Part shown: one piece after another, positions 1 through 64,000 of the stretch
Position numbering within the stretch: the first letter of the stretch is position 1
How the letters are laid out: every line of letters starts with the position of its first letter
Origin: an uncultured Lachnospiraceae bacterium
Lineage (GTDB): Bacteria; Bacillota; Clostridia; Lachnospirales; Lachnospiraceae
Direction: 5' to 3'
NCBI GenBank assembly: GCA_910588405.1
Contig: CAJUPT010000003.1
Span: 43,765-107,764, forward strand
DNA: 64,000 nt
Program-made: the position numbers and the translations under genes
Notes under the pieces: generated by a model
Told to the model about the DNA's origin: nothing
Seen by the model: only the letters and a program-made list of their open reading frames with translations
Database searches by the model: none

Positions 1-1338
1 CAGGAGGGTCTGGCGGTTCTCGCTGTCGATTACGCTCTTTAAGGTCAAATCCTCATCCATCAATTTCGCTAAAGCAGTTGCGATTTTATCCTCATCACCC
101 TTGTTCACAGCTTTGTAAGCCATGCTGGTGTAAGGCACGGAAACCTCGGGACGGTCATAAACCACCTGGGCTCCCTTAAGGGCGATTGTGTCGCCGGTGG
201 AGATATTATTGATCTTGGCTACTGCGCCGATATCCCCGGCTTTCAGCTCAGACACCTCGATGGCCTCCTTGCCTCTCAGCACATATAATTTGGACAGCTT
301 TTCCTCTGTCTCCTTGTTTACATTATAAATCATCGTATCTGGTTTCAGGGAACCGGTGCATACCTTGATCAAGGAATATTTTCCGATAAAAGGGTCCACC
401 AGCGTCTTGAATACCTTGGCACTCATATACTTGCTGCTGTCATACTCTACCGGCACGATCTCGCCGTTGCTCAGGTCTTTGCCATATACGGATCTCTGCA
501 GTGGTGAAGGGAAGTACTTGGAAATACAGTAGAGAAGCATTCTTGCGCCCTGGGCGTTGATACCGGAACCCATCAGCACAGGTACGATCTCGCCGTCCAT
601 CACATGGGTGCGCAGCGCCTCGGAAATCTCTTCATAGGTAAAGGTATCGCCCTCGAAATAACGCTCCATAAATTCTTCACTGGTCTCGGCCACAGCCTCA
701 ATCAGGGAATCATAGCTGACGGATACATGGTGCTCCAGATAATCCGGGATCTCGCACTCCTCAAACTCACTGGTCTCACCTACAAAACGGCGGCCTTTCA
801 TCTTAACCAGATTCACATAGCCCACAAACTTCTCATTCTCTCTCATCGGAACATAGAAAGGCGCCACCTTACGGCCGAACTTTTCATTCAGCACCAGCAT
901 AATATTTTTAAAGCTGGCATGGTCATCGTCCATACCGGTCACGAAGAACATAACGGGCAGCCTGTTCTTTTCGCAAAGCTCCCATGCCTTCTCTGTTCCC
1001 ACTTCCACGCCGGCCTTGCCGTTGATCACGATCACCGCAGCATCGGCAGCCGCAACTGCCTCCTCGGCCTCGCCCACAAAATCAAAGTACCCGGGCGTAT
1101 CCAGGACATTCATCTTATAACCTTCCCATTCGATGGGAATCAGGGATGTGCTGATGGAGAACTGACGCTTTGTCTCTTCTTTATCAAAATCGCTGATGGT
1201 ATTCCCGTCCGTCACCTTCCCCATTCTTTTCGTTATACCAGAAACAAACGCCATGGCTTCTGTCAGAGTCGTCTTTCCGGCGCCCCCGTGGCCGAGAAGC
1301 ACTACGTTGCGGATTTTATCTGTTTCATAAACATTCAT
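1..1338 (-). CDS. EF-G family translation GTPase (EF-G paralog), 5' portion; gene runs off the window edge
   Basis: Minus-strand ORF missed by the ORF track because it is truncated at position 1. N-terminus MNVYETDKIRNVVLLGHGGAGKTTLTEAMAF has a G1 P-loop (GHGGAGKTT), followed by DTPGYFDF (G3). GGAGG RBS 8 nt upstream of the ATG at 1338. Confidence 0.7.
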   Translation of the reverse strand, partial: MNVYETDKIRNVVLLGHGGAGKTTLTEAMAFVSGITKRMGKVTDGNTISDFDKEETKRQFSISTSLIPIEWEGYKMNVLDTPGYFDFVGEAEEAVAAADAAVIVINGKAGVEVGTEKAWELCEKNRLPVMFFVTGMDDDHASFKNIMLVLNEKFGRKVAPFYVPMRENEKFVGYVNLVKMKGRRFVGETSEFEECEIPDYLEHHVSVSYDSLIEAVAETSEEFMERYFEGDTFTYEEISEALRTHVMDGEIVPVLMGSGINAQGARMLLYCISKYFPSPLQRSVYGKDLSNGEIVPVEYDSSKYMSAKVFKTLVDPFIGKYSLIKVCTGSLKPDTMIYNVNKETEEKLSKLYVLRGKEAIEVSELKAGDIGAVAKINNISTGDTIALKGAQVVYDRPEVSVPYTSMAYKAVNKGDEDKIATALAKLMDEDLTLKSVIDSENRQTLL

Positions 1339-1659
1339 GTAAATTACCTCCAATAATATGTAATGTGTTTATATCCCCGGGGCGGACCGGACGATATCAT
1401 AAAGGCGTTACCGCTCTCTATCTATTTTACTAGAAGATTCTAAATAACACAAGCAATTAATTCATTTTTCACATTTTTATATTTGAAATTTCAGAATCAT
1501 TCCACAAGGTTTCCCTGATCCCCGCGCTGCGGCTTTCGGATTCTGCCCTAAATACTCAGGACCTGTCTTTTCGTTGTTTTCTATATTGATTCGGGTGTCC
1601 GTACCATTTCCGTTTTGTAATTTATACTTTAAAGTTTTAAACTTCAACGCACGAAATCA

Positions 1660-1688
1660 TTGACAAACCCCAGGGTACGGAGTACAAT
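1660..1688 (+). promoter_or_regulatory. sigma-A type promoter (TTGACA-17-TACAAT) upstream of aroF
   Basis: ttgaca at 1660-1665, 17-nt spacer, tacaat at 1683-1688; ~50 nt upstream of the aroF RBS. Confidence 0.55.
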
Positions 1689-1737
1689 GTTTGACATTGA
1701 CAGCAAAAGCACACCTTTTATTTTGGAGGAATCATCC

Positions 1738-2751
1738 ATGATTATTATTATGAAACCGGGGGCTAAGCCCTCCTCCGTTCAGAATATCGTTAAAATCATC
1801 CGGGACAACGGGCTTACGGCCCATCTCTCCGAAGGGGACCAGGTCACTATCGTCGGCGTGGTCGGCGACAAAACCCGTCTTTCCCAGTCCAATATCCAGA
1901 TCGCCCCGGAGGTAGACAAGATCGTTAATGTCACGGAATCTTATAAAATCGTCAACCGGCAGTTCCACCCCGAGGATTCGGTGATCCATGTGGGAAACAC
2001 TGATATCGGCCCCCATACCTTAACGATTATGGCCGGCCCCTGTGCCATCGAGAGCGAGGAACAGCTCCTCTCCACGGCCAGGGCCGTAAAAAAAGCCGGG
2101 GCTACCTTCCTGCGGGGCGGCGCATACAAACCAAGGACCTCCCCCTACTCCTTCCAGGGGTTGGAAGAAGAGGGGCTGAGATACATGAAGGCAGCCAGGG
2201 AAGAAACCGGCCTGCGGACCATCTGCGAAGTGACCAGCCAAAAAGCCATCGAGACAGCCGTTAAATATGTGGACATGCTGCAGATTGGCGCCAGGAACAT
2301 GCAGAATTTTGAGCTGTTAAAGGAGGCCGGAAAGTCCGGGCTTCCCGTCCTGTTAAAGCGGGGGCTGGCCGCCACCATCGACGAATGGCTGAATGCCGCC
2401 GAATACATTATGAGCGAGGGCAATGAAAACGTGGTGCTGTGTGAGCGGGGCATCCGCACCTATGAGACTTCCACCAGAAACACCCTGGATATCAGCGCAG
2501 TGCCCGTATTAAAACAGAAAACCCACCTGCCGGTCATCGTAGACCCCAGCCACGCCACTGGCGTCAGGGCTTATGTGGCACCTGTTTCCAAGGCAGCCGT
2601 AGCAGTAGGCGCCGACGGCCTGATGGTGGAGGTACACCCCTGCCCGGCCTGTGCCCTGTCTGACGGCCCCCAGTCTCTGACTTTTGACGACTTCGGCCAG
2701 CTCTGCCAGGAGCTTAAGCCCTATGCCTCACTGGCCGGAAGGGAGTTTTAA
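1738..2751 (+). CDS. aroF: 3-deoxy-7-phosphoheptulonate (DAHP) synthase, type I-beta (AroA(G)/KDSR-like) with N-terminal ACT-like regulatory domain
   Basis: The tracked ORF 1660..2751 contains MIIIMKPG at 1738 preceded by a GGAGG RBS. Core motifs [18 protein letters not shown] and the DAHP/KDO8P synthase fold signature are present. Confidence 0.85.
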
Positions 2752-2756
2752 ACACT

Positions 2757-3845
2757 ATGAATATCGGTTTTATCGGCCTGGGGCTGATCGGCGGCTCCAT
2801 CGCCAAAGGACTGCGGAAAGTCCACCCCGACTGGCATATGGTCGGCTTAGCCCGGTCGGAACAGACAGTGCGGGCCGCCTTGGAAGAAAAGGTGATCGAC
2901 GAGGGCTGCCTTCAAGTGGACCGGCGGTTTTCCGGCTGCGACATGATTTTTTTGTGCGCCCCGGTCGAGCATAATATCGGCTATCTGGAACAGCTAAAGC
3001 CTGTTATTTCAACGCATTGCATCATCACCGACGTGGGCAGCACCAAGACGGAAACCCACCTGGCAGCGGCCAGGCTTGGCATGGAAAGCCAGTTTATCGG
3101 CGGCCACCCCATGGCCGGCTCCGAGCGCAGCGGCTTTGCCTTTTCCACAGACCATCTGCTGGAAAACGCATGGTATGTGCTGACGCCCACCGAAGCAAAC
3201 ACAAAGGAACAGACAGAGCTGTGCCTTTCGGTGATAAAGGATCTGAACGCCCTTCCCCTGGTGCTGGATTACGAAGAACACGACTATATCGTAGCCACCA
3301 TCAGCCACCTGCCCCATCTGATCGCGGCCGGGCTGGTGAACTTGGTAAAGGACAATGACAACCAGAACCAGACCATGAAGCAGATCGCGGCGGGCGGTTT
3401 CAAGGACATCACCCGCATCGCCTCCTCCTCCCCGGAGATGTGGCAGCAGATCTGCACGACCAACAGTAAGAACATCGGGAAGATTCTGCGGCTATACATT
3501 CAGTCTATGGAGGATATTCTCTCTGCGGTAGAGAATGAGGACGGCGAGAAAATCTACGGACTGTTCGATACATCCGGAACATACCGAGATTCCATTCCTG
3601 ATCAGTCCAAAGGGCTGTTGAAAAAGGAACATTCTATCTACTGCGACCTGCTTGACAGAGCCGGCGCTATCGCCACTGTGGCCACCATGCTGGCCGCCCA
3701 TCAGATCAGTATCAAAAATATCGGCATCATCCATAACCGGGCTTTTGAGCAGGGTGTGCTGAAAGTGGAGTTTTATACACAGGAAGCCGCCGACGAGGCG
3801 GAGGAGCTGCTGACAAGGTGCCAATATACCGTATATAAGAGATGA
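2757..3845 (+). CDS. tyrA: prephenate dehydrogenase (TyrA) with C-terminal ACT domain
   Basis: N-terminal Rossmann motif IGFIGLGLIGGSIA. The context between aroF and aroA fits the tyrosine branch. Confidence 0.85.
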   Translation: MNIGFIGLGLIGGSIAKGLRKVHPDWHMVGLARSEQTVRAALEEKVIDEGCLQVDRRFSGCDMIFLCAPVEHNIGYLEQLKPVISTHCIITDVGSTKTETHLAAARLGMESQFIGGHPMAGSERSGFAFSTDHLLENAWYVLTPTEANTKEQTELCLSVIKDLNALPLVLDYEEHDYIVATISHLPHLIAAGLVNLVKDNDNQNQTMKQIAAGGFKDITRIASSSPEMWQQICTTNSKNIGKILRLYIQSMEDILSAVENEDGEKIYGLFDTSGTYRDSIPDQSKGLLKKEHSIYCDLLDRAGAIATVATMLAAHQISIKNIGIIHNRAFEQGVLKVEFYTQEAADEAEELLTRCQYTVYKR

Positions 3846-3926
3846 GCATATCCGTTTTCATTTTGTTTAGAAGCTGTTTTACGCTGCATCAGAAATCGGT
3901 GCATTATTATTATGAGGTAACTTTAT

Positions 3927-5210
3927 ATGATTACATTGACAAAAACCGCTCGTCTGCGAGGGGAGCTGACTGTCCCAGGCGACAAATCTATCTCCCACCG
4001 CAGCGTTATGTTCGGCTCGATTGCCAAGGGCGTTACGGAGATCACCGGATTCTTGCAGGGGGCTGACTGCCTGTCCACCATCGGCTGTTTTTCCGCCATG
4101 GGCGTGGAGATCCGGAATTCCGGCGAACAGGTTACGGTTCAGGGGCGCGGGCTGCGGGGATTGCGCCAGCCAGGCCATGTGCTGGACTGCGGTAACAGCG
4201 GAACTACTACCCGGCTCATTTCCGGCATCCTGAGCGGACAGAATTTCCCTGTCACCCTGACCGGGGACGCGTCAATCCGGAAAAGGCCGATGAAACGGAT
4301 TATGGAGCCTTTGCAGATGATGGGCGCGGAAATCACAAGCATACAGGGCAATGGCTGCGCACCGCTGCGCATCCAGGGACGGCCTTTACAGGGCATCCAC
4401 TATCAGTCTCCTGTGGCCTCTGCCCAGGTTAAATCCGCAGTTTTGCTGGCCGGGTTATATGCGGAAGGTGAAACCAAAGTGACGGAGCCTGCCCTTTCCC
4501 GGAACCACACGGAGCTGATGCTCCGCTATTTTGGCGCCGAAGTGGACAGCCAGGAAACGACGGCCTCCATCCGTCCCGCGGAAGAACTGTACGGGCAGAA
4601 AATCCATGTGCCCGGCGACATCTCCTCCGCCGCCTATTTTATCGCGGCAGGGCTGCTGGTACCCGACGCCGAACTGCTGATCCGCAATGTAGGGATCAAC
4701 CCCACCAGGGACGGTATCCTTAAGGTATGTCAGATGATGGGAGCGAACATTACATTATTAAATGAAGACCATAGCAGCGCGGAGCCTGTGGCTGATATCC
4801 TAGTCAGAAGCAGCGGCTTAAAGGGCTGTGTGATCGAAGGCCCGCTGATCCCCACTTTAATTGATGAGCTGCCGGTGATCGCATGTTTGGCCTGCTTTGC
4901 CCAAGGCGAAACCATAATCCGGGACGCCGCCGAATTAAAAATAAAGGAATCCAACCGGATTCAGGTTATGGCGGAAAACCTCACTGCCATGGGCGCTGAC
5001 GTGACGGAAACCGAGGACGGCATGGTGATCCGGGGCGGACGCCCTTTACACGGCGCCTCCATCCACTGTCATATGGACCACCGCATCGCCATGAGCTTCG
5101 CCATAGCCGCCCTGGCCGCGGAAGGGGAAACAGTGATTCAGGACAGTGAATGCGTGAATATTTCTTATCCAGGGTTTTATGAGGAGTTGGGAAGAGTTGT
5201 GGAAAATTAG
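3927..5210 (+). CDS. aroA: 3-phosphoshikimate 1-carboxyvinyltransferase (EPSP synthase)
   Basis: LTVPGDKSISHRSVMFGSIAKG... GNSGTTTRL motifs are typical of EPSP synthase. Length 427 aa. Confidence 0.9.
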   Translation: MITLTKTARLRGELTVPGDKSISHRSVMFGSIAKGVTEITGFLQGADCLSTIGCFSAMGVEIRNSGEQVTVQGRGLRGLRQPGHVLDCGNSGTTTRLISGILSGQNFPVTLTGDASIRKRPMKRIMEPLQMMGAEITSIQGNGCAPLRIQGRPLQGIHYQSPVASAQVKSAVLLAGLYAEGETKVTEPALSRNHTELMLRYFGAEVDSQETTASIRPAEELYGQKIHVPGDISSAAYFIAAGLLVPDAELLIRNVGINPTRDGILKVCQMMGANITLLNEDHSSAEPVADILVRSSGLKGCVIEGPLIPTLIDELPVIACLACFAQGETIIRDAAELKIKESNRIQVMAENLTAMGADVTETEDGMVIRGGRPLHGASIHCHMDHRIAMSFAIAALAAEGETVIQDSECVNISYPGFYEELGRVVEN

Positions 5211-5279
5211 AAGATTCGGATTGATTACAAACTATTCGCTTCAATAGGATCTCATTTATCTGATTATATTATAGAAAAT

Positions 5280-5314
5280 CGGGTCATTCTCATTGATGAG
5301 ATTGACCCAATTTT
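5280..5314 (+). terminator. rho-independent terminator after aroA
   Basis: Imperfect hairpin cgggtcattctca-ttga-tgagattgaccc followed by aatttt. Confidence 0.5.
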
Positions 5315-5362
5315 CGTGATCATTAACGCTTCTAGCGTTCCGTCTATATTGGTGATACATCC

Positions 5363-6739
5363 TCAGCCCGTCTCAAACCCATGCACCCAATCCGCTTTCA
5401 GATAATAGATCAGATAAATAACCGAGCTGATCCCCCAAGTCAGCGGGTAGGCCCAGTAGATCAGGCCGATATCTCCTGTCAGCTCCATCACCATCACAAT
5501 ATAGGCCACCCGTACAATGCACCAGATGGACAGCATAACGCCCATAGAGACGAAAGCCTTCCCTGCCCCCCGGCAGATGGCAGCCACCCCATGGGAAAAG
5601 GCCAGCAGGAAATAAAACAGCGTCACCGTACGGGCCTGCCGCACGCCCAGGGCTACCACGCCCGGCGTATTGTCGAACAGCCCCACCAGCACCGGGGCAA
5701 AGGTATAGTGGAGGATACCGATTCCTTCCGCCAGCAATACCGTAGCGATGATACTGAAAGCGGCTCCTTTTCTTGCCCGTTTATATTGCTTTGCCCCCAG
5801 ATTCTGGCTGACGAAGGTGGTTCCTGCCATATTAAAGCTTAAGATGGGCAAAAAGGCGAAGCCTTCAATTTTCGAGTGGACGCCGGCTGCTGCCGTAGCC
5901 AGGCTGCCGAATCGGTTGATCTGGGACTGCACCACCACATTTGCCAGGCCGATCATAGAATTCTGGATGCCCGAGGGAACGCCGTAATGAAGGATTTCCA
6001 TCAGCATATTCTTTTCAAACCGGATTTTTTTCATCTCCACCACAAACAGGTTGTCCTTATTCAGCAGGTGGGCCATACACAAAATAACGCTGACCGCCTG
6101 AGAGATCACGGTGGCCACGGCCGCTGACCAGACGCCCCAGTGGAATCCCATCAAAAATAGCACATCCAACACCACGTTCATCAGCGAGGAGATAATCAGA
6201 TAGTAAAGAGGGCGGCGGCTGTCCCCCAGCGCATTCATAATGCCGCAGCAGATCGTATACATGACCATGGCCACCACGCCCGTAAAATAATACCGGAAAT
6301 ATTCCACCGCCTCCGGCATCACCGCCGGGTCTGTCTGCATCCAGCTTAAAAATACGGGCGTACAGATCACGCCCGCAGCCGTCAGGAACAGGCCGCTGGC
6401 GATACCGAAGGCCAGAAGGGTGTGGATGGCGCAGGACACCCGCCCTGGCTTATCCGCACCGAAATATTTGGAGATGACCACACCGCCGCCCATGGCCGTT
6501 CCGTAGAAAAAACTGGTCATCAGAAAAATCAGGTTGCCCGACGAACTCACCGCCGCCAGCGCATTCGTCCCCAGCGCCCGGCCCACAATAAACGCATCCG
6601 CCGTATTATAAAGCTGCTGAAAAATTTGGCTGAGCAGCACCGGCAAGGTAAATATAAGCATCTGGGTATAGGGATTCCCCACTGTCATATCTTTTACGGA
6701 AGAATGGGTTCTTCCGGCGCTCTTTTGTAATTCAGACAT
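5363..6739 (-). CDS. MATE family multidrug efflux transporter
   Basis: 458 aa with 12 predicted TM segments and a typical NorM/DinF-like N-terminus (PYTQMLIFTLPVLLSQIFQQLYNTADAFIVG). Confidence 0.85.
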   Translation of the reverse strand: MSELQKSAGRTHSSVKDMTVGNPYTQMLIFTLPVLLSQIFQQLYNTADAFIVGRALGTNALAAVSSSGNLIFLMTSFFYGTAMGGGVVISKYFGADKPGRVSCAIHTLLAFGIASGLFLTAAGVICTPVFLSWMQTDPAVMPEAVEYFRYYFTGVVAMVMYTICCGIMNALGDSRRPLYYLIISSLMNVVLDVLFLMGFHWGVWSAAVATVISQAVSVILCMAHLLNKDNLFVVEMKKIRFEKNMLMEILHYGVPSGIQNSMIGLANVVVQSQINRFGSLATAAAGVHSKIEGFAFLPILSFNMAGTTFVSQNLGAKQYKRARKGAAFSIIATVLLAEGIGILHYTFAPVLVGLFDNTPGVVALGVRQARTVTLFYFLLAFSHGVAAICRGAGKAFVSMGVMLSIWCIVRVAYIVMVMELTGDIGLIYWAYPLTWGISSVIYLIYYLKADWVHGFETG

Positions 6740-6793
6740 CTTTCCGCCTCCGGCTTTTTATGCATGCTCAGATGTTAAATTAAACCGAAATAT

Positions 6794-7261
6794 TTACGTA
6801 TGTTTCAAATGGGATCTGCATATGCATGTACTGTTATCACCATGATCATCATCATACCATAATACATTAAAAACTCTTCCTATCATGTACCCATATAATC
6901 TGTGATTACCGGTTATTCTCAGTGATATCAATGACTCTGCTTCTATATATTTTGAAATCAATCTGTCTCGCGCTGTTTTGTTCAGTTCATCTAAATTTAA
7001 AGAATGATTCTGTTTTTTATCCCGAACTAATATTTCGCTCCATGTTTTGGCTTCCAATGCCTTTAATCTCGGAAGCACTTCCGTCCAAAACGACTCCCCC
7101 ATATGATCCTGAGAGAATGCCCACATCTCCTGATCAGAATTCACAAAAGCCCATGCAGGATATTCGCAATAATATCGCTCAGGATCTCCACCCTGAGCGA
7201 TATATCTTCCATTAGGAACTACTTTTTGTTTTACTTCTTTTTTTCGCTTAGAGCCCGCCAT
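6794..7261 (-). CDS. hypothetical protein; candidate toxin (PanT) partner of the upstream Panacea-domain antitoxin
   Basis: Its ATG overlaps the PanA stop by 14 nt (ATGGCGGGCTCTAA), indicating translational coupling. 155 aa, basic N-terminus. C-terminal RITGNHRLY resembles an Rx4H HEPN-like motif (weak). No recognisable family. Confidence 0.5.
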   Translation of the reverse strand: MAGSKRKKEVKQKVVPNGRYIAQGGDPERYYCEYPAWAFVNSDQEMWAFSQDHMGESFWTEVLPRLKALEAKTWSEILVRDKKQNHSLNLDELNKTARDRLISKYIEAESLISLRITGNHRLYGYMIGRVFNVLWYDDDHGDNSTCICRSHLKHT

Positions 7262-7679
7262 AGTATAATGCCATGCTTTCCTTTGTAATCACATGATTGC
7301 AACCTGCACCGGACGGAACTCCCTCTCTTGCCTTCAGCCAGGGGTCCTCCATATGTGTCAGTTGGCTGAGCCACTGGGCGTTGTGGCTGCCATAATGCTC
7401 TAATACCTTATCAATGGTATCTTTCTGATTATCAGACAAATCTCCTGCACCACCAGTTTCATCACTGGCGTTTACCGAATATTTACCCTGTGTTTTGAAG
7501 AAAAGTTCAGGACATACCGGACCATTCGCCCATGCCTGAAAGTCCTCCTCAAATAAAGGAGAATCGTCCCAAACAAGAGACCATGCCTGAGAATAATAGC
7601 ACAACTTCTGGAGTTTCATGGTTGACATAGAACCGGACTGTTCCAGAATATATTTTGCCGTATCCAAAACATTCGCCAT
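7248..7679 (-). CDS. Panacea (DUF4065) domain protein, PanA/GepA/SocA-like antitoxin
   Basis: Hallmark motif MKLQKLCYYSQAWSLVWDDSPLFEEDFQAWANGPV matches the DUF4065 signature (hLQKLLYYAQ.W.L....PLF.E.heAW..GPV). Confidence 0.8.
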   Translation of the reverse strand: MANVLDTAKYILEQSGSMSTMKLQKLCYYSQAWSLVWDDSPLFEEDFQAWANGPVCPELFFKTQGKYSVNASDETGGAGDLSDNQKDTIDKVLEHYGSHNAQWLSQLTHMEDPWLKAREGVPSGAGCNHVITKESMALYYGGL

Positions 7680-7717
7680 TTTTCATCCCCCTTTCACTTA
7701 TATAATATAACACGAAT

Positions 7718-8207
7718 TCAGTATCCTGAATAGTAGGAAAACCGCAAAATTTTCCAACCCGAAACGTTTTGAATGCTATCCTCCATATTCGAAGTTCTCA
7801 AGAAATGTGAAAAAGAGAACAACTGCATGTATCCACTCTTGACGTACCCTTTTTTCATCGCAATATCCGTACCCATATATTTTTTTATCCACACATACTT
7901 CCATCCATTTACACTACTATGCCTGTAATACTCAGGCATGAACCGCGCTCCCTTTCGAGCACTTTGCTTTTCCCACGCACGCCTCTTGCCATCAAAAGGC
8001 AGAGAGCACCACGGCAATCGCTACATAAACCGTCACCTCCGATTCTGCCAGGTCTTTCGTATCCGTCACGATGGCGGACATCCTGCTAACAAAACATTGC
8101 TTCCCAGCGATTTGCCTGATCTCATGAATTGCATCCATAGTCTTGTCCGCTGATGTGGTTGTGCCAAAAATAATAAACATCATGGTGGAATCTTCCGCGT
8201 TGAACAC
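7718..8207 (-). pseudogene. two short overlapping ORFs in different frames (7992..8207 and 7718..8017); possible frameshifted gene remnant
   Basis: 71-aa and 99-aa ORFs overlap by 26 nt with no RBS for the second. No recognisable family. AT-rich islet with the PanA/T pair. Confidence 0.25.
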
Positions 8208-8354
8208 ACTCCTGATCTCCTCCGGGAAGCATTTCCATCAAAATGCTTAGGCAAAACTGACTAACAGTCAATATATAAATTATTAAGTTTACATAAACTC
8301 ATCTTGACGAACAATTTTTTCGGGGGTAGTATAGAAATGGAAATTTTAAATCCA

Positions 8355-8462
8355 CCGGAAACAGCAACGCTCCGGACTACGGAATAGTAAGCGACTAAAG
8401 AACACCCGCTAACTATTCCGTATGCATCGCACGTAAGGGTCTAAAGACCAGACCCTTACGTG
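8355..8462 (+). promoter_or_regulatory. three consecutive hairpins upstream of the TetR gene (candidate leader RNA or operator cluster)
   Basis: ccgga-N11-tccgg (8355-8375); an 11-bp stem tacggaatagt/actattccgta (8378-8422); a 13-bp perfect stem cacgtaagggtct/agacccttacgtg (8430-8462). The last two loops share a CTAAAGA motif. Confidence 0.4.
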
Positions 8463-8567
8463 CTCATAGCAAAGCCCCGGGAGGACTTACTGACACTTCA
8501 GCGGCAGGAAATTCTCCCATACAAAGGGGCTTGGAAGGGGAGCTGCGGAACAGTAAATAAGGAAAAA

Positions 8568-9170
8568 ATGATGAAAAAAGTAGACATGAACAAAAAACAA
8601 AAGCGAGAATCCTTGCTTGATTCTGCCTTTTCCCTTTTTATGAACAATGGTTTCCATAAAACCTCCATCTCGAATATCGTGGAGGCCGCTGGTGTGGCAA
8701 AAGGCACCTTCTATCTTTATTTCAAGGACAAATACGATATCCGAAACCATCTGATCTCCCACAAGGCCAGCCTGGTGTTCCAGAACGCCTACCGCAGCCT
8801 CCTTGACAGCGGCGTGAAGGAATTTGAGGATCAGGTCATCTTTTTTATTGACCATATCCTGAACCAGTTTTCCGACGACCACCAGCTGGTCAGGCTTTTG
8901 TCAAAGCATTTAAGCTGGGGCATGTTTAAAAATTTTCTTACCGAGGCGGAGATTGCGGATTCGGAAAATATTCTGAATATCTTTCGGGGGCTTCTGTCCA
9001 ATGCGCCTTATTCCTACCGTAATCCGGAGGTGATGATCTATATGATCGTGGAGCTTGTAAGCGGCACCAGCTACAATTCCATCCTGTACGGGCAGCCTTT
9101 GCCTTTGGAACAGCTCAAGCCTTATATTTACGACTCCGTGCGAAGCATCATGAAAAATGAGCGGGTTTAA
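8568..9170 (+). CDS. TetR/AcrR family transcriptional regulator
   Basis: HTH region SISNIVEAAGVAKGTFYLYFKDKYD is a classic TetR N-terminal motif. Start moved to ATG 8568, which has an AAGGA RBS; the tracked ORF begins inside the upstream hairpin. Confidence 0.85.
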   Translation: MMKKVDMNKKQKRESLLDSAFSLFMNNGFHKTSISNIVEAAGVAKGTFYLYFKDKYDIRNHLISHKASLVFQNAYRSLLDSGVKEFEDQVIFFIDHILNQFSDDHQLVRLLSKHLSWGMFKNFLTEAEIADSENILNIFRGLLSNAPYSYRNPEVMIYMIVELVSGTSYNSILYGQPLPLEQLKPYIYDSVRSIMKNERV

Positions 9171-9193
9171 CCCGCCCATTTTTTCTATCACCG

Positions 9194-11581
9194 CTACCAA
9201 AACACTTTCACATATCTAAAATACCATCTCTGCGCCGGATTCAGCCTGCCCTCCGTATACCGGCAGGCCGCCTCGTAAACCTTCCACACCTGCAAACGCT
9301 CTTCCGGACTGGGCGCTCCGATTCCGAAGGCAGCGCGATCCACTGCCGCCATAGCTTGTCTGGCCATCTCCAAATCGATTTCAGAAACGGTCTGTTCCAG
9401 TCTGGCCGCACAGACCGAAGCCCCCTCCTGAAAGCTTACCGGACAGCCCCCCAGCCGCATCACCTGCTCCAATCGGGCATACAGCTCCAAAGGACCATAT
9501 CGTTTTTGCCGAATCAGAATTCTGTTTCTTCGTTTCTCCATCAGTCTCATTCCGCCATATAAGGCCCCGCTTACCAGAACCAATCCAAATAACAGCGGTA
9601 AAAGCCAGGCTTTAAGAGTTTGAAGCAATGAATCTGCATTTTCACCATTCTTCTGATTTTCCGTCCCGTTTCCCCCAGAACCATCCTGTCCGTCATCAGA
9701 AGCGGAGGCATCCGTTTCTGTTTCCGTCTCTGCTGCCGCATCACTTTCCTCCGCCCCCGAGCCATTGTCCTCTTCGTGCTGTTCCGTGTTTTCTTCCATC
9801 TCCATGCCCTCCGTCTCCTGGTCTTCTTCCAAAGGCATCTCCGGCATATCATCCAGTTCAGGAAAACCATCCGTATTCTGACCCAAAAATGCGCCTTCTG
9901 ACAATACGCCCGCTTCATAGGCTGAGGGCGGCGTCGCCTCCACCGGAATCCACCCCAGGCCAGCCACATAGATCTCCGGCCAGGCATGAGCCAGGCTGTC
10001 CTGCACCACACTATTCCAATTCCCGTCCTCACCTGGGGAAAATTCTGCCACAGGGGCAATATATCCCGCCACATAACGGGCCGGAATTCCATACATCCGG
10101 TACATCAGCACCGCTGTCGTAGCATAGTGGACACAGTACCCCTGCTTTCTCTCAAACAAAAAATATTCCGGAATTTCCTCACCGGCAGGAATAACCCCCG
10201 GTGTCATCGAATAGGAGGTCTGACTGCGAAGCGTTCTCAGAATAAAATCCGTGGCTTCCTCCCAGCCGGACACAGGATTCTCCCTGCAAAGCGCAGCCAG
10301 CCTGGGAAACCGTTCCTCCTCCACCTGGGTATACTGCTCATATACATAATACGTGTATACCTCTTCCGTCAAATCCATGTCCGAATAGGGGGCCTCCCTC
10401 ATCAGATCATAATAGTCCGCCAGCGAATACCAAGAAAACTGTCTGACATCCTCCTCCTCTCCCCGGAAAGCAGAAATATAAGGAGACATGCCATACCGGT
10501 TCCCATCCTGATATCCTGGCAGCATCTTTACCGCCATCCACCTACTCCGATTCCCCCCCTGATCCACCTCATAAGCTTTCTGGTAAGTCAATTCTGCCAA
10601 ATATTGTTCCAACTCCCTCTGTTTTTGAGGATTCCAGGAAGCCCTTTCCTCCAGAAACGTCGTCTCGTCCGCCGGCTGCCATGCATCCCCTCCATAAGCT
10701 CCGCCTGTAAACTGTCGCAGATAAATGGTTTGTTTCGGCTGTTCCGATACCTTCACAGCCGCCACATCCTGCCCGGTCACGTGGCGGTTCCCCCTGCTGA
10801 CATGCCCATCCTCCCGAAGAGAAACAGACACCGGCAGCTGCTGCTGAATCTGAAGGGACTGACGAATCCCCTGCTCCACTGCCAAAGGAGCCTGAAACAG
10901 CATCTCCCTTTTATACCAGGTCAGGCCGGAGGCAAACGGTAAAATACAGGCTAACAGACAGGTCAGCGCTAAAATCCCCCATCCCTGGCTGCGGCGCAGT
11001 GTCTCTCTGCCAACACACAGCATTCCGTCCCGTTTTCTATAAGCGCTTGCCGCCATCGCCCTGTCACCCAGATGAAAAAAAGCAAGCAGGCAGATGGCCG
11101 TCAGATCCGGTACACCGGTCAACAGTGGTTTTATCGCCACCAAAAGCCCTGTTACCGGGTAAAGTAGACTCCCCTTGCAGAAAATTACGGAAAGCCAATA
11201 CAGAGCTACCGACGACAGCAATATCCATGCAACCAGCAAAAAGGTCAGATCCATCCCCTGAAATCCATTGGGCATCCAACCGAACAAAAGCAGATTAACC
11301 GCCGCCGACAGCTGTACGCCAAGCCATCTTCCGCCGATCGCAAAAACTGCGCCGCAAAGAGCCATCCCGGCGATCCCGGAATACACACGCCGATTCCCGA
11401 TCATCCCGAACAGACACATTCCGCCGCAGCAAAGAAAGGCTACCAAATAGACAACCGGAGGATTCCAGCCAAAATCCGCCAGTGATGTAACGGCACGCAA
11501 CATTCCAAGCACGCCGCAAAAATAATATATAAACTCTCCCATATTATATATAAATCCACCTTTGTTCCAGCTCCCGGACAT
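9194..11581 (-). CDS. transglutaminase-like domain membrane protein (TgpA/DUF4129-type) with acidic low-complexity C-terminal region
   Basis: Multi-TM N-terminus. Transglutaminase core YCVHYATTAVLMYRMYGIPARYVAGY carries the catalytic Cys. Long E/D/T-rich segment. Last gene of the MoxR-DUF58-TGase triad. Confidence 0.8.
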   Translation of the reverse strand: MSGSWNKGGFIYNMGEFIYYFCGVLGMLRAVTSLADFGWNPPVVYLVAFLCCGGMCLFGMIGNRRVYSGIAGMALCGAVFAIGGRWLGVQLSAAVNLLLFGWMPNGFQGMDLTFLLVAWILLSSVALYWLSVIFCKGSLLYPVTGLLVAIKPLLTGVPDLTAICLLAFFHLGDRAMAASAYRKRDGMLCVGRETLRRSQGWGILALTCLLACILPFASGLTWYKREMLFQAPLAVEQGIRQSLQIQQQLPVSVSLREDGHVSRGNRHVTGQDVAAVKVSEQPKQTIYLRQFTGGAYGGDAWQPADETTFLEERASWNPQKQRELEQYLAELTYQKAYEVDQGGNRSRWMAVKMLPGYQDGNRYGMSPYISAFRGEEEDVRQFSWYSLADYYDLMREAPYSDMDLTEEVYTYYVYEQYTQVEEERFPRLAALCRENPVSGWEEATDFILRTLRSQTSYSMTPGVIPAGEEIPEYFLFERKQGYCVHYATTAVLMYRMYGIPARYVAGYIAPVAEFSPGEDGNWNSVVQDSLAHAWPEIYVAGLGWIPVEATPPSAYEAGVLSEGAFLGQNTDGFPELDDMPEMPLEEDQETEGMEMEENTEQHEEDNGSGAEESDAAAETETETDASASDDGQDGSGGNGTENQKNGENADSLLQTLKAWLLPLLFGLVLVSGALYGGMRLMEKRRNRILIRQKRYGPLELYARLEQVMRLGGCPVSFQEGASVCAARLEQTVSEIDLEMARQAMAAVDRAAFGIGAPSPEERLQVWKVYEAACRYTEGRLNPAQRWYFRYVKVFW

Positions 11582-12785
11582 AGGTATCCGGCGAAAACTG
11601 CGTCAGCAAACCGTCTCTCCCATACAGCTGAAGCTCCGTGTCAAAATACAGCGCATTTCGCTCACCTGCCTGCCCAAATGCTGCGGGCTCAGTCTGAAAC
11701 AAGCCGCCATCCGGCAGCGACTTTACCCAGACAGGGCGCATATGAACCAGCACAGCGCTCATCGCCAGATGCCCTTCCTCATCAGACACTGGCATCTCAG
11801 TCCAGCCATTCCTGCCATCATCATACCAGCAGACCAGATGAGAGATGCCAGCAGCCAGAAGCCCTGCTGACAATGCCGCGGACAGCTCACGAAACGCATC
11901 CGGCCTCCATGGCTCCATCTGCCTCCTCGCCGTGCGCAAATCCAGCAGCAATCGGGCACAGTACGCCTCCTGCCCTCCATACTGCTTGCTTAACAGCTCC
12001 TCCGTCCTGGCGCTCAGCTTCCAGTGCACATCCCGCAGCGAATCTCCGGGCTGATAGGAACGAAGCTGTCTGATCTCATAAGGGTCTGTGCCCGCAGTCG
12101 TTCCATGATCCCAGTCAGCCAACTCTAACCCTGTTATATTTTGGCGAAAAATTTCCAGGCTTTCCGGCTGAAACCGGGCCAAGAGTCTGGAGGGCAACAC
12201 TGTCAGCGTCGTCTCGGTACATTGTTCGTTAAAGGTTTTTCCGTTTAAGGTACTTTCATTTAAACTTCTTCGCTTTAGATTTCTTCTCTTTAAAATACTT
12301 CTGCCCTTCGGTGGTTTTCTCCAGCTGTCGAATCTCTTTTTACGCAAAAAGAAATTCAGGTAGTCTGATACCCACATCTGACGCAGTCTGACCGACACGC
12401 CACCACAGTAATCCACTGGCAGAGGAACAGAAAGAACCGCCTTCCCTCTGCCGGCCACAGCGCCCCGAAGCAGGATTTTCCCTAGAGCAGAGCAGTCCAC
12501 AACAGCCTGCAGCTTAGGAATCGGCAAAAAACCCCGGTTTATCACCGTCACATGAGCCTCTGCATACTCCCCCTTCCGCACCATTTCATTGGAAAGCCCC
12601 ACCGAAATCTGAAGACCGGCAATAAAATACCAGGTCAGCACATACATAAGTACCAAAATCAACAGCATAGCGGCGGACAACAGCAGCAAACCATACATAT
12701 GATACCATCCCGCCATATAATAGGCCGTAAGCATCAGCGATAAATATCCGCCCAGACTCAAAAGCCTGGAAATCCAGGCGATCAT
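11544..12785 (-). CDS. DUF58 family protein (vWA-like, MoxR-associated)
   Basis: N-terminal TM hairpin, DVHWKLSART motif, and position between the MoxR ATPase and the transglutaminase gene. Its start overlaps the MoxR stop by 4 nt. Confidence 0.75.
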   Translation of the reverse strand: MIAWISRLLSLGGYLSLMLTAYYMAGWYHMYGLLLLSAAMLLILVLMYVLTWYFIAGLQISVGLSNEMVRKGEYAEAHVTVINRGFLPIPKLQAVVDCSALGKILLRGAVAGRGKAVLSVPLPVDYCGGVSVRLRQMWVSDYLNFFLRKKRFDSWRKPPKGRSILKRRNLKRRSLNESTLNGKTFNEQCTETTLTVLPSRLLARFQPESLEIFRQNITGLELADWDHGTTAGTDPYEIRQLRSYQPGDSLRDVHWKLSARTEELLSKQYGGQEAYCARLLLDLRTARRQMEPWRPDAFRELSAALSAGLLAAGISHLVCWYDDGRNGWTEMPVSDEEGHLAMSAVLVHMRPVWVKSLPDGGLFQTEPAAFGQAGERNALYFDTELQLYGRDGLLTQFSPDTYVRELEQRWIYI

Positions 12786-13735
12786 TCCTTCACTCCCTTA
12801 GGCGTCGGTTTTTTGACACTTTGCAGCAATTGAGCGATCACCTGCTCCTTTTTTACCTGCTCCATCCTGGCTTTTGCATTTAACTGAAGTCTGTGGATGA
12901 CCACATAGGCATATTGGCAGCTTACATCCTCCGGCGATACATAATCCCTGCCCCGCAGCCAGGCAAACGCCCTGGACATTTTCACCAATGCCATCGTGGC
13001 TCTGGGGCTTGCGCCCATTTCCAAATATGGGTGCTCTCTGGTGACACGCACCAGCTGTAAAATATAGTGATAGACCGCATCATGGATGTAGATACGCTCC
13101 GCCTCCGCCTGCATCCCGGCAAGCTCAGCCTCCGTCACCATGGCCGACAGCCTGTCCGTCCGTTTTCCGCTGTCCATTCCCTTCGCCATCAAAAGCTCAC
13201 TCTCCATATCCGGGTATCCCATGGTCATACAGATCATAAAACGGTCGATCTGGGCCGGCGGAAGCATCTGGGTCCCCGCCGCTCCATAAGGATTTTGGGT
13301 GGCAATCACAAAAAAGGGGCAGGGAACCTGTCTGGTAACGCCGTCTACAGTCACCTGTCCCTCCTCCATAACCTCCAAAAGCGCCGATTGAGTCTTCGGG
13401 GAAGTCCGGTTAATCTCGTCCGCCAGAAACAAATTAGTAAACACCGTTCCCGGCTGATAGACGAACTGCTGCAAATCTTTTCTGTATATGGAAAAGCCCA
13501 CGATATCCGAGGGCAGCACATCGGGCGTAAACTGCACCCTGCGCCACGCTAAGCCAAACACCTTTGAAAGTCCCAGCGCCAGCGTGGTCTTCCCCACTCC
13601 CGGAATATCCTCTAAAAGAACATGCCCTCCTGCCAGCATCGCGGCCACAATCTCCGCGGTCACTTCCTCCTTGCCCAGGATCACTTTATTCAGTTCATTC
13701 AGCACTTCCCATGCTTTTTCACGCAATCCGCTCAC
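12782..13735 (-). CDS. MoxR-family AAA+ ATPase
   Basis: Walker A GVGKTTLA, Walker B/sensor motifs LFLADEINR and VIATQNP. 317 aa. Confidence 0.9.
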   Translation of the reverse strand: MSGLREKAWEVLNELNKVILGKEEVTAEIVAAMLAGGHVLLEDIPGVGKTTLALGLSKVFGLAWRRVQFTPDVLPSDIVGFSIYRKDLQQFVYQPGTVFTNLFLADEINRTSPKTQSALLEVMEEGQVTVDGVTRQVPCPFFVIATQNPYGAAGTQMLPPAQIDRFMICMTMGYPDMESELLMAKGMDSGKRTDRLSAMVTEAELAGMQAEAERIYIHDAVYHYILQLVRVTREHPYLEMGASPRATMALVKMSRAFAWLRGRDYVSPEDVSCQYAYVVIHRLQLNAKARMEQVKKEQVIAQLLQSVKKPTPKGVKE

Positions 13736-13862
13736 GAAAGCCTTCCTCCATACGACTTTTTGATTCTCATATCATATTAATACTTATAGTTAACTCAAAG
13801 TCAATCGGATAAATCTTACAGTTCTATTAAAATTAAGAGTGTCCCCTGTTACGCTCTCTTCT

Positions 13863-15278
13863 CTATTGCTTTTCTTCCTTTGTCTTACCCCCTTCAAAAG
13901 CCTTCAGCGCTTCCAGCGCCTCCTTTGACATAGGAAGTATCACAATAATATTGAATACCGTCATCAGGCCGACGCCCACATCCCCCAGATCCCACACAAA
14001 GGTATAAGCGGCCAATCCTCCGACAAACAGCATCACCAAAGCCAACAGCTTGTAGGCCGTCTGAGAAAACCAGTTGTCCCCAAACAGATAGGCCACATTG
14101 GGCCGGGCATAAAACAGAATGCCGATAAAGGTGGAAAAGCAAAACAGCCACAGCGTCAGAGCGATAAACACCACGCCGAACTGCCCCATATGATATTCCA
14201 TCGAGACCTGCAATAAATCCATACCGCCCAGCCCTGCCGTCATGGCCTCCGGAGTAATCAGCATAATCAATGCCGTACAGCTGCAGATCACAATGGTATC
14301 GATAAACACGCCCAGGGCCTGCAAAAGTCCGGTTTTCACCGGATGGGAGGTATCCCCCGCCGCCGCGGCACAGGGCGCGGAGCCAGAGCCGGCCTCATTG
14401 GAAAACAGCCCACGTTTCACCCCGTTCATCACCACAGCCCCAAAGCCTCCTGCCACAGCCTGGCGAAGCCCAAAAGCCTCCTGGAAAATGCGCTGAAACA
14501 CGGACGGTAAAACCGTGATATTTTTGAAAATCAAAAACACAGTCATCAGAAAATAGCAGACCGCCATCACTGGCACCAGAATGTCCAGAACCTTAACCGT
14601 AGCATTTTTGCGAAGCACAATCACTGCCGCCAGGAGAACCAAAATGATCGTAGTGTACAGAGGCGGAATATGAAAGGCATTTTGAAATGCCGAAGCCACC
14701 GAATTGCTGATGACCTGGCTGATTCCACACCAGCAGATCAATCCGGAAACTGCAAATAAAACGGCAAGCACCGAATAACGTTGTCTCTTACCGCCCCGCT
14801 TCTGCTCCGCAAAATGGTGAATATAGTATGCCGGACCACCCCGGTAGCCGCCGTACAGTGGATCTTTTTCCTTATGCAGCTGGGCCAGCGTAGCCTCGAT
14901 AAAAGCGGTGGATGAACCAATCAGCGCAGAGAGCCACATCCAGAACACCGCCCCCGCACCGCCTGCAGAGATGGCGGCCACAACCCCGATCATATTTCCC
15001 ATACCCACCCGGGTAGCCGTAGACACCACCAGCGCCTGCAGGCCGGAAATCGCATTGCCAGCCGATCCACTGCGCTTTTCCGTCATCGCCCGGACCATTT
15101 CCGGAAACATGCGGATGGGAAGAAACCGGGTCCGTACTGTAAAATAAATTCCTGTGGGAATCAGCATCAGCACCAAAAGAGAAATGCCAACAGAACCGCC
15201 GCCCGGAAGTGGCAGCGTGATCAGATCGCCCCACAGAAACTGATATACACTTGAAATTATTTTTACAATCATATCCAT
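13863..15278 (-). CDS. alanine/glycine:cation symporter (AGCS) family transporter
   Basis: AGCS N-terminal signature (ISSVYQFLWGDLITLPLPGGGSVGISLLVL...GIYFTVRTRF). Start set at MDMIVK (15278), 14 codons inside the tracked ORF. Confidence 0.85.
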   Translation of the reverse strand: MDMIVKIISSVYQFLWGDLITLPLPGGGSVGISLLVLMLIPTGIYFTVRTRFLPIRMFPEMVRAMTEKRSGSAGNAISGLQALVVSTATRVGMGNMIGVVAAISAGGAGAVFWMWLSALIGSSTAFIEATLAQLHKEKDPLYGGYRGGPAYYIHHFAEQKRGGKRQRYSVLAVLFAVSGLICWCGISQVISNSVASAFQNAFHIPPLYTTIILVLLAAVIVLRKNATVKVLDILVPVMAVCYFLMTVFLIFKNITVLPSVFQRIFQEAFGLRQAVAGGFGAVVMNGVKRGLFSNEAGSGSAPCAAAAGDTSHPVKTGLLQALGVFIDTIVICSCTALIMLITPEAMTAGLGGMDLLQVSMEYHMGQFGVVFIALTLWLFCFSTFIGILFYARPNVAYLFGDNWFSQTAYKLLALVMLFVGGLAAYTFVWDLGDVGVGLMTVFNIIVILPMSKEALEALKAFEGGKTKEEKQ

Positions 15279-15638
15279 CTTTTTTATCCGTCCCCTCAGG
15301 AAATAACTGTTATTTTGCATTACAAAATAACCATATTTATAATATCAGTATATAATACGGAGTAATATTTGTAAATTGATAAAAGAGATTCCAACAGACA
15401 ATCACAAAAAATAATCAATTTAATAGAAAAGATGTCAAATTCCTTTTAGAAATGAAACACACTGTACTATTCTGAAAGTCGATAACACTGGCAGGGCAGG
15501 CCATCCTTTCCTGCCCTTCGGTTTCCTGCTGCCTTTTTGTTTTTTTCCGGTTTTTTCTGCTTTTCAATTTTCTCTGCCAGTTTTCCTACTTTTCTGCCTC
15601 TTCCTGCTTTTCAGCAGCCTTCGTCCTCTTCCTGTTTT

Positions 15639-15995
15639 TCAAGAGTTTTCATCCTTTTCGTCCGTCTGCGCCTGCTCCTCTGTCTTATAATCTCTGATAT
15701 TACGGATCACCGGCTTAACTATCTCATACAGAACGTCACATTCCTCCTCGGTGCAGCTTTCCAAAATATCATAGATCGGATGTCTTGCATACTCCGTATC
15801 CTCCGAAACACGATCATTACGAACTCCAAAATAGAGATACTCAAAAGTCGTACGATAAAACACCCGCAACTTTTCAGCCAACTTTCTCGAAAGAGGTATT
15901 GCGCCGCGCTCGGCCTGACCATAATAATTGGACGTATACCCAATCCGCTCACAGAGTTCTTCCTGCGTCAGCCCTTCTCTCATACGCAGCTTCAA
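15639..15995 (-). CDS. XRE-family helix-turn-helix transcriptional regulator
   Basis: HTH motif LTQEELCERIGYTSNYYGQAERG. 118 aa with an acidic C-terminal tail. Confidence 0.75.
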   Translation of the reverse strand: MKLRMREGLTQEELCERIGYTSNYYGQAERGAIPLSRKLAEKLRVFYRTTFEYLYFGVRNDRVSEDTEYARHPIYDILESCTEEECDVLYEIVKPVIRNIRDYKTEEQAQTDEKDENS

Positions 15996-16519
15996 CAGCC
16001 TGTCCGCAATTGTTTTTCCGGCAGCTCAATATCTGGTTTTTTACGCATTACTCAGCACTCCTTTTTTATAATGGTACTGAATTTCCGCGCGTTTTAACAG
16101 TTATATAAACAGATGAGTTAACCATCATAAAACAACATGTAAGCAGATAAAATATAACTAAATGTGTCACTGAGAAGCATACCCTCACACTAGTGTACTG
16201 TCTGGCTTATATTCAGGCAAACCTCCTTGTCTATTTTCCTGATAGCACTGCTCCACAAGCCTCAGCGTAGCCACCGCTACGCCTACGTTTGTGAAACAGC
16301 ACTCTCAGAAAAATATTCTGCGGAGTTTTACCAGATATGAACCAGACAGTACACTAGTCGACAAATATCTATATATATAGGAAGTAAGCCTGTTAGGGCG
16401 AGAAAGTGGCCTGGGCCATATTTTTAAAAATGTTCTAAAGGATTGGAATATCTTCACTAATTGAACTCGAACTGAAATAACACAAAAGCAAAAATTTTGC
16501 GATCTGTAATCAGAGAAAA

Positions 16520-16855
16520 GTGGAGCAGGCGGGAATCGGACCCGCGTCCAGAAAACCATTCATTGTACTTCTACTATCATAGCTGTTTGTTTTACATTCC
16601 CTCCGGCGGGCGGCAAACAGCAGCCTTCCGCTTTCAGTAGCTTCATCTTACGCCCATATGCGCAAAGCTTAGCATATGTCGTTTCTCACATAATCGATGC
16701 CAGGTTCCCGACCTGTGAGTGCGCCGGGGCTGACAGCTGCTTTAGGCAGCGTATGCTAAATTATCTTCAGCGTTTATATTTATTGGTGTCATTTAACGCA
16801 TAACTGCGGATAGCTTCTCCAACTTCAAATCCCCTGTCGAAACCAGTACTGCCCC
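16520..16855 (-). ncRNA. ssrA: tmRNA (SsrA)
   Basis: Minus-strand 5' end GGGGCAGUACUGGUUUCGACAGGGG. The 3' tRNA-like end ...GGACGCGGGUCCGAUUCCCGCCUGCUCCAC is present as its reverse complement at 16521-16547. Internal tag reading frame ...GCT GAA GAT AAT TTA GCA TAC GCT GCC TAA gives AEDNLAYAA*. Lies immediately downstream of smpB. Confidence 0.9.
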
Positions 16856-16898
16856 ATATTCGATTGGATTTATAGTCTACCAGATTCCGGGCAAACTG

Positions 16899-17369
16899 TC
16901 AATACAAATTTTTCACCTTAAACTCTTTCTCCGCCTCCCTGCGTTGGTCCTTTTTGGCGATGTCATCCCGTTTGTCATACAGCTTCTTGCCCCGGGCCAG
17001 GCCGATCTCCACCTTGGCCAGACTTCCCCTAAAATAAACCTGCAAAGGAACCAGCGTATACCCTTTCTGGGCCAATGCGCCGCTTAGCTTGTTGATCTGG
17101 CTTCGGTGAAGCAGAAGCTTGCGCACCCGCAGCGGGTCCTTATTAAAAATGTTTCCTTTTTCATAGGGGCTGATATGCATGCCGTAAATCATAACCTCGC
17201 CTCTATTGTCAATGCGGATAAACGATTCCTTAATGCTACATTTCCCCATCCGCAGAGACTTCACCTCAGTTCCCGCCAAAGTGATCCCTGCCTCATAGGT
17301 ATCCTCTATAAAATAATCAAATCTGGCTTTCTTGTTGTTCGCAACCAGTTTAAAATGATCTTTTGACAT
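16899..17369 (-). CDS. smpB: SsrA-binding protein SmpB
   Basis: 156 aa with conserved [26 protein letters not shown]. Confidence 0.95.
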
Positions 17370-17434
17370 ACTTACTCTCCTTTATCCTCCGAGCTTAAAT
17401 CACTGTGCTTCCTTGAAAGCTTACGAGTCTCTAT

Positions 17435-17475
17435 GAAAAAACCGCTTACAATCCTGTCATCGTAAGCGGTAGTTT
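17435..17475 (-). terminator. rho-independent terminator downstream of secG
   Basis: Stem ccgcttac/gtaagcgg (17442-17470) followed by TTTTTTC on the minus strand. Confidence 0.6.
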
Positions 17476-17600
17476 TGAGCACGTCTCTCCTTCGTCAAGT
17501 GAAATCCCCCGCAACAAGCTGCGTGGTATTTCACCTTCGCGGCAGCCGCCAAATATCCGTGCAAGCACGTCTACTTAACTCATTGCCAGCGGAAATCAAT

Positions 17601-17837
17601 TCAGATCATATTCAAAAGCAGCGCAACCACAAAAAACGCGATTGCCACATACTTTGTACTCTTCTCGATCTTCCCTTCAAGGGTACGCCCTTTATTCTTC
17701 TCCCAGAAGGACTCGGCAGCTCCGCTGATCGAACCTGTCAGACCGGCAGACTTTCCCTCCTGCGCCATTACGATTATGGTCAATGCAATGCAAATCAATA
17801 CAAAAACAACGGTAAGAACGATCTTTAATGCGCCCAT
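17601..17837 (-). CDS. secG: preprotein translocase subunit SecG
   Basis: 78 aa with two TM helices and a G-rich loop (LTGSISGAAESF). Lies between eno and smpB. Confidence 0.85.
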   Translation of the reverse strand: MGALKIVLTVVFVLICIALTIIVMAQEGKSAGLTGSISGAAESFWEKNKGRTLEGKIEKSTKYVAIAFFVVALLLNMI

Positions 17838-17953
17838 TTTTCACACCTCCTATGGCCAAACACGAAGTATCGTACCATAAATAAATAGAAATTTCAAGTC
17901 TATTGGACGAGTTTCCTCTAAAACTTTCTTCGATCATCCCTTACCTGAATCTC

Positions 17954-19276
17954 TTATTTTCCCGCCGGTATTTTCCAGTCCTCAAAGGGATTCTGATAAA
18001 TGGCCATCCGCCCCAGCGCGCCGTCGATCCTGAGCAGTTGATTGTACTTGGCGTTTCTGTCTGAACGGCAGGGCGCGCCGGTTTTAATCTGACCTGCATT
18101 GACCGCCACGGCGATATCCGCAATCGTGGCGTCCTCCGTCTCGCCGGACCGGTGAGAAATCACGCAGCGGTATCCCGCCTTTTGGGCCATCTGAATCGCC
18201 TCAAAGCTTTCCGTCAGCGTCCCGATCTGATTTACCTTGACCAAAATGGCATTGGCCGTATGGTTTTTAATTCCCTGGGCCAGCCGTTTTGTGTTGGTGA
18301 CAAACAGGTCGTCTCCCACCAGCTGCACCTTCTGCCCCAGCCGCTCGGTCATCATCCTCCAGCCCTCCCAGTCTTCCTCATGAAGCCCATCCTCGATGGA
18401 GACAATCGGAAATTCATTGCACAGACCGTTCAGATAGGAAACCATCTCCTCCGCGCTGCGGACCACCTTTTCCCCCTTCATCTTACTTTCTCCTGAGAAA
18501 TAATAGCCTCCCTCCTCCTCCGAATACAGCTCGCTGGAAGCAGCGTCCATGGCAAAGCAGATATCGTGCCCAGGACGGTAGCCTGCCTTTTCAATTGCCT
18601 GCATCAGATAGGTGAACACTTCCCTGGCATCCTTCATATCCGGCGCGAAACCGCCCTCGTCGCCTACTGCCGTAGAAAGTCCTTTCTCATTTAAAATCCC
18701 TTTCAGCGTGTGGTACACCTCCGTACACATGCGGATGCCATTAGACATACAGTCTGCCCCCACTGGCATAATCATAAATTCCTGCAGATCCACCGTATTG
18801 TCCGCATGCCTGCCGCCGTTCAACACATTCATCATGGGTACGGGAAGCTGTCTGGCCCGGAATCCACCCAGATAAAAGTAAAGAGGAACGCCCAGGGCTG
18901 CTGCTGCCGCCTTCGCTGAGGCCAGGGAAACACCCAAAATGGCATTTGCCCCCAGATTTCCTTTGTTCTCCGTTCCATCAGCCCGGTTCAGCAGATAGTC
19001 GATATTGCCCTGATCAAGGACATCCTGTCCCTTTAAAAGCTCGCAAAACTCCGTCATAATATGGTGAACCGCAATCTTTACCCCGTTTCCGTGGTAACGG
19101 TTCTCCCCATCCCGAAGCTCCACCGCCTCAAATTTTCCGGTGGATGCCCCTGATGGCACGCTGGCCCGGCCCATCACGCCATTTTCCAGCACCACATCCG
19201 CCTCCACCGTAGGATTCCCCCGAGAATCCAGTATTTCCCTTCCGTAAACTGCCGCAATTGAAAAAGCCTTTCGCAT
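17954..19276 (-). CDS. eno: enolase (phosphopyruvate hydratase)
   Basis: [20 protein letters not shown]..., SHRSGETED and other enolase signatures. 440 aa. Confidence 0.95.
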
Positions 19277-19483
19277 AGATTTCCCTCCTATTTATAAGCG
19301 TTTTCTTACAGTATCTGTAAAACAGAAAAATCTATACGTGAAGAAGAATCCTGCGAAGCAGGATTCTGCGCCTGCTGCGGATCGCTCCAGCGACATTTCA
19401 CCTTTCTGCCGCACACCTATTACATTTAGCAAAGCATTAAACACCTTGCGGAACATTTTTTTCAGAGAACTGTCCTATTATGA

Positions 19484-19533
19484 TACAAAAGGGCAGCTAC
19501 ACAGACAAAAACGCCGGTAGCTGCCCTGCTTTT
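19484..19533 (-). terminator. bidirectional rho-independent terminator after the BI-1 family gene
   Basis: 10-bp stem gggcagctac/gtagctgccc with A-rich sequence before and T-rich sequence after. Confidence 0.5.
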
Positions 19534-19558
19534 AACCATAATTCTGTTATGCAAACGA

Positions 19559-20269
19559 TCAGTTTCTTCTCTTCCCAAGAATCCGCAGCAAGTAAAGAAA
19601 GATATTGATGAAATCCAGATACAGCGCCAGCGCGGAAAATATGGAAGCTTTTGACGCCATGGCAGCATCATTGCCGTAATACTCATAATAAGCCTTGATC
19701 TTCTGGGTATCATATGCCGTGTACGCCAGGAAAATCACAATACCGATCATACAGGCAATGGTCTCAAAGCCAGACAGGTTCAGGAACATGGACAGCACCC
19801 AGAACACTGCCAGGAAAATGGCTCCGCCAAGCAGCACATTGCGCATTCTGGACAGGTCAACCTTTATAAAATAACCGATCATCGCCATCAGGCCGAAATA
19901 TACGGCGGTCAGACCAAATACCATCACCAGGCTCAGCATGTCGTAGAGCAGGAAATATACGGAAAAGGTCACGCCATTCAGAATCGCATAGGTAAAAAAC
20001 AGCGCTCTTGCCGCTCCCACCGACAGCTTATGCACCCGTGCGGACAGAAAGACCACCACGCCCAGCTCCGCAAGCAGCAGAATGAAATGCCCATAGGGAA
20101 CTGCGAACACATAGATGACCGCCCCTGTGGCATAGCCCGCAATGGCTGTCAGAAACGTGGCCAAAAGTCCCGCAAACATCCAGGCAAAGGTCTTTGCCGT
20201 ATAGCTGTACAACGGCTCCGCGTTGGCTTCACTGTATGTTGTGTAACCGTTTAAATGATATGATTCCAT
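19559..20269 (-). CDS. Bax inhibitor-1/YccA family membrane protein
   Basis: 236 aa with 7 TM segments and the BI-1 family C-terminal pattern (...YLDFINIFLYLLRILG). Confidence 0.75.
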   Translation of the reverse strand: MESYHLNGYTTYSEANAEPLYSYTAKTFAWMFAGLLATFLTAIAGYATGAVIYVFAVPYGHFILLLAELGVVVFLSARVHKLSVGAARALFFTYAILNGVTFSVYFLLYDMLSLVMVFGLTAVYFGLMAMIGYFIKVDLSRMRNVLLGGAIFLAVFWVLSMFLNLSGFETIACMIGIVIFLAYTAYDTQKIKAYYEYYGNDAAMASKASIFSALALYLDFINIFLYLLRILGKRRN

Positions 20270-20349
20270 AAAAATACACCTCCTGATTCATCTTTTAGGC
20301 TTTGCTGACTGAAGCTCTCTCTGCGACTCTTCCATAATCATGTGGCTGC

Positions 20350-20529
20350 TTATGCCATCACATCTATCGTCTGGCCCACCCCAGTCGCAGCCGCCTCCAT
20401 CATTTTAGCCAACTCATCGCCGCCGATCTCCGCAATCTCTAAAGTTTTGGACATCAGCGCAAAGCTTATACCTGTCTGAATCTGGCTGGCTGACATTGCC
20501 GTAGCTAACGCAGCAATATCCATAGTCAT
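20350..20529 (-). CDS. YjfB-like putative motility protein
   Basis: MDIAALATAMSASQIQTGISFALMSKTL matches the YjfB family N-terminus. Start set at MTMDIA, which has a GGAGG RBS 8 nt upstream. Confidence 0.6.
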   Translation of the reverse strand: MTMDIAALATAMSASQIQTGISFALMSKTLEIAEIGGDELAKMMEAAATGVGQTIDVMA

Positions 20530-20890
20530 AATACACACCTCCTATATCTAAGGATGTACTCTCAAAACCTCTCAGCACTGCAAGCCTCCGAGAGTACAAA
20601 TTAGGAAACGTCTTTCGCCGCTCCCATTTGCGTGGAGTCCCTTCCACTAATTTTTCTTTGAACATATACTATCATATTTTCCATAACAATTCAATATGAG
20701 CACAGTTTAAATTCATGTGAAATTGATGTGAAATTCATGCCAAATTCAAGTCAATTTCACGTCAGGTTCATCATTACCCCTAAAAATCCCAAAAGCCGCC
20801 TTCTCATTTTCAACGCAAACAGCTTTCTTTTTACTGTGCAATTTGAATCCTAATGATCAGTTTATTCAAAAACTTCATGATAAAAATATT

Positions 20891-21928
20891 CTACCTGTAC
20901 GCATCCAACAGCCCCATCAGCTCCCGGATCTCCTCTTCCCGCGTCGCCCAGCTGGTGGCGAACCGAACCACGGTATGAGCGTCATCCTTCTTCTCCCAGA
21001 TACTGAACACTACCTTCTCTTTCAGCCATGCAAGCTGCCTGTGATCCAGGACAATAAACTGCTGATTCGTCGGAGAATCCAGGAAAAACTCATACCCCCT
21101 GGACGCAAAGCCTTCTTTCAGCAGGCCGGCCATCCGGATGGCATGGCGGCTGATCTCAAAATAAAGTCCATCGGTAAACAGCGTGTCAAACTGAATGCCC
21201 AGAAGCCTTCCCTTCGCCATCAATGCTCCATGCTGTTTAATCCGCGCCAAAAAATGTGAGGGCGTATTATTTTTCGTAAAGACCACCGCCTCGCCGCACA
21301 GCGCCCCAACTTTCGTGCCGCCGATATAAAACACATCGCAAAGCTTCGCGATCTCCTGAAGGGTCAGGTCAGCCGCCGGGCTCATCAGGCCGTATCCCAG
21401 GCGGGCGCCGTCCATATACAGAGGGATCTCAAATTTACGGCAGACTGCGGCAATCTCCTCTAATTCCCTTTTTCCGTACAGTGTCCCGTATTCCGTAGGA
21501 TAAGATATATATACCATCCCCGGAAATACCATATGCTCCCGGGTGTCATTCTGCCAGAACTCCTCCAGATATTCCTCCAGCTCTTTCGCGTCGATCTTTC
21601 CGTCATGCTCCGGCAGCGCCAGCACCTTGTGGCCCGTATACTCGATGGCCCCTGATTCATGGGCATTCACATGCCCTGTCTTTGCCGCCACCACGCCCTC
21701 AAATCGATCCAGCATGGCATCCACAACCAGGGCGTTGGTCTGGGTTCCGCCTGCCACAAACCAGACGTCAGCCCCAGGACAATCGCAGGCTTTTTTGATC
21801 TTCTCCTTTGCGGACCGGCAGTAATGATCTTCACCGTAGCCCGGCAGCTGCTCCAAATTTGTTTCTAAAAGCCGTTTTAATATGAGCTCATGAGCCCCTT
21901 CCGCATAATCACATTCAAATGAAAACAA
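20891..21928 (-). CDS. ltaE: low-specificity L-threonine aldolase / beta-eliminating lyase family (PLP-dependent)
   Basis: 345 aa, MFSFECDYAEGAHELIL... and PLP fold-type I pattern (GGTQTN, KxG lysine region). Confidence 0.75.
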   Translation of the reverse strand: MFSFECDYAEGAHELILKRLLETNLEQLPGYGEDHYCRSAKEKIKKACDCPGADVWFVAGGTQTNALVVDAMLDRFEGVVAAKTGHVNAHESGAIEYTGHKVLALPEHDGKIDAKELEEYLEEFWQNDTREHMVFPGMVYISYPTEYGTLYGKRELEEIAAVCRKFEIPLYMDGARLGYGLMSPAADLTLQEIAKLCDVFYIGGTKVGALCGEAVVFTKNNTPSHFLARIKQHGALMAKGRLLGIQFDTLFTDGLYFEISRHAIRMAGLLKEGFASRGYEFFLDSPTNQQFIVLDHRQLAWLKEKVVFSIWEKKDDAHTVVRFATSWATREEEIRELMGLLDAYR

Positions 21929-22054
21929 AACAACTCTCCTCTATCCACATTTTGTACCATACGTTTCCACGGCCCGGTTTACATCCGCACGTTGCATTTG
22001 TAAGCCGGGCCATAAATTTTAGTATAGCAGTAACTCCTGCTTTTCCGAATTCAA

Positions 22055-25000
22055 TTATTTATCATGTATCTCACTGTGTATGGACTGCAGCGACCTTACA
22101 TCCCCCATTCCATGGGCCTTTATATACTTAATTCCCCTGGCGGTCACTCTCGCCGCCGCAATGGTGGTAAAGTAAGGAATCCTCGCCTTGATCGCAGCCT
22201 TCCTCAGATAGCTGTCGTCATGGACGCTTTCCTTCCCGGAGGGGGAGTTAATGATCAGCTGAATCTTGCCGTTTGTAATCATATCCATAATGTTCGGCCG
22301 GCCCTCATACAGCTTCTTCACCTTCTCCGCCGGGATTCCGGCTTCATGGAGCAATTCGTAAGTGATGCCGGTGGCCAGGATATGGAACCCGTCCTCGGCA
22401 AAGCTTCTGGCAATCTCCACCACCTCCGGCTTATCCTTCCTGTTTACGGAGATCAGCACCGTTCCCTCTAACGGCAGTCTGGACTGGGTAGCCTCCTGCG
22501 CCTTGTAAAATGCCTCGCCGTAATCATAGGACAGGCCCAGCACCTCACCGGTAGAACGCATCTCAGGCCCTAATACCGGGTCTACCTCCTGGAACATATT
22601 GAAGGGGAATACCGCTTCCTTCACGCCGTAGCAGGGAATCTCCTGCTCCTTCAAAGAAGGCACCGGAGACGGCCGCCCTGTCAGCTCCGAGGTAATAATC
22701 TCCGTAGCCAGCGGCACCATACGGATATTGCACACCTTAGATACCAGCGGCACGGTCCGGGATGCCCGCGGATTTGCCTCCAGCACATACACCTTGCCGT
22801 TTTCAATGGCATACTGCATGTTCATCAGGCCCTTCACATGCATCTCTTCCGCAATCTTCCGGGTATATTCTTTAATCGTCTCCACATTTTCCGGTGAGAT
22901 ATGGACGGAAGGGATAATGCAGGCCGAATCGCCGGAATGAATTCCTGCCAGCTCGATATGCTCCATCACCGCAGGCACAAATGCATGGGTTCCGTCGCTG
23001 ATGGCGTCCGCCTCACACTCCATGGCATGGTTTAAGAACCGGTCAATCAAAATTGGGCGGTCAGGCGTCACTCCTACGGCCGCCGCCATATAATCCGCCA
23101 TGCTCTCGTCGTCATAGACCACTTCCATGCCGCGGCCGCCCAATACATAAGAAGGACGAACCATGACCGGATACCCGATGCCGTTTGCGATGCGCAGGGC
23201 ATCCTCCACCGTAGTAGCCATGCCCGACTCCGGCATAGGGATATTAAGCTTCTCCATCATCTCCCGGAACAAATCCCTGTCCTCCGCCAGGTCAATGACC
23301 GCCGGGGAGGTGCCCAAAATCTTCACGCCGTTCTTCTCCAGGTCAGCAGCCAGGTTTAAAGGCGTCTGTCCGCCGAACTGGGCAATCACACCCAGAGGCT
23401 TTTCCTTTTTATAAATGCTTAACACATCCTCCAATGTCAGAGGCTCAAAATACAGTTTATCGGAGGTATCATAGTCCGTAGACACCGTCTCCGGGTTGCA
23501 GTTTACGATAATCGTCTCAAAGCCCAGCTTTTTCAGCGCCAGCGCCGCATGTACACAGCAGTAATCAAACTCGATTCCCTGCCCGATCCGGTTGGGGCCT
23601 CCGCCCAGGATCATAATCTTCGGCTTGCCCTCCGACACCGGATTTTTGTCCGGCGCATTGTAAGTAGAATAATAGTAAGCATTATCCTTCGTGCCGCTTA
23701 CGTGCACCCCTTCCCAGGCTTCCTCCACGCCCAGGCTGATTCTCCGGTTCCGGATATCGTCCTCCGGGATCTCCAGAAGCTGGCTTAAGTATTTATCGGA
23801 AAATCCGTCCTTTTTCGCCGCCGTCAGCAGTTCGTCCCCAGGCAGGGCGCCTTTGCTTTCCAGAAGCTTTTCTTCCTCGTCCACCAGTTCTTTCATCTGT
23901 TGAATGAAATAATGCTTTACCTTTGTAATCTGGAAAATCTCTTCTACCGTCGCCCCTTTGCGCAGCGCCTCGTACATCACAAAATACCGCTCGCTGGAGG
24001 GGGTGATCAGCATTTTCAGAAGCTGTTCCTTCGTTTTCTCGCCAAAATCCTTTGCATGGCCCAGGCCGTACCGCCCGGTCTCCAGGCTTCGGATCGCTTT
24101 CTGGAACGCTTCTTTAAAATTCTTGCCGATGCTCATCACTTCGCCTACGGCGCGCATCTGGGTTCCCAGCCTGTCCTCCACGCCCTTGAACTTCTCAAAA
24201 GCCCAGCGGGCAAACTTGATCACCACATAATCGCCGTCCGGCACATACTTGTCCAGTGTCCCATACTTACCGCAGGGGATATCCTTCAATGTCAGCCCCG
24301 TAGCCAGCATGGCGGATACAAGGGCAATCGGGAAGCCGGTGGCCTTGGACGCTAATGCCGAGGAACGGGAGGTTCTGGGATTGATCTCGATGACCACCAC
24401 CCGGTCTGACACAGGATCATGGGCGAACTGTACATTGGTCCCGCCGATCACCTGCACAGACTCTACGATCTTATACGCCTGCTCCTGCAAACGCTTCTGG
24501 CATTCCGCAGGAATAGTCAGCATCGGCGCGGAACAGAAGGAATCTCCGGTATGGACGCCCAGCGGGTCGATATTCTCGATAAAGCAGACAGTGATCATAT
24601 TATTGTCCGCATCCCGCACCACCTCCAGTTCCAGCTCCTCCCAGCCAAGAATCGATTCCTCTACCAGAACCTGGCCTACCAGGCTGGCCTGCAAACCTCT
24701 GGCACATACGGTTTTTAATTCTTCCTTATTATATACCAGTCCGCCGCCGGCGCCGCCCATGGTGTAGGCAGGACGCAGAACCACCGGATAGCCCAGGGAA
24801 TCGGCAATCTGCAAAGCCTCCTCCACACTGTATGCCACCTCACTGCGGGCCATCTCGATGCCCAGCGCGTTCATGGCCTTTTTAAATTCGATCCGGTCCT
24901 CGCCCCGCTCGATGGCATCCACCTGTACGCCGATCACCTGTACATGATATTTATCTAAAACACCGGCCTTATACAGCTCCGCACACAGATTCAGCCCGGA

Positions 25001-25279
25001 CTGGCCGCCCAGATTCGGCAGAAGCGCATCCGGCCGCTCCTTGGCGATGATCTGCTCTAACCGCTCCACATTCAGAGGCTCGATATAGGTAACGTCAGCC
25101 GTCTCCGGATCTGTCATGATGGTAGCCGGGTTGGAATTCACCAGAACGATCTCATAGCCCAGCTTATGCAGCGCCTTACAGGCCTGCGTGCCGGAATAAT
25201 CAAACTCACAGGCCTGGCCGATCACAATGGGGCCGGAGCCTATAATCAGTACTTTATGAATATCAGTTCTCTGTGGCAT
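22055..25279 (-). CDS. carB: carbamoyl-phosphate synthase large subunit
   Basis: 1074 aa. N-terminus MPQRTDIHKVLIIGSGPIVIGQACEFDYSGTQACKAL, two ATP-grasp repeats and a C-terminal MGS-like domain. Confidence 0.95.
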   Translation of the reverse strand: MPQRTDIHKVLIIGSGPIVIGQACEFDYSGTQACKALHKLGYEIVLVNSNPATIMTDPETADVTYIEPLNVERLEQIIAKERPDALLPNLGGQSGLNLCAELYKAGVLDKYHVQVIGVQVDAIERGEDRIEFKKAMNALGIEMARSEVAYSVEEALQIADSLGYPVVLRPAYTMGGAGGGLVYNKEELKTVCARGLQASLVGQVLVEESILGWEELELEVVRDADNNMITVCFIENIDPLGVHTGDSFCSAPMLTIPAECQKRLQEQAYKIVESVQVIGGTNVQFAHDPVSDRVVVIEINPRTSRSSALASKATGFPIALVSAMLATGLTLKDIPCGKYGTLDKYVPDGDYVVIKFARWAFEKFKGVEDRLGTQMRAVGEVMSIGKNFKEAFQKAIRSLETGRYGLGHAKDFGEKTKEQLLKMLITPSSERYFVMYEALRKGATVEEIFQITKVKHYFIQQMKELVDEEEKLLESKGALPGDELLTAAKKDGFSDKYLSQLLEIPEDDIRNRRISLGVEEAWEGVHVSGTKDNAYYYSTYNAPDKNPVSEGKPKIMILGGGPNRIGQGIEFDYCCVHAALALKKLGFETIIVNCNPETVSTDYDTSDKLYFEPLTLEDVLSIYKKEKPLGVIAQFGGQTPLNLAADLEKNGVKILGTSPAVIDLAEDRDLFREMMEKLNIPMPESGMATTVEDALRIANGIGYPVMVRPSYVLGGRGMEVVYDDESMADYMAAAVGVTPDRPILIDRFLNHAMECEADAISDGTHAFVPAVMEHIELAGIHSGDSACIIPSVHISPENVETIKEYTRKIAEEMHVKGLMNMQYAIENGKVYVLEANPRASRTVPLVSKVCNIRMVPLATEIITSELTGRPSPVPSLKEQEIPCYGVKEAVFPFNMFQEVDPVLGPEMRSTGEVLGLSYDYGEAFYKAQEATQSRLPLEGTVLISVNRKDKPEVVEIARSFAEDGFHILATGITYELLHEAGIPAEKVKKLYEGRPNIMDMITNGKIQLIINSPSGKESVHDDSYLRKAAIKARIPYFTTIAAARVTARGIKYIKAHGMGDVRSLQSIHSEIHDK

Positions 25280-25618
25280 GAAATGACCTCCTTGATTTTT
25301 GCTACATACTATTATAAAGAAAAAAGAGAATCCTGCAAGGACTTTTTCATGTCATTTGCGTTATGTTATTTGTGTTGTGCGGATTTTATTCCAACAGTTT
25401 GCCGTTCGCATCACCAGAAAGATAATCATTTTATTTTTTCTGATTGATTATACGCGCCCCCCTTTAGGACTCACTTCACTTTGCAGCCTGCTCTGCTTTT
25501 CATTTTCTCTGCCTGAACTTGCTCCGCTTCGCCAATTTTCTGTTTTCAAAACCGGAAACCTGTGCTAAAATAAAGGAAAATACCCTGCAGCCAGCTACTG
25601 ATACATCCGGAGGCCGCC

Positions 25619-25927
25619 ATGAAAGAAGACTTAAGCACCGCCCTCCCCACCGATGAGGAGGCTTACTATCTGGCAGAGCTTTTTAAGGTTTTTGCTGACA
25701 GTACCAGAATCAAAATTTTATATGCCATCTCCGAAAAGGAGCTGTGCGTGATGGATATCTGCCAGGAGCTGAACATGAGCCAGAGCTCCATTTCCCACCA
25801 GCTTCGGGTACTGAAGCAAAGCCGTCTGGTAAAGTTCCGCCGGGACGGCCGGACGATCTACTACAGCCTGGCCGACCACCATGTACAGACCATGCTAAGC
25901 CAGGGGATGGAGCATGTAGCGGAGTGA
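25619..25927 (+). CDS. ArsR/SmtB family metalloregulatory transcriptional repressor
   Basis: LAELFKVFADSTRIKILYAI...ELCVMDICQELNMSQSSISHQLRVLK is the canonical ArsR HTH. Confidence 0.85.
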   Translation: MKEDLSTALPTDEEAYYLAELFKVFADSTRIKILYAISEKELCVMDICQELNMSQSSISHQLRVLKQSRLVKFRRDGRTIYYSLADHHVQTMLSQGMEHVAE

Positions 25928-25967
25928 AATATCATGCGTGTGAATATCATTTAGAGGGAGGTGCATT

Positions 25968-26474
25968 ATGAGCCCTATATCATTCTTATCAAACCATATT
26001 TATTATAATCCTGCCCAAACCCCTGCCGATGCAAAGAACGCCATTTCTTTACAGACAGGAAACAGGCTCCCGGACGCTGAGAACCCCCAGGCGGCCGACG
26101 GCCAGAAAGTATCCCGCCAGCCGGATTATGATACCTATGAATGCCAGACCTGCAAAAGCCGAAAGTATAAAGACGGCTCTGACGACCCCGGCGTTTCCTT
26201 TAAGACAGCTACCCATCTCGACCCGGAAACCGCCCCTTACGCCATCCGCTCCCACGAAGGCGAGCATGTATCCCATAACAAGGCACAGGCCGAAAGGGAA
26301 AACAGAGAAATCGTATCCCAAACTGTCACCTACCACACCGACATCTGCCCGGAATGCGGGAAGGTCTATATGTCGGGCGGTACTACAAGAACGGTATCAC
26401 GGGCATCCGACAGCCAGGATTTTTATGGCGGAGATTCTGTCCGGAAAGGGGTTTATTTGGATTTGATTGCGTAG
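25968..26474 (+). CDS. hypothetical zinc-ribbon protein with HExxH motif, co-transcribed with ArsR
   Basis: 168 aa. CxxC (YECQTCK), then HEGEH, then CxxC (CPECGK). Starts 41 nt after the arsR stop. Confidence 0.5.
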   Translation: MSPISFLSNHIYYNPAQTPADAKNAISLQTGNRLPDAENPQAADGQKVSRQPDYDTYECQTCKSRKYKDGSDDPGVSFKTATHLDPETAPYAIRSHEGEHVSHNKAQAERENREIVSQTVTYHTDICPECGKVYMSGGTTRTVSRASDSQDFYGGDSVRKGVYLDLIA

Positions 26475-26743
26475 CGTTGTGTCGTGCCAGGAAATCCTGA
26501 GGTTTTAGGGCTTAGGGAGTTCCTGGCATTTAGTCATAATTGCAAATATTCACGCGTATTCAAATTCATAAAAATTCCTTTGTGTTTTTCGCGATTCGGC
26601 ATATATTTATTAAAAAAGGGCTGGCACGGCAGCATTCACCCCGTGTTCAGTCCTTATTCATTTTAACATTATATTTCCCTCTGAACCGGCGGCAAATCGG
26701 TGGCAAATCACTCATTTTGCACCTTGTCTCATCTTAAAAATCC

Positions 26744-28549
26744 TTATTTTATGCGGGTTAGAAGTACTACCGTCTCCACATTCCCCGTCCCCGGAAACAT
26801 ATCCACCATCCTCCACTTCTCCACCCGGTACCCCGCTGCCATCAGCATGTCCAGATCTCTCGCCAATGACGTCGGCTTACAGGAGATATAAATCATCCGC
26901 TCCACGCCATACTCCACGATCTTTTTAAGCGCTTTCGGATGAACTCCTTCCCTGGGCGGGTCCAGCACGATAAAATCCGGTCTCTGCGGTATTTCATCCA
27001 GCGCTTTCAGCACATCCGCCGCGATAAACGTACAATTCGCAAGCCCATTCAGCGCGGCATTCTCCCTGGCAGCCTGAACCGCCTCCTCCACAATCTCCAC
27101 GCCGATCACCTGCCCTGCTGCGGAGGCAAGCAATTGGGCGATAGTCCCGGTGCCGCTGTACAGATCAAACACTACCGGCGCAGTATCTCCGGCTTTCTCA
27201 GTCCCCTTATCTTTCCTGATCTCCTCTGCCTTCGCGGCTCCCTCAAAGCCTTCCTTCCTCTCCCGTTCGGAGGCCATCCCTACATACTCTCTAACCGCAC
27301 TGTAAAGCGCCTCCGCCCCCAGAGAATTTGTCTGAAAAAAGGAAAATGGCGTAATCTTAAACCGCAGCCCCAGCAGCTCCTCATAAAAATAATCCTGTCC
27401 ATACAAAATATCCGTCCGGTCACTTTGGACCACATCCGCCAGACTATCATTCACGATATGGAGCACACCGGTAATCATCCCCTGGCAGCCTGCAGATAAA
27501 AGCTCATTTACAAATTCTGAAAGCATCTCTGTTTCCGACCGAATGCCTTTTTCTATTCCCATACCACTTACATTTTCAGCGGCATCCCCAGATTCCAAAT
27601 CACTGCCTGTTCCAAAATTATTTTCTGCTTCCGGAATTTCTCTCATTTCAAAGTCATTCCCGGACTCCTGTCCACATTCTCCACCAAAACGGTTTCGATT
27701 TTCAAGATTCTCACCTACTCCATGATTCTTATCCGCTCCACGATTCTCCTTTACTCCCGATAGACCCCCGAACCGCGCATTATCTCTCGGATATTGACTG
27801 CTTGTCACCAGGCAAACCAGAATCTGTCCGGTTTTCACAGCTTTCCGCACCAGCAAATGCCGCAGATATCCCGTATGCTGCATTTTCCGATAGAAGGGCA
27901 GCCCCTTCCGGGTAAAAAAGTCCAGCGTTGCCCGCAAAATTTTTCGAAAATCCTCATGAACAATCTTACAATCCGCCACCGTGACAATATCATAAAAGCT
28001 GCCCCGCCTGTGCATACCCAGGGCAAGGGGGCCGTCCTTCATCGTATCCCCAAATGAAAATTCCATCTTATTCCGGTACTCCCGAAACTGCGGGCTGGGT
28101 GTAATGCCTTCATAGACGGCCGTCCACTCACAGTCATCCGCCTCCTCGCTGGCATCCGTCCCCTCACAGGCATCCGCCCTCTCACTGTCATCCGTCCCCC
28201 CACAGACATCTGCCTCCCCATATTTCTCCATCACAGGCCGCAGCAGACTGCGCACCTGTTCTTCTTTTATGCGCAGCTGTTCCTCATAAGGCAGTGTTTG
28301 ATACAGGCAGCCTCCACAGACTCCCGCATGGGAGCAGGCTTCCTGTCCATTTTCCAACGGCGACAGCTCCAAAACCTCCAACAGTATGGCTTCCGCCTTC
28401 CCCTTTTTCATTTTCCCGATACGAAACCGTACTCTCTGCCCAGGCAGCGCATATTTCATCGTCACCTTCCGCTCCTCCACATAAAGCCAGCCCTTATCCG
28501 GAAAATCTATCCCCTCTATCACACCTTCATAAATATCCCGTTTCTTCAT
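26744..28549 (-). CDS. 23S rRNA (uracil-5)-methyltransferase RlmD/RumA family (TRAM + 4Fe-4S + SAM MTase) with a large low-complexity insertion
   Basis: N-terminal TRAM (YEGVIEGIDFPDKGWLYVEE) and the Cys cluster CSHAGVCGGCLYQ. C-terminal MTase motifs DLYSGTGTIAQLLA and ...VLDPPREG...YISCKP. A ~200-aa G/E/N-rich insertion lies between them. Confidence 0.8.
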   Translation of the reverse strand: MKKRDIYEGVIEGIDFPDKGWLYVEERKVTMKYALPGQRVRFRIGKMKKGKAEAILLEVLELSPLENGQEACSHAGVCGGCLYQTLPYEEQLRIKEEQVRSLLRPVMEKYGEADVCGGTDDSERADACEGTDASEEADDCEWTAVYEGITPSPQFREYRNKMEFSFGDTMKDGPLALGMHRRGSFYDIVTVADCKIVHEDFRKILRATLDFFTRKGLPFYRKMQHTGYLRHLLVRKAVKTGQILVCLVTSSQYPRDNARFGGLSGVKENRGADKNHGVGENLENRNRFGGECGQESGNDFEMREIPEAENNFGTGSDLESGDAAENVSGMGIEKGIRSETEMLSEFVNELLSAGCQGMITGVLHIVNDSLADVVQSDRTDILYGQDYFYEELLGLRFKITPFSFFQTNSLGAEALYSAVREYVGMASERERKEGFEGAAKAEEIRKDKGTEKAGDTAPVVFDLYSGTGTIAQLLASAAGQVIGVEIVEEAVQAARENAALNGLANCTFIAADVLKALDEIPQRPDFIVLDPPREGVHPKALKKIVEYGVERMIYISCKPTSLARDLDMLMAAGYRVEKWRMVDMFPGTGNVETVVLLTRIK

Positions 28550-28723
28550 TATACAAACTCCTGTAATCTAAATATAATCAATCTACCCTTTTGACTCCCT
28601 AATCATCACAGGGAAGTTCGTCGAACTTTCCCATGATACAAGAAAGGCGCCCTTTCCCAGGCGCCCTCCGTCATAATCCGCATGTTTCAAAAGCTGGTTC
28701 CATCACCATCACTGTTTTCTCAA

Positions 28724-29005
28724 TCAATCCTCTTCCGCATCCGTCTCGTCATCCTCGAAAATGTCCTCATCGTCATCCTCGAAAAGATCGTCATCGAAAT
28801 CGTCGTCGTCAAAATCATCATCAAAGTCATCATCCGGCGTGAGGAAACGGTATACCGCGTAAGCAATACCTGCCACCGCAATTACGGCTCCGATAATTGC
28901 CAGAACCCACAGAATTGTCTTTTTTGTCTTTTCTTCTTCCTCATACTTTTTTACAATTTCATTTAATTTGCTTGTGGCAAGCCACTCATTAATCTGACTC
29001 ATCAT
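28724..29005 (-). CDS. small single-pass membrane protein with poly-acidic (D/E/F) C-terminal tail
   Basis: Start set at MMSQINEW, which has an AAGGA RBS. One TM helix (ILWVLAIIGAVIAVAGIAYAVY), then DDDFDDDFDDDDFDDDLFEDDDED.... Confidence 0.5.
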   Translation of the reverse strand: MMSQINEWLATSKLNEIVKKYEEEEKTKKTILWVLAIIGAVIAVAGIAYAVYRFLTPDDDFDDDFDDDDFDDDLFEDDDEDIFEDDETDAEED

Positions 29006-29163
29006 AATTGCCATCCTTTCGCATGTTCTAGATCGGCGGTATGGACTAAGCCATGCCATCCCGAACCATAGCGCTTTCAATGCGCTGCTTTTTGTTATTA
29101 TAACATCCTTTTCTATATTTTACTACTGTAAAAAATTATTTTTCACATTTTTTCATTAACCTT

Positions 29164-31479
29164 TTAAATTTTTTCCAATTTCGCAAAGGATGCAAACATC
29201 TTCTTCTGCCCCACCCGATCAAAATTCACCGTTACCTCGTAATCCTTTTTTCCATCCACGACGGCAGTCACCGTACCCTCGCCATATTTCATATGCCGTA
29301 TCCGGTCGCCGGTCTGATAATCCAGACTGTCTGCCTTCGTAACCGTAAACTGTTTCCCGATATTTCTGGTGTAGGCATCCTCCCCAAATACGGCTTTGGG
29401 AGCGGAATATGGACTTCTTTTTCCACCGTTTGCCGACTGCTGTTGAGACGGCTGCGGCTGGGACGGTTGCTGCTGGGATGCCTGCTGCCGGAATGTCTGC
29501 TGCTGTGTCATATCCATATTTCCCTGTCGGAACGGCCATGCGGAGGACTGATTCTGCTCTAAAAGCTCCTCCGGAATCTCCTCCAGAAAACGGGACGGCT
29601 TGCACCATCGGGATTCTCCGTTCACCATCCGGCGTCTGGACCAGGTGAGAATCAGATTCTCCTTCGCCCTTGTCACGCCCACATAAGCCAGCCTGCGTTC
29701 TTCCTCCACCAAGGAATCGTCCTCGGCATTGACCGCTTTTCCGCTGGGGAACAGCCCATCCTCCATTCCGGTGATATACACCCGGGGAAATTCCAGCCCT
29801 TTCGCACTGTGCAGCGTCATCAGAAGCACCCTGTCCTCATCCGCATTTGTACGGTCGATATCAGCCACCAGCGCCACCTCCTCCAGAAATTGCCCAAGCA
29901 GTCCCTCCTTATCCTTTGCCTGGCTGGAAAAATCAGCCGCTTTATTGACCAATTCCTGAATATTTTCCATACGCGCCTGAACTGTCACCGCATCGTCATT
30001 TTTCAGTTCATCTTCGTAACCGGTATCTCGGAGTACCGCCTCAATCAGATCAGGAAGCTCCAAGTCCTCAGCCTGTTGCCGCAGCTTTTCTATGAGTTCC
30101 ACAAAATCATCGGTCTTCTTTTGCGTCTTGCCCAAAGTGCCGATCAGATAACCCTCCTTCAATGCCTCATAAAATCGAAGATTATGCGCCGCGGCAAAAT
30201 TTATGATTTTTCCGATGGACGTGGCGCCGATCCCTCTCCTGGGCACATTGATAATCCGCTGCACCGCCAGGTCGTCCCTGCCGCTGTCAATGGTTTTCAG
30301 ATAAGCCAAAATATCCTTAATTTCTTTCCTCTGATAAAAGTTTACGCCGCCGACAATCTGATATGGAATGTTTTTATGTACAAAATGCTCCTCCAAAACA
30401 CGTGATTGAGCGTTGGTCCGGTAAAGAACGGCAATATCACGATAAGGAGTATTTAACGACGCCACCTCGCTGGCAACAGCCTCCGCCTCATCTTCCCCTG
30501 TCTCATAGACATTGGCACGCAGCTTCTCGCCAGTCTCGTTTTCCGTCCAGAGCTGCTTCTCTTTCCTTCCCTCATTGTTTCGGATAATCTGATTCGCTGC
30601 CTCCAGAATCATTTTTGTAGAACGGTAATTTTGCTCCAGCCGAATCACCTGAGCGCCTGGATATTCCGTCTCGAACTCCAATATATTTCTGATATCCGCC
30701 CCACGAAATTGATAAATCGACTGGTCGTCGTCACCCACCACACACAGATTCCTGTATTTATCCGCCAGAATCTGAATCAGCTTAAACTGGACATGATTGG
30801 TATCCTGATACTCATCTACCATAATGTACTGAAAACGGTTCTGATAGTATTCTCTTACATCCTTGTCATTCTGTAAAAGCTCCACAGTTTTTACCAGCAG
30901 ATCGTCGAAATCCATCGCATTGTTTTTCTTCAGCTCCTCCTGGTATGCCCCGTAGATTTCCGCCATCTGGCTTTCCCGAAAATTTCCGGCTGCTTTTGCA
31001 GAAAATTCTTCAGGAGAAATCATCTCGTTTTTCTGCGACGAGATAAAGGACAACACTGCCTTTTCCCGATAAACCTTCGGGTCCATATCCATCTGCTTTA
31101 ACAGCTGCCGCATCAACGCTTTCTGATCATCCGTATCATAAATCGTAAAATTCGCGGTGTAACCCAGACCCTCCACATGCCTGCGAAGAATACGGACGCA
31201 GGCGGAGTGAAAGGTGGAAACCCATATACTCTCAGCTCCAAAACTAACCAACTGATCCACTCGGTCCCGCATTTCCCCCGCCGCTTTATTGGTAAACGTA
31301 ATCGCCAGAATGTTCCATGGATTTACTCCCTTTTCCTCAATCAGATACGCAATTCTGTGTGTCAGCGCCCTGGTCTTTCCCGAGCCGGCCCCGGCCAGCA
31401 CCAAAAGCGGCCCTTCCGTGGTCTCCACTGCTTTACGCTGCATCGGATTTAACTGCTCAAATGTATTTTCTAACTTCAT
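29164..31479 (-). CDS. pcrA: ATP-dependent DNA helicase PcrA (UvrD/Rep superfamily 1)
   Basis: LNPMQRKAVETTEGPLLVLAGAGSGKTRALTHRIAYLI, TFTNKAAGEM, VDEYQDTN. Q-rich linker and C-terminal Tudor-like tail. Confidence 0.95.
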   Translation of the reverse strand: MKLENTFEQLNPMQRKAVETTEGPLLVLAGAGSGKTRALTHRIAYLIEEKGVNPWNILAITFTNKAAGEMRDRVDQLVSFGAESIWVSTFHSACVRILRRHVEGLGYTANFTIYDTDDQKALMRQLLKQMDMDPKVYREKAVLSFISSQKNEMISPEEFSAKAAGNFRESQMAEIYGAYQEELKKNNAMDFDDLLVKTVELLQNDKDVREYYQNRFQYIMVDEYQDTNHVQFKLIQILADKYRNLCVVGDDDQSIYQFRGADIRNILEFETEYPGAQVIRLEQNYRSTKMILEAANQIIRNNEGRKEKQLWTENETGEKLRANVYETGEDEAEAVASEVASLNTPYRDIAVLYRTNAQSRVLEEHFVHKNIPYQIVGGVNFYQRKEIKDILAYLKTIDSGRDDLAVQRIINVPRRGIGATSIGKIINFAAAHNLRFYEALKEGYLIGTLGKTQKKTDDFVELIEKLRQQAEDLELPDLIEAVLRDTGYEDELKNDDAVTVQARMENIQELVNKAADFSSQAKDKEGLLGQFLEEVALVADIDRTNADEDRVLLMTLHSAKGLEFPRVYITGMEDGLFPSGKAVNAEDDSLVEEERRLAYVGVTRAKENLILTWSRRRMVNGESRWCKPSRFLEEIPEELLEQNQSSAWPFRQGNMDMTQQQTFRQQASQQQPSQPQPSQQQSANGGKRSPYSAPKAVFGEDAYTRNIGKQFTVTKADSLDYQTGDRIRHMKYGEGTVTAVVDGKKDYEVTVNFDRVGQKKMFASFAKLEKI

Positions 31480-31501
31480 TCCTTCCGCTTTCCTGACTTT
31501 T

Positions 31502-32500
31502 CTACTTCAGTTTCTGCCCACATTTAACACAAAAATTCGCATCCGCCGCTACCTGCGCTCCGCAGTTCGGGCAAAAGCCGCCGGCTGTCTGAGGCTGCGC
31601 CATAGCCTGGTTCATGTTCATCTGGCCCATGCCATTCGTCTGGTTCATGCCGTTCATCTGGTTCATATTATTCATCATCTGCTGACCCATCATCATCCCC
31701 ATCTGCATACCTACCATATCCTGGGCAATGCCTGAGCCAGCCTTTCCGTTTGACATGGCATCTGTCATAGCCACATTCTGATAGACACCCATGTTATTGC
31801 CAATCATGCTCTGGGCGGCTACCTTTTGCACCATCTGCTGGATTTCCTCCGGATAGGTAACGCTCTGAATCGCAAAGCCGGTCACGCCAATACCAATTTC
31901 CATCAGCTCCTCATTCAGATCCTGACTGATTCCCTTCGAAATATCATAGGCATTGGCCTGCAGGTTAAACATATCCTTGCCTTCCTTCGCGATCCATTTC
32001 ATCAGAAGCTGATCCAGCCGGCCGATCACCCGGTCACGCACCTCGTCCACGATAAACTGCTGCTTCACGCCAGCCACATTCTCAATCATCTTCATGTAGT
32101 CCGCCACTCTAAACTGAAAATTACCGAAGGCGCGCACAGGCATCCCGCCGGGCAGATTGGGCGCAGGAAGGTTAATGGCATTTTTCGTCCCCCATTTTAC
32201 ATTGAACTCCTTCGTGTTGACAAAAAGCACCTCCGCCCGCAGACCGCTGTTAAAGCCAAACTTAAAGCCGGCCAGCGTAGATAAAAAGGGAATAATATCT
32301 GACTCAATGTCATAATTCCCTTCATCCTTAAAAATCCCCTCAACAATCCCATTGTACATAAAAATAGCATCCTGTCCCTGTCGGATAATCAGGCGGCTGC
32401 CTTTTTTGATCTCTTTATTCGCAAACTTCCAAAAAATCACATCATCTCTATATTCTTCCCACTCCACTACACTGGACAACTGCCCGCTGAAAAGTCCCAT
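31502..32500 (-). CDS. SPFH/band-7 domain protein with C-terminal zinc ribbon
   Basis: N-terminal SPFH-like region, a Q/M/N/G-rich low-complexity segment, and a terminal FCPNCGAQV...FCVKCGQKL double CxxC. Confidence 0.7.
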   Translation of the reverse strand: MGLFSGQLSSVVEWEEYRDDVIFWKFANKEIKKGSRLIIRQGQDAIFMYNGIVEGIFKDEGNYDIESDIIPFLSTLAGFKFGFNSGLRAEVLFVNTKEFNVKWGTKNAINLPAPNLPGGMPVRAFGNFQFRVADYMKMIENVAGVKQQFIVDEVRDRVIGRLDQLLMKWIAKEGKDMFNLQANAYDISKGISQDLNEELMEIGIGVTGFAIQSVTYPEEIQQMVQKVAAQSMIGNNMGVYQNVAMTDAMSNGKAGSGIAQDMVGMQMGMMMGQQMMNNMNQMNGMNQTNGMGQMNMNQAMAQPQTAGGFCPNCGAQVAADANFCVKCGQKLK

Positions 32501-32724
32501 ATTTGGTTCTCCCTTCTCTGAAAATGAATTATGGTCCTATTATAGCAATGATTGGGTGGGATGTCACGTGGAATTTGCGGGGATTTTTTGTGCTTTAAAT
32601 TACTTTTTTTGGAATTTTTGCAAAAAAGAAGCAAATCATCCTTTTGGGCAATTCGCTTCCTTAAAATCTACTTCTTGCTGCTTATATGATCGATGCCCTA
32701 TCGGAAAACGTCACTTTGCATGTG

Positions 32725-33018
32725 CTACTTAAATAATTCATCATATGTGATATCCAACGCTTGTTTGATCGCTTTCAACTGCTTTACCTGCACATGTTGA
32801 GTCCCACGTTCTATTTTCACAAGACTTTCCCTGGTAATCGGTACCCCTTGCAGATCCAGCAACCGAACAAGTTCTGTCTGCCCTATGCCCATAGCCATCC
32901 TTGCTTCTCTGATGTTTTTTCCAAGATTTCCTTTTTCATCCTGTTTAATCTTCTGTTCCAACGTTCCTACCCCTTTTGAAGGTAAGCGCCTAGTTTCGCG
33001 GTGGATTGCCAAACCCAT
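32725..33018 (-). CDS. XRE-family HTH transcriptional regulator (start uncertain)
   Basis: HTH LGKNIREARMAMGIGQTELVRLLDLQGVPITRESLVKIERG. The true start may be internal, at an alternative start codon. Confidence 0.7.
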   Translation of the reverse strand: MGLAIHRETRRLPSKGVGTLEQKIKQDEKGNLGKNIREARMAMGIGQTELVRLLDLQGVPITRESLVKIERGTQHVQVKQLKAIKQALDITYDELFK

Positions 33019-33082
33019 ATGATCCTGTCATAATTGTAATAACAAATGCAAGCATTTTACTCTGCAACCAATACAAGTTTTG

Positions 33083-33400
33083 TCAGTGATTCAAATCATT
33101 ACTGTTATAAATGATATTTTCTATATTCAAACAAAAGTCAATCTCATTGTTTTCCTTTCTCGCAATATCATATAATGCTTTATATTTTCTTTCCAATTGT
33201 AAATAATAAGAATCCAGAAACCAAAAGGCAATAACCGGTATATAGAGAAAAATAAAATACTCTTGCTTCATTGTCTGATCCAATAGCACGATGATTGCAC
33301 TCGCAAAAGTAACTGACCATCCCTTTAATAAAAATGAGTTACTAGCCATCCGCTTAATAATTTCCTGAATCATTTCCAAATACTTTAATTTGTCTTCCAT
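33083..33400 (-). CDS. small 2-TM membrane protein of unknown function (SLATT/DUF4231-like architecture?)
   Basis: 105 aa. Amphipathic N-helix (LKYLEMIQEIIKRMASNSFLLKGW), two TM helices, C-terminal helix. Sits directly upstream of the XRE regulator on the same strand. Confidence 0.5.
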   Translation of the reverse strand: MEDKLKYLEMIQEIIKRMASNSFLLKGWSVTFASAIIVLLDQTMKQEYFIFLYIPVIAFWFLDSYYLQLERKYKALYDIARKENNEIDFCLNIENIIYNSNDLNH

Positions 33401-33771
33401 TTTTCTCCGTATATGATGTTTATAAAAGCAAAAAAATCATATTCCCTTCATTTTAATTTCGTGATATAACACATTTAATCTCACAAAATCCAAAAATTTT
33501 ATAGCTTATGTTTTGATATCAAACTGTGCTACATCCTATTTTAAGAAATAACCTTTCAGTGCCATAACATTATGTTCTTTCCGTTCCAAATACTTGGCAT
33601 ATATATTATATTAATAATTCAAAAAATAATGGGACTATTATTAGTTCTCGACAGCCAGATTTTTCAAAAAATACCTAATATTCTATTTTTCGACATTCAC
33701 CATTATACAGTACGGCATCTATCATACCAGATTTTTCCAACCATCCGTTAACCTCTACAAAAATTGTATTT

Positions 33772-33800
33772 TTGTCAGAAGATGCTCAAAATCGTATAAT
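33772..33800 (+). promoter_or_regulatory. sigma-A-like promoter (TTGTCA-17-TATAAT) in the AT-rich region upstream of the GT8 genes
   Basis: ttgtca 33772-33777, 17-nt spacer, tataat 33795-33800. Confidence 0.4.
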
Positions 33801-34121
33801 TTCAGTTGTTTTTGCAGCCTCATAAAACCTTATGAAGTAAAGCTATCCATATATCTAAGTAGTTGAGAACAATATTTCAAAAGTTTTAAACACAAACCCA
33901 AAAGCAATAAAACCATTTTAATCCCCAGCGAAAAACTGATATATTTTCAAACAAATTTATATATTTATTTCAACCATCTCCTTCCCATTTCCCAAATTTT
34001 ATAGTATTATAGAATCAAATCATCTTTTCCTGATGCTTTGACCTTGCTTTAGAGAAAAAATGAGGCAATACCCTCAAACCCATAGTGTCGGAAAACAACA
34101 ACCAGCAAAAGAGGTATCCAT

Positions 34122-35150
34122 ATGAATGCAACACCTATCCCACAGCACCATTATAATATTCTTACATCTTCTGACGATACACTGTTCATACAAATAGCCG
34201 TATCCCTCACGGCCATGGCCAAATCTTTGCAAAATGACCAGATAGACTTTTATCTTATGCACAGCCAGATCAGCCGGGAGCATATCGAAATGTTCGATGC
34301 CTTATGCACAGGATGCGGAAATATTCGTTTCCACGAGGTACGCATACCCCGTCCGGAAATATTTGATCCTCTAGTTGAGGCCGGCGGCTGGTTCAGGGAA
34401 ACCTATTACCCGCTTTTGGCTCATCAGCTGCTGCCGGACTCAATTGACCGCATATTATATCTTGACGCAGGCGATACATTGGTTATCGGAGATATTTCGC
34501 CCTATTATATGGCAGATTTTCAGGATAATTTCCTGCTTGTGACTGGGATGGAATATAAAAGAGACGGAGAGAATTTTGTACCTTTATCTGAAGAAGATAT
34601 TAAAAAAGAAGAGTTCCTTCCAACAATTATCACAGGTCTTTTTAACTCTGGTTCTTATATGATAAATATCAAGAAAATGCGTGAAACCAACATAGATATT
34701 TCCTATTATTATCAAATTACTGAAAAATTGCGCAAATGCGGAGCACAAATTGGAAGAGGGATAAACAATTTCTATTTTGCTAATGATCTAAACAAAATCG
34801 TTATTTATAAAGGCGACCAGGGGCTTCTTTCTGCCGCTTTTATCGGGAGTCTTACATATTTTGGATACCCGCAAATACAGGATAAAGCCTATATGCCCTA
34901 TAACTTTGCCGTCGGCTACTACAGATATTTGGATCAGGAACCTGGTTACGAACCCGCTATCCTCCATTTCGTCGGCGGTCCCTATAAACCCTGGCAGGGT
35001 AATTATCCCATTTTCCCGGAACGCTTTACTAGGGTCGGAGATACTGCCAGAGAACTTTCAGAGCTAGCTCCCGGACAGATCAAATATTATTTCATGTGGC
35101 TTGAATATTTATTTCTTATGGATCAAATATTAACCTTACTAGGTTACTGA
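34122..35150 (+). CDS. glycosyltransferase family 8-like protein (putative flagellin glycosyltransferase), paralog 1
   Basis: HYNILTSSDDTL(F)IQIAVSLTAM and the DxD-region LYLDAGDTLVIGDISPYY fit the GT8 LYLDAD..v.gDi motif. Lies next to fliC. Confidence 0.65.
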   Translation: MNATPIPQHHYNILTSSDDTLFIQIAVSLTAMAKSLQNDQIDFYLMHSQISREHIEMFDALCTGCGNIRFHEVRIPRPEIFDPLVEAGGWFRETYYPLLAHQLLPDSIDRILYLDAGDTLVIGDISPYYMADFQDNFLLVTGMEYKRDGENFVPLSEEDIKKEEFLPTIITGLFNSGSYMINIKKMRETNIDISYYYQITEKLRKCGAQIGRGINNFYFANDLNKIVIYKGDQGLLSAAFIGSLTYFGYPQIQDKAYMPYNFAVGYYRYLDQEPGYEPAILHFVGGPYKPWQGNYPIFPERFTRVGDTARELSELAPGQIKYYFMWLEYLFLMDQILTLLGY

Positions 35151-35177
35151 TAAACCAGGCAGACGGAGGACAAATAC

Positions 35178-36164
35178 ATGAACACCACGCAGACGCAGCA
35201 CAATCACTACAACATCTTAACTTCATCCGATAACACCCTGATTCCTCAGATCGCTGTTTCCCTCACTGCCATGGTGAAAAATCTTTCCAGTGATTTTATC
35301 GACTTTTATATTCTCCACAGTCAGATCACTTCGGACAATCTGCAGCTGCTCTCCGCTTTATGCAGCGGATATGGAAATATTGCTTTCCATGAGGTCCGGA
35401 TAGACAACCCAGAAATATTCGATCCCCTTGTTCAAGCAGGCAGCTGGTTTAGAGAAACCTACTTCCCTTTGTGCGCTCATCAGCTGCTGCCCGATACGGT
35501 TGACCGTGCATTATATCTGGATGCCGGCGATATTTTAGTGCTTGGAGATATCTCTCCATATTACTACTGCAATTTCGAAGATAATTTCCTGACAGTAACC
35601 GGCACGCACCATAAGACGGACAATCATTCATATATTCAGTTTTCTCCCGATGATATTAACATTCCCGCGTTTCTCCCCGGCATCCTTGAGGGACTCTTTA
35701 ACTCAGGCTCCTATATGATCAACCTGAAAAAGATGCGCGAAACAAAGATCGATATTTCATATTATTATCATCTCACGGAACAGCTTGGCAGCCTCAAGAC
35801 AAAAACAGAAGAGTTTGTCTATTTCGGAGATCAGGGACTGCTCTCCGCAGCATTTATCGGCAAAATGAAATATTACGGCTATCCACAGATACAGGACCAA
35901 TATTACTGGCCTTATAATTTTTGTCTCGGATACTATGATCATTTTGACCATAAACCTGATTATCAGCCGGCTATTCTCCATTTTGCAGGTGTTCCTTTTA
36001 AGCCATGGAAGGCCAATTATCCGATGTTTCCCAAACGGTTTCAGACCACCGGCGGCACGCCTCGGGAATTAACTGAGCTGAAACCGATTTTAATAGAATA
36101 TTATTTCCTCTGGCTGGAATATTTATTTCTCACAGATCAAATTATGACCATGCTGGGATTTTAA
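35178..36164 (+). CDS. glycosyltransferase family 8-like protein, paralog 2 (tandem duplicate of 34122..35150)
   Basis: Roughly 60% identical along its length to the preceding ORF. Same motifs (LYLDAGDILVLGDISPYY). Confidence 0.65.
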   Translation: MNTTQTQHNHYNILTSSDNTLIPQIAVSLTAMVKNLSSDFIDFYILHSQITSDNLQLLSALCSGYGNIAFHEVRIDNPEIFDPLVQAGSWFRETYFPLCAHQLLPDTVDRALYLDAGDILVLGDISPYYYCNFEDNFLTVTGTHHKTDNHSYIQFSPDDINIPAFLPGILEGLFNSGSYMINLKKMRETKIDISYYYHLTEQLGSLKTKTEEFVYFGDQGLLSAAFIGKMKYYGYPQIQDQYYWPYNFCLGYYDHFDHKPDYQPAILHFAGVPFKPWKANYPMFPKRFQTTGGTPRELTELKPILIEYYFLWLEYLFLTDQIMTMLGF

Positions 36165-36301
36165 ACCTCTTAAAAATAAAGAATTCCATAATTCAGGGGA
36201 GATTACGATTGATCCGATCCACAATCTCCCCTGCCTGAAATTCTTTATTATTTCAACATTTTCTTTTTTCTGTCCTTCGCTCTTTTTTCTCTCTGTTCCT
36301 T

Positions 36302-37603
36302 TCATTCTTTTCTTTTGTCCAGCACCCTCAATTCCTCTTCCGTACAATACCCGCGGATCGCCTGCAGCACACCTTCTCCTTCCGCTCCCGCGCTGATTGC
36401 GCCCCTGAGCATCAAGATCCGATCAGTGATATCATTCAGATTGTACAGCTTGCACAAAAAACCTACCACAGCCTGAGGATCTTCCTCTTTAAAACAGCGG
36501 ATCAGAAGCTCCAGCGCAGTAACCTGACCTTTATCAATCCGCAGCAACCCCACGCAGCTGCTCACACAGCTTTCTATTTTTCCGTTTTTGTAATAGCAAA
36601 AGGCTAACGCTTTCCAGACCTCGGGAATATCAGATGACATCATGGGATTATAGGCTTTTGTCCCATACTGCTCCGCTCCGGCCAGCGCCTTCTCAAAATG
36701 ATGCTCTGCCTTCTGATAATCCTGCTTTTCCAGATAGAACCGTCCCGCCAGATAATCCAGATCATAAAAACCGGTAAACTGGGCGCTGGCTTTTCGGTAA
36801 ACCTCCATCAACTCCTGTTCCAGGTCCTGTTTCATCAAAATCGTCATCAGTAATGCAATGGTCTGAACATCACGCTCCGTAGTTCTCGCGCGGGCAAAAA
36901 TATGGGGCAGCGCCTCCCGATAATATTGCAGTGCTTTTTCTTTCTCTTCCTCCACCCCTCTGTAAGCATCTCCCAGATAGCCCAGCAAATCCGGATCTTG
37001 AGGATTTTTCCTCAATTCCTTTAAAAGAATGCCGATATTCCTTCTGGATTTTGCCTCGGACAGCTCGGAGATATAACCCGTATGATAAATGGAGAGACCA
37101 GTAGCATCCAGCATATGGCACTCCATATTTTTCCCTTCATAATACAGACACTCGTGAATCGGCTTGTCATAACGGATTTTTTTCGTATTTCGAAAGATAC
37201 GGCACTGTCTGGCCACCATGGCTACCGACTGATCGTCGCCCACCTGAAGCCAGAGCGTATACAACCCTTCAAGCCCCAGCTTTTCCGCCTTTTTAATCAC
37301 AGCGGGAACCTTGCACATATCCTCAGGTTCCATATACTCATCCGCGTCCAGAAAAGCAATCCAGTTACCGGAAGCCTGTTCAATGGCAAAATTTTTAGCG
37401 GCGGCAAAATCGTCGATCCAGGCAAAATGAAACACCTTTGCCCCCATTCGCTCCGCGATCTCCACAGTCCGATCCGTGCTGCCCGTATCCACCACAATCT
37501 GCTCCCACATAATCTCCTTTCCCCAGGAGAGGGCTTTTTCAATATTCCGCTCTTCATTCTTCACAATCATACACTGTGAAAGCCTCAGTTTTCCTGTCCC
37601 CAT
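36302..37603 (-). CDS. family 2 glycosyltransferase fused to TPR repeats (flagellin-modification type)
   Basis: N-terminal GT2 (CMIVKNEERNIEKAL...VDTGSTDRTVEIA...DADEYM) with a C-terminal TPR-like helical repeat region. Convergent with fliC. Confidence 0.75.
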   Translation of the reverse strand: MGTGKLRLSQCMIVKNEERNIEKALSWGKEIMWEQIVVDTGSTDRTVEIAERMGAKVFHFAWIDDFAAAKNFAIEQASGNWIAFLDADEYMEPEDMCKVPAVIKKAEKLGLEGLYTLWLQVGDDQSVAMVARQCRIFRNTKKIRYDKPIHECLYYEGKNMECHMLDATGLSIYHTGYISELSEAKSRRNIGILLKELRKNPQDPDLLGYLGDAYRGVEEEKEKALQYYREALPHIFARARTTERDVQTIALLMTILMKQDLEQELMEVYRKASAQFTGFYDLDYLAGRFYLEKQDYQKAEHHFEKALAGAEQYGTKAYNPMMSSDIPEVWKALAFCYYKNGKIESCVSSCVGLLRIDKGQVTALELLIRCFKEEDPQAVVGFLCKLYNLNDITDRILMLRGAISAGAEGEGVLQAIRGYCTEEELRVLDKRKE

Positions 37604-37731
37604 TCCGCATCTTCTCCTCTATAAACCGGGAAAGGCCATTTCGCGGCTGTTACCCCTCAAAATGGCCTTTGCTTATCCTATATAGGAACTATACTATTAA
37701 GAAACTTTAAATGACATTAATAATAACTGAA

Positions 37732-38571
37732 TTACTGCAGCATACTCAGAACGCCCTGCGGTGTTGCATTGGCCTGGGTCAGCATGGACTGAGCAGCCTG
37801 AAGCAGGATGTTGTTCTTCGTGTAAGCAGTGATCTCATCAGCCATATCAGTATCGCGGATACGTGACTCAGCGGCCGTGATGTTCTCGGAGCTTACCTGT
37901 AAGCTGTTGATCGTATGCTCCAGACGGTTCTGAGCAGCACCAAGCTCTGCACGGAACTTAGACACTTTATTAATTGCCGCATTCACAGTATCGATAGCTT
38001 CATTAGCGTCCTTAACATTCAGACACTTACCATTCAACGCTACACTTAACGACCCAACATCCATATTGGATGTATTAACCAAAATTGTCTCTGCTGAGCT
38101 GGGACCGATCTGGAATGTCATAGTGCCAGCCTGATTCAGAGGCTTAATTCCGTTAAAGCTCGTACTCTTCGCAATACGGTTAATTTCATCTTCCAGCTTT
38201 TGAAGCTCAACCTGAATATTCTCTCTGGCGGTTTTTTCCGTAGAACCATTGGTTGTGCCATCTGAATAAGTACCATTAGCAGCCTGCGTAAACAGCGTAG
38301 CCATACGATTCAACATAGAGTGAGTCTCGGTCAAAGCACCTTCAGCAGTCTGGATCATACCGATTGCATCTCTTGCGTTCGTTACGGACTGATTTAATCC
38401 GGCGATCTGCGCTCTCATCTGCTCGGAAATAGCAAGACCGGCAGCGTTATCACCTGCACGGTTGATCTTATAACCGGAAGACAGCTTCTCAAGGTTTTTG
38501 CTTAACTGGCTCTGGTTCGTACCTAAGTTTCTGTAAGAATTAATAGCTGATATGTTGTGTTGGATAATCAT
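37732..38571 (-). CDS. fliC: flagellin
   Basis: Conserved N-terminus (MIIQHNISAINSYRNLG...LSSGYKINRAGDNAAGLAISE) and C-terminus (AAQNRLEHTINSL...ESRIRDTDMADEITAY...LLQAAQSMLTQAN) flank a short variable domain. Confidence 0.95.
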   Translation of the reverse strand: MIIQHNISAINSYRNLGTNQSQLSKNLEKLSSGYKINRAGDNAAGLAISEQMRAQIAGLNQSVTNARDAIGMIQTAEGALTETHSMLNRMATLFTQAANGTYSDGTTNGSTEKTARENIQVELQKLEDEINRIAKSTSFNGIKPLNQAGTMTFQIGPSSAETILVNTSNMDVGSLSVALNGKCLNVKDANEAIDTVNAAINKVSKFRAELGAAQNRLEHTINSLQVSSENITAAESRIRDTDMADEITAYTKNNILLQAAQSMLTQANATPQGVLSMLQ

Positions 38572-39119
38572 AAAGTTTCCCTCCTGTTTTGAATTTCTTC
38601 AGGGACTTCCTTGTCCCCGTTCCCTTACCTTATTCGCCGGGCCCTGGCAAATAAGTTCCCCGAAGGGATGTAAGGTATTTTGCTTTACATTTATTATATC
38701 GTCACTTTTCAGGGAACATTAATAGGTTTTTTATATTTTTTATATTATTTTTCTCCTGCGTCAGCAATAAACAGCCGCTCAAATCAGTCCGGCCAGCAGC
38801 TCGGGGATCTCATCCACCGTAACCCAGATGAGACAGATACCGAATAACAGGACATGTTAATCAAAACTTTTTATTCATCCTTTCCATGCTAACTCCTCTC
38901 CTAAAATTAATCATCCTGCTATCTTAAACATATAAATGCTGACGTCAGTTAAGTATTGCACGTTATTTCATAATTATGAAGTCTTTTCAATGGTTTTTAA
39001 CAACAGTTTCAAAAGCATCACCGCTCTTCCAAATTTCATATTTTCATAACTTTTGTAATCTTTTGAGAAAAAACGCCGATAATATAACTATATGGGTACT
39101 ATTTGAAAAGGAGGGTGTC

Positions 39120-39401
39120 ATGAACGTAAAATTATATACTATCAACACGGAGTATCCTGATTGCCGTTCCATCACGCCGGCAGCGGGACGGACGGACAAT
39201 TCGGACACTTCCTTTATAAAAGGAAAGCCGTCCGCCGATTACGACAGAATTACGATTCGTGGTTCACAAGAGCAGATTACTGAGACGGTACCTTCGGAAC
39301 GGGTGATGGCGCTGCGTCAACAGGTGATGAACGGAACTTACCGGACAGACTCCCGGCAGATCGCTGAAAGCCTGCTGGCTTATGGCTTGATGACGCATTA
39401 A
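39120..39401 (+). CDS. flgM: anti-sigma-28 factor FlgM
   Basis: C-terminal motif VMALRQQVMNGTYRTDSRQIAESLL fits the FlgM sigma-28-binding helix. Start at ATG 39120 has a GGAGGG RBS; the tracked ORF start at 38976 is probably spurious. Confidence 0.75.
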   Translation: MNVKLYTINTEYPDCRSITPAAGRTDNSDTSFIKGKPSADYDRITIRGSQEQITETVPSERVMALRQQVMNGTYRTDSRQIAESLLAYGLMTH

Positions 39402-39461
39402 TTGTAAAATATGGCCTGATGACGCATTAATTGTAAAACAGGAACAGAAAGGAAGTAATAG

Positions 39462-39902
39462 ATGACAGCTTTGGAGGAATTCTGCAAAACGCTCCGTCAG
39501 TTAAGCGGTATAGCTGAGCAGCTGGCCTGCATAGAAGATGAAAAGGCTACTGCAACGGCAGAAAAGCAGCATAATCTGATTGATCCGCTGCTTCGCAGAG
39601 AACAGCCTCTAGTCCTCTCACTTCGAGGACTGGAAAAACAACGTATAGAACAAGCAGCGGCGTTAGGCTGGGAAGGACTTACCTTTCGACAGATTTTAGA
39701 TATCGCAAAACCGGAACAGAAAGAAGTTCTTTCTCCTTTGTTTGCGGAACTTCACGAAAAAACAAACCGTCTGATGCAGACACGGGAAACCTCTGATCGA
39801 ATGATCCGTACACGTCTGCGGGAGCTGGAATTTGTTACTGCCCAGTTAGCAAAAAAGTCGGACGGCAAAGCACCTGTTTCCTTTCATGACAGATATGTAT
39901 AA
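39462..39902 (+). CDS. flgN: FlgN-like flagellar export chaperone
   Basis: 146-aa helical protein between flgM and flgK, the conserved FlgN position. Confidence 0.6.
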   Translation: MTALEEFCKTLRQLSGIAEQLACIEDEKATATAEKQHNLIDPLLRREQPLVLSLRGLEKQRIEQAAALGWEGLTFRQILDIAKPEQKEVLSPLFAELHEKTNRLMQTRETSDRMIRTRLRELEFVTAQLAKKSDGKAPVSFHDRYV

Positions 39903-40001
39903 AACCGTAAAAATATTATGCGGCATATCGAACAGACCGCATAATAAATCGGCTGTAAAGAATAAGTCCTTTCACAGCTGTTAGATTTGGAGGATAAATT
40001 A

Positions 40002-41642
40002 ATGGTAAGAGCCACATTCGCCGGTATTACAACCGCGCTTTCTTCCCTGCAGGCCAATCAAAAGCGGCTGGATATCGTAGGGCAGAATCTTTCGAATATG
40101 AATACACCGGGTTATACCCGTCAGCAGCTTGATGTTACCAGTCTGAACCATCTTCATCCCGTTTCTCATTATGCAAATGGTTCTGAGATAACAGTAGGCT
40201 TCGGTGTGCGGATGGATGGTGTTTCCCGAATCCGTGACCCCTATCTGGATGTACAGTACCGGAATCAGATTGGAAAGTCCGGCTACAACGAATCGATGCA
40301 AACTTCCTTAGATACCCTGGCCAAGGTTCTTGATGAGCATACCATTTCCGGTATTCGTCAGGCTTTTGATAATGTGCAGGCCACACTGACGAATATGCAG
40401 GACCCCTCAAAAGTCCCTGATGCCATTTTTGACAGTGAGCTGCGGGCACGTATGCAGGCGCTGACGAATGCGTTAAACGATGCGGCACGCCAGATTGAAA
40501 AAGCCGAAAAACAGGAATACGAAGTACTTGACGGAACCGGCACCAGTGAAAACGGCGCTGTCCAGAGGGTACAGGATCTTTTAAAGCAGATCGGTGATCT
40601 GAATGTACAGATCAAACAGAACCAGATCGTTGGTCAGCCCAGTCTGGAGCTGATGGATGAGCGGGATATGCTGCTGGATGAGTTGGCCAGCTATATTCCT
40701 ATAGAAGTAACCTATTACAAAGATAGCGCCCGAGATGACTGGCCTTATGATCTGAAAGTGGATATGATTTACTCTGATGGTCAGACAGGTGCTTCAGAAC
40801 GTTTGACACTGGTACAGGGTTCAGAAGGCGGACGCGGGAATAACTATGGCAATGTGGAAATCGTGGCCGGCTCGGCTGACGATCCTACCAAGACAAAGCT
40901 CCAGTTTTCTGCCGCCCCCAGCGCTACACCTCCAGGCGGAACCGCTCCTGCTCCTGTTGATATCGCTGCTGTTCAGGACGATACCGCAACGGAAAACCGC
41001 TTTGCTACCGGCTCTATCCAGTCCAGTTTAGATATGTTAGGTAAACTTGGAACCCAAAAAGGCAACGATATGGTCCGAGGCTACCAATATTATATGAATG
41101 AACTTAACAACCTTGCGAAGGTATTTGCCGAAACAATAAACGGGATTAATAATTCAGCTGTAGAGTTCAATGGCGCAGGCGGCGATTTACTCAGTATCGG
41201 CGGTGCTGGTACGGAAGCCGGAACCATCAAAATTTCTGACGCCTGGTCCGCTGGTACTATTAAAGTTGGAACCGGTATTATCGATCCCAGTAACCCGAAT
41301 GACCCTGTCAGCACGAACGATACCGTACTTGCGCTGTTACAGGCTTTTGAAAACAGTTCAAATAAGGACCTGGACAATAAATCTTTTGCTGATTACATGA
41401 ATCATGTATCCACAATTTTGGCAACTGATTCTTATACAAACCAGCTGAATCTGAAAACAAATGTTACTGTCCTCAATGGTATCCAGGATTCACGAGATTC
41501 TATTTCTGCAGTCAGCCTGGATGAAGAAGCATCAAATATGATGGCATATCTTAACGCCTATAACGCGGCGTCCCGTCTGATGACCGCTTTGGATGAGGCA
41601 CTGAATACTTTGATTAACAACACTGGCCTTATAGGCAGATAA
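40002..41642 (+). CDS. flgK: flagellar hook-associated protein 1 (FlgK)
   Basis: N-terminal rod/hook motif GITTALSSLQANQKRLDIVGQNLSNMNTPGYTRQ and C-terminal motif AVSLDEEASNMMAYLNAYNAASR. Confidence 0.9.
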   Translation: MVRATFAGITTALSSLQANQKRLDIVGQNLSNMNTPGYTRQQLDVTSLNHLHPVSHYANGSEITVGFGVRMDGVSRIRDPYLDVQYRNQIGKSGYNESMQTSLDTLAKVLDEHTISGIRQAFDNVQATLTNMQDPSKVPDAIFDSELRARMQALTNALNDAARQIEKAEKQEYEVLDGTGTSENGAVQRVQDLLKQIGDLNVQIKQNQIVGQPSLELMDERDMLLDELASYIPIEVTYYKDSARDDWPYDLKVDMIYSDGQTGASERLTLVQGSEGGRGNNYGNVEIVAGSADDPTKTKLQFSAAPSATPPGGTAPAPVDIAAVQDDTATENRFATGSIQSSLDMLGKLGTQKGNDMVRGYQYYMNELNNLAKVFAETINGINNSAVEFNGAGGDLLSIGGAGTEAGTIKISDAWSAGTIKVGTGIIDPSNPNDPVSTNDTVLALLQAFENSSNKDLDNKSFADYMNHVSTILATDSYTNQLNLKTNVTVLNGIQDSRDSISAVSLDEEASNMMAYLNAYNAASRLMTALDEALNTLINNTGLIGR

Positions 41643-41666
41643 TCATCTCAACAGGAGGATATTCAT

Positions 41667-42815
41667 ATGCGTGTTACCAATGCGCCGATGTACAGAAAGT
41701 ACACAACCGCTGTCAACGATGTACACAGCAAATTAAATAAAGCCATGAATAAAATTTCCAGCGGCGCTGCCTATGAAGCGGCTGCTGATAATCCGCTGGC
41801 CTACTATCAGGGCAAGAAGATGGATCATCAATATCTGGATGTGGAAGCCAAGCTGCAGTTGATGACAGACATCCAGAACCGGATTCATCAGCAGGAGCTT
41901 GGCGCCCGTACGGTTCAGACGACTCTGAGCGATGCCAAGAACACCGAACTTCTTTATGTACTGAACGGAACAAACAATGTAGATCCGACTACCGTAGATA
42001 CCAAACGCTCCGCTTTAATTCAAAAGCAGCAGTCAGCAATCAATGCGCTGAATGCTCAATATGAGGGGTTTTATATATACGGTGGTAACGATCTTTCCTG
42101 TGCACCATTTTCCATGAATGCGGACGGAACAAGCTTAACCTTCAAGCACACATTTCCGGGGGATTCGCAGCCTACAACGATTGTTCTGGATATGAAAAAG
42201 AATGGCGACCAATATGGATTCGAGGTAAACACGACCTCATCCCTGGACAAAAACGGTCAGCCTCTATCATCTGATGACGCTCTTGATCTGATCAGAAAGT
42301 CCATGACGGAAAGAGGGTATGTAGATATTGGTTATGGTACCATCGACGACAAAACCACGCTCTTAGATACTTTTACCGGCGGATTTAATGTAATGACCGG
42401 CGTAAATGTCGATAAGGCAGCTTCCCTTACAAATAATGAGCTTCTGGAAGCTCTGAACAACAGCTCTGTCGGCTTGATGGGGCAGGCAATTGCTGCGACT
42501 GATACTTATCTGGATGATGAGGATTTGACTGCTTATCGCAGTTATCTGAATCAGCTGTCTGATAAGATGACAGTTACGGCACACAATATCAGCACAATAT
42601 ATAGTGATCTGGGCAACAAATATTCTTTGATTGATGATACTGAAACGCGATTGAAGGATGTCAAATATGGTCTGATCGAAGAATACAAAGATAAACTGGG
42701 AGCTGATCCTTACGAATCCATAATGGAAATGTTCTCTTACCAATATTCCTATACAGCCTCTTTACAGCTGAGTTCTAAACTTATGGAATCCTCGTTATTC
42801 AACTTTATTAGCTGA
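41667..42815 (+). CDS. flgL: flagellar hook-associated protein 3 (FlgL)
   Basis: Flagellin-like N-terminus and C-terminus, and position after flgK. Confidence 0.8.
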   Translation: MRVTNAPMYRKYTTAVNDVHSKLNKAMNKISSGAAYEAAADNPLAYYQGKKMDHQYLDVEAKLQLMTDIQNRIHQQELGARTVQTTLSDAKNTELLYVLNGTNNVDPTTVDTKRSALIQKQQSAINALNAQYEGFYIYGGNDLSCAPFSMNADGTSLTFKHTFPGDSQPTTIVLDMKKNGDQYGFEVNTTSSLDKNGQPLSSDDALDLIRKSMTERGYVDIGYGTIDDKTTLLDTFTGGFNVMTGVNVDKAASLTNNELLEALNNSSVGLMGQAIAATDTYLDDEDLTAYRSYLNQLSDKMTVTAHNISTIYSDLGNKYSLIDDTETRLKDVKYGLIEEYKDKLGADPYESIMEMFSYQYSYTASLQLSSKLMESSLFNFIS

Positions 42816-42884
42816 TCAGTTAAAATAAAATATATAATTATTTTATATATATAGTTTTTTCTATTTTAAGAAAGGAGGGGGATT

Positions 42885-43466
42885 ATGAGTCAATTGATCA
42901 AGGCTACCATTACTCCATACGAAGCAGTCCATTTCCGTCAGAGCGCAAGGCTGGTTTCCAGCGGCAGTCTCGATACGGAGCGCCGTAGAATTATGGCGAT
43001 GCAGGCGCGTTTTCAAATGCGTTATTCTGGTCAGGGTGTCGCTAGCAAGCCTCACGACACAAGTCAGGTAAGACGTGCATTTATGCCGAAAAGGCAGGCA
43101 CAGCAGATTTCTCAGGATTCTCCTGCCGCAGAAACTGTTGTCAGCACGCCTGTCCAGCCAGAAATTTCTGCGTCAGATACCAGAAATTTGACGCTGTCCA
43201 CTCCGATCGCTGCGTCCCAGCTTTCCACAAAATCCGGCTCTGCCAGCGAAGGAAACGCTTATATCGAGCAGGCACAAGCAGCTCATAGTATGGAAAAAGC
43301 GTCTTTTGAATTACGAGTTGCCAGCGGAGAACTGTCCTATGTCCCGGCTTTTGATTTCACGATTGTTCTGCAAAGGCCCGGCGTACAATTTGAATATATG
43401 GGCGATTTTACGTATGTACCGCCCAGCTGGTCGCCGATCGGTGAAAATATAGATATGCTATTATAG
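42885..43466 (+). CDS. hypothetical protein in the flgL-fliW interval
   Basis: 193 aa with a GGAGGGGG RBS. No recognisable motif. S/T/Q-rich centre. Confidence 0.5.
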   Translation: MSQLIKATITPYEAVHFRQSARLVSSGSLDTERRRIMAMQARFQMRYSGQGVASKPHDTSQVRRAFMPKRQAQQISQDSPAAETVVSTPVQPEISASDTRNLTLSTPIAASQLSTKSGSASEGNAYIEQAQAAHSMEKASFELRVASGELSYVPAFDFTIVLQRPGVQFEYMGDFTYVPPSWSPIGENIDMLL

Positions 43467-43480
43467 GAGAAATAAGGATT

Positions 43481-43966
43481 ATGAAGTTGATTACCACAGA
43501 CTATGGTGATATTCAATATGAAAAAGAAGATTTGATTCTGTTTTCAGATGGATTGTTTGGCTTTACTGACCTGACAGAATATCTTTTGATCTGTCTTAAT
43601 GATGAGGATAATTCTCTGTTGATCCTCCAATCCACACAAAGGCCCGAGATATCCTTTGCGGTAATTAATCCTGTACTCCTGTGTCCGGATTATTCTCCTG
43701 TCCTTACTCCTGAGGAACTGTTTTCTATGGGAGTTAAGGACAGCGAGGATTTATCCTATTATGCAATCTGCATTGTTAAAAAAGATTTACAAGACAGTAT
43801 GGTGAATCTGAAATGTCCTCTGGCTATCAATCCCCAGACACTGAAGGGAATGCAGGTTATTTTGGAGGGTTCATATTATCAGTTCCGTCACCGAATAGGC
43901 GATCTTCTCCAGGATTCCGAAAACACTGAAAGCGGGAGTGAGACAAATGCTGATATTGAGACGTAA
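43481..43966 (+). CDS. fliW: flagellar assembly factor FliW
   Basis: FliW family pattern (LILFSDGLFGF, EYLLICLNDEDNSLLILQS, AINPQTLKG) and position before csrA. Confidence 0.85.
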   Translation: MKLITTDYGDIQYEKEDLILFSDGLFGFTDLTEYLLICLNDEDNSLLILQSTQRPEISFAVINPVLLCPDYSPVLTPEELFSMGVKDSEDLSYYAICIVKKDLQDSMVNLKCPLAINPQTLKGMQVILEGSYYQFRHRIGDLLQDSENTESGSETNADIET

Positions 43967-44222
43967 AAAAGATGAAAGCATATTGATTGGGGATAATATC
44001 CGGATTACAATTGTGGAATGTGGTTCGGAAGGAGTCCGAATTGCAATTGATGCGCCAAAACAGATTTCAATTTTACGGGAAGAACTGTCAAAGGCAGAAG
44101 TTGTCAATAAAGATGCCTTGACACCCCAAAGTGAATATCTTCAAACGATGCAGACGGCCTTACATCATCTATATCATCCTAAAATCGGAAATATGGAGCA
44201 AAAAAATCCCCCGGAAAAATAA
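43947..44222 (+). CDS. csrA: carbon storage regulator CsrA
   Basis: MLILRRKKDESILIGDNIRITIVE...GVRIAIDAPK is the CsrA signature. Overlaps the fliW 3' end by 20 nt. Start set at ATG 43947, which has a GGGAG RBS. Confidence 0.9.
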   Translation: MLILRRKKDESILIGDNIRITIVECGSEGVRIAIDAPKQISILREELSKAEVVNKDALTPQSEYLQTMQTALHHLYHPKIGNMEQKNPPEK

Positions 44223-44314
44223 AACTGATTTGTTTGATCTGTTTTATTTTTTCGGAGGCTGTTTCATTTTTTTAATCGATTGACTGGAGCCGTATTTCTT
44301 ATCAATTCAGAAAA

Positions 44315-45505
44315 TTAGTTACGTCTGATAAATAAAAAACGAATTAAACGCATCAACCAACAGAAAGGAAGAAGTAAAGGCATTTTCTCCAATATAGGAT
44401 AAATTGTACACATATAGCGATATTCCGGAAAAGCCCAACGGAATTTTCGCCCCGCTTCCTGTCGGCGCTCCGCATTTCTCTGTTTCCACCGTTCAAACCG
44501 TTCCTGTCGGCGCTCTTTGTTCTCACTTTTTTCAATCATTTCCCGTAAAACTATGGCTTGCTGATCAATTTCATAATCCTCATTATTTAAAATACCTCTG
44601 CTAAGAATCCGATTTTCCAATACATCGTATTCTTCCGGTTCATAACGTTGATCCTCTTCCAGCTTTAGCTCCTCCTGAGAGCCAAACCACATATACGACA
44701 AATGCAAAAGCTTATCAGCCAGCCGTTCAACGCAAAAATCAGACAGAACTTTTTTCACATGAGCCTGATTAATCTGTTCCTGCCATGTTTTATGATACAG
44801 ATATAGATCCATAAGCTCTCGTATCACCAGCTCATCCTGCGCATAACGGTATGCACATTTCGCCATGTAAAAAATAAACCGATCCACAACAGACAGTGTT
44901 CTCACTGTATGATAAGGTTCCTTGACAAATACTCGCCTTAAAAGAAACTGCATTTGCTTCTCATACGCATGGGTTTGAAATGGAGGTTTCCGGAAAATCT
45001 CTACATAGATTCCCGATACACGTTTCATTCGCTCTCCAAATCCAGAATAAAAACGATCAGTTTCATAGCCCAGATCTACTAAATACCCTTTCGCCAGTAC
45101 ATAGCTTTCTTCATCCATTAAAAGCCGCAATGGAATATTGGAAGCCGCTTCAGGAAGCTGATAAAGATTCCTGAAATCACAAGACTCTAATATTGCACAG
45201 GAAATATTCCGCATATCCAATAACGCCAGGACTTCCTGTTCCGCTTCCTTGCAAATTTCCCCATACTGCAGCCCTTGCCAATAACGTTCTGCAAAAGAAT
45301 CCTGCCATTTCTGCGGAATCTTCTTCCCATTGCCCAGCATAGACAGATAAACTAAATTCGTAATCTTATGGTAATCTGCAACCCGGTAAATCCTTTCCCA
45401 ATCCAACTGTCCCCTGATTGGACGCTGATCATCCTGCCGGATAAATGCTCCTGCCATATTTACGAGAAAACGTCCTTCTATTATCAATCGATTATTCATA
45501 AACAT
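44315..45505 (-). CDS. uncharacterised nucleotidyltransferase-family protein
   Basis: 396 aa with an N-terminal NTase-like region and a basic C-terminal tail (ERRQERFERWKQRNAERRQEAGRK). No clear catalytic motif found by eye. Confidence 0.4.
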   Translation of the reverse strand: MFMNNRLIIEGRFLVNMAGAFIRQDDQRPIRGQLDWERIYRVADYHKITNLVYLSMLGNGKKIPQKWQDSFAERYWQGLQYGEICKEAEQEVLALLDMRNISCAILESCDFRNLYQLPEAASNIPLRLLMDEESYVLAKGYLVDLGYETDRFYSGFGERMKRVSGIYVEIFRKPPFQTHAYEKQMQFLLRRVFVKEPYHTVRTLSVVDRFIFYMAKCAYRYAQDELVIRELMDLYLYHKTWQEQINQAHVKKVLSDFCVERLADKLLHLSYMWFGSQEELKLEEDQRYEPEEYDVLENRILSRGILNNEDYEIDQQAIVLREMIEKSENKERRQERFERWKQRNAERRQEAGRKFRWAFPEYRYMCTIYPILEKMPLLLPFCWLMRLIRFLFIRRN

Positions 45506-45573
45506 CCACTTCCATAGCTTTCAATAGCTTTTTAATCACGCAAAAAACAGCTGCCCCGCTGTTATTCCTGATA

Positions 45574-45963
45574 TCAGCGAGGCTGCCCTGCATGAATCCG
45601 GAGGCCCAGCAGCTGATCCAGCTGCTGAACCTCACTGATTAATTCTACCGTTTTTTTTCGTATCTGATAAACTAACTTTTCCTCCGTTTTTGCCGTTGCA
45701 AGACCTTCCTCCGGATCTATCTTCATGATCCGCATCACCTGCTCTGCATCCTGGGGATCATTCTCTGCTTTTTTCCAGATCATTTCCTGACAGACACTAT
45801 ACTTTTCCATTTCTTCCGCACGCATATCCAGCATCAGGGACAATGAAACCTCATCCCTGCGGGAAACCATTTCAAGCATTTCTTTCGTTAATCTATGGAT
45901 CTCATGAAGACAATTATACCGCCTTTGCAGTAGAACCTCCATTTCCGTCAAATCCAATGCCAT
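45574..45963 (-). CDS. FliT-like flagellar chaperone (hypothetical)
   Basis: 129-aa helical protein immediately downstream of fliS, the conserved fliD-fliS-fliT position. Confidence 0.45.
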   Translation of the reverse strand: MALDLTEMEVLLQRRYNCLHEIHRLTKEMLEMVSRRDEVSLSLMLDMRAEEMEKYSVCQEMIWKKAENDPQDAEQVMRIMKIDPEEGLATAKTEEKLVYQIRKKTVELISEVQQLDQLLGLRIHAGQPR

Positions 45964-45977
45964 CCTCTTTTGCCCCC

Positions 45978-46391
45978 CTATCCACGGACACCTTTATCCT
46001 GAAACTGTAAACTGCCCTGAACACCTGGAGCTTTTTTACCTGCTTCATCAAAAGCGCCTCCCAATTCTGAAAGAATATTTCGAATGCGTGCAATTTCTTC
46101 CTTCTGCCGTTCTCTGCCTGCATTCACTCTGCTGAGATCCACAATCAGATAACTATAGATTCTCCGCAAATCACGGCTGATCGGCTGCTGCATATCTAAA
46201 ATATCATCCAGATAACGGACAATCCTGGACACACGATGGATATTATCCTCAAATAACTCATAGGCCTGATCATCCAAGGCAATCTCCGCTTTTGTCAAGC
46301 GACTGATTGTCTCATTATATAAAACCTGTAACAATTCGGCGCTGCTCATTGAGTAGATGCTTGCCTCTTTGTACTTCTGGAATTCATTCAT
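45978..46391 (-). CDS. fliS: flagellar export chaperone FliS
   Basis: FliS family pattern (YKEASIYSMSSAELLQVLYNETISRL...IVRYLDDILD). 137 aa. Confidence 0.85.
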   Translation of the reverse strand: MNEFQKYKEASIYSMSSAELLQVLYNETISRLTKAEIALDDQAYELFEDNIHRVSRIVRYLDDILDMQQPISRDLRRIYSYLIVDLSRVNAGRERQKEEIARIRNILSELGGAFDEAGKKAPGVQGSLQFQDKGVRG

Positions 46392-46419
46392 ATTGTTCTT
46401 CGTCCCCAGTTTGGATTAT

Positions 46420-48921
46420 TTACCCCTGAAGCTGAGAAAGATAGCCCGATTGTGTATTAAACTTATTAATCATAGACTCCATCGTCGTAAACTGTCTGAT
46501 ATAGCTATCCTGCTCTGTTTTCAGTCGGCTCTTCAACGTAGCGATTGTCTTTTCCATTTCCTGCAGCTGTTGGTAAATCCAGTTGTTTGACACTGACAGA
46601 GGTACCTTTTCGGAGCCGGCTTCTTCCACCAGACGTCCATAAGAACCATTAGAATCAGCGGTTGCCGCATTATCACTTCTGTATTTGGTAGCATAAGGTG
46701 TCAGCGTATCCTCTATAATGGAAGCCAGACCCTTTTTCACATTACCGCCGCCTGTGAATATATTCGATACCAGCTCCGCATCATTCTCCATCGCTGATTT
46801 GAATTTATTCTCATCAAAAACAATTTTTCCTCCATCCTTTGCGTCATCTGACATCGTAATGCCGATCGACTCCAAATCGGAATAGGAAATCCCGTTATTC
46901 ATAAGAGTGACCATCACATTCTGCAAAGAAACATTGAAATCCTTCATGGCAGAATCGCTGAAAAGAATACCCTCTTTAGCCTTCTTCTCCCAGTTCTCTA
47001 TGGATTTCTCATCCATTTCTTCTTTCTGTGCATCTGTCAGCGGACCATAAGATTTATCAGGTCTCGTCGTAACATGAGAATTAACCTCCTCCACTATGGC
47101 ATTATATGCCTTAAAGAACTCCTTCACTTTCTCAGTTGTTTTATCCACATCTGCTTTCGCGCTGAAGGTAACTTCCTGAGAGCTGTCCAGCTTACCTGCC
47201 GCTTTATCAGCCTCTGACGCATATCCAAAAAGTCCGGACACCGTTACTTTCATGCCTTCCAGATCAAATGTATTGGTTGCGCTTGTAAGCGTCTGAGACA
47301 CACCATTTCCATAGCTTACACGAATCGTTGCGTCCAGCCCGTCTTTATTATCCGCATCAGCTCCACCGAAAATGTTACTCGCAGCGCCCTCCAGAGTAAT
47401 CTTTCTACCGCTTCCGGTCTCTGATGCCACCAAAAGAAACTGATTGCTGCCGCTCAAATAAGATGCTTTGACACCGGCATCTTTATTTGCGTTAATTCTA
47501 TTAATCAATTCATTAACTGTAGTTTCTGCTGTTATACCTTTAATTTCGGTACCGTTGATTTTAAAACCATTTGTCTTTAAATCCTCTTCAAATCGTTCTT
47601 TCTCATCTGCACCATATCCACTAAAGCCCAATTTTTCCCGATTATACCAGAGACTGGAATCCAAATTCAGCTTATTAGAAGCATTTTTTTCAATTCCGAT
47701 AATCTTGCGCATATCTGCGCCCTCTGCATTAATCGTCAGCGGCTGCGCCGCCTCTCCGGCTACTACATTGCCGTCTGCATCCTTTCTAGGTGAAGATTTA
47801 AAAAACAGACCATCCGTAGAATTGTAATCTACCTCTACTTTATTCTCACCGAATGCTTTGTTTAACCGTTCCTGAAGAAGATTTTTCAAATCATCCATTG
47901 TATCAACCTGATCGTCCTCTTCTATCAGATTGATGGTTTTTGTCTGACCGCCATATGAGACCGATATTTTTTTTCCAGTCAGATACTGTTTCATTGTTCT
48001 CTCACTGGTTGTATAAGAATCTTTAAAAGCAGTTGTCAGCCCGGTCTGGAACTCAGTAGCGAGATCAATACCATCCTTTAAATCCTCCTCGCTAAACTGA
48101 TCTTTATCAAATCCAAGACCTGCAAGAGCCGTTGAATTTTTAGAAATTGCATATGTTTTCCCACTTTTATCCCCAACTACCTTAACAGTGATCTTATCAT
48201 TCTCATCAAGACCAAATTCGAGCTTTCCTCCTTTTCCCAGCTCAAAGCTCGAATTCTCCATCGCCTTATTCAGCTCAGCCACAAGCTCCTCCGGAGCAGC
48301 TGTATAATCAATCTCTCTAGTAACTCGCTGTCCATCCACAGTTTCTGTGTATGAAGTAGGGAAGGTAAACGTAGCTACCGTATTGAACGTCATTTCATTA
48401 TCAGCAGTTAAACCAGCCGTGCCAAATATCAATGTCTTGCCCGAAAGTTTTGATTCGGTAACATTATCATCCAGATTTTTAATTCCTGTCTGAATAACAC
48501 TGTCTGACGGCATCTTATTTGACATCCGCGTCGCGGATGTCGCCAACTGGTCTACCGCCTGGATCGCCAGATTATCCACCCATGCCGAAGTGCCGCTGGC
48601 TTTTATAAATTTTGTAACATCATCATCTCCAATTGCTGTTACAATACTTTTTGCAAATAACGATGCAGCCTTTAAGTTTGATCCTGAAAAATATGAAAAA
48701 TATTCATCTTCCAAATTAAGGACCTTATCAATAACGCTGCGATATGCCTCCTGCTTCCACTGCAGCTTGGTCATCTCGCCTTTCTGTCTGTCAATCTTCG
48801 CCTGTGTTCCCGATGTCATGGCTTCGATCATTTCGTCTCTGTCGATGCCGGACGCCAGGCCGCCGAATCCTCTTAAACTGGTGTTACCCAGACTGCTTGT
48901 TGCTCCTGATACGCTTGCCAT
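46420..48921 (-). CDS. fliD: flagellar filament capping protein FliD (HAP2)
   Basis: N-terminal FliD motif SLRGFGGLASGIDRDEMIEAM and C-terminal FliD_C pattern (SYIRQFTTMESMINKFNTQSGYLS). Start set at MASVSG (48921), which has an AGGAG RBS. Confidence 0.85.
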   Translation of the reverse strand: MASVSGATSSLGNTSLRGFGGLASGIDRDEMIEAMTSGTQAKIDRQKGEMTKLQWKQEAYRSVIDKVLNLEDEYFSYFSGSNLKAASLFAKSIVTAIGDDDVTKFIKASGTSAWVDNLAIQAVDQLATSATRMSNKMPSDSVIQTGIKNLDDNVTESKLSGKTLIFGTAGLTADNEMTFNTVATFTFPTSYTETVDGQRVTREIDYTAAPEELVAELNKAMENSSFELGKGGKLEFGLDENDKITVKVVGDKSGKTYAISKNSTALAGLGFDKDQFSEEDLKDGIDLATEFQTGLTTAFKDSYTTSERTMKQYLTGKKISVSYGGQTKTINLIEEDDQVDTMDDLKNLLQERLNKAFGENKVEVDYNSTDGLFFKSSPRKDADGNVVAGEAAQPLTINAEGADMRKIIGIEKNASNKLNLDSSLWYNREKLGFSGYGADEKERFEEDLKTNGFKINGTEIKGITAETTVNELINRINANKDAGVKASYLSGSNQFLLVASETGSGRKITLEGAASNIFGGADADNKDGLDATIRVSYGNGVSQTLTSATNTFDLEGMKVTVSGLFGYASEADKAAGKLDSSQEVTFSAKADVDKTTEKVKEFFKAYNAIVEEVNSHVTTRPDKSYGPLTDAQKEEMDEKSIENWEKKAKEGILFSDSAMKDFNVSLQNVMVTLMNNGISYSDLESIGITMSDDAKDGGKIVFDENKFKSAMENDAELVSNIFTGGGNVKKGLASIIEDTLTPYATKYRSDNAATADSNGSYGRLVEEAGSEKVPLSVSNNWIYQQLQEMEKTIATLKSRLKTEQDSYIRQFTTMESMINKFNTQSGYLSQLQG

Positions 48922-49172
48922 ATGATATCCGCTCCTTTCCTTAGATGGAGCGTTTCCCATCCCATAAAAGTCTGTCTTCTGCCGCGGCTTTGCCTATGCG
49001 GTCAGGAGAACGACAGCACTTTCATCACAGGAAACACGTCTGAAAATTTGCTCCTTCATTCTTTCAAACATACTCCGATTTATCCTATGTATATATATCG
49101 GCATTTTTAAACAGATCGTGAACTTTTGTTGTACTCCGCAAATACGGTACACCGAATTTTCACAATTTTTTT

Positions 49173-50231
49173 CTACTTCTCCTCCGCCCCTTCATGTCTG
49201 GGATGTTCTTTTACTTCCAGACAGGCTTTTAACGTGGCGGTAAAGATATCTGTTTTTCGTCTGCTCTCGTAAAAGTTCAGCATAAGGCTGATAGCGTTTT
49301 CATCCATTACCACATATTTTGACGGAAGGGATGTCAAAATCAGTGCGTGTACATCGGCACGGCATCTGGGGCAAGGGCACACGCCGTATTCTTTGATATA
49401 TTTATCCAGATCCACACGGGCCACCAGCGTCTCCATCACGTTTACCATCCGATAACCGGACTGGGAGGGCTGCGTGGGCTGTGTGGTGGTATTCGAAGTT
49501 TCTGCTGTCGCGGCAGTATCCGTATTCTCTGTGGCTGCCGCATCTGCGACTGTTTCCGTCGTCTCTGCCGCCGTAGTCATATCGGCAGACGCAGTCATAT
49601 CTGCGACCGTTTCCATCGTCTCTGCCGTCGCGGTCGTATCGCCAGACGTTTCCGTAGCTTCTGCTGCCGCAGTCACATTCGCGGCCATATCCATCGTTTC
49701 TGTGGCTGTATTCATCTCTGTATCCATTATTGGCTCCGCAATCTCTGTTTTTATTGTTTCTATATCCGCAGACGCCGCAGCTTCGGCTGCCGTCTGTGCG
49801 TCTGCAGTCTCTGTCGATTTCTGCTCTGCTGACGGTTCCGTATGTATCGACGCCATGTTGCTTTGCAGATCTTCTCTTTGCACTTCCGGGCTCTGCGATT
49901 CCTGATCTTGCAATCCTACCATCCCGCCTGCCGCTTCGGTCTGCTCCTTCAGTTCCTCTTCCAGCTGCTGCTCTAGCTGTCCTCTAATCTCCTCGGACAG
50001 CCGCTCGCTTTCCTGGTCCTCATCCACCACAACGACCTTCTTAATCTCCGCATCCGGCGATACGCCCGAAACAGATGTCTGGGCTGCCTGAACACTCTGA
50101 CCATTCGATATAGCCTGCGCACTCTGCTCGTTCTGCAGCTCCTGCCCGCTCTGGCCTTCCTGGCCCTGTTCTTCCTCTCCGTTGGTGATCAGGTTCATAA
50201 CATATGATGTTTTATTTGACTTTCTGGGCAT
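49173..50231 (-). CDS. YvyF/ComFB-like flagellar operon protein with repetitive T/A/E-rich N-terminal region
   Basis: C-terminal domain with four Cys (CPCPRCRADVHALILTSLPSKYVV) as in ComFB/YvyF. The middle section has imperfect TAAET/ETVAD repeats. Confidence 0.55.
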   Translation of the reverse strand: MPRKSNKTSYVMNLITNGEEEQGQEGQSGQELQNEQSAQAISNGQSVQAAQTSVSGVSPDAEIKKVVVVDEDQESERLSEEIRGQLEQQLEEELKEQTEAAGGMVGLQDQESQSPEVQREDLQSNMASIHTEPSAEQKSTETADAQTAAEAAASADIETIKTEIAEPIMDTEMNTATETMDMAANVTAAAEATETSGDTTATAETMETVADMTASADMTTAAETTETVADAAATENTDTAATAETSNTTTQPTQPSQSGYRMVNVMETLVARVDLDKYIKEYGVCPCPRCRADVHALILTSLPSKYVVMDENAISLMLNFYESRRKTDIFTATLKACLEVKEHPRHEGAEEK

Positions 50232-50232
50232 T

Positions 50233-51114
50233 TTACTTCACCTCCCCGAGATGGATTTTCCCGGCGATCTCACTTAAGAAATCCTGATAATCCTGCACAG
50301 CCTTGGAACGGGGATCATACTCAAATATACTCTCCCCATGAGCGGGCGCCTCCGCGATTGCAACGCCGTTTCGAATTTTCGTATCAAAGACCACCGAATC
50401 GATCTGACCGGCCAGCTGCTCCGCCATTTCCAGCACATCCCGGGAGAGAATGGTGCGGGAACTGAACTTCGTAAGCAGAATGCCCAGCACCTGAAGCCGG
50501 GGATTCAGGCCGCTTTTTACGCTGTCTATGGTCTCCTTAAGCTGGGACAGCCCCACCAGGCTTAGGATATCGCTGCCCATGGGGATAATCAGAAAATCAG
50601 ACACCGTATAGGCGTTGATCGTCAGCAGATTCAGTGCCGGCGGCGTATCGATAATCATATAGTCATACTGGTTTAAAACCGGCGCGATCGTATCACGCAG
50701 GATACATTCCCGTTTTCCGGACACATTCAGACCGTTGCTCAGCGTAATATCGGAGGGCAGGATATCTCCATAATTCGTGGGCTGAATCACCTCCCTGATC
50801 GGCACTATACCCTTTAAGGCATCCAGCACCGTATAACTGGCGCCGCTTTGCATTCCCATGCAGAAGCCCAGATTTCCCTGGGGGTCAAGGTCTATTCCCA
50901 GCACACTTTTCCCGGCCAGATACAGCCCCGTAGCCAGAGCAGCCGACGTCGTCGTCTTCCCGACCCCGCCTTTCTGATTTGATACCGTTATAATCGTCGC
51001 CAAAGCGCTCCCTCCTATAATAATATCCGCAAATATCTTCTGACAAACGCCGTAAGCCCCGCAACAGTCCGCTGTCTTTTCACGCAGCAACACACTTCCG
51101 GCCGATCTACGCAA
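50233..51114 (-). CDS. ParA/MinD-family P-loop ATPase (start uncertain)
   Basis: Deviant Walker A SNQKGGVGKTTTSAALA. The likely true start is internal, near ..ATIITVSNQ. Confidence 0.75.
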   Translation of the reverse strand: MRRSAGSVLLREKTADCCGAYGVCQKIFADIIIGGSALATIITVSNQKGGVGKTTTSAALATGLYLAGKSVLGIDLDPQGNLGFCMGMQSGASYTVLDALKGIVPIREVIQPTNYGDILPSDITLSNGLNVSGKRECILRDTIAPVLNQYDYMIIDTPPALNLLTINAYTVSDFLIIPMGSDILSLVGLSQLKETIDSVKSGLNPRLQVLGILLTKFSSRTILSRDVLEMAEQLAGQIDSVVFDTKIRNGVAIAEAPAHGESIFEYDPRSKAVQDYQDFLSEIAGKIHLGEVK

Positions 51115-51179
51115 AATCTTTGTACATCCGCACAGCTATGTATACATGTGAGCCGCTGCGCATATGTACGATCGGATTT

Positions 51180-51989
51180 CTAAACGTCAATTTCCCCCAT
51201 CGCACGGATCGAATCTGCCACGGAATCTACCAGTTGTCTGATTTCGGCATACACGGCGGAGGATTCGTTTGCCAAGCGGCCAATCTCCTCAGCCACCACA
51301 CTGAAGCCGACACCGGCATTTCCGGCCCGGCCGGCCTCTATGGAAGCATTCAATGAAAGCATCTTTTCCGTAACTGCCGTCTGCTCCAGCTCTCTCGCCT
51401 TCATCTTAATCTTCTTCATGGCTTCCTGAACGGTCTGGGACTCTTTGTTAAACACTTCAATTCTAATCTGATTCTTCTTCTGCTCATAGACATTGATAAC
51501 CCACTGCTCAATTGTTGAGGAAAACAATTCGGCATAGGCCTCCACTGCCTTTTTCGAACGGATCGGCACCTTCTCCAATGCCTGTAAGCAATCCTCCTCA
51601 TTCAGTCCCAAGTCACCAAAAATAGAACGATAATAGTCCGGGTCCGGATGCTCCAAAAGCGCCTGACCGCCGATCAGTATTCCGGCCAGCTTTCCGTCCA
51701 CCTCAAGATATTTCGAAAATTCCATCAGCCCCGCATGACAGCGATAAAAGCCTCCGCCATTTTTCGCACACTGGCCGCACCGCTCCTTCCCGACCATGCT
51801 GCTGCCGATCTTCCGGCAAAAATCGGGATAGTTACTGGGCTTTGTAACAGGCTCGCCTGCAGCATCCAGAATCACAGCCGCCAATCCCGTGGCGTCAGAC
51901 AGGAGATTCTGCATCCGCTGCAGCTCTTTCACATCAACGATGCCACGCAGCTGAAGAGATTCCCTGTCCTGATTCCACTTTTCTTCCAT
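51180..51989 (-). CDS. PocR sensory domain protein fused to a short methyl-accepting chemotaxis signalling segment
   Basis: PocR motif (FCRKIGSS...RCGQC...YRCHAGLMEF). C-terminal MCP tip signature SLNASIEAGRAGNAGVGFSVVAEEIGRLANES. Confidence 0.7.
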   Translation of the reverse strand: MEEKWNQDRESLQLRGIVDVKELQRMQNLLSDATGLAAVILDAAGEPVTKPSNYPDFCRKIGSSMVGKERCGQCAKNGGGFYRCHAGLMEFSKYLEVDGKLAGILIGGQALLEHPDPDYYRSIFGDLGLNEEDCLQALEKVPIRSKKAVEAYAELFSSTIEQWVINVYEQKKNQIRIEVFNKESQTVQEAMKKIKMKARELEQTAVTEKMLSLNASIEAGRAGNAGVGFSVVAEEIGRLANESSAVYAEIRQLVDSVADSIRAMGEIDV

Positions 51990-51992
51990 GGC

Positions 51993-52937
51993 TTACACCT
52001 CCCGGCCCAGATCTTCGTTAAATTTGGCGATCAGCTGATCCATCACCTCTACCAGATGACCGATCTCCGGCTTGGAAAGCTGCTCGCTGGCGCCTAGCTC
52101 TTTGCCCTTGATGTACATCTGCTCATTAATCAGGGAAGAGAAAATCACCACCGGAATCTTTTTCAGACGGGAATCTTCCTTAATCAGCTTGGTCAGCCGG
52201 TGTCCATCCATCTCCGGCATCTCAATATCCGTAATCACAATGTTTACCTTATCATATAAATCGGGATCATTGCGCAGACTGTGCAGATAGTTCCATGCCT
52301 CCTGTCCGTTGTTGAAATTAGTCACGTTCATAAATCCGGCCCGCTCCAAGGAATCATCAATCATCTTCTGCAGCAGAATGGAATCCTCTGCGATCACTAC
52401 CGGTCTGTCACACAGCGCTCTGTCGCCCATCTCATCGATCTCGGAAATCTGAATCGTCGTCTCTGGGGCAATCTCGGCCACGATCTTCTCAAAATCCAGA
52501 ATCGTCACCAGCTGGTCGTCGCACTGGGCGATACCGGTGGCCACGCCCTCGTCGCCATTATTTAAGGTTTTATCCGGCTTCTGAATATCTTTCCAGGAAA
52601 TCCGGCTGATCCCCTCGATGCTCTGCACCCGAAATGCCACCGTCATCTTATTAAAATTGGTTACGATAAACAGGTCTCTGGGCGCATTCTCCACGGTCTG
52701 CCCGGTCAGGTAGAAGGGCAGATTGATGACCGTTATCAGCGTTTCTCTGGGCTTGAAAATGCCTTCCACCGCAGGATGAGAATGGGGCATGGGCTTTACC
52801 TTATCACTCATGATGATTTCCTGCACCTTGGCCACGTTGATACCGTAAAACTCGCCCAGCACCTTGAATTTCATGACCTCAATCTCATTGGTTCCTGATT
52901 CCAGCAAGATTCCTTTGTTATCCTTATTGTTTGTCAT
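51993..52937 (-). CDS. cheV: chemotaxis protein CheV (CheW-like domain + response-regulator receiver)
   Basis: N-terminal CheW domain (FKVLGEFYGINVAKVQEI) and C-terminal REC domain with phospho-acceptor (VVIAEDS...ITDIEMPEMDG...KIPVVIFSS). Confidence 0.85.
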   Translation of the reverse strand: MTNNKDNKGILLESGTNEIEVMKFKVLGEFYGINVAKVQEIIMSDKVKPMPHSHPAVEGIFKPRETLITVINLPFYLTGQTVENAPRDLFIVTNFNKMTVAFRVQSIEGISRISWKDIQKPDKTLNNGDEGVATGIAQCDDQLVTILDFEKIVAEIAPETTIQISEIDEMGDRALCDRPVVIAEDSILLQKMIDDSLERAGFMNVTNFNNGQEAWNYLHSLRNDPDLYDKVNIVITDIEMPEMDGHRLTKLIKEDSRLKKIPVVIFSSLINEQMYIKGKELGASEQLSKPEIGHLVEVMDQLIAKFNEDLGREV

Positions 52938-52958
52938 CGCTTTTTCCAGCCCCTTTCT

Positions 52959-53444
52959 CTACAAATACCGCTCCGGCTTCCCCACTGCTCTGATCATAAC
53001 GCTGCCGGTGGCCACGTCCAGAAACATGGTTCTCGCGCAGGTTCCGCCTGTATCCTCCGCCGCAATCCGCAGGCCCTCTTCCCTTAACACCTGCTTGACC
53101 ACCATTATATTGCGCTGCCCAATATTGCCGAAATCCGCTTTTCCGCTGATCTCAAACATTTTCGCTCCGCCGGCAATCTTCACTACGGTTCTTGACTTCA
53201 TCATGCCAAAAGCCGTCAGTTTCCTCAATGTCTCGTGAATACCTGCGTCCGCATACTTAAAAGGATTCATATCTCCGCCCGCACCCTTGTTGGGCAGCAT
53301 AACATGAAGCAACGCGCCCAGATGAATCATCGGATCATAAAATGTAACGCCGATACACGACCCAAGCGCATATGTAACGACCCGACCCTCATTTCTGGTA
53401 AATTTCATATCGCCAATTCCAACTTTAAGATCCTTATCAAACAT
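52959..53444 (-). CDS. cheD: chemoreceptor glutamine deamidase CheD
   Basis: CheD signature (ALGSCIGVTFYD...GALLHVMLP). 161 aa. Confidence 0.9.
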   Translation of the reverse strand: MFDKDLKVGIGDMKFTRNEGRVVTYALGSCIGVTFYDPMIHLGALLHVMLPNKGAGGDMNPFKYADAGIHETLRKLTAFGMMKSRTVVKIAGGAKMFEISGKADFGNIGQRNIMVVKQVLREEGLRIAAEDTGGTCARTMFLDVATGSVMIRAVGKPERYL

Positions 53445-53446
53445 CG

Positions 53447-54067
53447 TTATGAAACCCCTAATTTGTTTAAAATTCTATTTAAAGATGCAATGTCAGCCAG
53501 CATCAGCAGCCAGTCGTTCATCTTCTCCCCTTCAATGAGGAAATCCGCGTCAAAATACATCAGCTGGTCCGTGTCATTTCCGCATTCGGTCATAGGAACG
53601 GTCAGAATGCCGCCTAACATATTGATGGTAAAGCTGGGCACGGAAAGCTGGATATCCATTCCCGCCAGCTGTGAAAAAGCATTGATGTAAGAACAGATAA
53701 TAATATTCCCCACTTCCGTCAGGGCCGATGCGCCCAGCTCATCCATCTCCTCTAAACCATCAAAGGTCTTTCCCATAAATTTCTCCAGGATTCTGTTGGC
53801 AAAACGCAGGTTAAAGAGGAACAGCATCAGGCCGTCCACATCACCGTCCATTTTCACCAGCGTCGCGGCCACAATTTCCTCCGGGTCTCCGGTCTGATCA
53901 AGCGCCGTCTGATAATTCAGGACGCTGACCCGGGGGATCGTAATGCGGACCTCTTTCTGAAGCATTTTGGAAAGAGAGGTGGCCGCATGGCTGGTGCCTA
54001 TGCTGCCGATCTCCTTCATGATATCCAGTTCCTGAAGATTCATATCGCTATATTTTACTATCGCCAC
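53447..54067 (-). CDS. cheC: CheY-P phosphatase CheC
   Basis: CheC family pattern (DIMKEIGSIGTSHAATSLSKML...LTEVGNIIICSYINAF). 206 aa. Confidence 0.85.
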   Translation of the reverse strand: MAIVKYSDMNLQELDIMKEIGSIGTSHAATSLSKMLQKEVRITIPRVSVLNYQTALDQTGDPEEIVAATLVKMDGDVDGLMLFLFNLRFANRILEKFMGKTFDGLEEMDELGASALTEVGNIIICSYINAFSQLAGMDIQLSVPSFTINMLGGILTVPMTECGNDTDQLMYFDADFLIEGEKMNDWLLMLADIASLNRILNKLGVS

Positions 54068-54120
54068 CTTTGCTGTCCCTCCTAAATATCGTTCCGCTTC
54101 GTCTCTTACTTCTCTCTACT

Positions 54121-54876
54121 CTATCCTCTCAGCGAATTTACGGTCTGCACTGTCTCGTCAGACGTTTCGACCATTTTCAACGCGTAAGAAAACGCTCTCT
54201 GGGTCTCGATCATCTTGACATATTCGTCAGCCACATTCACACCGGAGCCTTCCAAATAACCGGTTTCCAGATAAGGATTTTCCACCGGGATCGGCTCTAC
54301 ACCCTCGTCAGAGGGAACATATTCGTTGTCGCCGATGCTCAAAAGACGGCTGGGCAAATTAAAGGTGACGATGCCTGGCTGCGCCTGAACTCGCTCATCC
54401 CCTTCCGCAGCCGCTTCCCCATCTTCCCCGATTTGAGGCATAATCAGCTCAATCGGCTGCTCATTTTCATCCAGCACCAGCTTTCCATTCTGGGTGGTCA
54501 GATAGAACACGCCGTCGATCTCACCACGATGAAAATCACCGTCTCTGGTGTAGGTAATCTCGCCGGTGGCCACATCCTGCACCATGAAGAAAGTATTTCG
54601 ATCACCCAGAGCATAATTCAGCTTATTTCTTGTCTCCTGAAATGCAGAAGCCTCAAAAGGGGTGTAAGTACGCTGTACCCGCATACCTGCGCCCGCCTGC
54701 AACTCTGTCACCGCCTCGATATCGTCATTCAAATTATAATTGATCAGTTCAGAAAATACCGCCGTTTTCGGCTTATACCCGGTATTATTCACATTCGCCA
54801 GGTTATTGGAAACTACGTCCAATTTGTTCAGACAATTATCAGCCCCGATTGAACCGACATAAAATGACATCTCCAT
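54121..54876 (-). CDS. flgG: flagellar basal-body rod protein FlgG/FlgF family
   Basis: N-terminal rod motif LDVVSNNLANVNNTGYK and C-terminal GYLEGSGVNVADEYVKMIETQRAFSY. Confidence 0.85.
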   Translation of the reverse strand: MEMSFYVGSIGADNCLNKLDVVSNNLANVNNTGYKPKTAVFSELINYNLNDDIEAVTELQAGAGMRVQRTYTPFEASAFQETRNKLNYALGDRNTFFMVQDVATGEITYTRDGDFHRGEIDGVFYLTTQNGKLVLDENEQPIELIMPQIGEDGEAAAEGDERVQAQPGIVTFNLPSRLLSIGDNEYVPSDEGVEPIPVENPYLETGYLEGSGVNVADEYVKMIETQRAFSYALKMVETSDETVQTVNSLRG

Positions 54877-54895
54877 AAAATTTTACCTCCAAATC

Positions 54896-55108
54896 TAGTT
54901 CCGCTGCGCCCCTGCCTGCACACCTGGTTCCGGATGAATTTCCGGCCATGTTCCATGTCCGTAAATCCATCCATGCACAGTCCGGGGCTACGCTGATTTC
55001 AGTTCCGCTGCGCCCCTGCCTGCACACCTGGTTCCGGATGAATTTCCGGCCATGTTCCATGTCCGTAAATCCATCCGTGTACAGTCCGGGGCTACGCTGA
55101 TTTCAATA
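54896..55108 (-). repeat. two tandem copies (~107 nt each) of a GGA-rich leader element in the flgF-flgG intergenic region
   Basis: 54896-55002 and 55001-55105 are near-identical. Each contains the ccggatgaatttccgg hairpin. The element abuts the flgG RBS (tagatttggaggtaaaattttATG). Confidence 0.85.
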
Positions 55109-55115
55109 CCCCTGC

Positions 55116-55880
55116 CTACAGCCGTCCTATATCTGTCGATGCCTTTCCCAGCATCTGGTCATACATCTTCAGTACCTGAGCGGCACTTTGGAGCGCTCTT
55201 TGGGAGGACATCATGGCGGTCATTTCTTCTACCATGTTGACATTTGATTTTTCGATCACCTTCCAGAGGATGCCGGTCTCTCCGCCGCCGATTTCATCCA
55301 TCGCCTCGATCTGCGCCTGGTTTGTGGAGAACAGACCATTGTCTTCCTTATGCAGCTGATCGTAATCGGCAAAATCCACTACCTTCAGGGTTCCGAAAAC
55401 ATCTCCGTCCAGTCGGAAGGTTCCGCCGTCAGCGCTGAAATTTTCACTGGTAACCTGAATCGGCTGATTGTCCTCAGAGAGAACCTGGCCTAGCTCGTTC
55501 AGAATCAGATATCCGTCCTCGTCTACGGAGAAGGAACCGTTCCTCGTGTATCGCTCGCCTTCAGGGGTACGGATGCAGAAAAATCCGTTTCCACTCAAGG
55601 CGAAATCATAGATACTGTCTGTCTCCCGCAAAGACCCTTGGGTATAATCCACATAGGTCTGCTGGGCCGATACAATTTTTGCGCTGGTAGCCAGCTCTGT
55701 GGGATTTCCCTTGCTCACCGTACCCGTACGGATTAGCATTTCCTCGTCAAAGGTCCGTGCTAACATCGTATCTGACTTATAACCGGGAGTCTGAATGTTC
55801 ACCATATTATTACTGATGGTATTCAGATCACGGTTCTGGGTCAGCATACCGGAAACCAGATTATAAAAACCCTGATACAT
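55116..55880 (-). CDS. flgF: flagellar basal-body rod protein FlgF/FlgG family
   Basis: N-terminal LVSGMLTQNRDLNTISNNMVNIQTPGYK and C-terminal KSNVNMVEEMTAMMSSQRALQSAAQ rod-protein domain. Confidence 0.85.
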   Translation of the reverse strand: MYQGFYNLVSGMLTQNRDLNTISNNMVNIQTPGYKSDTMLARTFDEEMLIRTGTVSKGNPTELATSAKIVSAQQTYVDYTQGSLRETDSIYDFALSGNGFFCIRTPEGERYTRNGSFSVDEDGYLILNELGQVLSEDNQPIQVTSENFSADGGTFRLDGDVFGTLKVVDFADYDQLHKEDNGLFSTNQAQIEAMDEIGGGETGILWKVIEKSNVNMVEEMTAMMSSQRALQSAAQVLKMYDQMLGKASTDIGRL

Positions 55881-55884
55881 ATAC

Positions 55885-55992
55885 TACCTCCAATTTAGTT
55901 CCGCTTCGCCCCCTACCAGCACACTTTACCCAAGATTAATTTCCAGCCACGTTCCGCGTCTGTAAATCAATCTGTGCGCTGTCCGGGGGCTA
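55885..55992 (-). repeat. third, diverged copy (~75% identity) of the ~107-nt element, between fliA and flgF
   Basis: tagttccgcttcgccccctaccagcacac...gtccgggggctacgctgttctag aligns to the tandem copies along its whole length. A partial fourth start (tagttccgctgtc) follows. Confidence 0.7.
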
Positions 55993-56032
55993 CGCTGTTC
56001 TAGTTCCGCTGTCTTTTAGTTCCGTCTTATCT

Positions 56033-56806
56033 CTAATCCAGCTGTTCCTTCACCGATTTTCTCAGCTTCTGAATCGCTGTCTTGTGCATCTGTGACACTC
56101 TGGAATCGCTTACCTGCAATACCTGAGAGATCTGGTGCATCGTGAGTCCCTCCACATAATAAAGGGATATCACCGTCCTTAAATTCTCTCCCAGCTGGTT
56201 CACCGCTTCCTCCAAAATCTCGATTACTTCATTCTGTATATAGCTTTCCTCTGGCTGTGTACTGGAATCCTCGCTGGCAATCTGTAAAACCAGGTCCTCC
56301 TTCCCGTCCTCCACGGGACTATCGAGAGAAACTGCCTCGTACATCTTCACCCGCTGCAACAGCGTCCTGCACCGCTTCAGGTTCATCTGCATGAATTCTG
56401 CCAACTCTTCATCCGTGGGCGGCCTCCCGCGTTCCTTCGTCAGGTGGCGTATCGCCTCGTCCATAGTTTTTTTTCGCTTGTGGTAGGTCCGGGGCATCAT
56501 GTCCTTTTCCCTTACCAGATCGAAAATCATTCCTCTGATCCGCCGGGAGATAAATGTGGAAAACTTGATCCCCTTATCCGGATCAAACCGGTCGATGCCC
56601 TTCATAATCGCAATCGCACCCTCGTTTACCACATCATCTACCTGCATAAAGTGGGAATACAGCTTATTCATTTCTATGGCGATAGATTTGGCCAGATACA
56701 GATAGCGGAGAGTCAACTCCTGTTTGATCTCAAGTTCCTTCTCCTTCTGATACAGTGCAAAAAGCTCCTCGTCCGTCAACTCCTTTAACTTATCGCGTAG
56801 CTCCAT
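56033..56806 (-). CDS. fliA: flagellar sigma factor sigma-28 (FliA/SigD)
   Basis: Region 2 (FSTFISRRIRGMIFDLVRE) and region 4 HTH (LTMHQISQVLQVSDSRVSQMHKTAIQKLR). Confidence 0.9.
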   Translation of the reverse strand: MELRDKLKELTDEELFALYQKEKELEIKQELTLRYLYLAKSIAIEMNKLYSHFMQVDDVVNEGAIAIMKGIDRFDPDKGIKFSTFISRRIRGMIFDLVREKDMMPRTYHKRKKTMDEAIRHLTKERGRPPTDEELAEFMQMNLKRCRTLLQRVKMYEAVSLDSPVEDGKEDLVLQIASEDSSTQPEESYIQNEVIEILEEAVNQLGENLRTVISLYYVEGLTMHQISQVLQVSDSRVSQMHKTAIQKLRKSVKEQLD

Positions 56807-56838
56807 GCCGTCTCATCCTTTACTACTGTTTGCGCCTG

Positions 56839-58968
56839 CTATTTTGGGCCCTTTTTTGTCTCCAACACCAGACTTCCTATCGATTGTATCTGCACATTAT
56901 TTGCAATCTCATTAAATGAGAGTACCCGCACATTGGGATAAAACTGTTCGATCAGGCGATAAAAATGCACCCGCATCACCTGGGAGGTTAAAATCACCGG
57001 TGTCTGCGCCAGACTGCTGAATTTTTTCAGCTGCTCTGCCAGCTGGCGTACCAGACTTTGAAGAATATCCGGGCTTAAAGAAAGATAAAAGCCATTCTCC
57101 CCTCTGGTCAGCGCTCCCACCATCGTCCGTTCCAGTTCGGAATCCATCGTGATCACCCGCATACTGCCATCCTCGCAGTAAATTCGGGTGATCGTCCTTC
57201 TTAAGGAGGTCCTGATCCGCTCCACCAGACCATCGATTTCCTTGGTCGGAACGCCGTTTTCCGTAATATATTCTATGGTTGTTTCCAATATTGTTTCCAG
57301 ATCCTTGATTGGGATTCCTTCTTTTAACAGATTTGTGAGAATCCGCTGTAAAAGAGCATAGGACACCAGGTTCGGGAATGCCTCGTCCACCAGCTCAGGC
57401 GCCGCGCTCTTCACATTTTCCACCAGGTGCACCACCTCCTGCCGGCTGATCAGCTCATAGGCATGCTGCTTGATCACCTCGGACAAGTGCGTTACCATAA
57501 CGGACAATGGATCGATGACCGTGTAGCCGTACAACTCGGCCCGTTCTCTGTCCTCTGGCTTAATCCATCGGCTGGGGATACCATAGGCCGGCTCCACCGT
57601 CTCGATACCGTCTACCTCATGCTCCAAATTCGCCGGCTCTAAAGCCAGGTAATAATCTACCAAAATCTCGCCCTTGGCTACTTCCTCCCCCTTGACCTTG
57701 ATCGAATACTGATTGATACTGAGTCCGGAGCTGTCCCGCAGACGAATGGAAGGAATGACAAAACCCATATCCTGAGCATACTGCCGTCGGAAGATAACGA
57801 TTCGGCTGATCAGCCGCCCGCCCACCGACTCATCCACCAGCGGAATCAGGCTGTAGCCAAATTCCATCTCAATGGGCTCCACGGTAAGCAATGTATAAAT
57901 ATTATTGACATCCTTAAAGTATTCTTCCTCTGACTGGGGCGGGGGCGCGGCCTCTTCCTGGGGCGCCATAGGCTCCTGCCCAGCCATAGCCGCTCCAAAT
58001 GCGGCTGCATTTCTCAGTGTTGGCTCCTGAGAAACCTTGACCGAGAGATAGTAACCTACACCGATCAGCCCAGCCGCCACAATCCAGAGCTGAATGCGCG
58101 GCATGCCCGGAATCACGGACATCACGGCGATCACAACACCACTGATCATGATTGCTCTGGGCTGTGCTAAGAACTGCTTTGAAACGTCGTCGTTCAGGCT
58201 GCCCTCAGACACCGCACGGGTTACGATCATACCCGTGGCCGTGGAGATCAGCAGCGCCGGAATCTGAGATACCAGACCATCGCCTATGGTGGCAATCGAA
58301 TAGGTATTCAACACCTCTCCTATGGTCTGGCCGCCCTGGACCATACCGATGATCACACCACCGATCATATTGACACCAGTGGTAATCAGGGACATGGTGG
58401 CGTCGCCCTTTACAATCTTTGTGGCACCATCCATGGCGCCGTAAAAGTCAGCCTCTCTCTGAATCTTTTCACGGCGGCCCTTCGCCTCCTGCTCATCGAT
58501 CAGACCGGAGCTTAAATCGGCATCAATGGCCATCTGCTTACCCGGCATAGCATCCAAGGTAAATCTAGCCGCAACCTCAGCCACACGCTCGGCGCCCTTG
58601 GTGATTACAATAAACTGCATCAGCAAGATAATCAGGAAGATTACCACGCCGACTACTACGTTGCCCTGGAGAATAAAATCACCGAAGGCAGCGATAATCT
58701 GACCAGAGGAACCGCCATTGGTCAGGATGTTCCTGGTCGTAGAAACGTTGATCCCCAGACGAAACAGCGTAGTGACCAGCAAAAGAGACGGAAATATGGA
58801 AAATTCCAGTGCGTCTCTGATCGTCATGGTGATCACCAGAATCATCAGGGACAGAGACATATTCAATATAATTGCCAAATCCACAACGCCTGCCGGAAGC
58901 GGTATGATCAGAAGCAGGATGATGACGAGTACAAACATCACCACCGAATAGCTCATTAACTTTTTCAT
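56839..58968 (-). CDS. flhA: flagellar export apparatus protein FlhA
   Basis: 709 aa with N-terminal TM domain and C-terminal cytoplasmic domain. FlhA signatures (FPSLLLVTTLFRLGINVSTTR, GDGLVSQIPALLIS). Confidence 0.95.
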   Translation of the reverse strand: MKKLMSYSVVMFVLVIILLLIIPLPAGVVDLAIILNMSLSLMILVITMTIRDALEFSIFPSLLLVTTLFRLGINVSTTRNILTNGGSSGQIIAAFGDFILQGNVVVGVVIFLIILLMQFIVITKGAERVAEVAARFTLDAMPGKQMAIDADLSSGLIDEQEAKGRREKIQREADFYGAMDGATKIVKGDATMSLITTGVNMIGGVIIGMVQGGQTIGEVLNTYSIATIGDGLVSQIPALLISTATGMIVTRAVSEGSLNDDVSKQFLAQPRAIMISGVVIAVMSVIPGMPRIQLWIVAAGLIGVGYYLSVKVSQEPTLRNAAAFGAAMAGQEPMAPQEEAAPPPQSEEEYFKDVNNIYTLLTVEPIEMEFGYSLIPLVDESVGGRLISRIVIFRRQYAQDMGFVIPSIRLRDSSGLSINQYSIKVKGEEVAKGEILVDYYLALEPANLEHEVDGIETVEPAYGIPSRWIKPEDRERAELYGYTVIDPLSVMVTHLSEVIKQHAYELISRQEVVHLVENVKSAAPELVDEAFPNLVSYALLQRILTNLLKEGIPIKDLETILETTIEYITENGVPTKEIDGLVERIRTSLRRTITRIYCEDGSMRVITMDSELERTMVGALTRGENGFYLSLSPDILQSLVRQLAEQLKKFSSLAQTPVILTSQVMRVHFYRLIEQFYPNVRVLSFNEIANNVQIQSIGSLVLETKKGPK

Positions 58969-60041
58969 CGGAACATCTCCTCCCGGTGATTCTGTTTATA
59001 GATATAAACGAGAATCTCGGCTACCGCCCCATAATATTCCGCAGGTATCTCCTGGTCTAAATTACAGGCGGCATAAAGGGCTCTGGCCAGCGGCCTGTTT
59101 TCTATAATTGACACGCCATGCTCCTCCCCTGTATGGATAATACGCAGCGCCAGATTATCCTGGCCCTTGGCCAAAACAATGGGCGCTCCGTGTTTTTTCG
59201 GTTCATATTTCAGCGCGACTGCAAAATGTGTAGGATTCCGGACGATCACATCGGCCTGAGGCACCTTCTGCATCATACGACTCATCGCCATCTGACGCTG
59301 AATCCGGCGGATTCTTCCCTTGATCTCGGGATTTCCCTCAGTCTGTTTGTACTCGTCCTTTACCTCTTGTTTGGTCATCTTCAAGTTCTTTTCATAATCC
59401 CAGCGCTGATAAAGGAAATCAAAAAAAGCGACAACCGTAAATGCGATACACACCTTCATCACCAGGTTGAAGGCAGTGTTTAACATAGCAACAGCCGAAT
59501 TCATCGGCGTCATGTCGATCATTCTGGACATGGTGATCATCTCATCCTTCAACATATTATAGAGAAGGAAGATCAGCAATGTCAGCTTAACCAGGTTTTT
59601 CAGAAGATCCACGATCTTCTTCAGCGAAAACAGCTTTTTCAAACCCGATATAGGATTCAGCTTGCTTAGCTTTGGCCTGATTACTTTAAAAGTAATATTA
59701 AAGCGGGTCTGAGCTCCATGGGACAAAATTCCCAACAGCATCGTCACCAGTAAAAGGGGCATCGCACACTTGACAAATACCCATAAAAATCTATAAACGA
59801 TCTGAACGGACAGCATCAGACTGCCGTCCAGGCTTATTCTGTCTAAGATCTCTTTCAGAAAGCTTGTGAGCTCGCGGTACATAGTGGGAATCCAAAGACG
59901 CAGCATCCAGAAAACGCCAAACAGCATGACCACCGTTGCGACATCCTTACTCTGAAATACATTTCCTTCTTTTCTGGCGTCTCTTCGGTGCTTACTAGTT
60001 GGTTGTTCTGTTTTTTCCTGACCATTGCTGCCCTCAGCCAC
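58965..60041 (-). CDS. flhB: flagellar export apparatus protein FlhB
   Basis: NPTH autocleavage motif (VIVRNPTHFAVAL) and N-terminus KTEQPTSKHRRDARKEGNVFQSKD. Confidence 0.95.
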   Translation of the reverse strand: MAEGSNGQEKTEQPTSKHRRDARKEGNVFQSKDVATVVMLFGVFWMLRLWIPTMYRELTSFLKEILDRISLDGSLMLSVQIVYRFLWVFVKCAMPLLLVTMLLGILSHGAQTRFNITFKVIRPKLSKLNPISGLKKLFSLKKIVDLLKNLVKLTLLIFLLYNMLKDEMITMSRMIDMTPMNSAVAMLNTAFNLVMKVCIAFTVVAFFDFLYQRWDYEKNLKMTKQEVKDEYKQTEGNPEIKGRIRRIQRQMAMSRMMQKVPQADVIVRNPTHFAVALKYEPKKHGAPIVLAKGQDNLALRIIHTGEEHGVSIIENRPLARALYAACNLDQEIPAEYYGAVAEILVYIYKQNHREEMFR

Positions 60042-60191
60042 TATCTCACATCCTTTCTTTTCACCGACCCTTCGGCTTTCTCATGAAAATCGATCTGAAA
60101 ACCCTTTCAGATCCTTCTTCTTCCACATGCAGACTTCATCTATCAGTTGTTCCATCCATTACATCTATCTGTCCATACAAAGCATGTTCCG

Positions 60192-60947
60192 TCATGGAGT
60201 CAGCAGCAAAAGAAGCGTGTCCATAAATGCAAACATATTGTCAAAAATCTGATAAATCCGGTCGGACATAGGACTGAACAAAATCAAAAGCGTAAGCAGT
60301 CCCACTATAATTTTTATCTGAAAATTCACGGAAAATACGTTAATCTGAGGAATCATCCGCATCAAAATCCCCACCGCCGCCTCCGTCACCAGCTCGATGG
60401 CGATCAGCGGAAAAGCGTACTGCAGTCCCATCGCGATATTTTCCCGAAAGACAACGAGAATCGCCTGAGGCAACTCCATATTCAGCGTCACCATGCCGAA
60501 GGGAAGTACGTCAGCCGACCGGAAAAAAATCTGGATCACCCGCAAATGACAATTGGTGGCAAAAAACAGCAGTACTAAAAAACCATAATAGATACCGGAA
60601 GTAACCGTCACCTGACCATTGAATTGGGGATCATATACCTGCGCCATGCTAAGACCCATGGAAAAATCCATAATTGCGGAGGCAAACCGGATGATCATAA
60701 TTGCCAGCTCCATGGAAAAGCTCAGGGTAAAGCCTACAAAAAGCTCCTTCATCATCATCACGCCATATTCCAGCAGTCCCCTTGGCTGATGCATCAGCTC
60801 CCCCCCAAAGCCACTGTATAAAAGCAGCGAGAGAAGGAGAATCAATCCTGTCTTCATCCTGGCAGGCACATTGTTCCTTCCAAAAATCGGATTAAAGACG
60901 ATAGCTCCGGTCATGCGCATGATAATCAAAGATAACAGGATCAACAT
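60192..60947 (-). CDS. fliR: flagellar export apparatus protein FliR
   Basis: 251-aa polytopic membrane protein located between fliQ and flhB. Confidence 0.8.
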   Translation of the reverse strand: MLILLSLIIMRMTGAIVFNPIFGRNNVPARMKTGLILLLSLLLYSGFGGELMHQPRGLLEYGVMMMKELFVGFTLSFSMELAIMIIRFASAIMDFSMGLSMAQVYDPQFNGQVTVTSGIYYGFLVLLFFATNCHLRVIQIFFRSADVLPFGMVTLNMELPQAILVVFRENIAMGLQYAFPLIAIELVTEAAVGILMRMIPQINVFSVNFQIKIIVGLLTLLILFSPMSDRIYQIFDNMFAFMDTLLLLLTP

Positions 60948-60950
60948 AGG

Positions 60951-61214
60951 CTACCCCTCAGCGATCATATTAAAAATCATAATCATAAATTCATGGATCG
61001 AATTCAGCATAGAGCCGCCCAGTACGCTCAAAGTGACAAGGAGCGCCAAAAGCTTTGGCACAAAGGTCAGCGTCTGCTCGCTGATCTGGGTAGCCGCCTG
61101 AAAAATAGCGATAATAATACCCACGATCATACTGATCAGCAAAAGAGGCAGCGCCAGGCGAACCACAAGCTGAAACATCTGGTATAAGGTATCCATGACC
61201 TCCACATTACTCAA
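60951..61214 (-). CDS. fliQ: flagellar export apparatus protein FliQ
   Basis: 87 aa, two TM helices, motif LVVRLALPLLLISMIVGIIIAIFQAATQISEQTLTFVPKL. Confidence 0.9.
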   Translation of the reverse strand: MSNVEVMDTLYQMFQLVVRLALPLLLISMIVGIIIAIFQAATQISEQTLTFVPKLLALLVTLSVLGGSMLNSIHEFMIMIFNMIAEG

Positions 61215-61240
61215 TTATGCCACCTCCATGAATGCGGACA

Positions 61241-61900
61241 CTACTTAAAGCCAGCCACAATGCTGGAAAACAGCAGGCCCCATCCATCTACAGTCACAAA
61301 CAACAACAATTTAAAAGGCAACGACACCATTGACGGCGGCAGCATAACCATACCCATAGCCATCAGCGTGGTGGCAACCACAATATCTATCAAGAGGAAT
61401 GGCAGATAAATCAGAAAGCCTGACATAAATCCCCGCTTCAGCTCACTGGTCATAAACGCAGGAATGACCACGGTCAGCGGATAATCCTCCGGATTGTCCC
61501 GCACCTCCGTATCTGACATCCTGACAAACATATCCAGACTGTCCTTTTGGGTATTCCGAATCATAAACTCCTTCAGCGGGCCTACCATTCTCGTGACCGC
61601 CTCCTGCGGGCCGATCTCTCCCTGTATATAAGGGGCATAAGCTTGCGTATTGATCTCCTCGATCACCGGACTCATGATAAAAAGCGTCAGAAACAGGGCG
61701 ATTCCGGTCAATACCATGTTCGGCGGCGTGGACTGAACGCCGATCGCGCTTCGGGTAAAGGACAGGATAATAATTGTCCTGGCAAAGGAGGTTACCATCA
61801 CCGCCAGGGACGGCAGGAGCGCGATCATTGTCATCAGGAAGATCAGATCCAGCGTCGGCACGCTTCCGCCGTTTAATCCCGTCAAAAGCTCATCCAGCAT
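61241..61900 (-). CDS. fliP: flagellar export apparatus protein FliP
   Basis: FliP signatures ([68 protein letters not shown]). Confidence 0.95.
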   Translation of the reverse strand: [219 protein letters not shown]

Positions 61901-62268
61901 TAGTGTTTCTCTCCTTTTTTCTTTTCCCTGAGCGTTCCGTAGGCTTTTAACAGCTCCTGAAAGCCAGGTGCTTGGCTGCCTCCGGCCGGGACGTCCTCTG
62001 GCTCCCAGACAAAATCCTCAGGCTCCGACAGCAGCTGCACCCCTGCCGGACTGACACCTAAAAGATAGGTATGCTCCTGAAGCCTCACCAGAAGCAGATA
62101 TCGATCCGCCCCTACCTGAACCCGGTCGATGATCTTCAAGTATGTTCCGGATACGCTGCCTCCGTAGCGCTTGCCTAGGTATCGGCTGCACCAATAGGCC
62201 AGAACCAGAATGACAATGACCCACATCAGCGCGCCAATCAGGGATATGATAGGATCTCCACTCCCCAT
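61900..62268 (-). CDS. fliO: flagellar biosynthesis protein FliO/FliZ
   Basis: 122 aa with one N-terminal TM segment. Located directly upstream of fliP, with which it overlaps by 1 nt. Confidence 0.65.
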   Translation of the reverse strand: MGSGDPIISLIGALMWVIVILVLAYWCSRYLGKRYGGSVSGTYLKIIDRVQVGADRYLLLVRLQEHTYLLGVSPAGVQLLSEPEDFVWEPEDVPAGGSQAPGFQELLKAYGTLREKKKGEKH

Positions 62269-63644
62269 TACAGAGTCTCCGGATTTAGATTTCTGGTTAT
62301 AATCTCAGTGATACGGATACCAAAGTTATCCTCAACTACTACTACGTCTCCTCTGGCAATACACTGACCGTTTACATACAGATCGGCCTGCTCTCCCGCC
62401 ATTTTATCCAAAACCACCAGAGAGCCCTGGGTAAATTCCAGAATATCTCCCACCAGTTTTTTCGCTCTTCCGATCTCCACAGATACCTCTAACGGCACCT
62501 TCAGAAGCATTTCCTGATTCACATGATCTTCGCCGTCTCCCCCTTCTCCTTCACCATCAAAGGAAGCAGAATCCAGCGGACGGATGATCGAAGGCTCTGC
62601 AGGCGCTTCTCGCTTCGCTGTGCCGCCCTTCTTCATCTCGTTGATCATTTCCATCATCTGCATTTGAGACTGCTGCATCTGGGTAATCAGCTGAAGCATC
62701 ATCGGGTCCTGCGCCGACTGCTGGTATACAGGCATCATCTGAGGCATCGGCTGCATCTGAGGCGCTGCCTGCATTTGCGGTGCCGCCATCTGAGGCACAG
62801 GTGCGGGCTCCGGTGTCGGCGCTGCTTCTGCCGCTCCGCCTCCCATCAATGCTTCGATCTCTGCCTGAGACAGCGTTCCGCCTCCTGCTGATGCCGCAGG
62901 CTCCGGTGTCGGCGCTGCTTCCGCTGCTCCGCCTCCCATCAATGCTTCGATCTCTGCCTGAGACAGCGTTCCGCCTCCTGCTGATGCTGCTTCCGCAGCC
63001 GGTGCGGCAGCCTCGGGCTCCGGCGCTGCCTTTGGCGCTTCGTTGGCAAACCCTGCCTGGAAAGGCTTCAGAAGCCGTTTCGCCAGGTCCTCTGACATAA
63101 TATTCAAAAATTCGCTTTTCAGCTTTCCCTCCACTTCCAGATCAAAGCTTACTACCACTTTGCTTCCGTCCGTGGTCACAAAATATTTCTCTCTAAATTC
63201 CTCTTCGCTGGCCACCTCAAAGGCCTTCGGCGTAGAGATATTTACCGTCATTCCAAGGAACTCCGACAGAGCCGTAGCGGAAGAACCCATCATCTGGTTC
63301 ATCACCTCACAGATTGCACTGCGGTTGATCTCATCCAGCTCAAAAGTTTCCTCCGGAATCTCCATGCCCATCAGCATTCCTACGATAATACGCACATCGT
63401 TGCGGCTGAACATCATGACATTGCTGCCATCCAGCCCTTCCACATAGGCAATCTCCACCGCAACGGCAGGCTCCAGCCTCCTGAAATCAAAATCCTGATC
63501 TCTCAGTATTCTGACTACGGGAGTGGTGATATGCACGGTGTTCCCCAGCAGCGTGGATACTGCCGTGGCAGACGCGCCAAGGCTGATATTCATTATTTCG
63601 CCTATCGCGTCGATTTCCATTTCATTAAAGGTGCAAGCGCCCAT
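62268..63644 (-). CDS. fliY: flagellar motor switch phosphatase FliY (CheC-like domains + FliN/SpoA C-terminal domain) with internal 31-aa tandem duplication
   Basis: Two CheC-like repeats (EIDAIGEIMNISLGASATAVSTLLG and EINRSAICEVMNQMMGSSATALSEFLG). C-terminal FliN domain (LLKVPLEVSVEIGRAKKLVGDILEFTQGSLVVLDK). GAAGGAG RBS 8 nt upstream. Confidence 0.85.
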   Translation of the reverse strand: MGACTFNEMEIDAIGEIMNISLGASATAVSTLLGNTVHITTPVVRILRDQDFDFRRLEPAVAVEIAYVEGLDGSNVMMFSRNDVRIIVGMLMGMEIPEETFELDEINRSAICEVMNQMMGSSATALSEFLGMTVNISTPKAFEVASEEEFREKYFVTTDGSKVVVSFDLEVEGKLKSEFLNIMSEDLAKRLLKPFQAGFANEAPKAAPEPEAAAPAAEAASAGGGTLSQAEIEALMGGGAAEAAPTPEPAASAGGGTLSQAEIEALMGGGAAEAAPTPEPAPVPQMAAPQMQAAPQMQPMPQMMPVYQQSAQDPMMLQLITQMQQSQMQMMEMINEMKKGGTAKREAPAEPSIIRPLDSASFDGEGEGGDGEDHVNQEMLLKVPLEVSVEIGRAKKLVGDILEFTQGSLVVLDKMAGEQADLYVNGQCIARGDVVVVEDNFGIRITEIITRNLNPETL

Positions 63645-63685
63645 TTCCTAATCTCCTTCTACATACGTCAATGTTTTCCCATCAG

Positions 63686-64000
63686 CTATTTGCCGATCTC
63701 CAGCGCTTTCTGCGCCATTGCTTTAATTGCGTTCAGGGCCGTAACATTGGCTTCATAAGAACGGGTCGCAGACATACTGTCAACGGTCTCCTTCAGCAGA
63801 TCCACATTGGGGATATTCACATACCCATTCTCATCCGCATCCGGATGCTCCGGATTATAAACCCGTTTAAATTCACGGTCATCCTCCACGATGGCGGAAA
63901 CCCGGACGCCTGTCTTCGTGTTTGTCGTATAGCCTTTCCCATGGGCCGCGTTCTGCAAAGCCTCCTGAAAGGATTGTTCCCCATAACTTTCAAATGTAAC
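63686..64000 (-). CDS. flgC: flagellar basal-body rod protein (FlgC-like), 3' portion; gene continues beyond the window end
   Basis: C-terminal rod-protein domain YVNIPNVDLLKETVDSMSATRSYEANVTAL. The reading frame stays open to position 64000. Confidence 0.55.
   Translation of the reverse strand, partial: VTFESYGEQSFQEALQNAAHGKGYTTNTKTGVRVSAIVEDDREFKRVYNPEHPDADENGYVNIPNVDLLKETVDSMSATRSYEANVTALNAIKAMAQKALEIGK

Follow-up and report, generated by a model that had tools for sequence, protein, structure and literature searches.

What does a Panacea-domain gene encode together with the 155-residue protein that follows it, and does the pair constitute a toxin-antitoxin module? The question is raised by two minus-strand genes at positions 6794 to 7679 of the window, which is the whole 64,000-nt stretch of DNA from an uncultured Lachnospiraceae bacterium (contig CAJUPT010000003.1) that we analyzed. 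Both open reading frames are present, and the locus contains the following features.

5363..6739, minus strand (as the module): MatE pump gene, located 54 nt downstream of the partner gene
6794..7261, minus strand: panT, the partner gene, encoding a toxin candidate of 155 aa (PanT cluster T1 / NetFlax D3)
7248-7261, minus strand: 14-nt overlap of the panA stop and the partner start, ATGGCGGGCTCTAA
7248..7679, minus strand: panA, encoding a stand-alone Panacea (DUF4065/SocA-like) protein of 143 aa, the predicted antitoxin
7718..7939 and 7992..8207: small ORFs without a family match, outside the unit common to the genomes
8460..9170, plus strand: divergent TetR regulator gene on the far side of the module

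The 14-nt overlap of the two genes, already described in a first-pass annotation, was read directly from the sequence. The AT-rich islet that the same annotation had placed between a MATE pump and a TetR regulator was borne out by the neighbor genes and by the GC profile, which is 0.37–0.46 at about 6600–8600 and 0.51–0.60 on either side. The gene fragments that had also been suspected there were not confirmed, since the two small ORFs have no family match and lie outside the shared unit. The module sits in a chromosomal islet of 1.7 kb, and no phage genes were present near it in the window. A second copy of panA or panT was not found elsewhere in the window, an Rfam RNA was not found within 5000–10000, and direct repeats flanking the module, which would be a sign of transposition, were not found either. 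The partner protein of the window corresponds to MCI8674693.1, and this copy is absent from the Kurata 2022 and NetFlax data sets.

The upstream protein has the Panacea/DUF4065 identity that was originally assigned to it. Its match to Pfam SocA_Panacea (PF13274; E=1.9e-19) covers profile positions 1–112 of 113 with 71.1 bits, well above the gathering score of 25.7, and there is no added N-terminal or other domain. PanA also matches phrog_1281 (E=7e-36). Its score against the NCBIfam SocA_antitoxin equivalog is 46.8 bits (E=2.5e-12). Because this value is far under the equivalog cutoff of 190, PanA is not an orthologue of SocA. The full-length copies of PanA at other loci are 57–94% identical to that of the window.

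The partner protein was more difficult to place. No Pfam family matched it at E values up to 1, and sequence and profile searches against the PDB gave only chance matches (I-MsoI, Mx1, and TrmE). A word-indexed search retrieved 408 unnamed proteins, mostly of 155 aa, from Lachnospiraceae and other Clostridia. An exhaustive profile search gave 1426 clusters (50% identity) at E≤1e-3 and 473 at E≤1e-10. The conservation and HMM counts below are based on 92 diverse relatives with 29–55% identity to the window partner. These relatives have no consistent Pfam family, only scattered single chance matches. The window partner was not matched by any RelE, ParE, HigB, YafQ, or YoeB sequence model, and among the 92 relatives the sole touch was HigB-like_toxin in one (E=0.068).

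Two uncharacterized families were matched by the partner, namely phrog_8366 (E=1.6e-10) and NCBIfam NF046006, the MAG6450 family (E=4e-4). For the latter, whose cutoff is 40, the score is 20.8 bits; therefore, the partner is a relative of MAG6450 and not a member, and 79 of the 92 relatives match the same model (best E=1.1e-9). In addition, residues 61–140 of the partner align with positions 203–278 of the 284 positions in the PADLOC model of NsnC (E=3e-5), which is matched by 67 of the 92 relatives (best E=1.9e-9). [quoted passage not shown] This domain, from the Menshen system (NsnABC), is a BECR RNase (PB-BECR1) with an H-R-H triad, and its closest structure is YafQ (PMC12065111, Li et al. 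2025, NAR). The possibility that homology searches would place the partner in a housekeeping family did not materialize.

The group to which the partner belongs has already been published. No published group of Panacea-associated toxins is larger than cluster T1, which Kurata et al. 2022 (PNAS, PMC8832971) defined and which comprises 217 of 1268 predicted PanAT pairs, from many phyla. In the T1 pairs, a stand-alone Panacea ('noNTD') comes first and a 'hypothetical' toxin of ~150 aa comes second (PMC8832971). The locus that we found in Bacterium 1XD21-70 (L026) has a partner 80% and a PanA 94% identical to those of the window, with the same 14-nt overlap. Dataset S1 of PMC8832971 gives for this organism WP_121706052.1/WP_121706053.1, with the order A|T, a gap of −14, and cluster T1. 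On this sequence comparison, the window partner belongs to T1, where L026 is equated with the WP_ pair on the basis of organism, gene order, and gap. The T1 pair of A. colombiense (WP_013048536.1/WP_013048535.1) is 'Panacea : D3' in NetFlax (PMC10440598). Since this pair is common to both data sets, T1 is the same group as NetFlax node D3. The window pair is consequently a new member of the published PanA:T1/D3 family; it enlarges a known kind of system and does not establish a new one.

T1/D3 was reported without detectable homology, and its experimental record is short. The T1 toxin of C. cadaveris is toxic in E. coli and was labelled 'mRNase' by the authors, but its cognate PanA failed to neutralize it in E. 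coli, and this is the only tested PanA:T1 pair (PMC8832971). Therefore, no PanA:T1 module has so far been validated as a toxin-antitoxin system. AarT of A. guerrae (D3), which is paired with an AAA ATPase, is a validated toxin that inhibits 35S-Met incorporation and hence translation (PMC10440598). No HHpred match was reported for AarT, but the authors assigned it an mRNA interferase fold (PMC10440598). We found no later literature on PanA:T1 or AarT beyond these two papers of the Hauryliuk/Atkinson groups (PMC8832971 and PMC10440598).

A structure model of the partner was calculated from the diverse alignment of 92 sequences and had a pLDDT of 92.1 and a pTM of 0.80. A model from 43 close homologues (70–85% identity) had a pLDDT of 47.5 and was unusable. 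In the former, helices are packed on an antiparallel beta-sheet, which is the hallmark of the RelE/ParE superfamily. According to this model, the partner adopts the BECR fold of the RelE/ParE superfamily, elaborated by ~55 additional residues at the N-terminus and by a helix insertion. Foldseek searches against the PDB found RelE-type families with E-values of 0.1–1, which are individually insignificant, and a search against the BFVD viral structures gave nothing useful. The partner is described as follows.

Residues 1-25: Lys-rich N-terminal tail
Residues 35-47: conserved P-x-W-x-F-x3-D-x3-W segment
Residues ~50-145: predicted RelE/BECR-type core
Residues 95-103: inserted helix
C-terminal: conserved K-H-T

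Because no named toxin model matches the partner, it is a structural relative that lies outside every named sequence family. Its earlier description as unrecognizable and novel does not hold, given the RelE/ParE fold of the model and the published T1/D3 assignment.

Conservation among the 92 relatives points to a candidate active site. H86 (90/92), R121 (89/92), and H140 (92/92) form a candidate catalytic set, and the partner is presumably an endoribonuclease. D137, W135, and G124 are each found in all 92 relatives, W37 in 91, and E70 in 90. In phages of P. aeruginosa, a divergent branch of the relatives is without R121 and H140; therefore, not all relatives can be nucleases. A protein of the RelE/ParE fold may instead act in the manner of ParE, poisoning DNA gyrase with no ribonuclease activity. 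We regard such a role for the partner as improbable.

The first-pass annotation had looked for the active site elsewhere. It noted a loose resemblance of the RITGNHRLY motif, which is present at residues 115–123, to the Rx4-6H motif of HEPN RNases. The string R-I-T-G-N-H does stand at residues 115–120, and an HEPN-type RNase would use R115-x4-H120. However, both residues are poorly conserved: R115 is found in 71 of the 92 relatives and H120 in only 19, where K, E, and Q are common at this position. The HEPN domain is all-helical, whereas in our model the segment spans the beta-strands 110–115 and 121–127 of the RelE-type sheet. There were no HEPN proteins among the structural matches and no HEPN family matches for the partner. 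On account of the conservation of H120 and R115 and the location in strands, the HEPN reading was rejected, and we find it scarcely credible.

The pairing of the two genes was followed across genomes. Scanning a single genome from each species gave 66 loci, and ~100 loci were obtained in all, including 48 viral contigs. At 93 loci outside the window's own species, from metagenome-assembled genomes (MAGs) of Lachnospiraceae and other Clostridia and from viral contigs, both genes are full-length. PanA is directly upstream of the partner in every one of these 93 loci, and the overlap is exactly 14 nt in 83 of them. The adjacency is also found for partner relatives at 30–36% identity and in the divergent pair of temperate P. 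aeruginosa phages. The pairing is far beyond chance, and the consistent adjacency upholds the original proposal of a conserved two-gene, TA-like module with PanA. Kurata et al. selected loci by a gap of up to 100 nt and conservation across species, and the window pair shows both, with its 14-nt overlap and 93 other loci.

The contexts of the pair differ between genomes. It lies between MatE and TetR genes in the window, with hydantoinase and PD-(D/E)XK genes in a Dorea MAG, and with prfA and PD-(D/E)XK genes in a Roseburia MAG. Between these contexts, the DNA is similar from about position 7756, upstream of panA, to the stop codon of the toxin gene. These limits define a mobile unit of ~980 bp (about 6780–7756 of the window, minus strand). 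The same ~980 bp are found in predicted prophages and on chromosomes in three or more unrelated contexts, which agrees with the acquired accessory module that had been suggested. In IMG/VR, the toxin was found on 49 viral contigs, and PanA was also found on the 48 that have upstream DNA. In the two viral contigs that were inspected, the neighbors of the pair are either anti-repressor genes or genes for endolysin and tail fibres. Among gut Lachnospiraceae and their prophages, the module is very common.

The upstream end of the shared unit appears to carry the signals for expression.

7680..7756, minus strand: predicted promoter and 5' leader of the module, conserved among the loci
7732-7727, minus strand: −35-like box TATTCA, separated from the −10 element by a 17-nt spacer
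7712-7704, minus strand: extended −10 element TGtTATATT, kept as TGnTATATT among relatives
7694-7686, minus strand: strong Shine-Dalgarno sequence AAAGGGGGA, 6 nt ahead of the PanA ATG

In an alignment of 18 loci, the −10 positions TA.A.T and the upstream TG are invariant, and the TGTTCA/TATTCA box and the AGGAGG-like Shine-Dalgarno sequence are conserved. All of these elements fall in the shared upstream 40–75 nt, and 7680..7756 is probably the module's own promoter. An inverted repeat in the −35 region (ATTCAG-N4-CTGAAT, 7731-7716) was considered as an operator and dropped, as it is not conserved among relatives. For the partner gene, the nearest Shine-Dalgarno-like sequence, AAGGAAAG, ends 14 nt ahead of the ATG. 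Since the partner start lies 14 nt ahead of the PanA stop and lacks a Shine-Dalgarno sequence at a suitable distance, the partner is probably translated at a level below that of PanA, and the arrangement suggests translational coupling of the partner to PanA.

Decayed alleles were also found. PanA is intact in L064 and L066, and the toxin carries an internal deletion; inspection of the ORFs showed that the deletion in L064 is in frame and removes approximately residues 7–80. In L049, only remnants of PanA are left, and the toxin is frameshifted. An intact toxin without PanA was not seen among the loci for which upstream DNA was available. These alleles appear to follow toxin-antitoxin logic and fit a toxic nature of the partner.

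In each of the 93 loci, conservation is higher for PanA than for the toxin; the mean identities to the window proteins are 79.7% and 61.9%, respectively. Type II toxin-antitoxin pairs usually have the reverse pattern, in which the antitoxin is less conserved than the toxin. Diversifying selection on the toxin may account for the asymmetry, or else Panacea may be strongly constrained by acting as a sensor, a role that has been proposed for it (PMC10440598).

We consider that the locus is best explained as a type II PanAT module, in which a RelE/YafQ-like endoribonuclease toxin that blocks translation is neutralized by the binding of a stand-alone Panacea antitoxin. We assign this reading a probability of roughly 0.7. 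One sigma-A-type promoter would drive a bicistronic mRNA with the PanA cistron first, and the toxin would probably be translated by coupling, at a lower level than PanA. The toxin would most likely shut down translation as an endoribonuclease by means of H86, R121, and H140. By analogy, PanA most likely neutralizes it through direct protein-protein binding; this mode is favored because it has been shown for other stand-alone Panacea antitoxins. Loss or displacement of PanA would then lead to growth arrest or abortive infection. RNase activity, the toxin target, direct neutralization, translational coupling, and any role in phage defence are inferred features of the module.

Neutralization could alternatively be of the SocAB-like type VI, in which PanA delivers the toxin to ClpXP for degradation and does not block it directly. 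Panacea is the domain of SocA, PanA retains a weak match to the SocA_antitoxin model, and the failure of the C. cadaveris PanA in E. coli might be due to a protease partner that this host lacks. However, the SocA score is far under the equivalog cutoff, as described above, and the toxin is RelE-like in its predicted fold and not SocB-like. Furthermore, PMC8832971 treats PanAT pairs as type II systems and reports that complexes of the validated pairs were recovered in pull-down assays. Neutralization by PanAT pairs was also re-assayed there in strains without ClpXP and Lon. A type VI mechanism is very unlikely in our view, and direct binding by PanA remains the preferred mode.

The biological role of a type II module of this kind may be weighed separately. 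The module may be primarily anti-phage, acting by abortive infection or superinfection exclusion and not by addiction, with Panacea sensing infection and releasing the RNase. Several observations point in this direction: the toxin domain recurs in the effector of Menshen, a defence system, 48 relatives are on predicted viral contigs with moron-like positions in the two inspected, a sensory role is proposed for Panacea (PMC10440598), and the toxin evolves faster than PanA, as an arms race might give. However, no PanA:T1 pair is known to have a defence phenotype, the related AarT:AAA system did not protect against the BASEL phages (PMC10440598), and the module of the window is in a chromosomal islet without phage genes. 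We regard a primarily anti-phage role as possible, at clearly less than even odds. It is compatible with the type II explanation and not exclusive of it.

A broader form of this idea is that PanA:T1 pairs in general are abortive-infection devices of prophages and islets. A free-standing PB-BECR1 RNase would be held inactive by a Panacea 'sensor', and the divergence of the toxin would be the trace of an arms race. This generalization is rather doubtful at present. If it were true, one RNase domain would be wired to PanA, to an AAA ATPase (in AarT), and to NsnAB, and the pair would be a clean test bed for infection sensing by Panacea.

The locus adds one copy to a class of Panacea-associated toxins that is already the largest on record, and its discovery value is low. 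The analysis nevertheless provides T1/D3 with a confident RelE/BECR-fold model, a candidate H86-R121-H140 site, and a sequence link to PB-BECR1 and MAG6450. It also gives a population picture of a promoter-plus-two-gene unit of ~980 bp that is abundant in gut Lachnospiraceae and prophages. These results, together with the systematically higher conservation of the antitoxin, may be useful to specialists. Because no PanA:T1 pair has been validated, this abundant gut variant is a reasonable candidate for a neutralization assay.

Compared with the classical RelE-superfamily toxins, the partner has no detectable sequence similarity to the Pfam models of RelE, YoeB, YafQ, and HigB. It is ~60 residues longer than these toxins owing to an extra N-terminal segment and the inserted helix 95-103. 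The classical toxins are paired with the antitoxins RelB, YefM, DinJ, and HigA, whereas the window pair has Panacea.

In its likeness to PB-BECR1 of NsnC, the window partner has a predicted BECR/RelE-type fold, YafQ-like structural neighbors, and, in the region aligned with NsnC, a conserved His-Arg-His set that may correspond to the triad of that domain. In NsnC, however, this domain is fused to an inactive PIN domain and is under the control of NsnA and NsnB, while the window partner is free-standing, has a ~55-residue N-terminal extension and no PIN-like domain, and is predicted to be controlled by PanA. The neighbors in Menshen are nsnA (ParB-DUF262) and nsnB (ABC ATPase; PMC12065111). Neither gene is near the window pair, which is accompanied by the MatE and TetR genes. 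The lack of a PIN domain and of nsnA and nsnB neighbors indicates that the window pair is not a Menshen system.

The AarT(D3):AAA pair of Acinetobacter guerrae shares the toxin cluster with the window pair but differs in its antitoxin, which is an AAA ATPase and not Panacea. The closest counterparts are the published PanA:T1 pairs, from which the window pair is structurally no different, and its gene order and −14 overlap are those of the pair in Bacterium 1XD21-70.

The MatE pump gene, encoded on the same strand as the candidate toxin gene panT, begins after a gap of only 54 nt from the panT stop codon (6739-6794). No terminator-like site was found when this gap was examined. Read-through from the module promoter into the pump gene could occur.

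On its other side, the module is separated from the TetR gene by two small open reading frames, followed by two strong palindromes at the annotated start of TetR.

Features between the module and the TetR gene
7718-7939, minus strand: small open reading frame of 73 aa, a gene call in the MAG annotations
7992-8207, minus strand: small open reading frame of 71 aa, a gene call in the MAG annotations
8378-8422: palindrome 1, strong, with 16-nt arms (94% complementary) and a 13-nt spacer
8429-8463: palindrome 2, strong, with perfect 14-nt arms (GCACGTAAGGGTCT / AGACCCTTACGTGC) and a 7-nt spacer

Neither small reading frame has a Pfam match, and both fall outside the unit of approximately 980 bp, comprising the module and its promoter, that is common to other genomes. 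They may be remnants of a disrupted gene, one possibility being a transporter gene paired with TetR. Both palindromes are located at the annotated GTG start codon of TetR (8460), which is overlapped by the right arm of palindrome 2 (8450-8463). If a shorter TetR call (199 aa) is correct, both palindromes are placed upstream of the gene. Possible roles for the palindromes are as operators for TetR or as a terminator.

Decayed copies of the module were observed among the related loci. PanA is intact and the toxin has an internal deletion in L064 (3025-3267) and L066; the deletion in L064 is in frame. In L049 (820-1297), the toxin is frameshifted, and only remnants of PanA are present. Isolated 3' fragments of the toxin gene (18-52 codons) are found in L073-L079; PanA is present in L073, and none lies upstream of the fragments in L074-L079.

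Second Panacea genes were observed in some loci, including one approximately 4 kb upstream of the PanA-toxin pair (L088, 1487-1915; a 47%-identical paralogue) and another downstream of the toxin (L052, 888-1316). These may represent tandem or neighbouring PanAT modules. In a 345-aa cluster representative from the exhaustive profile search (P0125), the full toxin domain (residues 2-150) is followed by approximately 195 more residues; this extra length could reflect either a fusion or an artefact of gene calling.

A divergent pair is encoded by Pseudomonas phage vB_Pae_CF60a (MK510969.1; L133, 1895-2761) and six sister phages, in which a divergent PanA (34% identity, annotated as 'prophage ps3 protein 01') precedes a 137-aa protein related to the toxin (hhalign probability, 98%). 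Of the candidate catalytic residues, H140 is replaced by Phe and R121 is absent in the phage protein; therefore, judging from these substitutions, the phage relatives may form a non-catalytic branch.

In all 93 related loci compared (within L007-L129), conservation is higher for PanA (mean identity, 79.7%) than for the toxin (61.9%). This pattern is the opposite of that in type II toxin-antitoxin pairs, in which the toxin is usually more conserved than the antitoxin.

Follow-up and report, generated by a model that had tools for sequence, protein, structure and literature searches.

A pair of GT8 glycosyltransferase genes beside a GmaR-like gene and fliC in a mouse-gut Lachnospiraceae bacterium: putative extenders of a flagellin O-glycan

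Organization and base composition of the locus

The window, by which we mean the whole analysed stretch of 64,000 nucleotides, derives from a Lachnospiraceae bacterium of the mouse gut in which two family-8 glycosyltransferase (GT8) genes and a gene for a GmaR-like glycosyltransferase adjoin a flagellin gene. The features of this locus and its upstream flank are:

32725..33018, minus strand: XRE-type helix-turn-helix regulator, 97 aa (Pfam HTH_3; PADLOC HTH_VI and control-protein)
33083..33400, minus strand: PDC-M50A-like two-transmembrane gene, truncated, 105 aa (PADLOC PDC-M50A, E 3e-36, 122.6 bits)
33401..34121, no strand: ORF-free spacer, 721 bp, 29.4% GC, between the divergent 105-aa gene and GT8-A
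33772..33800, plus strand: candidate promoter, the best sigma-70-like match in the spacer, TTGTCA-17-TATAAT, 11/12 (promoter scan)
33918..33942, plus strand: weak sigma-D-like candidate upstream of GT8-A, TTAAT-N13-CTGATAT (relaxed scan)
34122..35150, plus strand: GT8-A, family-8 glycosyltransferase, 342 aa, A-type clade (Pfam PF01501, 61.4 bits)
35178..36164, plus strand: GT8-B, family-8 glycosyltransferase, 328 aa, B-type clade (Pfam PF01501, 78.7 bits)
36194..36233, no strand: inverted repeat CAGGGGAGAT...ATCTCCCCTG between the convergent GT8-B and GT2-TPR genes (read from the sequence)
36302..37603, minus strand: GmaR-like GT2-TPR glycosyltransferase, 433 aa (Pfam Glycos_transf_2 and TPR)
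37732..38571, minus strand: fliC, short flagellin, 279 aa (Pfam Flagellin_N and Flagellin_C)
38696..38722, minus strand: sigma-D/FliA-like promoter candidate of fliC, TTAAT-N14-GACGATAT (pattern scan and sequence reading)

By coordinate the genes run GT8-A, GT8-B, GT2-TPR and fliC, the last being the only flagellin gene within the window, and glycosyltransferase genes thus lie adjacent to a flagellin gene, the arrangement by which a flagellin glycosylation island is recognized. Both GT8 reading frames, which an initial annotation had called from the sequence, score above the curated cut-off of the PF01501 Glyco_transf_8 profile (24.3 bits), and the GT2-TPR gene that it had placed directly beside fliC is present and supported by Pfam. 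The ATG of GT8-A is preceded by a good ribosome-binding site (AAGAGG), and as GT8-B starts 27 bp past GT8-A the two probably form one operon. This pair is convergent to GT2-TPR and fliC and belongs to a separate operon. The inverted repeat lying between the two sets of genes is likely to be a two-way terminator; it was missed by a terminator scan with a loop limit of 3-8 nt, probably because its own loop measures 20 nt. A relaxed scan for flagellar sigma-D promoters gave good candidates at fliC and flgM, whereas at GT8-A it gave only the weak match at 33918..33942, whose spacing is 2-3 nt shorter than that of the fliC and flgM candidates, with about 0.13 chance matches expected in the stretch. 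Relatives show no counterpart of this match upstream of their GT8 genes, a search with the exact sigma-D consensus found none upstream of GT8-A, and a flagellar sigma-D promoter for GT8-A was rejected.

The GT2-TPR protein has the domain layout of GmaR-type enzymes, with an N-terminal GT2 domain homologous to GmaR and a C-terminal TPR region. Among solved structures the GmaR catalytic domain (PDB 22ao_A; E 3.3e-28, residues 8-199) comes closest to it, followed by SunS, and matches to Pfam TPR_2, TPR_12 and TPR_19 occupy residues 194-369. GmaR of Listeria monocytogenes is a flagellin O-GlcNAc transferase and resembles the window protein in being a GT2 catalytic domain fused to TPRs and encoded beside a short flagellin. 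From its sequence we presume that GT2-TPR is the initiating flagellin O-glycosyltransferase and that the acceptor of the glycan is FliC, in which Ser/Thr-rich stretches span residues 91-120 (9/30) and 151-180 (8/30). Enzymes of the GT2-TPR type are common (over 2,372 homologs at E<=1e-30), and GT8 is the rarer accessory, which agrees with the earlier remark that GT2 rather than GT8 enzymes are typical of flagellin glycosylation loci.

The segment as a whole had been contrasted with a core genome of about 55% GC and horizontal acquisition had been considered likely. The window has a GC content of 48.1% (mean over its genes 48.4%, sd 5.1), which sets the background at 48%. GT8-A and GT8-B, with 40.9% and 43.0% GC and GC3 z-scores of -1.55 and -0.72 respectively, are not below the flagellar genes at 37.7 to 49 kb (40-47% GC, GC3 0.39-0.50), and the GT2-TPR gene is average for the window at 48.3%. 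The sole true compositional outlier in the window is 33019..34121 (29-30% GC), which includes the 105-aa gene, left unmentioned by the initial annotation. GC and codon evidence for horizontal transfer of the GT8 genes was accordingly discarded, since they are no outliers relative to the neighbouring flagellar genes.

The GT8 pair and its D-A-G-D subclade

GT8-A and GT8-B align over their full length with 61% identity (E 1e-160). The LYLDAGD motif reported earlier is present in both, their metal-site motifs reading LYLDAGDTLVIGDISPYY and LYLDAGDILVLGDISPYY, and GT8-A further retains NSG, GDQG and HFxGxxKPW. Across 26 homologs there is little or no variation in these three motifs or in the two Asp residues of D-A-G-D, and N175, G177, D218, Q219, H268, K275, P276 and W277 are invariant and present in both paralogs. 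Both proteins are predicted to be active retaining GT-A enzymes dependent on a UDP-sugar donor and a metal ion. The AlphaFold model of GT8-B (pLDDT 93.2, pTM 0.92) places this protein in the GT-A fold of the LgtC/GlyE type, with Foldseek matches to LgtC (E 1e-16), 3TZT (E 5e-14) and GlyE (E 1e-11), and also to WbbM and glycogenin; membership of GT8-A in the same fold is inferred from its identity to GT8-B. Among solved structures the best matches in both sequence and fold are Neisseria LgtC and 3TZT from Anaerococcus prevotii, which share the NxG, DQ and HxxGxxKPW motifs with the window proteins. They differ, however, in having the canonical D-x-D (YLDID in LgtC, YLDPD in 3TZT), than which D-A-G-D is one residue longer in profile alignments, and the substrate of LgtC is lipo-oligosaccharide.

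By sequence, both proteins fall into a small GT8 subclade (about 65 clusters at 50% identity, E<=1e-30) in which D-A-G-D replaces DxD; we flag this subclade, with its modified metal-binding motif, as uncharacterised. Nearly all of the ~90 closest cluster representatives with a preserved motif region carry D-[AST]-G-D, and the canonical DxD prevails among homologs beyond an E of about 1e-20. The description of the two genes as tandem duplicates stands with regard to their layout and identity, but the sequences indicate that the duplication is old and that the A/B split is older than the species, because at identical residues the third codon positions agree in 45% and each paralog clades with homologs from other genomes. 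In the tree GT8-A groups with P0045, P0047 and both copies of L074, and GT8-B shares 77% identity with the GT8 encoded next to fliC in L013. The paralogs had also been said to differ most after the DxD motif, which holds roughly: identity is lowest at residues 31-60 (14/30) and 151-180 (16/30), and GT8-A has a 13-residue insertion immediately ahead of the GDQG motif.

Linkage of the subclade to fliC and GT2-TPR recurs across species yet is not universal. GT8 genes adjoin both in L013, L014, L017 (Otoolea muris), L018, L021, L036, L044, L078 and L088, and the P0111 locus combines two fliC genes, GT2-TPR, UDP-glucose dehydrogenase, GT8, a GT1-like gene and Glf. The GT8 copies adjoining fliC number from one to at least four, and arrays of up to five occur with no fliC in view. 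L053 shows the order fliC, GT2, four GT8 genes and an FkbM methyltransferase gene, and L107 the order GT8-fliC-GT8-fliC. In L074 and L128 the whole fliC-GT2TPR-GT8 module is doubled, with the copies inverted and with two A-type GT8 copies; GT8 starts 77 bp past GT2-TPR in L074, and an 85-aa TIR fragment lies between these genes in L128. Within the DNA covered per locus, a flagellin gene is present in 15 of 103 subclade loci, and in 5 of the 14 loci of at least 8 kb that belong to the window's own clade; we estimate the chance of a random gene lying near fliC at about 1-3%. GT2-TPR accompanies GT8 in 10 of the 15 fliC-linked loci, these being all the Lachnospiraceae loci with enough DNA. The other 88 loci (about 85%) show no flagellin gene within the DNA covered. 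In one of them (L075), whose GT8 is 75% identical to GT8-B, a lone GT8 gene lies inside the spoIIIA operon; those of L015 and L009 are in large polysaccharide-type clusters with GT2, GT2_5, LicD, GT11 and methyltransferase genes, and that of L007 is beside AraC-APH and RNase T genes.

The GT8 genes are accessory, since a syntenic relative (L127) with the same flagellar gene order as the window lacks them; other relatives carry unrelated cargo at this position. The conserved block of flagellar genes has a variable edge here and, judged by gene content, the GT8 pair is an accessory cassette situated at it. This edge also gathers defence genes and behaves as a hot spot for unrelated insertions, with glycosylation and phage-defence genes exchanged among close relatives. 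It is this variability, seen in the absence of GT8 from L127 and in the two A-type copies of L128 and L074, rather than composition, that supports a horizontally variable status of the GT8 genes.

Proposed role in flagellin glycosylation

We propose, with a probability of about 0.55, that the two GT8 enzymes lengthen an O-glycan of the GmaR type on flagellin, a reading that draws on families, motifs, fold, adjacency and recurrent linkage in other genomes. In the cytoplasm, ahead of flagellin export, the GmaR-like GT2-TPR would start the O-glycan by attaching a sugar, most likely GlcNAc, to Ser/Thr residues on the FliC surface, and each GT8 would then add a different alpha-linked hexose or serve a different acceptor position. 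None of the genes examined in the vicinity was identified as one for sugar-nucleotide synthesis, and housekeeping UDP-sugars would therefore serve as donors. With its GmaR-like GT2-TPR, and with subclade GT8 repeatedly linked to fliC and GT2-TPR, the locus is a plausible flagellin-glycosylation locus, as the initial annotation had it.

As accessory glycosylation modules go, this one is fairly ordinary and represents no novel type of system: flagellin islands that combine an initiating transferase with accessory extenders are well known. In C. difficile glycosyltransferase genes lie immediately downstream of fliC, type A being characterized by O-GlcNAc and type B by three glycosyltransferase genes; an FdtB homolog of the Fuc3N pathway has been implicated in the type B flagellin glycan. 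The type B locus resembles the window in having further glycosyltransferase genes beside fliC. Unlike both GmaR and the C. difficile systems, the window has GT8 and not further GT2 as its extra enzymes, and the window-locus genes examined include none for sugar-nucleotide synthesis or post-glycosylation modification. A parallel in fold is provided by GlyE, described in the PDB as a Streptococcus pneumoniae glycosyltransferase. Together with GlyD it represents GT8 enzymes that extend an O-GlcNAc-initiated glycan on the serine-rich-repeat adhesin PsrP in the cytoplasm, the same logic as that proposed for the window pair, but GlyE is only about 20% identical, acts on another acceptor protein and is longer (about 390 residues).

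No paper tying GT8 to flagellin glycosylation in Firmicutes was found in the literature searched. A GT8 in a flagellar glycosylation island does have a precedent: AHA_4170 of Aeromonas hydrophila ATCC 7966 is a GT8 in the polar flagella glycosylation island, and its deletion leaves a shortened flagellin glycan, marking it as an extender (bioRxiv 10.1101/2024.06.23.600306). AHA_4170 resembles the window GT8 enzymes in family and island setting and differs in its Gram-negative host and in a glycan whose linking sugar is pseudaminic acid, attached by Maf enzymes.

Several observations count against the extender reading. The GT8 pair is convergent to fliC and GT2-TPR and has no convincing sigma-D promoter ahead of it, D-A-G-D departs from the canonical DxD, and most subclade loci are without a flagellin gene in the DNA covered, be it the lone gene of L075 or others in polysaccharide-type clusters. 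Much of this would also be expected if GT8 acted not on flagellin but on, for example, a polysaccharide of the cell wall or capsule, a constituent of the spore or S-layer, or some other protein, with adjacency to fliC marking a mere landing site. This we consider unlikely, even though the window pair is flanked by a defence remnant, relatives carry unrelated cargo at the same position, and adjacency is the weaker evidence at this locus because unrelated insertions accumulate there. In several species fliC, GT2-TPR and GT8 remain together although the gene order has been rearranged, and in L074/L128 and L107 the trio has been duplicated as one unit. Moreover, gene types of proven or likely flagellin islands recur in some of the 'polysaccharide' clusters: a GT2-methyltransferase fusion adjoins fliC in L129, and the FdtA/DegT-type genes of L009 belong to the Fuc3N pathway, as does the FdtB homolog of the C. 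difficile type B glycan.

That the GT8 enzymes might themselves initiate on flagellin Ser/Thr, parallel to or independently of GT2-TPR, appears quite improbable. Some GT8-fold enzymes, for example glycogenin, do modify protein side chains, and five termite-gut contigs (L107, L109, L110, L113 and L096) pair GT8 with fliC and show no GT2-TPR in the DNA covered. Four of these, however, are only 3-5 kb long, so that GT2-TPR could lie just outside, although L096 (13 kb) likewise shows none; against direct initiation, GT8 occurs with GT2-TPR in every sufficiently covered Lachnospiraceae locus, and the best structural analogs, LgtC, GlyE, XXYLT1 and LARGE1, are glycan extenders.

Should the extender model hold, it would name enzymes that build multi-sugar O-glycans on the flagellins of commensal Lachnospiraceae, which are prominent gut antigens. 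It is doubtful that the D-A-G-D subclade as a whole represents dedicated flagellin-glycan extenders of gut and termite-gut Clostridia. If it did, variation in GT8 copy number next to fliC would diversify the flagellin sugar coat, and the DxD motif with its extra glycine would constitute a true variant of GT8 catalysis. Flagellins of Lachnospiraceae being major immune antigens in the gut, strain-variable glycan extension could then alter antibody or TLR5 recognition.

The AT-rich spacer and the truncated PDC-M50A-like gene

The 105-aa protein covers positions 1-103 of the 134 in the PDC-M50A profile and is C-terminally truncated relative to its homologs of 130-150 aa; it also matches phrog_19896. 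Its gene, with the XRE regulator gene downstream, is a candidate anti-phage defence component. Homologs elsewhere are partnered by a TIR/ThsB-like, a DUF4062 or a 761-aa protein; no such partner or remnant was found in 32400-34400, and the gene thus lacks both the full length and the partner expected of PDC-M50. A phage protein search with it returned only three Vibrio elements, in which the gene is 3' of a ThsB-like TIR gene, and a literature search on 'PDC-M50' found nothing.

The ORF-free region of about 720 bp and 30% GC noted upstream of GT8-A is as described (its longest ORF is 59 aa), but it had been taken for a leader of the GT8 genes. The spacer is instead the divergent gap between GT8-A and the truncated defence gene; it probably holds the promoters of both and is otherwise non-coding DNA, and the AT-rich stretch is more likely to be the leftover of a decayed phage-defence insert than a GT8 leader. 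A regulatory leader of the GT8 operon, be it a structured 5' UTR, riboswitch or small RNA, would fit the position directly upstream of GT8-A, the promoter-like matches within and the 100% identity of the spacer in six other assemblies, yet it is highly improbable. The identity is uninformative on constraint because proteins across the locus are near-identical in the same assemblies, and the sigma-70-like matches (29 found versus 17.7 expected) are of a kind that AT-rich DNA yields in number. The spacer has no Rfam match at E<=1 and folds no better than shuffled sequences (z-scores -1.45 and +0.28), and a structured RNA or riboswitch was rejected on these grounds. GT8 genes of other species have no similar upstream sequence and no long AT-rich upstream region, several of them starting 50-80 bp past GT2-TPR, and the composition of the spacer matches that of the adjacent truncated gene (29.6% GC).

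Six-frame translations of the spacer gave no Pfam or PADLOC match at E<=1, and blastn against plasmids gave no match; a mobile-DNA origin of the spacer was rejected. A decayed partner of the PDC-M50A-like gene, such as TIR, was also rejected, as tblastn with queries from the homolog loci (TIR/ThsB, SEFIR-TIR, DUF4062, 761-aa partner and HTH proteins) gave only chance-level matches. An 18-nt direct repeat (16/18) at 32627-32644 and 34011-34028 brackets the low-GC islet as a possible insertion-site duplication; by our estimate about 0.6 such repeats are expected by chance, and no empty site was found.

A GT8 gene pair convergent with a GmaR-like gene and fliC

The locus contains two tandem family-8 glycosyltransferase genes, GT8-A and GT8-B, which are convergent to a GT2-TPR gene and the flagellin gene fliC. 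Both are present as the initial annotation had described them and exceed the Pfam Glyco_transf_8 cut-off of 24.3 bits, and the motif that it quoted is exact (LYLDAGDTLVIGDISPYY in GT8-A and LYLDAGDILVLGDISPYY in GT8-B).

Features of the locus and their base composition
32725..33018, minus strand: XRE regulator, 97 aa, downstream of the truncated PDC-M50A-like gene
33083..33400, minus strand: truncated PDC-M50A-like gene, 105 aa; GC 29.6%, GC3 z-score -2.15
33401..34121: AT-rich spacer, 721 bp; GC 29.4%, GC3 not applicable
34122..35150, plus strand: GT8-A, 342 aa, Pfam Glyco_transf_8 61.4 bits; GC 40.9%, GC3 z-score -1.55
35178..36164, plus strand: GT8-B, 328 aa, Pfam Glyco_transf_8 78.7 bits; GC 43.0%, GC3 z-score -0.72
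36194..36233: inverted repeat between the converging GT8-B and GT2-TPR
36302..37603, minus strand: GT2-TPR, 433 aa; GC 48.3%, GC3 z-score average
37732..38571, minus strand: flagellin gene fliC, 279 aa
37.7-49 kb: flagellar block; GC 40-47%, GC3 0.39-0.50

The GT8 genes are separated by 27 bp, and the inverted repeat looks like a two-way terminator. Past fliC the window encodes flgM, flgN, flgK, flgL, fliW and csrA on the plus strand, and a PF14907 nucleotidyltransferase, fliS and fliD on the minus strand. The PF14907 'uncharacterised nucleotidyltransferase' gene (44315-45505) lies between csrA and fliS and is retained in both the window and a related locus, L127. Sigma-D-like promoters were found at fliC (TAAT-N14-GACGATAT, within 38580-38722, minus strand) and flgM (TAAT-N15-GCCGATAA, 39056-39082, plus strand); the 141-aa ORF at 38976-39401 over-extends flgM, whose true start is probably 39120 (93 aa). 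Several GGA motifs lie close to the ribosome-binding site in the fliC 5' UTR; with fliW and csrA downstream (43481-44222, plus strand), this fits control of flagellin translation by FliW-CsrA.

The best solved relative of the GT2-TPR protein is the GmaR catalytic domain (PDB 22ao_A, E 3.3e-28, residues 8-199), with the peptide S-glycosyltransferase SunS ranking behind it. GmaR is the flagellin O-GlcNAc transferase of Listeria (see also PMC9638930). The GT2-TPR family is very large: over 2,372 proteins match at E<=1e-30, and most of them are from Lachnospiraceae.

A GT8 subclade with a D-A-G-D motif and its linkage to flagellin genes

Across 26 GT8 homologs the Asp pair of the D-A-G-D motif (at the place of the canonical DxD), NSG, GDQG and HFxGxxKPW are all invariant or nearly so; these are the metal- and sugar-nucleotide-binding positions of GT8 enzymes. 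The confidently predicted structure of GT8-B (pLDDT 93.2, pTM 0.92) has as its best fold matches LgtC (E 1e-16), 3TZT, WbbM, GlyE, LARGE1, UGGT, XXYLT1 and glycogenin. In profile alignments, 3TZT (YLDPD) and LgtC (YLDID) are one residue short against D-A-G-D. When 1.84 billion cluster representatives were searched exhaustively, only 65 matched at E<=1e-30; the count rose to 230 at E<=1e-10 and to 1,681 at E<=1e-3. Nearly all of the closest ~90 representatives with the motif region retained show D-[AST]-G-D, and beyond E ~1e-20 the canonical LYLD[IV]D prevails. This distribution places GT8-A and GT8-B in a GT8 subclade that is small and well delimited and whose DxD motif carries an inserted glycine. 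This subclade, along with its recurrent but non-exclusive link to flagellin genes, is of modest interest.

Two collection scans with the GT8 family alignment yielded 103 non-redundant loci, in which flagellin linkage was counted within the DNA stretch examined for each.

Flagellin linkage of GT8 loci
All GT8 loci: flagellin gene present in 15/103
Loci of >=8 kb: flagellin gene present in 10/62
Loci of >=8 kb and >=60% identical to GT8-B: flagellin gene present in 5/14
Flagellin-linked loci: GT2-TPR gene also present in 10/15

The linkage to fliC persists though gene order varies.

Gene content and order at flagellin-linked loci of other genomes
L013: fliC-fliC / GT8 / GT2TPR
L014, L017 (Otoolea muris DSM 111138) and L018: GT8-fliC-fliC-GT2TPR
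L021: fliC-GT2TPR-GT8
Locus of the homolog P0111: two fliC, GT2-TPR, UDP-glucose dehydrogenase, GT1-like gene, Glf
L053 (Defluviitaleaceae): fliC, 400-aa gene, GT2, four tandem GT8, FkbM methyltransferase
L107 (termite-gut contig): GT8-fliC-GT8-fliC

In L074 and L128, which hold the nearest relatives of GT8-A, the entire fliC-GT2TPR-GT8 module occurs twice in inverted orientation, with 77 bp between GT2-TPR and GT8 in the former and an 85-aa TIR fragment between them in the latter. Tandem D-A-G-D arrays were also observed: the four genes of L053 (3117-13308, adjoining fliC and GT2), five in Ruminococcus sp. (L063, 6188-10843) and three in Epulonipiscium (L056, 7713-10791).

The pneumococcal GT8 enzyme GlyE, which is akin to GT8-B by its fold match to the model, extends an O-GlcNAc-based glycan on PsrP. 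In C. difficile several glycosyltransferase genes lie directly downstream of fliC and the flagellin glycan has an O-GlcNAc base, while deletion of the GT8 gene AHA_4170 in Aeromonas hydrophila truncates the flagellin glycan (bioRxiv 10.1101/2024.06.23.600306). In line with these precedents we propose, with a probability of about 0.55, that GT8-A and GT8-B extend a GmaR-type O-glycan begun by GT2-TPR on flagellin. The GmaR-like enzyme would start the glycan with an O-linked sugar, probably GlcNAc, on exposed Ser/Thr positions of FliC, which has Ser/Thr-rich stretches at residues 91-120 and 151-180. Each GT8 enzyme would next attach an alpha-linked hexose, with a housekeeping UDP-sugar as donor; among the surrounding genes that were examined, none was identified as a sugar-nucleotide gene. 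On this reading the locus would be a flagellin glycosylation island of an already known type, with an initiating GT2-TPR and accessory extenders.

That the GT8 enzymes instead act on a non-flagellin acceptor we consider rather unlikely in the face of the recurrent fliC linkage. It is favored by the location of most members of the subclade away from fliC, among them a copy 75% identical to GT8-B that sits alone inside a spoIIIA operon (L075, 8930-13368). This copy is on the opposite strand, between spoIIIAH and the upstream spoIIIA genes. Likewise, the 46-48% GT8 clade occupies unrelated gene contexts and several other members occur in large glycan clusters. Some of these clusters may themselves be flagellin islands: a GT2-methyltransferase fusion of the kind found in certain of them adjoins fliC in a Lachnospiraceae locus (L129), and another cluster (L009) has FdtA/DegT-type genes of the Fuc3N pathway, of which an FdtB homolog is implicated in the C. 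difficile type B flagellin glycan. Direct initiation of flagellin glycosylation by the GT8 enzymes is still less probable; GT2-TPR accompanies GT8 at most of the flagellin-linked loci.

The L129 island (4002-15740) illustrates the extent to which flagellin islands can expand: alongside two flagellin genes and the GT2-methyltransferase fusion it holds six paralogs of the GT2-TPR family, three of them with clear TPR matches, and after these come sugar-nucleotide genes and three radical-SAM/SPASM genes.

Age of the paralogs and base composition

Full-length identity between the GT8-A and GT8-B proteins is 61% (E 1e-160), with 65% nucleotide identity in aligned codons and, at identical residues, 45% third-position identity, which is near saturation. 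By neighbour joining, GT8-A clusters with P0045, P0047 and the two GT8 copies of L074, and GT8-B with single-copy GT8 genes of many other species, implying that their split is older than the window species. The paralogs are accordingly old. Their lowest-identity stretches are residues 31-60 (14/30 identical) and 151-180 (16/30), and a 13-residue insertion of GT8-A directly before GDQG is among the three most divergent places. In the model it maps to the loop that joins helix 193-206 to the DQ-motif helix. By analogy with LgtC the insertion would lie next to the active site, so that the paralogs may plausibly differ in acceptor or donor specificity. Within its 3' end, where the conserved C-terminal aromatic helix is encoded, GT8-A contains a weak 22-bp tandem repeat (35078-35131, 2.5 copies, 72% matches).

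The initial annotation had taken the locus for a low-GC, likely horizontally acquired islet with a 720-bp leader. GC is 48.1% for the window and 48.4% (sd 5.1) on average for its genes, whose GC3 is 0.55 (sd 0.09); the GT8 genes are no compositional outliers among their flagellar neighbours (40-47% GC), and the GC argument fails in the form first given. The real outlier is 33019..34121, made up of the spacer and the 105-aa gene next to it; elsewhere in the window, intergenic regions over 500 bp have 41-46% GC. Horizontal gain is supported by gene content at a variable edge of the flagellar block and not by GC. Overall, the earlier observation is confirmed in part and its interpretation supported in part.

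The AT-rich spacer and the variable edge of the flagellar block

The supposed leader is a spacer between divergent genes, GT8-A and the 105-aa gene. Nothing in it matched Rfam at E<=1, its RNA folding was no better than shuffled controls (z-scores -1.45 and +0.28), and it showed no resemblance to what lies upstream of GT8 in other species. Six other assemblies carry the spacer with 100% identity, which is uninformative because their locus proteins are near-identical to those of the window. The spacer has one strong sigma-70-like match (33772..33800) and a weak sigma-D-like one (33918..33942), the latter in contrast to the good sigma-D-like promoters of fliC and flgM. We read the spacer as promoter-bearing at most rather than as a dedicated leader, and regard a functional leader role as very improbable.

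The 105-aa protein matches the PADLOC candidate defence component PDC-M50A (E 3e-36, profile positions 1-103 of 134) and phrog_19896. Since its homologs have 130-150 aa, about 35 residues are missing from its C-terminus, the last hydrophobic helix among them. In a Vibrio element and a Clostridium genome the full-length version is coupled with a ThsB-like TIR protein, and elsewhere with a DUF4062 protein (with an HTH_3 gene upstream) or a 761-aa protein; these pairings suggest a modular membrane effector of TIR-type systems. Neither gene nor recognisable remnant of a TIR, DUF4062 or 761-aa partner was found at 32400-34400 of the window. An 18-nt direct repeat (16/18 matching; 32627-32644 and 34011-34028) flanks the low-GC segment (32.6% GC) and may be an insertion scar, albeit within chance expectation. 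We read 32.65-34.0 kb as what is left of a small defence or mobile insert after decay.

Comparable differences occur at related loci. L127, whose GT2-TPR is 64% identical to that of the window, keeps the same flagellar order from fliD to flgM, fliC and GT2-TPR and lacks GT8, having instead a second fliC and then a Tubulin_2-containing cluster. HicB lies between the two modules of L074. L003, with near-identical locus proteins, has SIR2_2 (495 aa), 939-aa and 61-aa genes between fliC and flgM, likely a defence system in the same variable region. Together with L128, these loci indicate that the edge of the flagellar block is a variable region exchanging glycosyltransferase and defence genes. The L003 insertion (14058-18670) corresponds to ~38.6-38.9 kb of the window. 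Elsewhere in the window, a tRNA/rRNA U5-methyltransferase-like gene (26744-28549, minus strand) has long acidic and Gly-rich low-complexity insertions, and its product differs in length by assembly (601 aa in L001, 606 in L005 and 625 in L003).

Follow-up and report, generated by a model that had tools for sequence, protein, structure and literature searches.

A family of hairpin repeats oriented with the genes and lying against ribosome-binding sites in operons of gut Lachnospiraceae, with copies before flgF and flgG

Most small interspersed repeats have been described in proteobacteria, pneumococci, neisseriae and mycobacteria, and it has long been debated whether their hosts gain anything from them. 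The MIRU elements, in the account of Supply et al. from 1997, are reportedly short, direct and often tandem repeats that occupy operon spacers in one orientation and vary in copy number among strains. Phage T7 carries RNase III signals of the R1.1 type, repeated sense-oriented hairpins with an asymmetric internal loop that immediately precede the next ribosome-binding site (RBS). MIRU insertion takes place at start codons (PMC12548453). In Streptococcus pneumoniae, the lineage-restricted BOX elements are built from modules, of which the internal ones stand in tandem and vary in number; they fold stably, can nest with other repeats and are co-transcribed with neighboring operons (PMC3049150). 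Repeats of the pneumococcus are enriched between convergent genes (PMC3049150). The ERIC/IRU and Correia/NEMIS elements are long stem-loops of ~100–150 nt that are co-transcribed with their neighbors, and a change of mRNA stability through cleavage by RNase E or RNase III has been proposed or shown for them (PMC2229807, PMC3049150). REPs, finally, are GTAG-tagged elements cut at the tag by RAYT (PMC3733652), and the REP/RAYT pair offers a possible model for dispersal (PMC3733652, PMC3337134). The family presented here resembles the MIRUs in placement and the BOX, ERIC and Correia elements in structure. It is apparently undescribed, as a literature search for the hairpin-repeat family found no published description, and its carriers are a clade of gut Lachnospiraceae.

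The family came to light in a stretch of 64,000 nt (here called the window) from an uncultured Lachnospiraceae bacterium (assembly GCA_910588405.1, contig CAJUPT010000003.1, positions 43,765 to 107,764), in which a reading made from the sequence alone had pointed to three repeats of ~107 nt around two flagellar rod genes. A repeat search, a covariance model (R1) and predicted folds all confirm these repeats. The repeat search returned two tandem copies at 54897–55000 and 55001–55104, which are 98% identical with a period of 104 nt, and a third at 55898–56001. As delimited by the model, the three units A, B and C lie on the minus strand, which is also the strand of the genes. Unit A (54889..54992), nearest flgG, comprises a full hairpin and a AGCGGAACUAGAUUU tail (101 bits, E 2e-26; predicted fold −45.5 kcal/mol, z −3.5 against shuffles); its tail touches the flgG Shine-Dalgarno (SD) sequence GGAGG (54886–54890), and the unit ends 12 nt from the flgG ATG at 54876. 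Unit B (54993..55099), the tandem partner upstream of A and 98% identical to it over the 104-nt period, scores 125 bits and has a predicted fold of −47.5 kcal/mol (z −4.7 against shuffles). Unit C (55889..55997) stands alone between a fliA-like sigma gene and flgF (108 bits; predicted fold −52 kcal/mol, z −5.9 against shuffles), with its tail in contact with the flgF SD GGAGG (55887–55891) and its end 8 nt from the flgF ATG at 55880. Units A and C are identical at 83 of 109 positions with gaps counted (76%), in line with the ~75% estimated earlier, and compensatory changes distinguish C from A and B. With model scores of 101–125 bits (E 1e-26 to 1e-33), the match among the three units is far beyond chance; reverse-strand matches of the model reach only 15–24 bits, which upholds the strand specificity that had been claimed.

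The genes concerned, all on the minus strand, are a flgF-like rod gene of 254 aa (55116..55880; domains Flg_bb_rod, LlgE_F_G_D1 and Flg_bbr_C) with repeats on both sides, a flgG-like rod gene of 251 aa (54121..54876) downstream of units B and A, and a sigma-70-family, FliA/SigD-like gene (56033..56806) upstream of unit C. Fragments of the unit accompany the complete copies on the same strand. Directly 3' of the flgF stop codon (TAG, 55116–55118), alignment reveals a partial unit (55100..55115) made up of the 3' strand of the basal helix and a degenerate tail, GCAGGGGUAUUGAAAU; strain L027 has an intact tail, GCAGGGGCGUAGCGGAACUGAAAU, at the same position. Two tail motifs without a hairpin, GACGGAACUAAAAG and ACAGCGGAACUAGAA, can be read at 55998..56026, between the stop of the sigma gene (56033) and unit C. 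Both are also present in the hairpin-less relatives L009 and L019, and the 'partial restart' tagttccgctgtc noted earlier is real, being one of the two. A solo remnant, GAGACGAAGCGGAACGAUAUU, found by the repeat search at 54085..54105 directly 5' of the SD and GTG start (54067) of cheC, likewise joins the 3' strand of the basal helix to a tail and lacks the hairpin; the model matches it weakly (54082–54152, 14.6 bits), and relative L009 has a 3'-half unit at this site.

Throughout the family, a unit of ~104 nt (102–109 nt) consists of CAGCG, an imperfect hairpin of ~85 nt and a single-stranded tail, AGCGGAACU-nn-AAU. The tail hardly varies, if at all, in any copy. The search pattern behind most copies demands three conserved blocks, whose conservation is thus partly imposed, and the tail is also kept in ~10 copies outside the pattern that were found by the model alone. 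Four helical segments make up the hairpin, which also has a pair of conserved A·G mismatches and, on its 3' side, a bulge of 8–9 nt. RNAalifold, run on a MAFFT alignment, yields 31 pairs, and compensatory changes are seen at 15 of these. Over the 35–36 distinct copies, 97% of cells are paired, vs 79% in shuffled and 30–47% in slid controls, and double changes occur at 22 of the 31 pairs. G·U cells number 60 and A·C cells 12, which favors the sense strand as the one that folds. The hairpin is kept despite ~30–37% sequence divergence among copies; the apical loop varies in both sequence and length, and neighbors inside one array are nearly identical. Arrays usually start with a partial unit composed of the 3' strand of the basal helix and the tail. 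The local ccgg/ccgg hairpin proposed in the sequence-only reading differs from this covariation-supported fold.

A search of the window, a metagenome and a genome collection on both strands, by covariance model R1 and pattern scans, extended the family well beyond the flagellar sites. The model found a fourth window copy, a composite on the plus strand (8362..8558; model match 8456–8560, 44 bits, E 4e-10) in the leader of a gene with a TetR_N domain (ATG 8568). Here the start of a unit (8362–8377) is followed by a nested two-hairpin insert of ~94 nt (8378–8471) and then by the remainder of the unit, which ends in GCGGAACAGUAAAU followed by AAGGA; the predicted fold of the whole is −84 kcal/mol (z −7.7). 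Alignment with L045 places this split-unit composite at two non-orthologous loci in two species, and a search of all fetched loci for further nested two-hairpin inserts returned L045 only. When the TetR protein was looked up in other samples, the spacing was unchanged wherever the upstream gene was present, with no presence/absence polymorphism. The pattern search that had been suggested for further copies located tandem units in the metagenome, at the junctions of an M29 peptidase gene with purE and of leuC with leuD. Pattern scan and model together also gave 37 further sense copies at 24 loci in nine Lachnospiraceae genomes. Carriers of the family include isolate 1xD8-48 (QZDS01) and the MAGs CAOKOL01, CAJTTU01 and CAJTMW01. 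A first pattern for the genome collection, built from the window-type apical part, had no matches, and a looser three-block pattern worked. None of five pattern matches in other phyla fits the covariance model. The three-block pattern has no match in viral contigs, so that nothing hints at a phage origin, and the tandem pair finds no plasmid match by blastn. The Rfam search of the whole window produced no match at the gathering score except tmRNA, and at E ≤ 10 nothing relevant over 54700–56200 and 8200–8700.

At least 25 functionally unrelated genes lie downstream of the repeats, with no common gene family or pathway and no toxin gene among them. Their products include TIM (tpiA), PGK (pgk), OMP decarboxylase, an M18 peptidase, rubrerythrin, a BMC shell protein, MalQ, RF3 (prfC), ProA, ClpC and PheT, and their functions range from glycolysis and the synthesis of amino acids and nucleotides to translation, proteolysis, motility and regulation. 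This breadth bears directly on the sequence-only reading, which had considered, among other options, that the window copies are a cis-regulatory leader of the rod genes whose GGA motifs, bound by CsrA or another regulator, control translation. Copies do stand before flgF and flgG, four GGA motifs are indeed present in the window copies, and in nearly all copies the tail GCGGAAC places a conserved GGA 12–15 nt upstream of the GGA in the AGGAGG of the SD, a spacing that a CsrA dimer could bridge. Yet the element also stands before at least 25 non-flagellar genes, the family does not conserve the GGA motifs of the apical loop and bulge, and the covarying fold is not the ccgg/ccgg hairpin said to display one of them. 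In Firmicutes the regulon of CsrA is that of flagellin, and the unrelated functions of the host genes argue against a flagellar regulon. Moreover, any SD contains GGA, the tail shares GGA alone with the CsrA consensus, and a regex scan of the window, a weak test, detected no CsrA-like ORF. Relatives with the same flagellar operon and FlgF proteins 91–92% identical have gaps of 50–72 nt at the flagellar sites that hold tails only and no hairpins, and those with FlgF 66% identical have gaps of 12–25 nt. A CsrA-type leader is accordingly given very little credence. The flagellar copies are in all probability ordinary members of a lineage-restricted, apparently copy-number-variable and presumably co-transcribed interspersed repeat family, and not a flagellar control element. 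A miniature repeat was the closest of the options listed earlier, although the proposed colonization of flagellar regions in particular did not hold up.

The placement of the family is strikingly uniform. At the fetched loci, to which all placement counts refer, each of the 33 arrays (one to three head-to-tail units) is co-oriented with the next ORF, and ~28 of the 33 end 7–27 nt, by the model end, 5' of the start codon with the tail against AGGAGG; this contact with the SD holds also in long 5' leaders. A same-strand ORF ends shortly upstream of 26 of the 33 arrays, mostly 8–35 nt away, and three times the upstream gene has its stop codon inside the first tail. The units are presumably co-transcribed with the operon genes. 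GC skew keeps one sign across the whole window, in which the TetR copy is on the plus and the flagellar copies are on the minus strand; orientation therefore tracks the gene and not replication, and replication direction is ruled out for the window as its cause.

In these respects the family parallels the MIRUs, which are also direct and often tandem repeats in intercistronic spacers with a single orientation to the genes, sit at gene starts while sparing expression of the downstream gene (a MIRU feature that is here predicted), and vary among strains in unit number at a given locus (as the present family may do, judging by short-read assemblies). There the parallel ends: a MIRU carries a short ORF that overlaps the stop and start codons of the flanking genes and is translationally coupled to the downstream gene, whereas this family has no conserved ORF and instead forms a covarying ~85-nt hairpin that ends at the SD rather than at the start codon, and the two occur in different phyla and share no sequence similarity. 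A coding role was rejected on the grounds that unit length is not divisible by three, the ATG seen in the window copies lies in the variable apical loop and no ORF is conserved.

REP and BIME elements, too, are strand-asymmetric hairpins that compensatory changes maintain and that have a short conserved motif at the stem foot. A REP/RAYT-type or IS200/IS605-derived origin can be envisaged, in which a tyrosine (HUH) transposase reads the single-stranded DNA hairpin and cuts a short motif beside the stem. The motif AGCG does occur on either side of the hairpin, sites without a hairpin read CAGCG followed directly by GAACU, and GTAG is present at the 5' stem foot of the window copies or, in many other copies, within CUGUAGCGG in the 3' flank. 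However, several subfamilies lack GTAG at either position, so that neither its presence nor its place is constant, and with ~85 nt and 31 modeled pairs the hairpin is about twice as long as REPs, which span 20–40 bp (PMC3733652), or longer. Whereas REPs carry GTAG or CGTC tags and often form inverted pairs, only direct tandems occur here, no inverted pair of the REPIN or BIME kind was seen, and orientation follows the gene instead of replication. Descent from such a system appears improbable.

Some differences among relatives concern the number of units at orthologous sites. Two units face one in the pairs L032/L033 and L036/L040, and within the species of the window L001 has two units and L004 one, the latter on a contig of 3x coverage; all of these are short-read assemblies, so that a collapsed assembly is possible. 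Arrays would lengthen and shorten as their direct repeats recombine, with solo tails left behind, and new sites might be seeded by a copy mechanism able to bring composite variants to unrelated loci. As for sequence change, the fliA–flgF spacer is 96.7% identical between the window and L046, whose flanking four-fold sites are 61–75% identical, and this conservation argues for constraint at the level of the host rather than for neutrality at that site; in two other orthologous pairs the change is close to the synonymous rate. A test of purifying selection over orthologous sites thus gave a mixed result, with one strongly conserved pair and two near-neutral ones.

Lineage-restricted spread with presence/absence differences would also suit a classical MITE, that is, an IS-derived, non-autonomous element with terminal inverted repeats and target-site duplication that inserts at random and survives where harmless. 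A long stem-loop of ~100 nt is shared with Correia, ERIC and RUP elements (PMC2229807), and the nesting of one repeat in another recalls the pneumococcal repeats (PMC3049150). In place of a variable target-site duplication, however, conserved CAGCG and AGCGGAACU flank every site, and no transposase, no terminal inverted repeat with variable target duplication and no other signature of mobility came to light. There is no known parent IS, MITEs do not typically form head-to-tail arrays or leave solo tails, and random insertion followed by filtering does not readily suffice for 33 of 33 sense arrays with SD contact in long leaders. Had the copies been a generic MITE, as the sequence-only reading also considered, they should have been scattered at random; they do occupy non-flagellar contexts, but their orientation is not random. 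A classical MITE is, on balance, a poor candidate. A simple selfish-insertion model leaves the strict SD contact unexplained.

The comparison with BOX, ERIC and Correia elements runs along similar lines. Like BOX (PMC3049150), the family is modular and lineage-restricted, varies in its number of tandem modules, folds stably, nests with other repeats and probably shares operon transcripts, but it lies between genes that are presumably co-transcribed, in sense only and against the RBS, and has no sequence similarity to BOX. It shares the long stem-loop with ERIC/IRU and Correia/NEMIS elements (PMC2229807, PMC3049150); those have terminal inverted repeats, TA duplications and both orientations, whereas the present family has flanking motifs that stay constant, keeps to one orientation, and forms head-to-tail arrays as well as solo tails.

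A scan for sigma-70 promoters and terminators came back empty for the sense strand of the repeat units, and the ideas of a promoter carrier and of an attenuator were dropped on that account. The same result weighs against the small-RNA family that had been suggested earlier and, more broadly, against an independent small-RNA gene family, a riboswitch or a repeat RNA like the type III antitoxins. The structure is strongly conserved, and type III antitoxins are likewise tandem repeat arrays (PMC3401426), but the units lie between co-oriented cistrons, their copy number appears to vary, no gene family is shared downstream, toxin genes included, and Rfam has no match; such an identity seems scarcely credible. 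Sequestration of the SD by the hairpin was rejected as well, since the RBS is predicted to be equally open with or without it. Over −18 to +6, predicted openness with the native hairpin equals that of tail and RBS alone, and shuffled hairpins make it slightly lower (0.595 vs 0.55, p = 0.003).

Each unit would fold on its own in the mRNA into a very stable hairpin and leave the RBS free. As an intercistronic barrier or processing site, such a hairpin might block exonucleases or serve as the target of a double-strand-specific RNase, along the lines of the proposals for ERIC, Correia and BOX elements and for the RNase III sites of phage T7. The T7 sites share an extended imperfect duplex with an asymmetric internal loop (here the 8–9-nt bulge on the 3' side) and a position between cistrons. 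They differ in being a handful of sites in one phage genome with demonstrated cleavage, whereas the family is dispersed over bacterial chromosomes and apparently varies in copy number. The likeness to T7 serves solely as a working analogy for how a unit might act. An RNA-level effect of the barrier or processing kind is a real possibility, though we would rate its chances as somewhat below even.

A host-selected form of operon punctuation is a further alternative, in which a trans-acting RNA-binding protein or a specific RNase would recognize the AGCGGAACU tail and the conserved internal loops and set the stability or translation of the downstream cistron, so that the repeats would be functional modules and not tolerated passengers. 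It draws on the near-invariance of the tail in every copy, those found by the model alone included, on the conserved A·G mismatches and 3' bulge, on the strict SD-adjacent position even in long leaders, on the persistence of the structure through the divergence between copies, and on the fliA–flgF spacer with its excess of identity over synonymous sites. On the other hand, close relatives may have or lack the hairpin at a given operon junction with nothing else visibly changed, unit number appears variable, change is near-neutral in two of three orthologous comparisons, the host genes have no common function and no candidate factor emerged. This alternative is rather unlikely in our judgment. 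A bolder proposition sees in the units a new element class with specific docking at the 5' border of the SD, whose unit number tunes the downstream cistron in dozens of housekeeping operons of gut Lachnospiraceae, either as an RBS-targeted mobile module or as host punctuation with a dedicated factor that reads the AGCGGAACU tail; it, too, we regard as doubtful.

As ordinary members of an interspersed repeat family, which is the reading we favor, the flagellar copies carry a practical lesson, for repeats of this kind can be mistaken for gene-specific regulatory leaders, as at flgF and flgG; they also appear to break short-read assemblies and lengthen the intergenic spacers of operons. Traits that usually occur apart are joined in the family: its RNA-type hairpin covaries strongly, its single-stranded tail is invariant, and its arrays run in sense only and lie against the RBS, and this across many core operons, among them those for glycolysis, amino-acid synthesis, translation factors and flagella. 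Its carriers are abundant and little-studied gut Lachnospiraceae. One of them, bacterium 1xD8-48, is a cultured isolate, and any effect of the repeats on mRNA processing and translation would therefore be directly testable.

The genes in the flagellar part of the window (flhB, flhA, a FliA-like sigma gene at 56033-56806, a flgF-like rod gene at 55116-55880, a flgG-like rod gene at 54121-54876, cheC, cheD and a cheW-response-regulator gene) are all carried on the minus strand. The 239-nt flgF-flgG spacer contains two head-to-tail 104-nt units, A (54889-54992) and B (54993-55099), which are 98% identical to each other, and the 152-nt sigma-flgF spacer contains one further unit, C (55889-55997), 76% identical to that pair. 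The sequence-only reading had placed the repeats at these positions, and the partial restart it described beside unit C is likewise correct. The same long imperfect hairpin is predicted on the transcribed strand of each copy (-45 to -52 kcal/mol, z -3.5 to -5.9), and paired changes preserve the fold of the diverged copy, for example GCCCC/GGGGC to GCCCCC/GGGGGC, CUG/CAG to CAG/CUG, and GGAUGGAUU/AAUUCAUCC to AGAUUGAUU/AAUUAAUCU. Scanning the flagellar units' sense strand turned up neither promoter-like nor terminator-like sites, and Rfam returned no match for the units; across the window, only the tmRNA gene (16518-16855, minus strand; RF00023, 128.7 bits) matches Rfam at gathering score. When units A and B are folded jointly (54870-55120, minus strand), the minimum free energy structure is one giant nested hairpin (-99 kcal/mol), formed by unit B's 5' arm and unit A's 3' arm. 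As this competes with two separate hairpins (about -93 kcal/mol summed), tandem copies could adopt alternative folds.

A search of one JGI metagenome with a pattern based on the hairpin's apical part matched the flagellar locus of another strain, along with two more contigs bearing tandem units at an M29 peptidase gene-purE junction and a leuC-leuD junction. A covariance model constructed from eight units then located a fourth window copy (8362-8558, plus strand) in a TetR-family gene leader, on the strand opposite to the flagellar copies. A looser three-block pattern run on a collection of species-representative genomes returned 29 stretches. Of these the model upheld 24, which together hold 37 sense-strand copies scoring 50-110 bits. 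All 24 stem from nine Lachnospiraceae genomes, one of a cultured isolate and many belonging to a mouse-gut catalogue; the five pattern stretches from other phyla went unconfirmed. Among the genes 3' of the copies are those for triosephosphate isomerase, phosphoglycerate kinase, OMP decarboxylase, an M18 aminopeptidase, aldose epimerase, rubrerythrin, a microcompartment shell protein, 4-alpha-glucanotransferase, RF3, ProA, ClpC, PheT and CvfB. With downstream genes spanning so many functions, a flagellar element or regulon can be rejected for the family, and the earlier proposal of a CsrA-type leader for the rod genes finds no support, given how many non-flagellar genes the copies precede. Several short-read contigs of other samples stop or begin in or beside arrays (the ends of L005-L007, the starts of L061-L064), with breaks 15-98 nt past flgF and 128-399 nt ahead of the TetR gene, as expected if repeats disrupt assemblies.

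CAGCG-R-A-R opens each unit. The stem then rises through a basal helix of 5 bp, a small internal loop, a second helix of 7-8 bp and a third of 9 bp that ends in GAUU; above this come two short G+C helices, with conserved A·G mismatches between them, and at the top an apical loop that varies. On the return side the hairpin has an 8-9-nt bulge (AGAnnCAGG), and the unit terminates in a single-stranded tail, G-Y-AGCGGAACU-nn-AAU. Compensatory double changes occur at 15 of the 31 pairs in a MAFFT alignment built without the model. Among 35-36 distinct copies from other genomes, double changes reach 22 of 31 pairs, and pairing is maintained in 97% of cells, versus 79% when shuffled and 30-47% when partners are slid. 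One G·U pair is retained in 32 of 36 copies. Because G·U cells far outnumber A·C cells overall (60 versus 12) and the reverse strand scores a mere 15-25 bits with the model, the hairpin fold can be assigned to the sense strand. Conservation of the blocks GAUUUAC, GGAAAUU and AGCGGRAC is partly imposed, since the search pattern demanded all three; in about 10 copies found by the model only, no block departs by more than two bases, and every copy has an intact tail core, GCGGAAC.

The copies group into 33 arrays of 1-3 units each; the number of units per array is a lower bound because degenerate extra units scored below the model's E-value cut-off. Such units follow the scored one in two loci of other genomes (L056, 1085-1190; L041, about 500-600), e.g. 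...CAGCAGACAGGCGUAGGCGCACGGAACGAUUUACGGACG.... All 33 arrays are oriented as the next ORF, and in 26 a same-strand ORF ends shortly upstream, mostly 8-35 nt away. In about 28 the last tail directly abuts AGGAGG, and 7-27 nt separate the model end from the start codon; three others deviate in appearance alone, more degenerate units or tails coming next, and two are true exceptions (loci L047 and L054). This contact with the Shine-Dalgarno (SD) sequence persists in long spacers with room elsewhere, as past a terminator (locus L051) and in the TetR leader, and downstream of a TTGACA-17-TATATT promoter (L032/L033). GC skew has a single sign over the whole window, yet copies lie on both strands, so orientation tracks the gene and not the replication fork.

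By its FlgF homologues, the organism falls among uncultured Lachnospiraceae. Contigs of its own species (FlgF 99%) share these copies, except that one of low coverage has a single unit before flgG. In relatives with FlgF 91-92% identical, the sigma-flgF gap is just 50-53 nt and the flgF-flgG gap 72 nt; the hairpins are missing and short motifs such as GGCGGAACUAAAAUCAGCGGAACUAAAUUAGGAGG persist, with one of these relatives bearing a 3'-half unit upstream of cheC. A third relative (L046, MAG CAJTTU01) has a unit before flgF and remnants alone at the other two junctions, and at 66-67% identity the spacers are 12-25 nt and empty of repeats. Since presence, remnants and absence differ at the same junctions, the hairpins are lineage-specific additions, gained and lost. 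A relative with FlgF 82% identical has an unrelated-looking 135-nt spacer before flgF (L020, 778-912) holding the tail-like motifs CGGAAACUGUAAAC and GAAGCGAAAACUGUGAAU, then CGAGGAGG; this spacer may preserve the family in an older or degenerate form.

Arrays usually start with a partial unit comprising the 3' strand of the basal helix and the tail, e.g. GGACUGUAGCGGAACU, whose TAG doubles as the upstream gene's stop codon in three cases. The relatives' hairpin-less junctions retain exactly such solo pieces, which match what recombination between direct repeats flanking the hairpin would leave. Adjacent units are near-identical, units of different loci diverge by 30-37%, and in these short-read assemblies unit number appears to differ between orthologous sites. 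Subfamilies defined by paired changes are mostly genome-specific, and several can coexist in one genome. The TetR copy is a composite in which a two-hairpin insert of about 94 nt (8378-8471, plus strand) splits the unit in its lower internal loop; both insert loops approximate AAAGAAC, and the insert and basal helix are predicted to form a three-way junction (-84 kcal/mol, z -7.7). The same composite precedes proA in another species (L045, insert at 4836-4925), with a compensatory change in insert hairpin 1, indicating that composite versions have been copied to unrelated sites; in the other retrieved loci the insert was not found. Upstream of the TetR leader, some 700 nt (7680-8360) hold short ORFs alone, the longest of 99 aa, and may represent decayed genes; a SocA_Panacea-domain gene (7248-7679, minus strand) adjoins them.

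The sigma-flgF spacer of the window matches that of L046 at 96.7% identity, against 61-75% at four-fold degenerate sites of the flanking genes, and the adjoining coding DNA is unusually similar too; in two other orthologous pairs the repeat diverges roughly as fast as synonymous sites, with the fold retained. The three comparisons therefore support constraint on structure, constraint on sequence not being consistent across pairs. Divergence between window 53400-56700 and L046 1-3200 is mosaic, the sigma gene and cheC being mostly 84-100% identical per 50-nt window and flgF and flgG mostly 74-86%, which suggests recombination or very different constraint inside one operon. Elsewhere in the window, a FliY-like switch protein gene (CheC and FliN C-terminal domains; 62268-63644, minus strand) carries a tandem coding duplication of about 93 nt (copies near 62881 and 62974). 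Each copy encodes GGTLSQAEIEALMGGG, which resembles the CheY-binding peptide of FliM/FliY; two peptides of this type may therefore be present in the protein.

The family is dispersed, structured, sense-only and adjacent to the ribosome-binding site (RBS). Its units would be transcribed together with their operons, each folding autonomously in the mRNA. In thermodynamic predictions for 25 arrays, positions -18 to +6 of the downstream gene are equally open with the native hairpin in place and with tail and RBS alone, and slightly less open with a shuffled hairpin (0.595 native versus 0.55 shuffled, p = 0.003); the hairpin is thus predicted to insulate the RBS rather than occlude it. Lying between cistrons, a duplex of 31 pairs with an asymmetric bulge could serve as a decay barrier or processing site, a tentative reading favoured because the duplex looks like T7 RNase III sites, where an intercistronic duplex also bears an asymmetric bulge, and like ERIC, Correia and BOX elements. 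About equally probable is that the unit is instead tolerated as a passenger of little effect. Constant flanks rule out ordinary target duplication as the mode of insertion, and the strict SD contact suggests targeting, or recombination through tail and SD.

ERIC, Correia and BOX are long structured elements resembling this bulged intercistronic duplex (PMC2229807, PMC3049150) and are the closest families in structure and modularity; unlike the present family, they are not orientation-locked, and pneumococcal repeats prefer convergent gene ends (PMC3049150). MIRU, placed at gene starts within operons in a single orientation (PMC12548453), is closest in placement, sharing both features, but it acts via a coupled short ORF that the present units lack. 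Membership in REP is rejected on size (PMC3733652); GTAG, a tag of REPs, lacks a constant position among the copies and is missing from many. Literature searches returned no account of the family, a bacterial small interspersed repeat set apart by its locked orientation, its contact with the RBS and its invariant tail.
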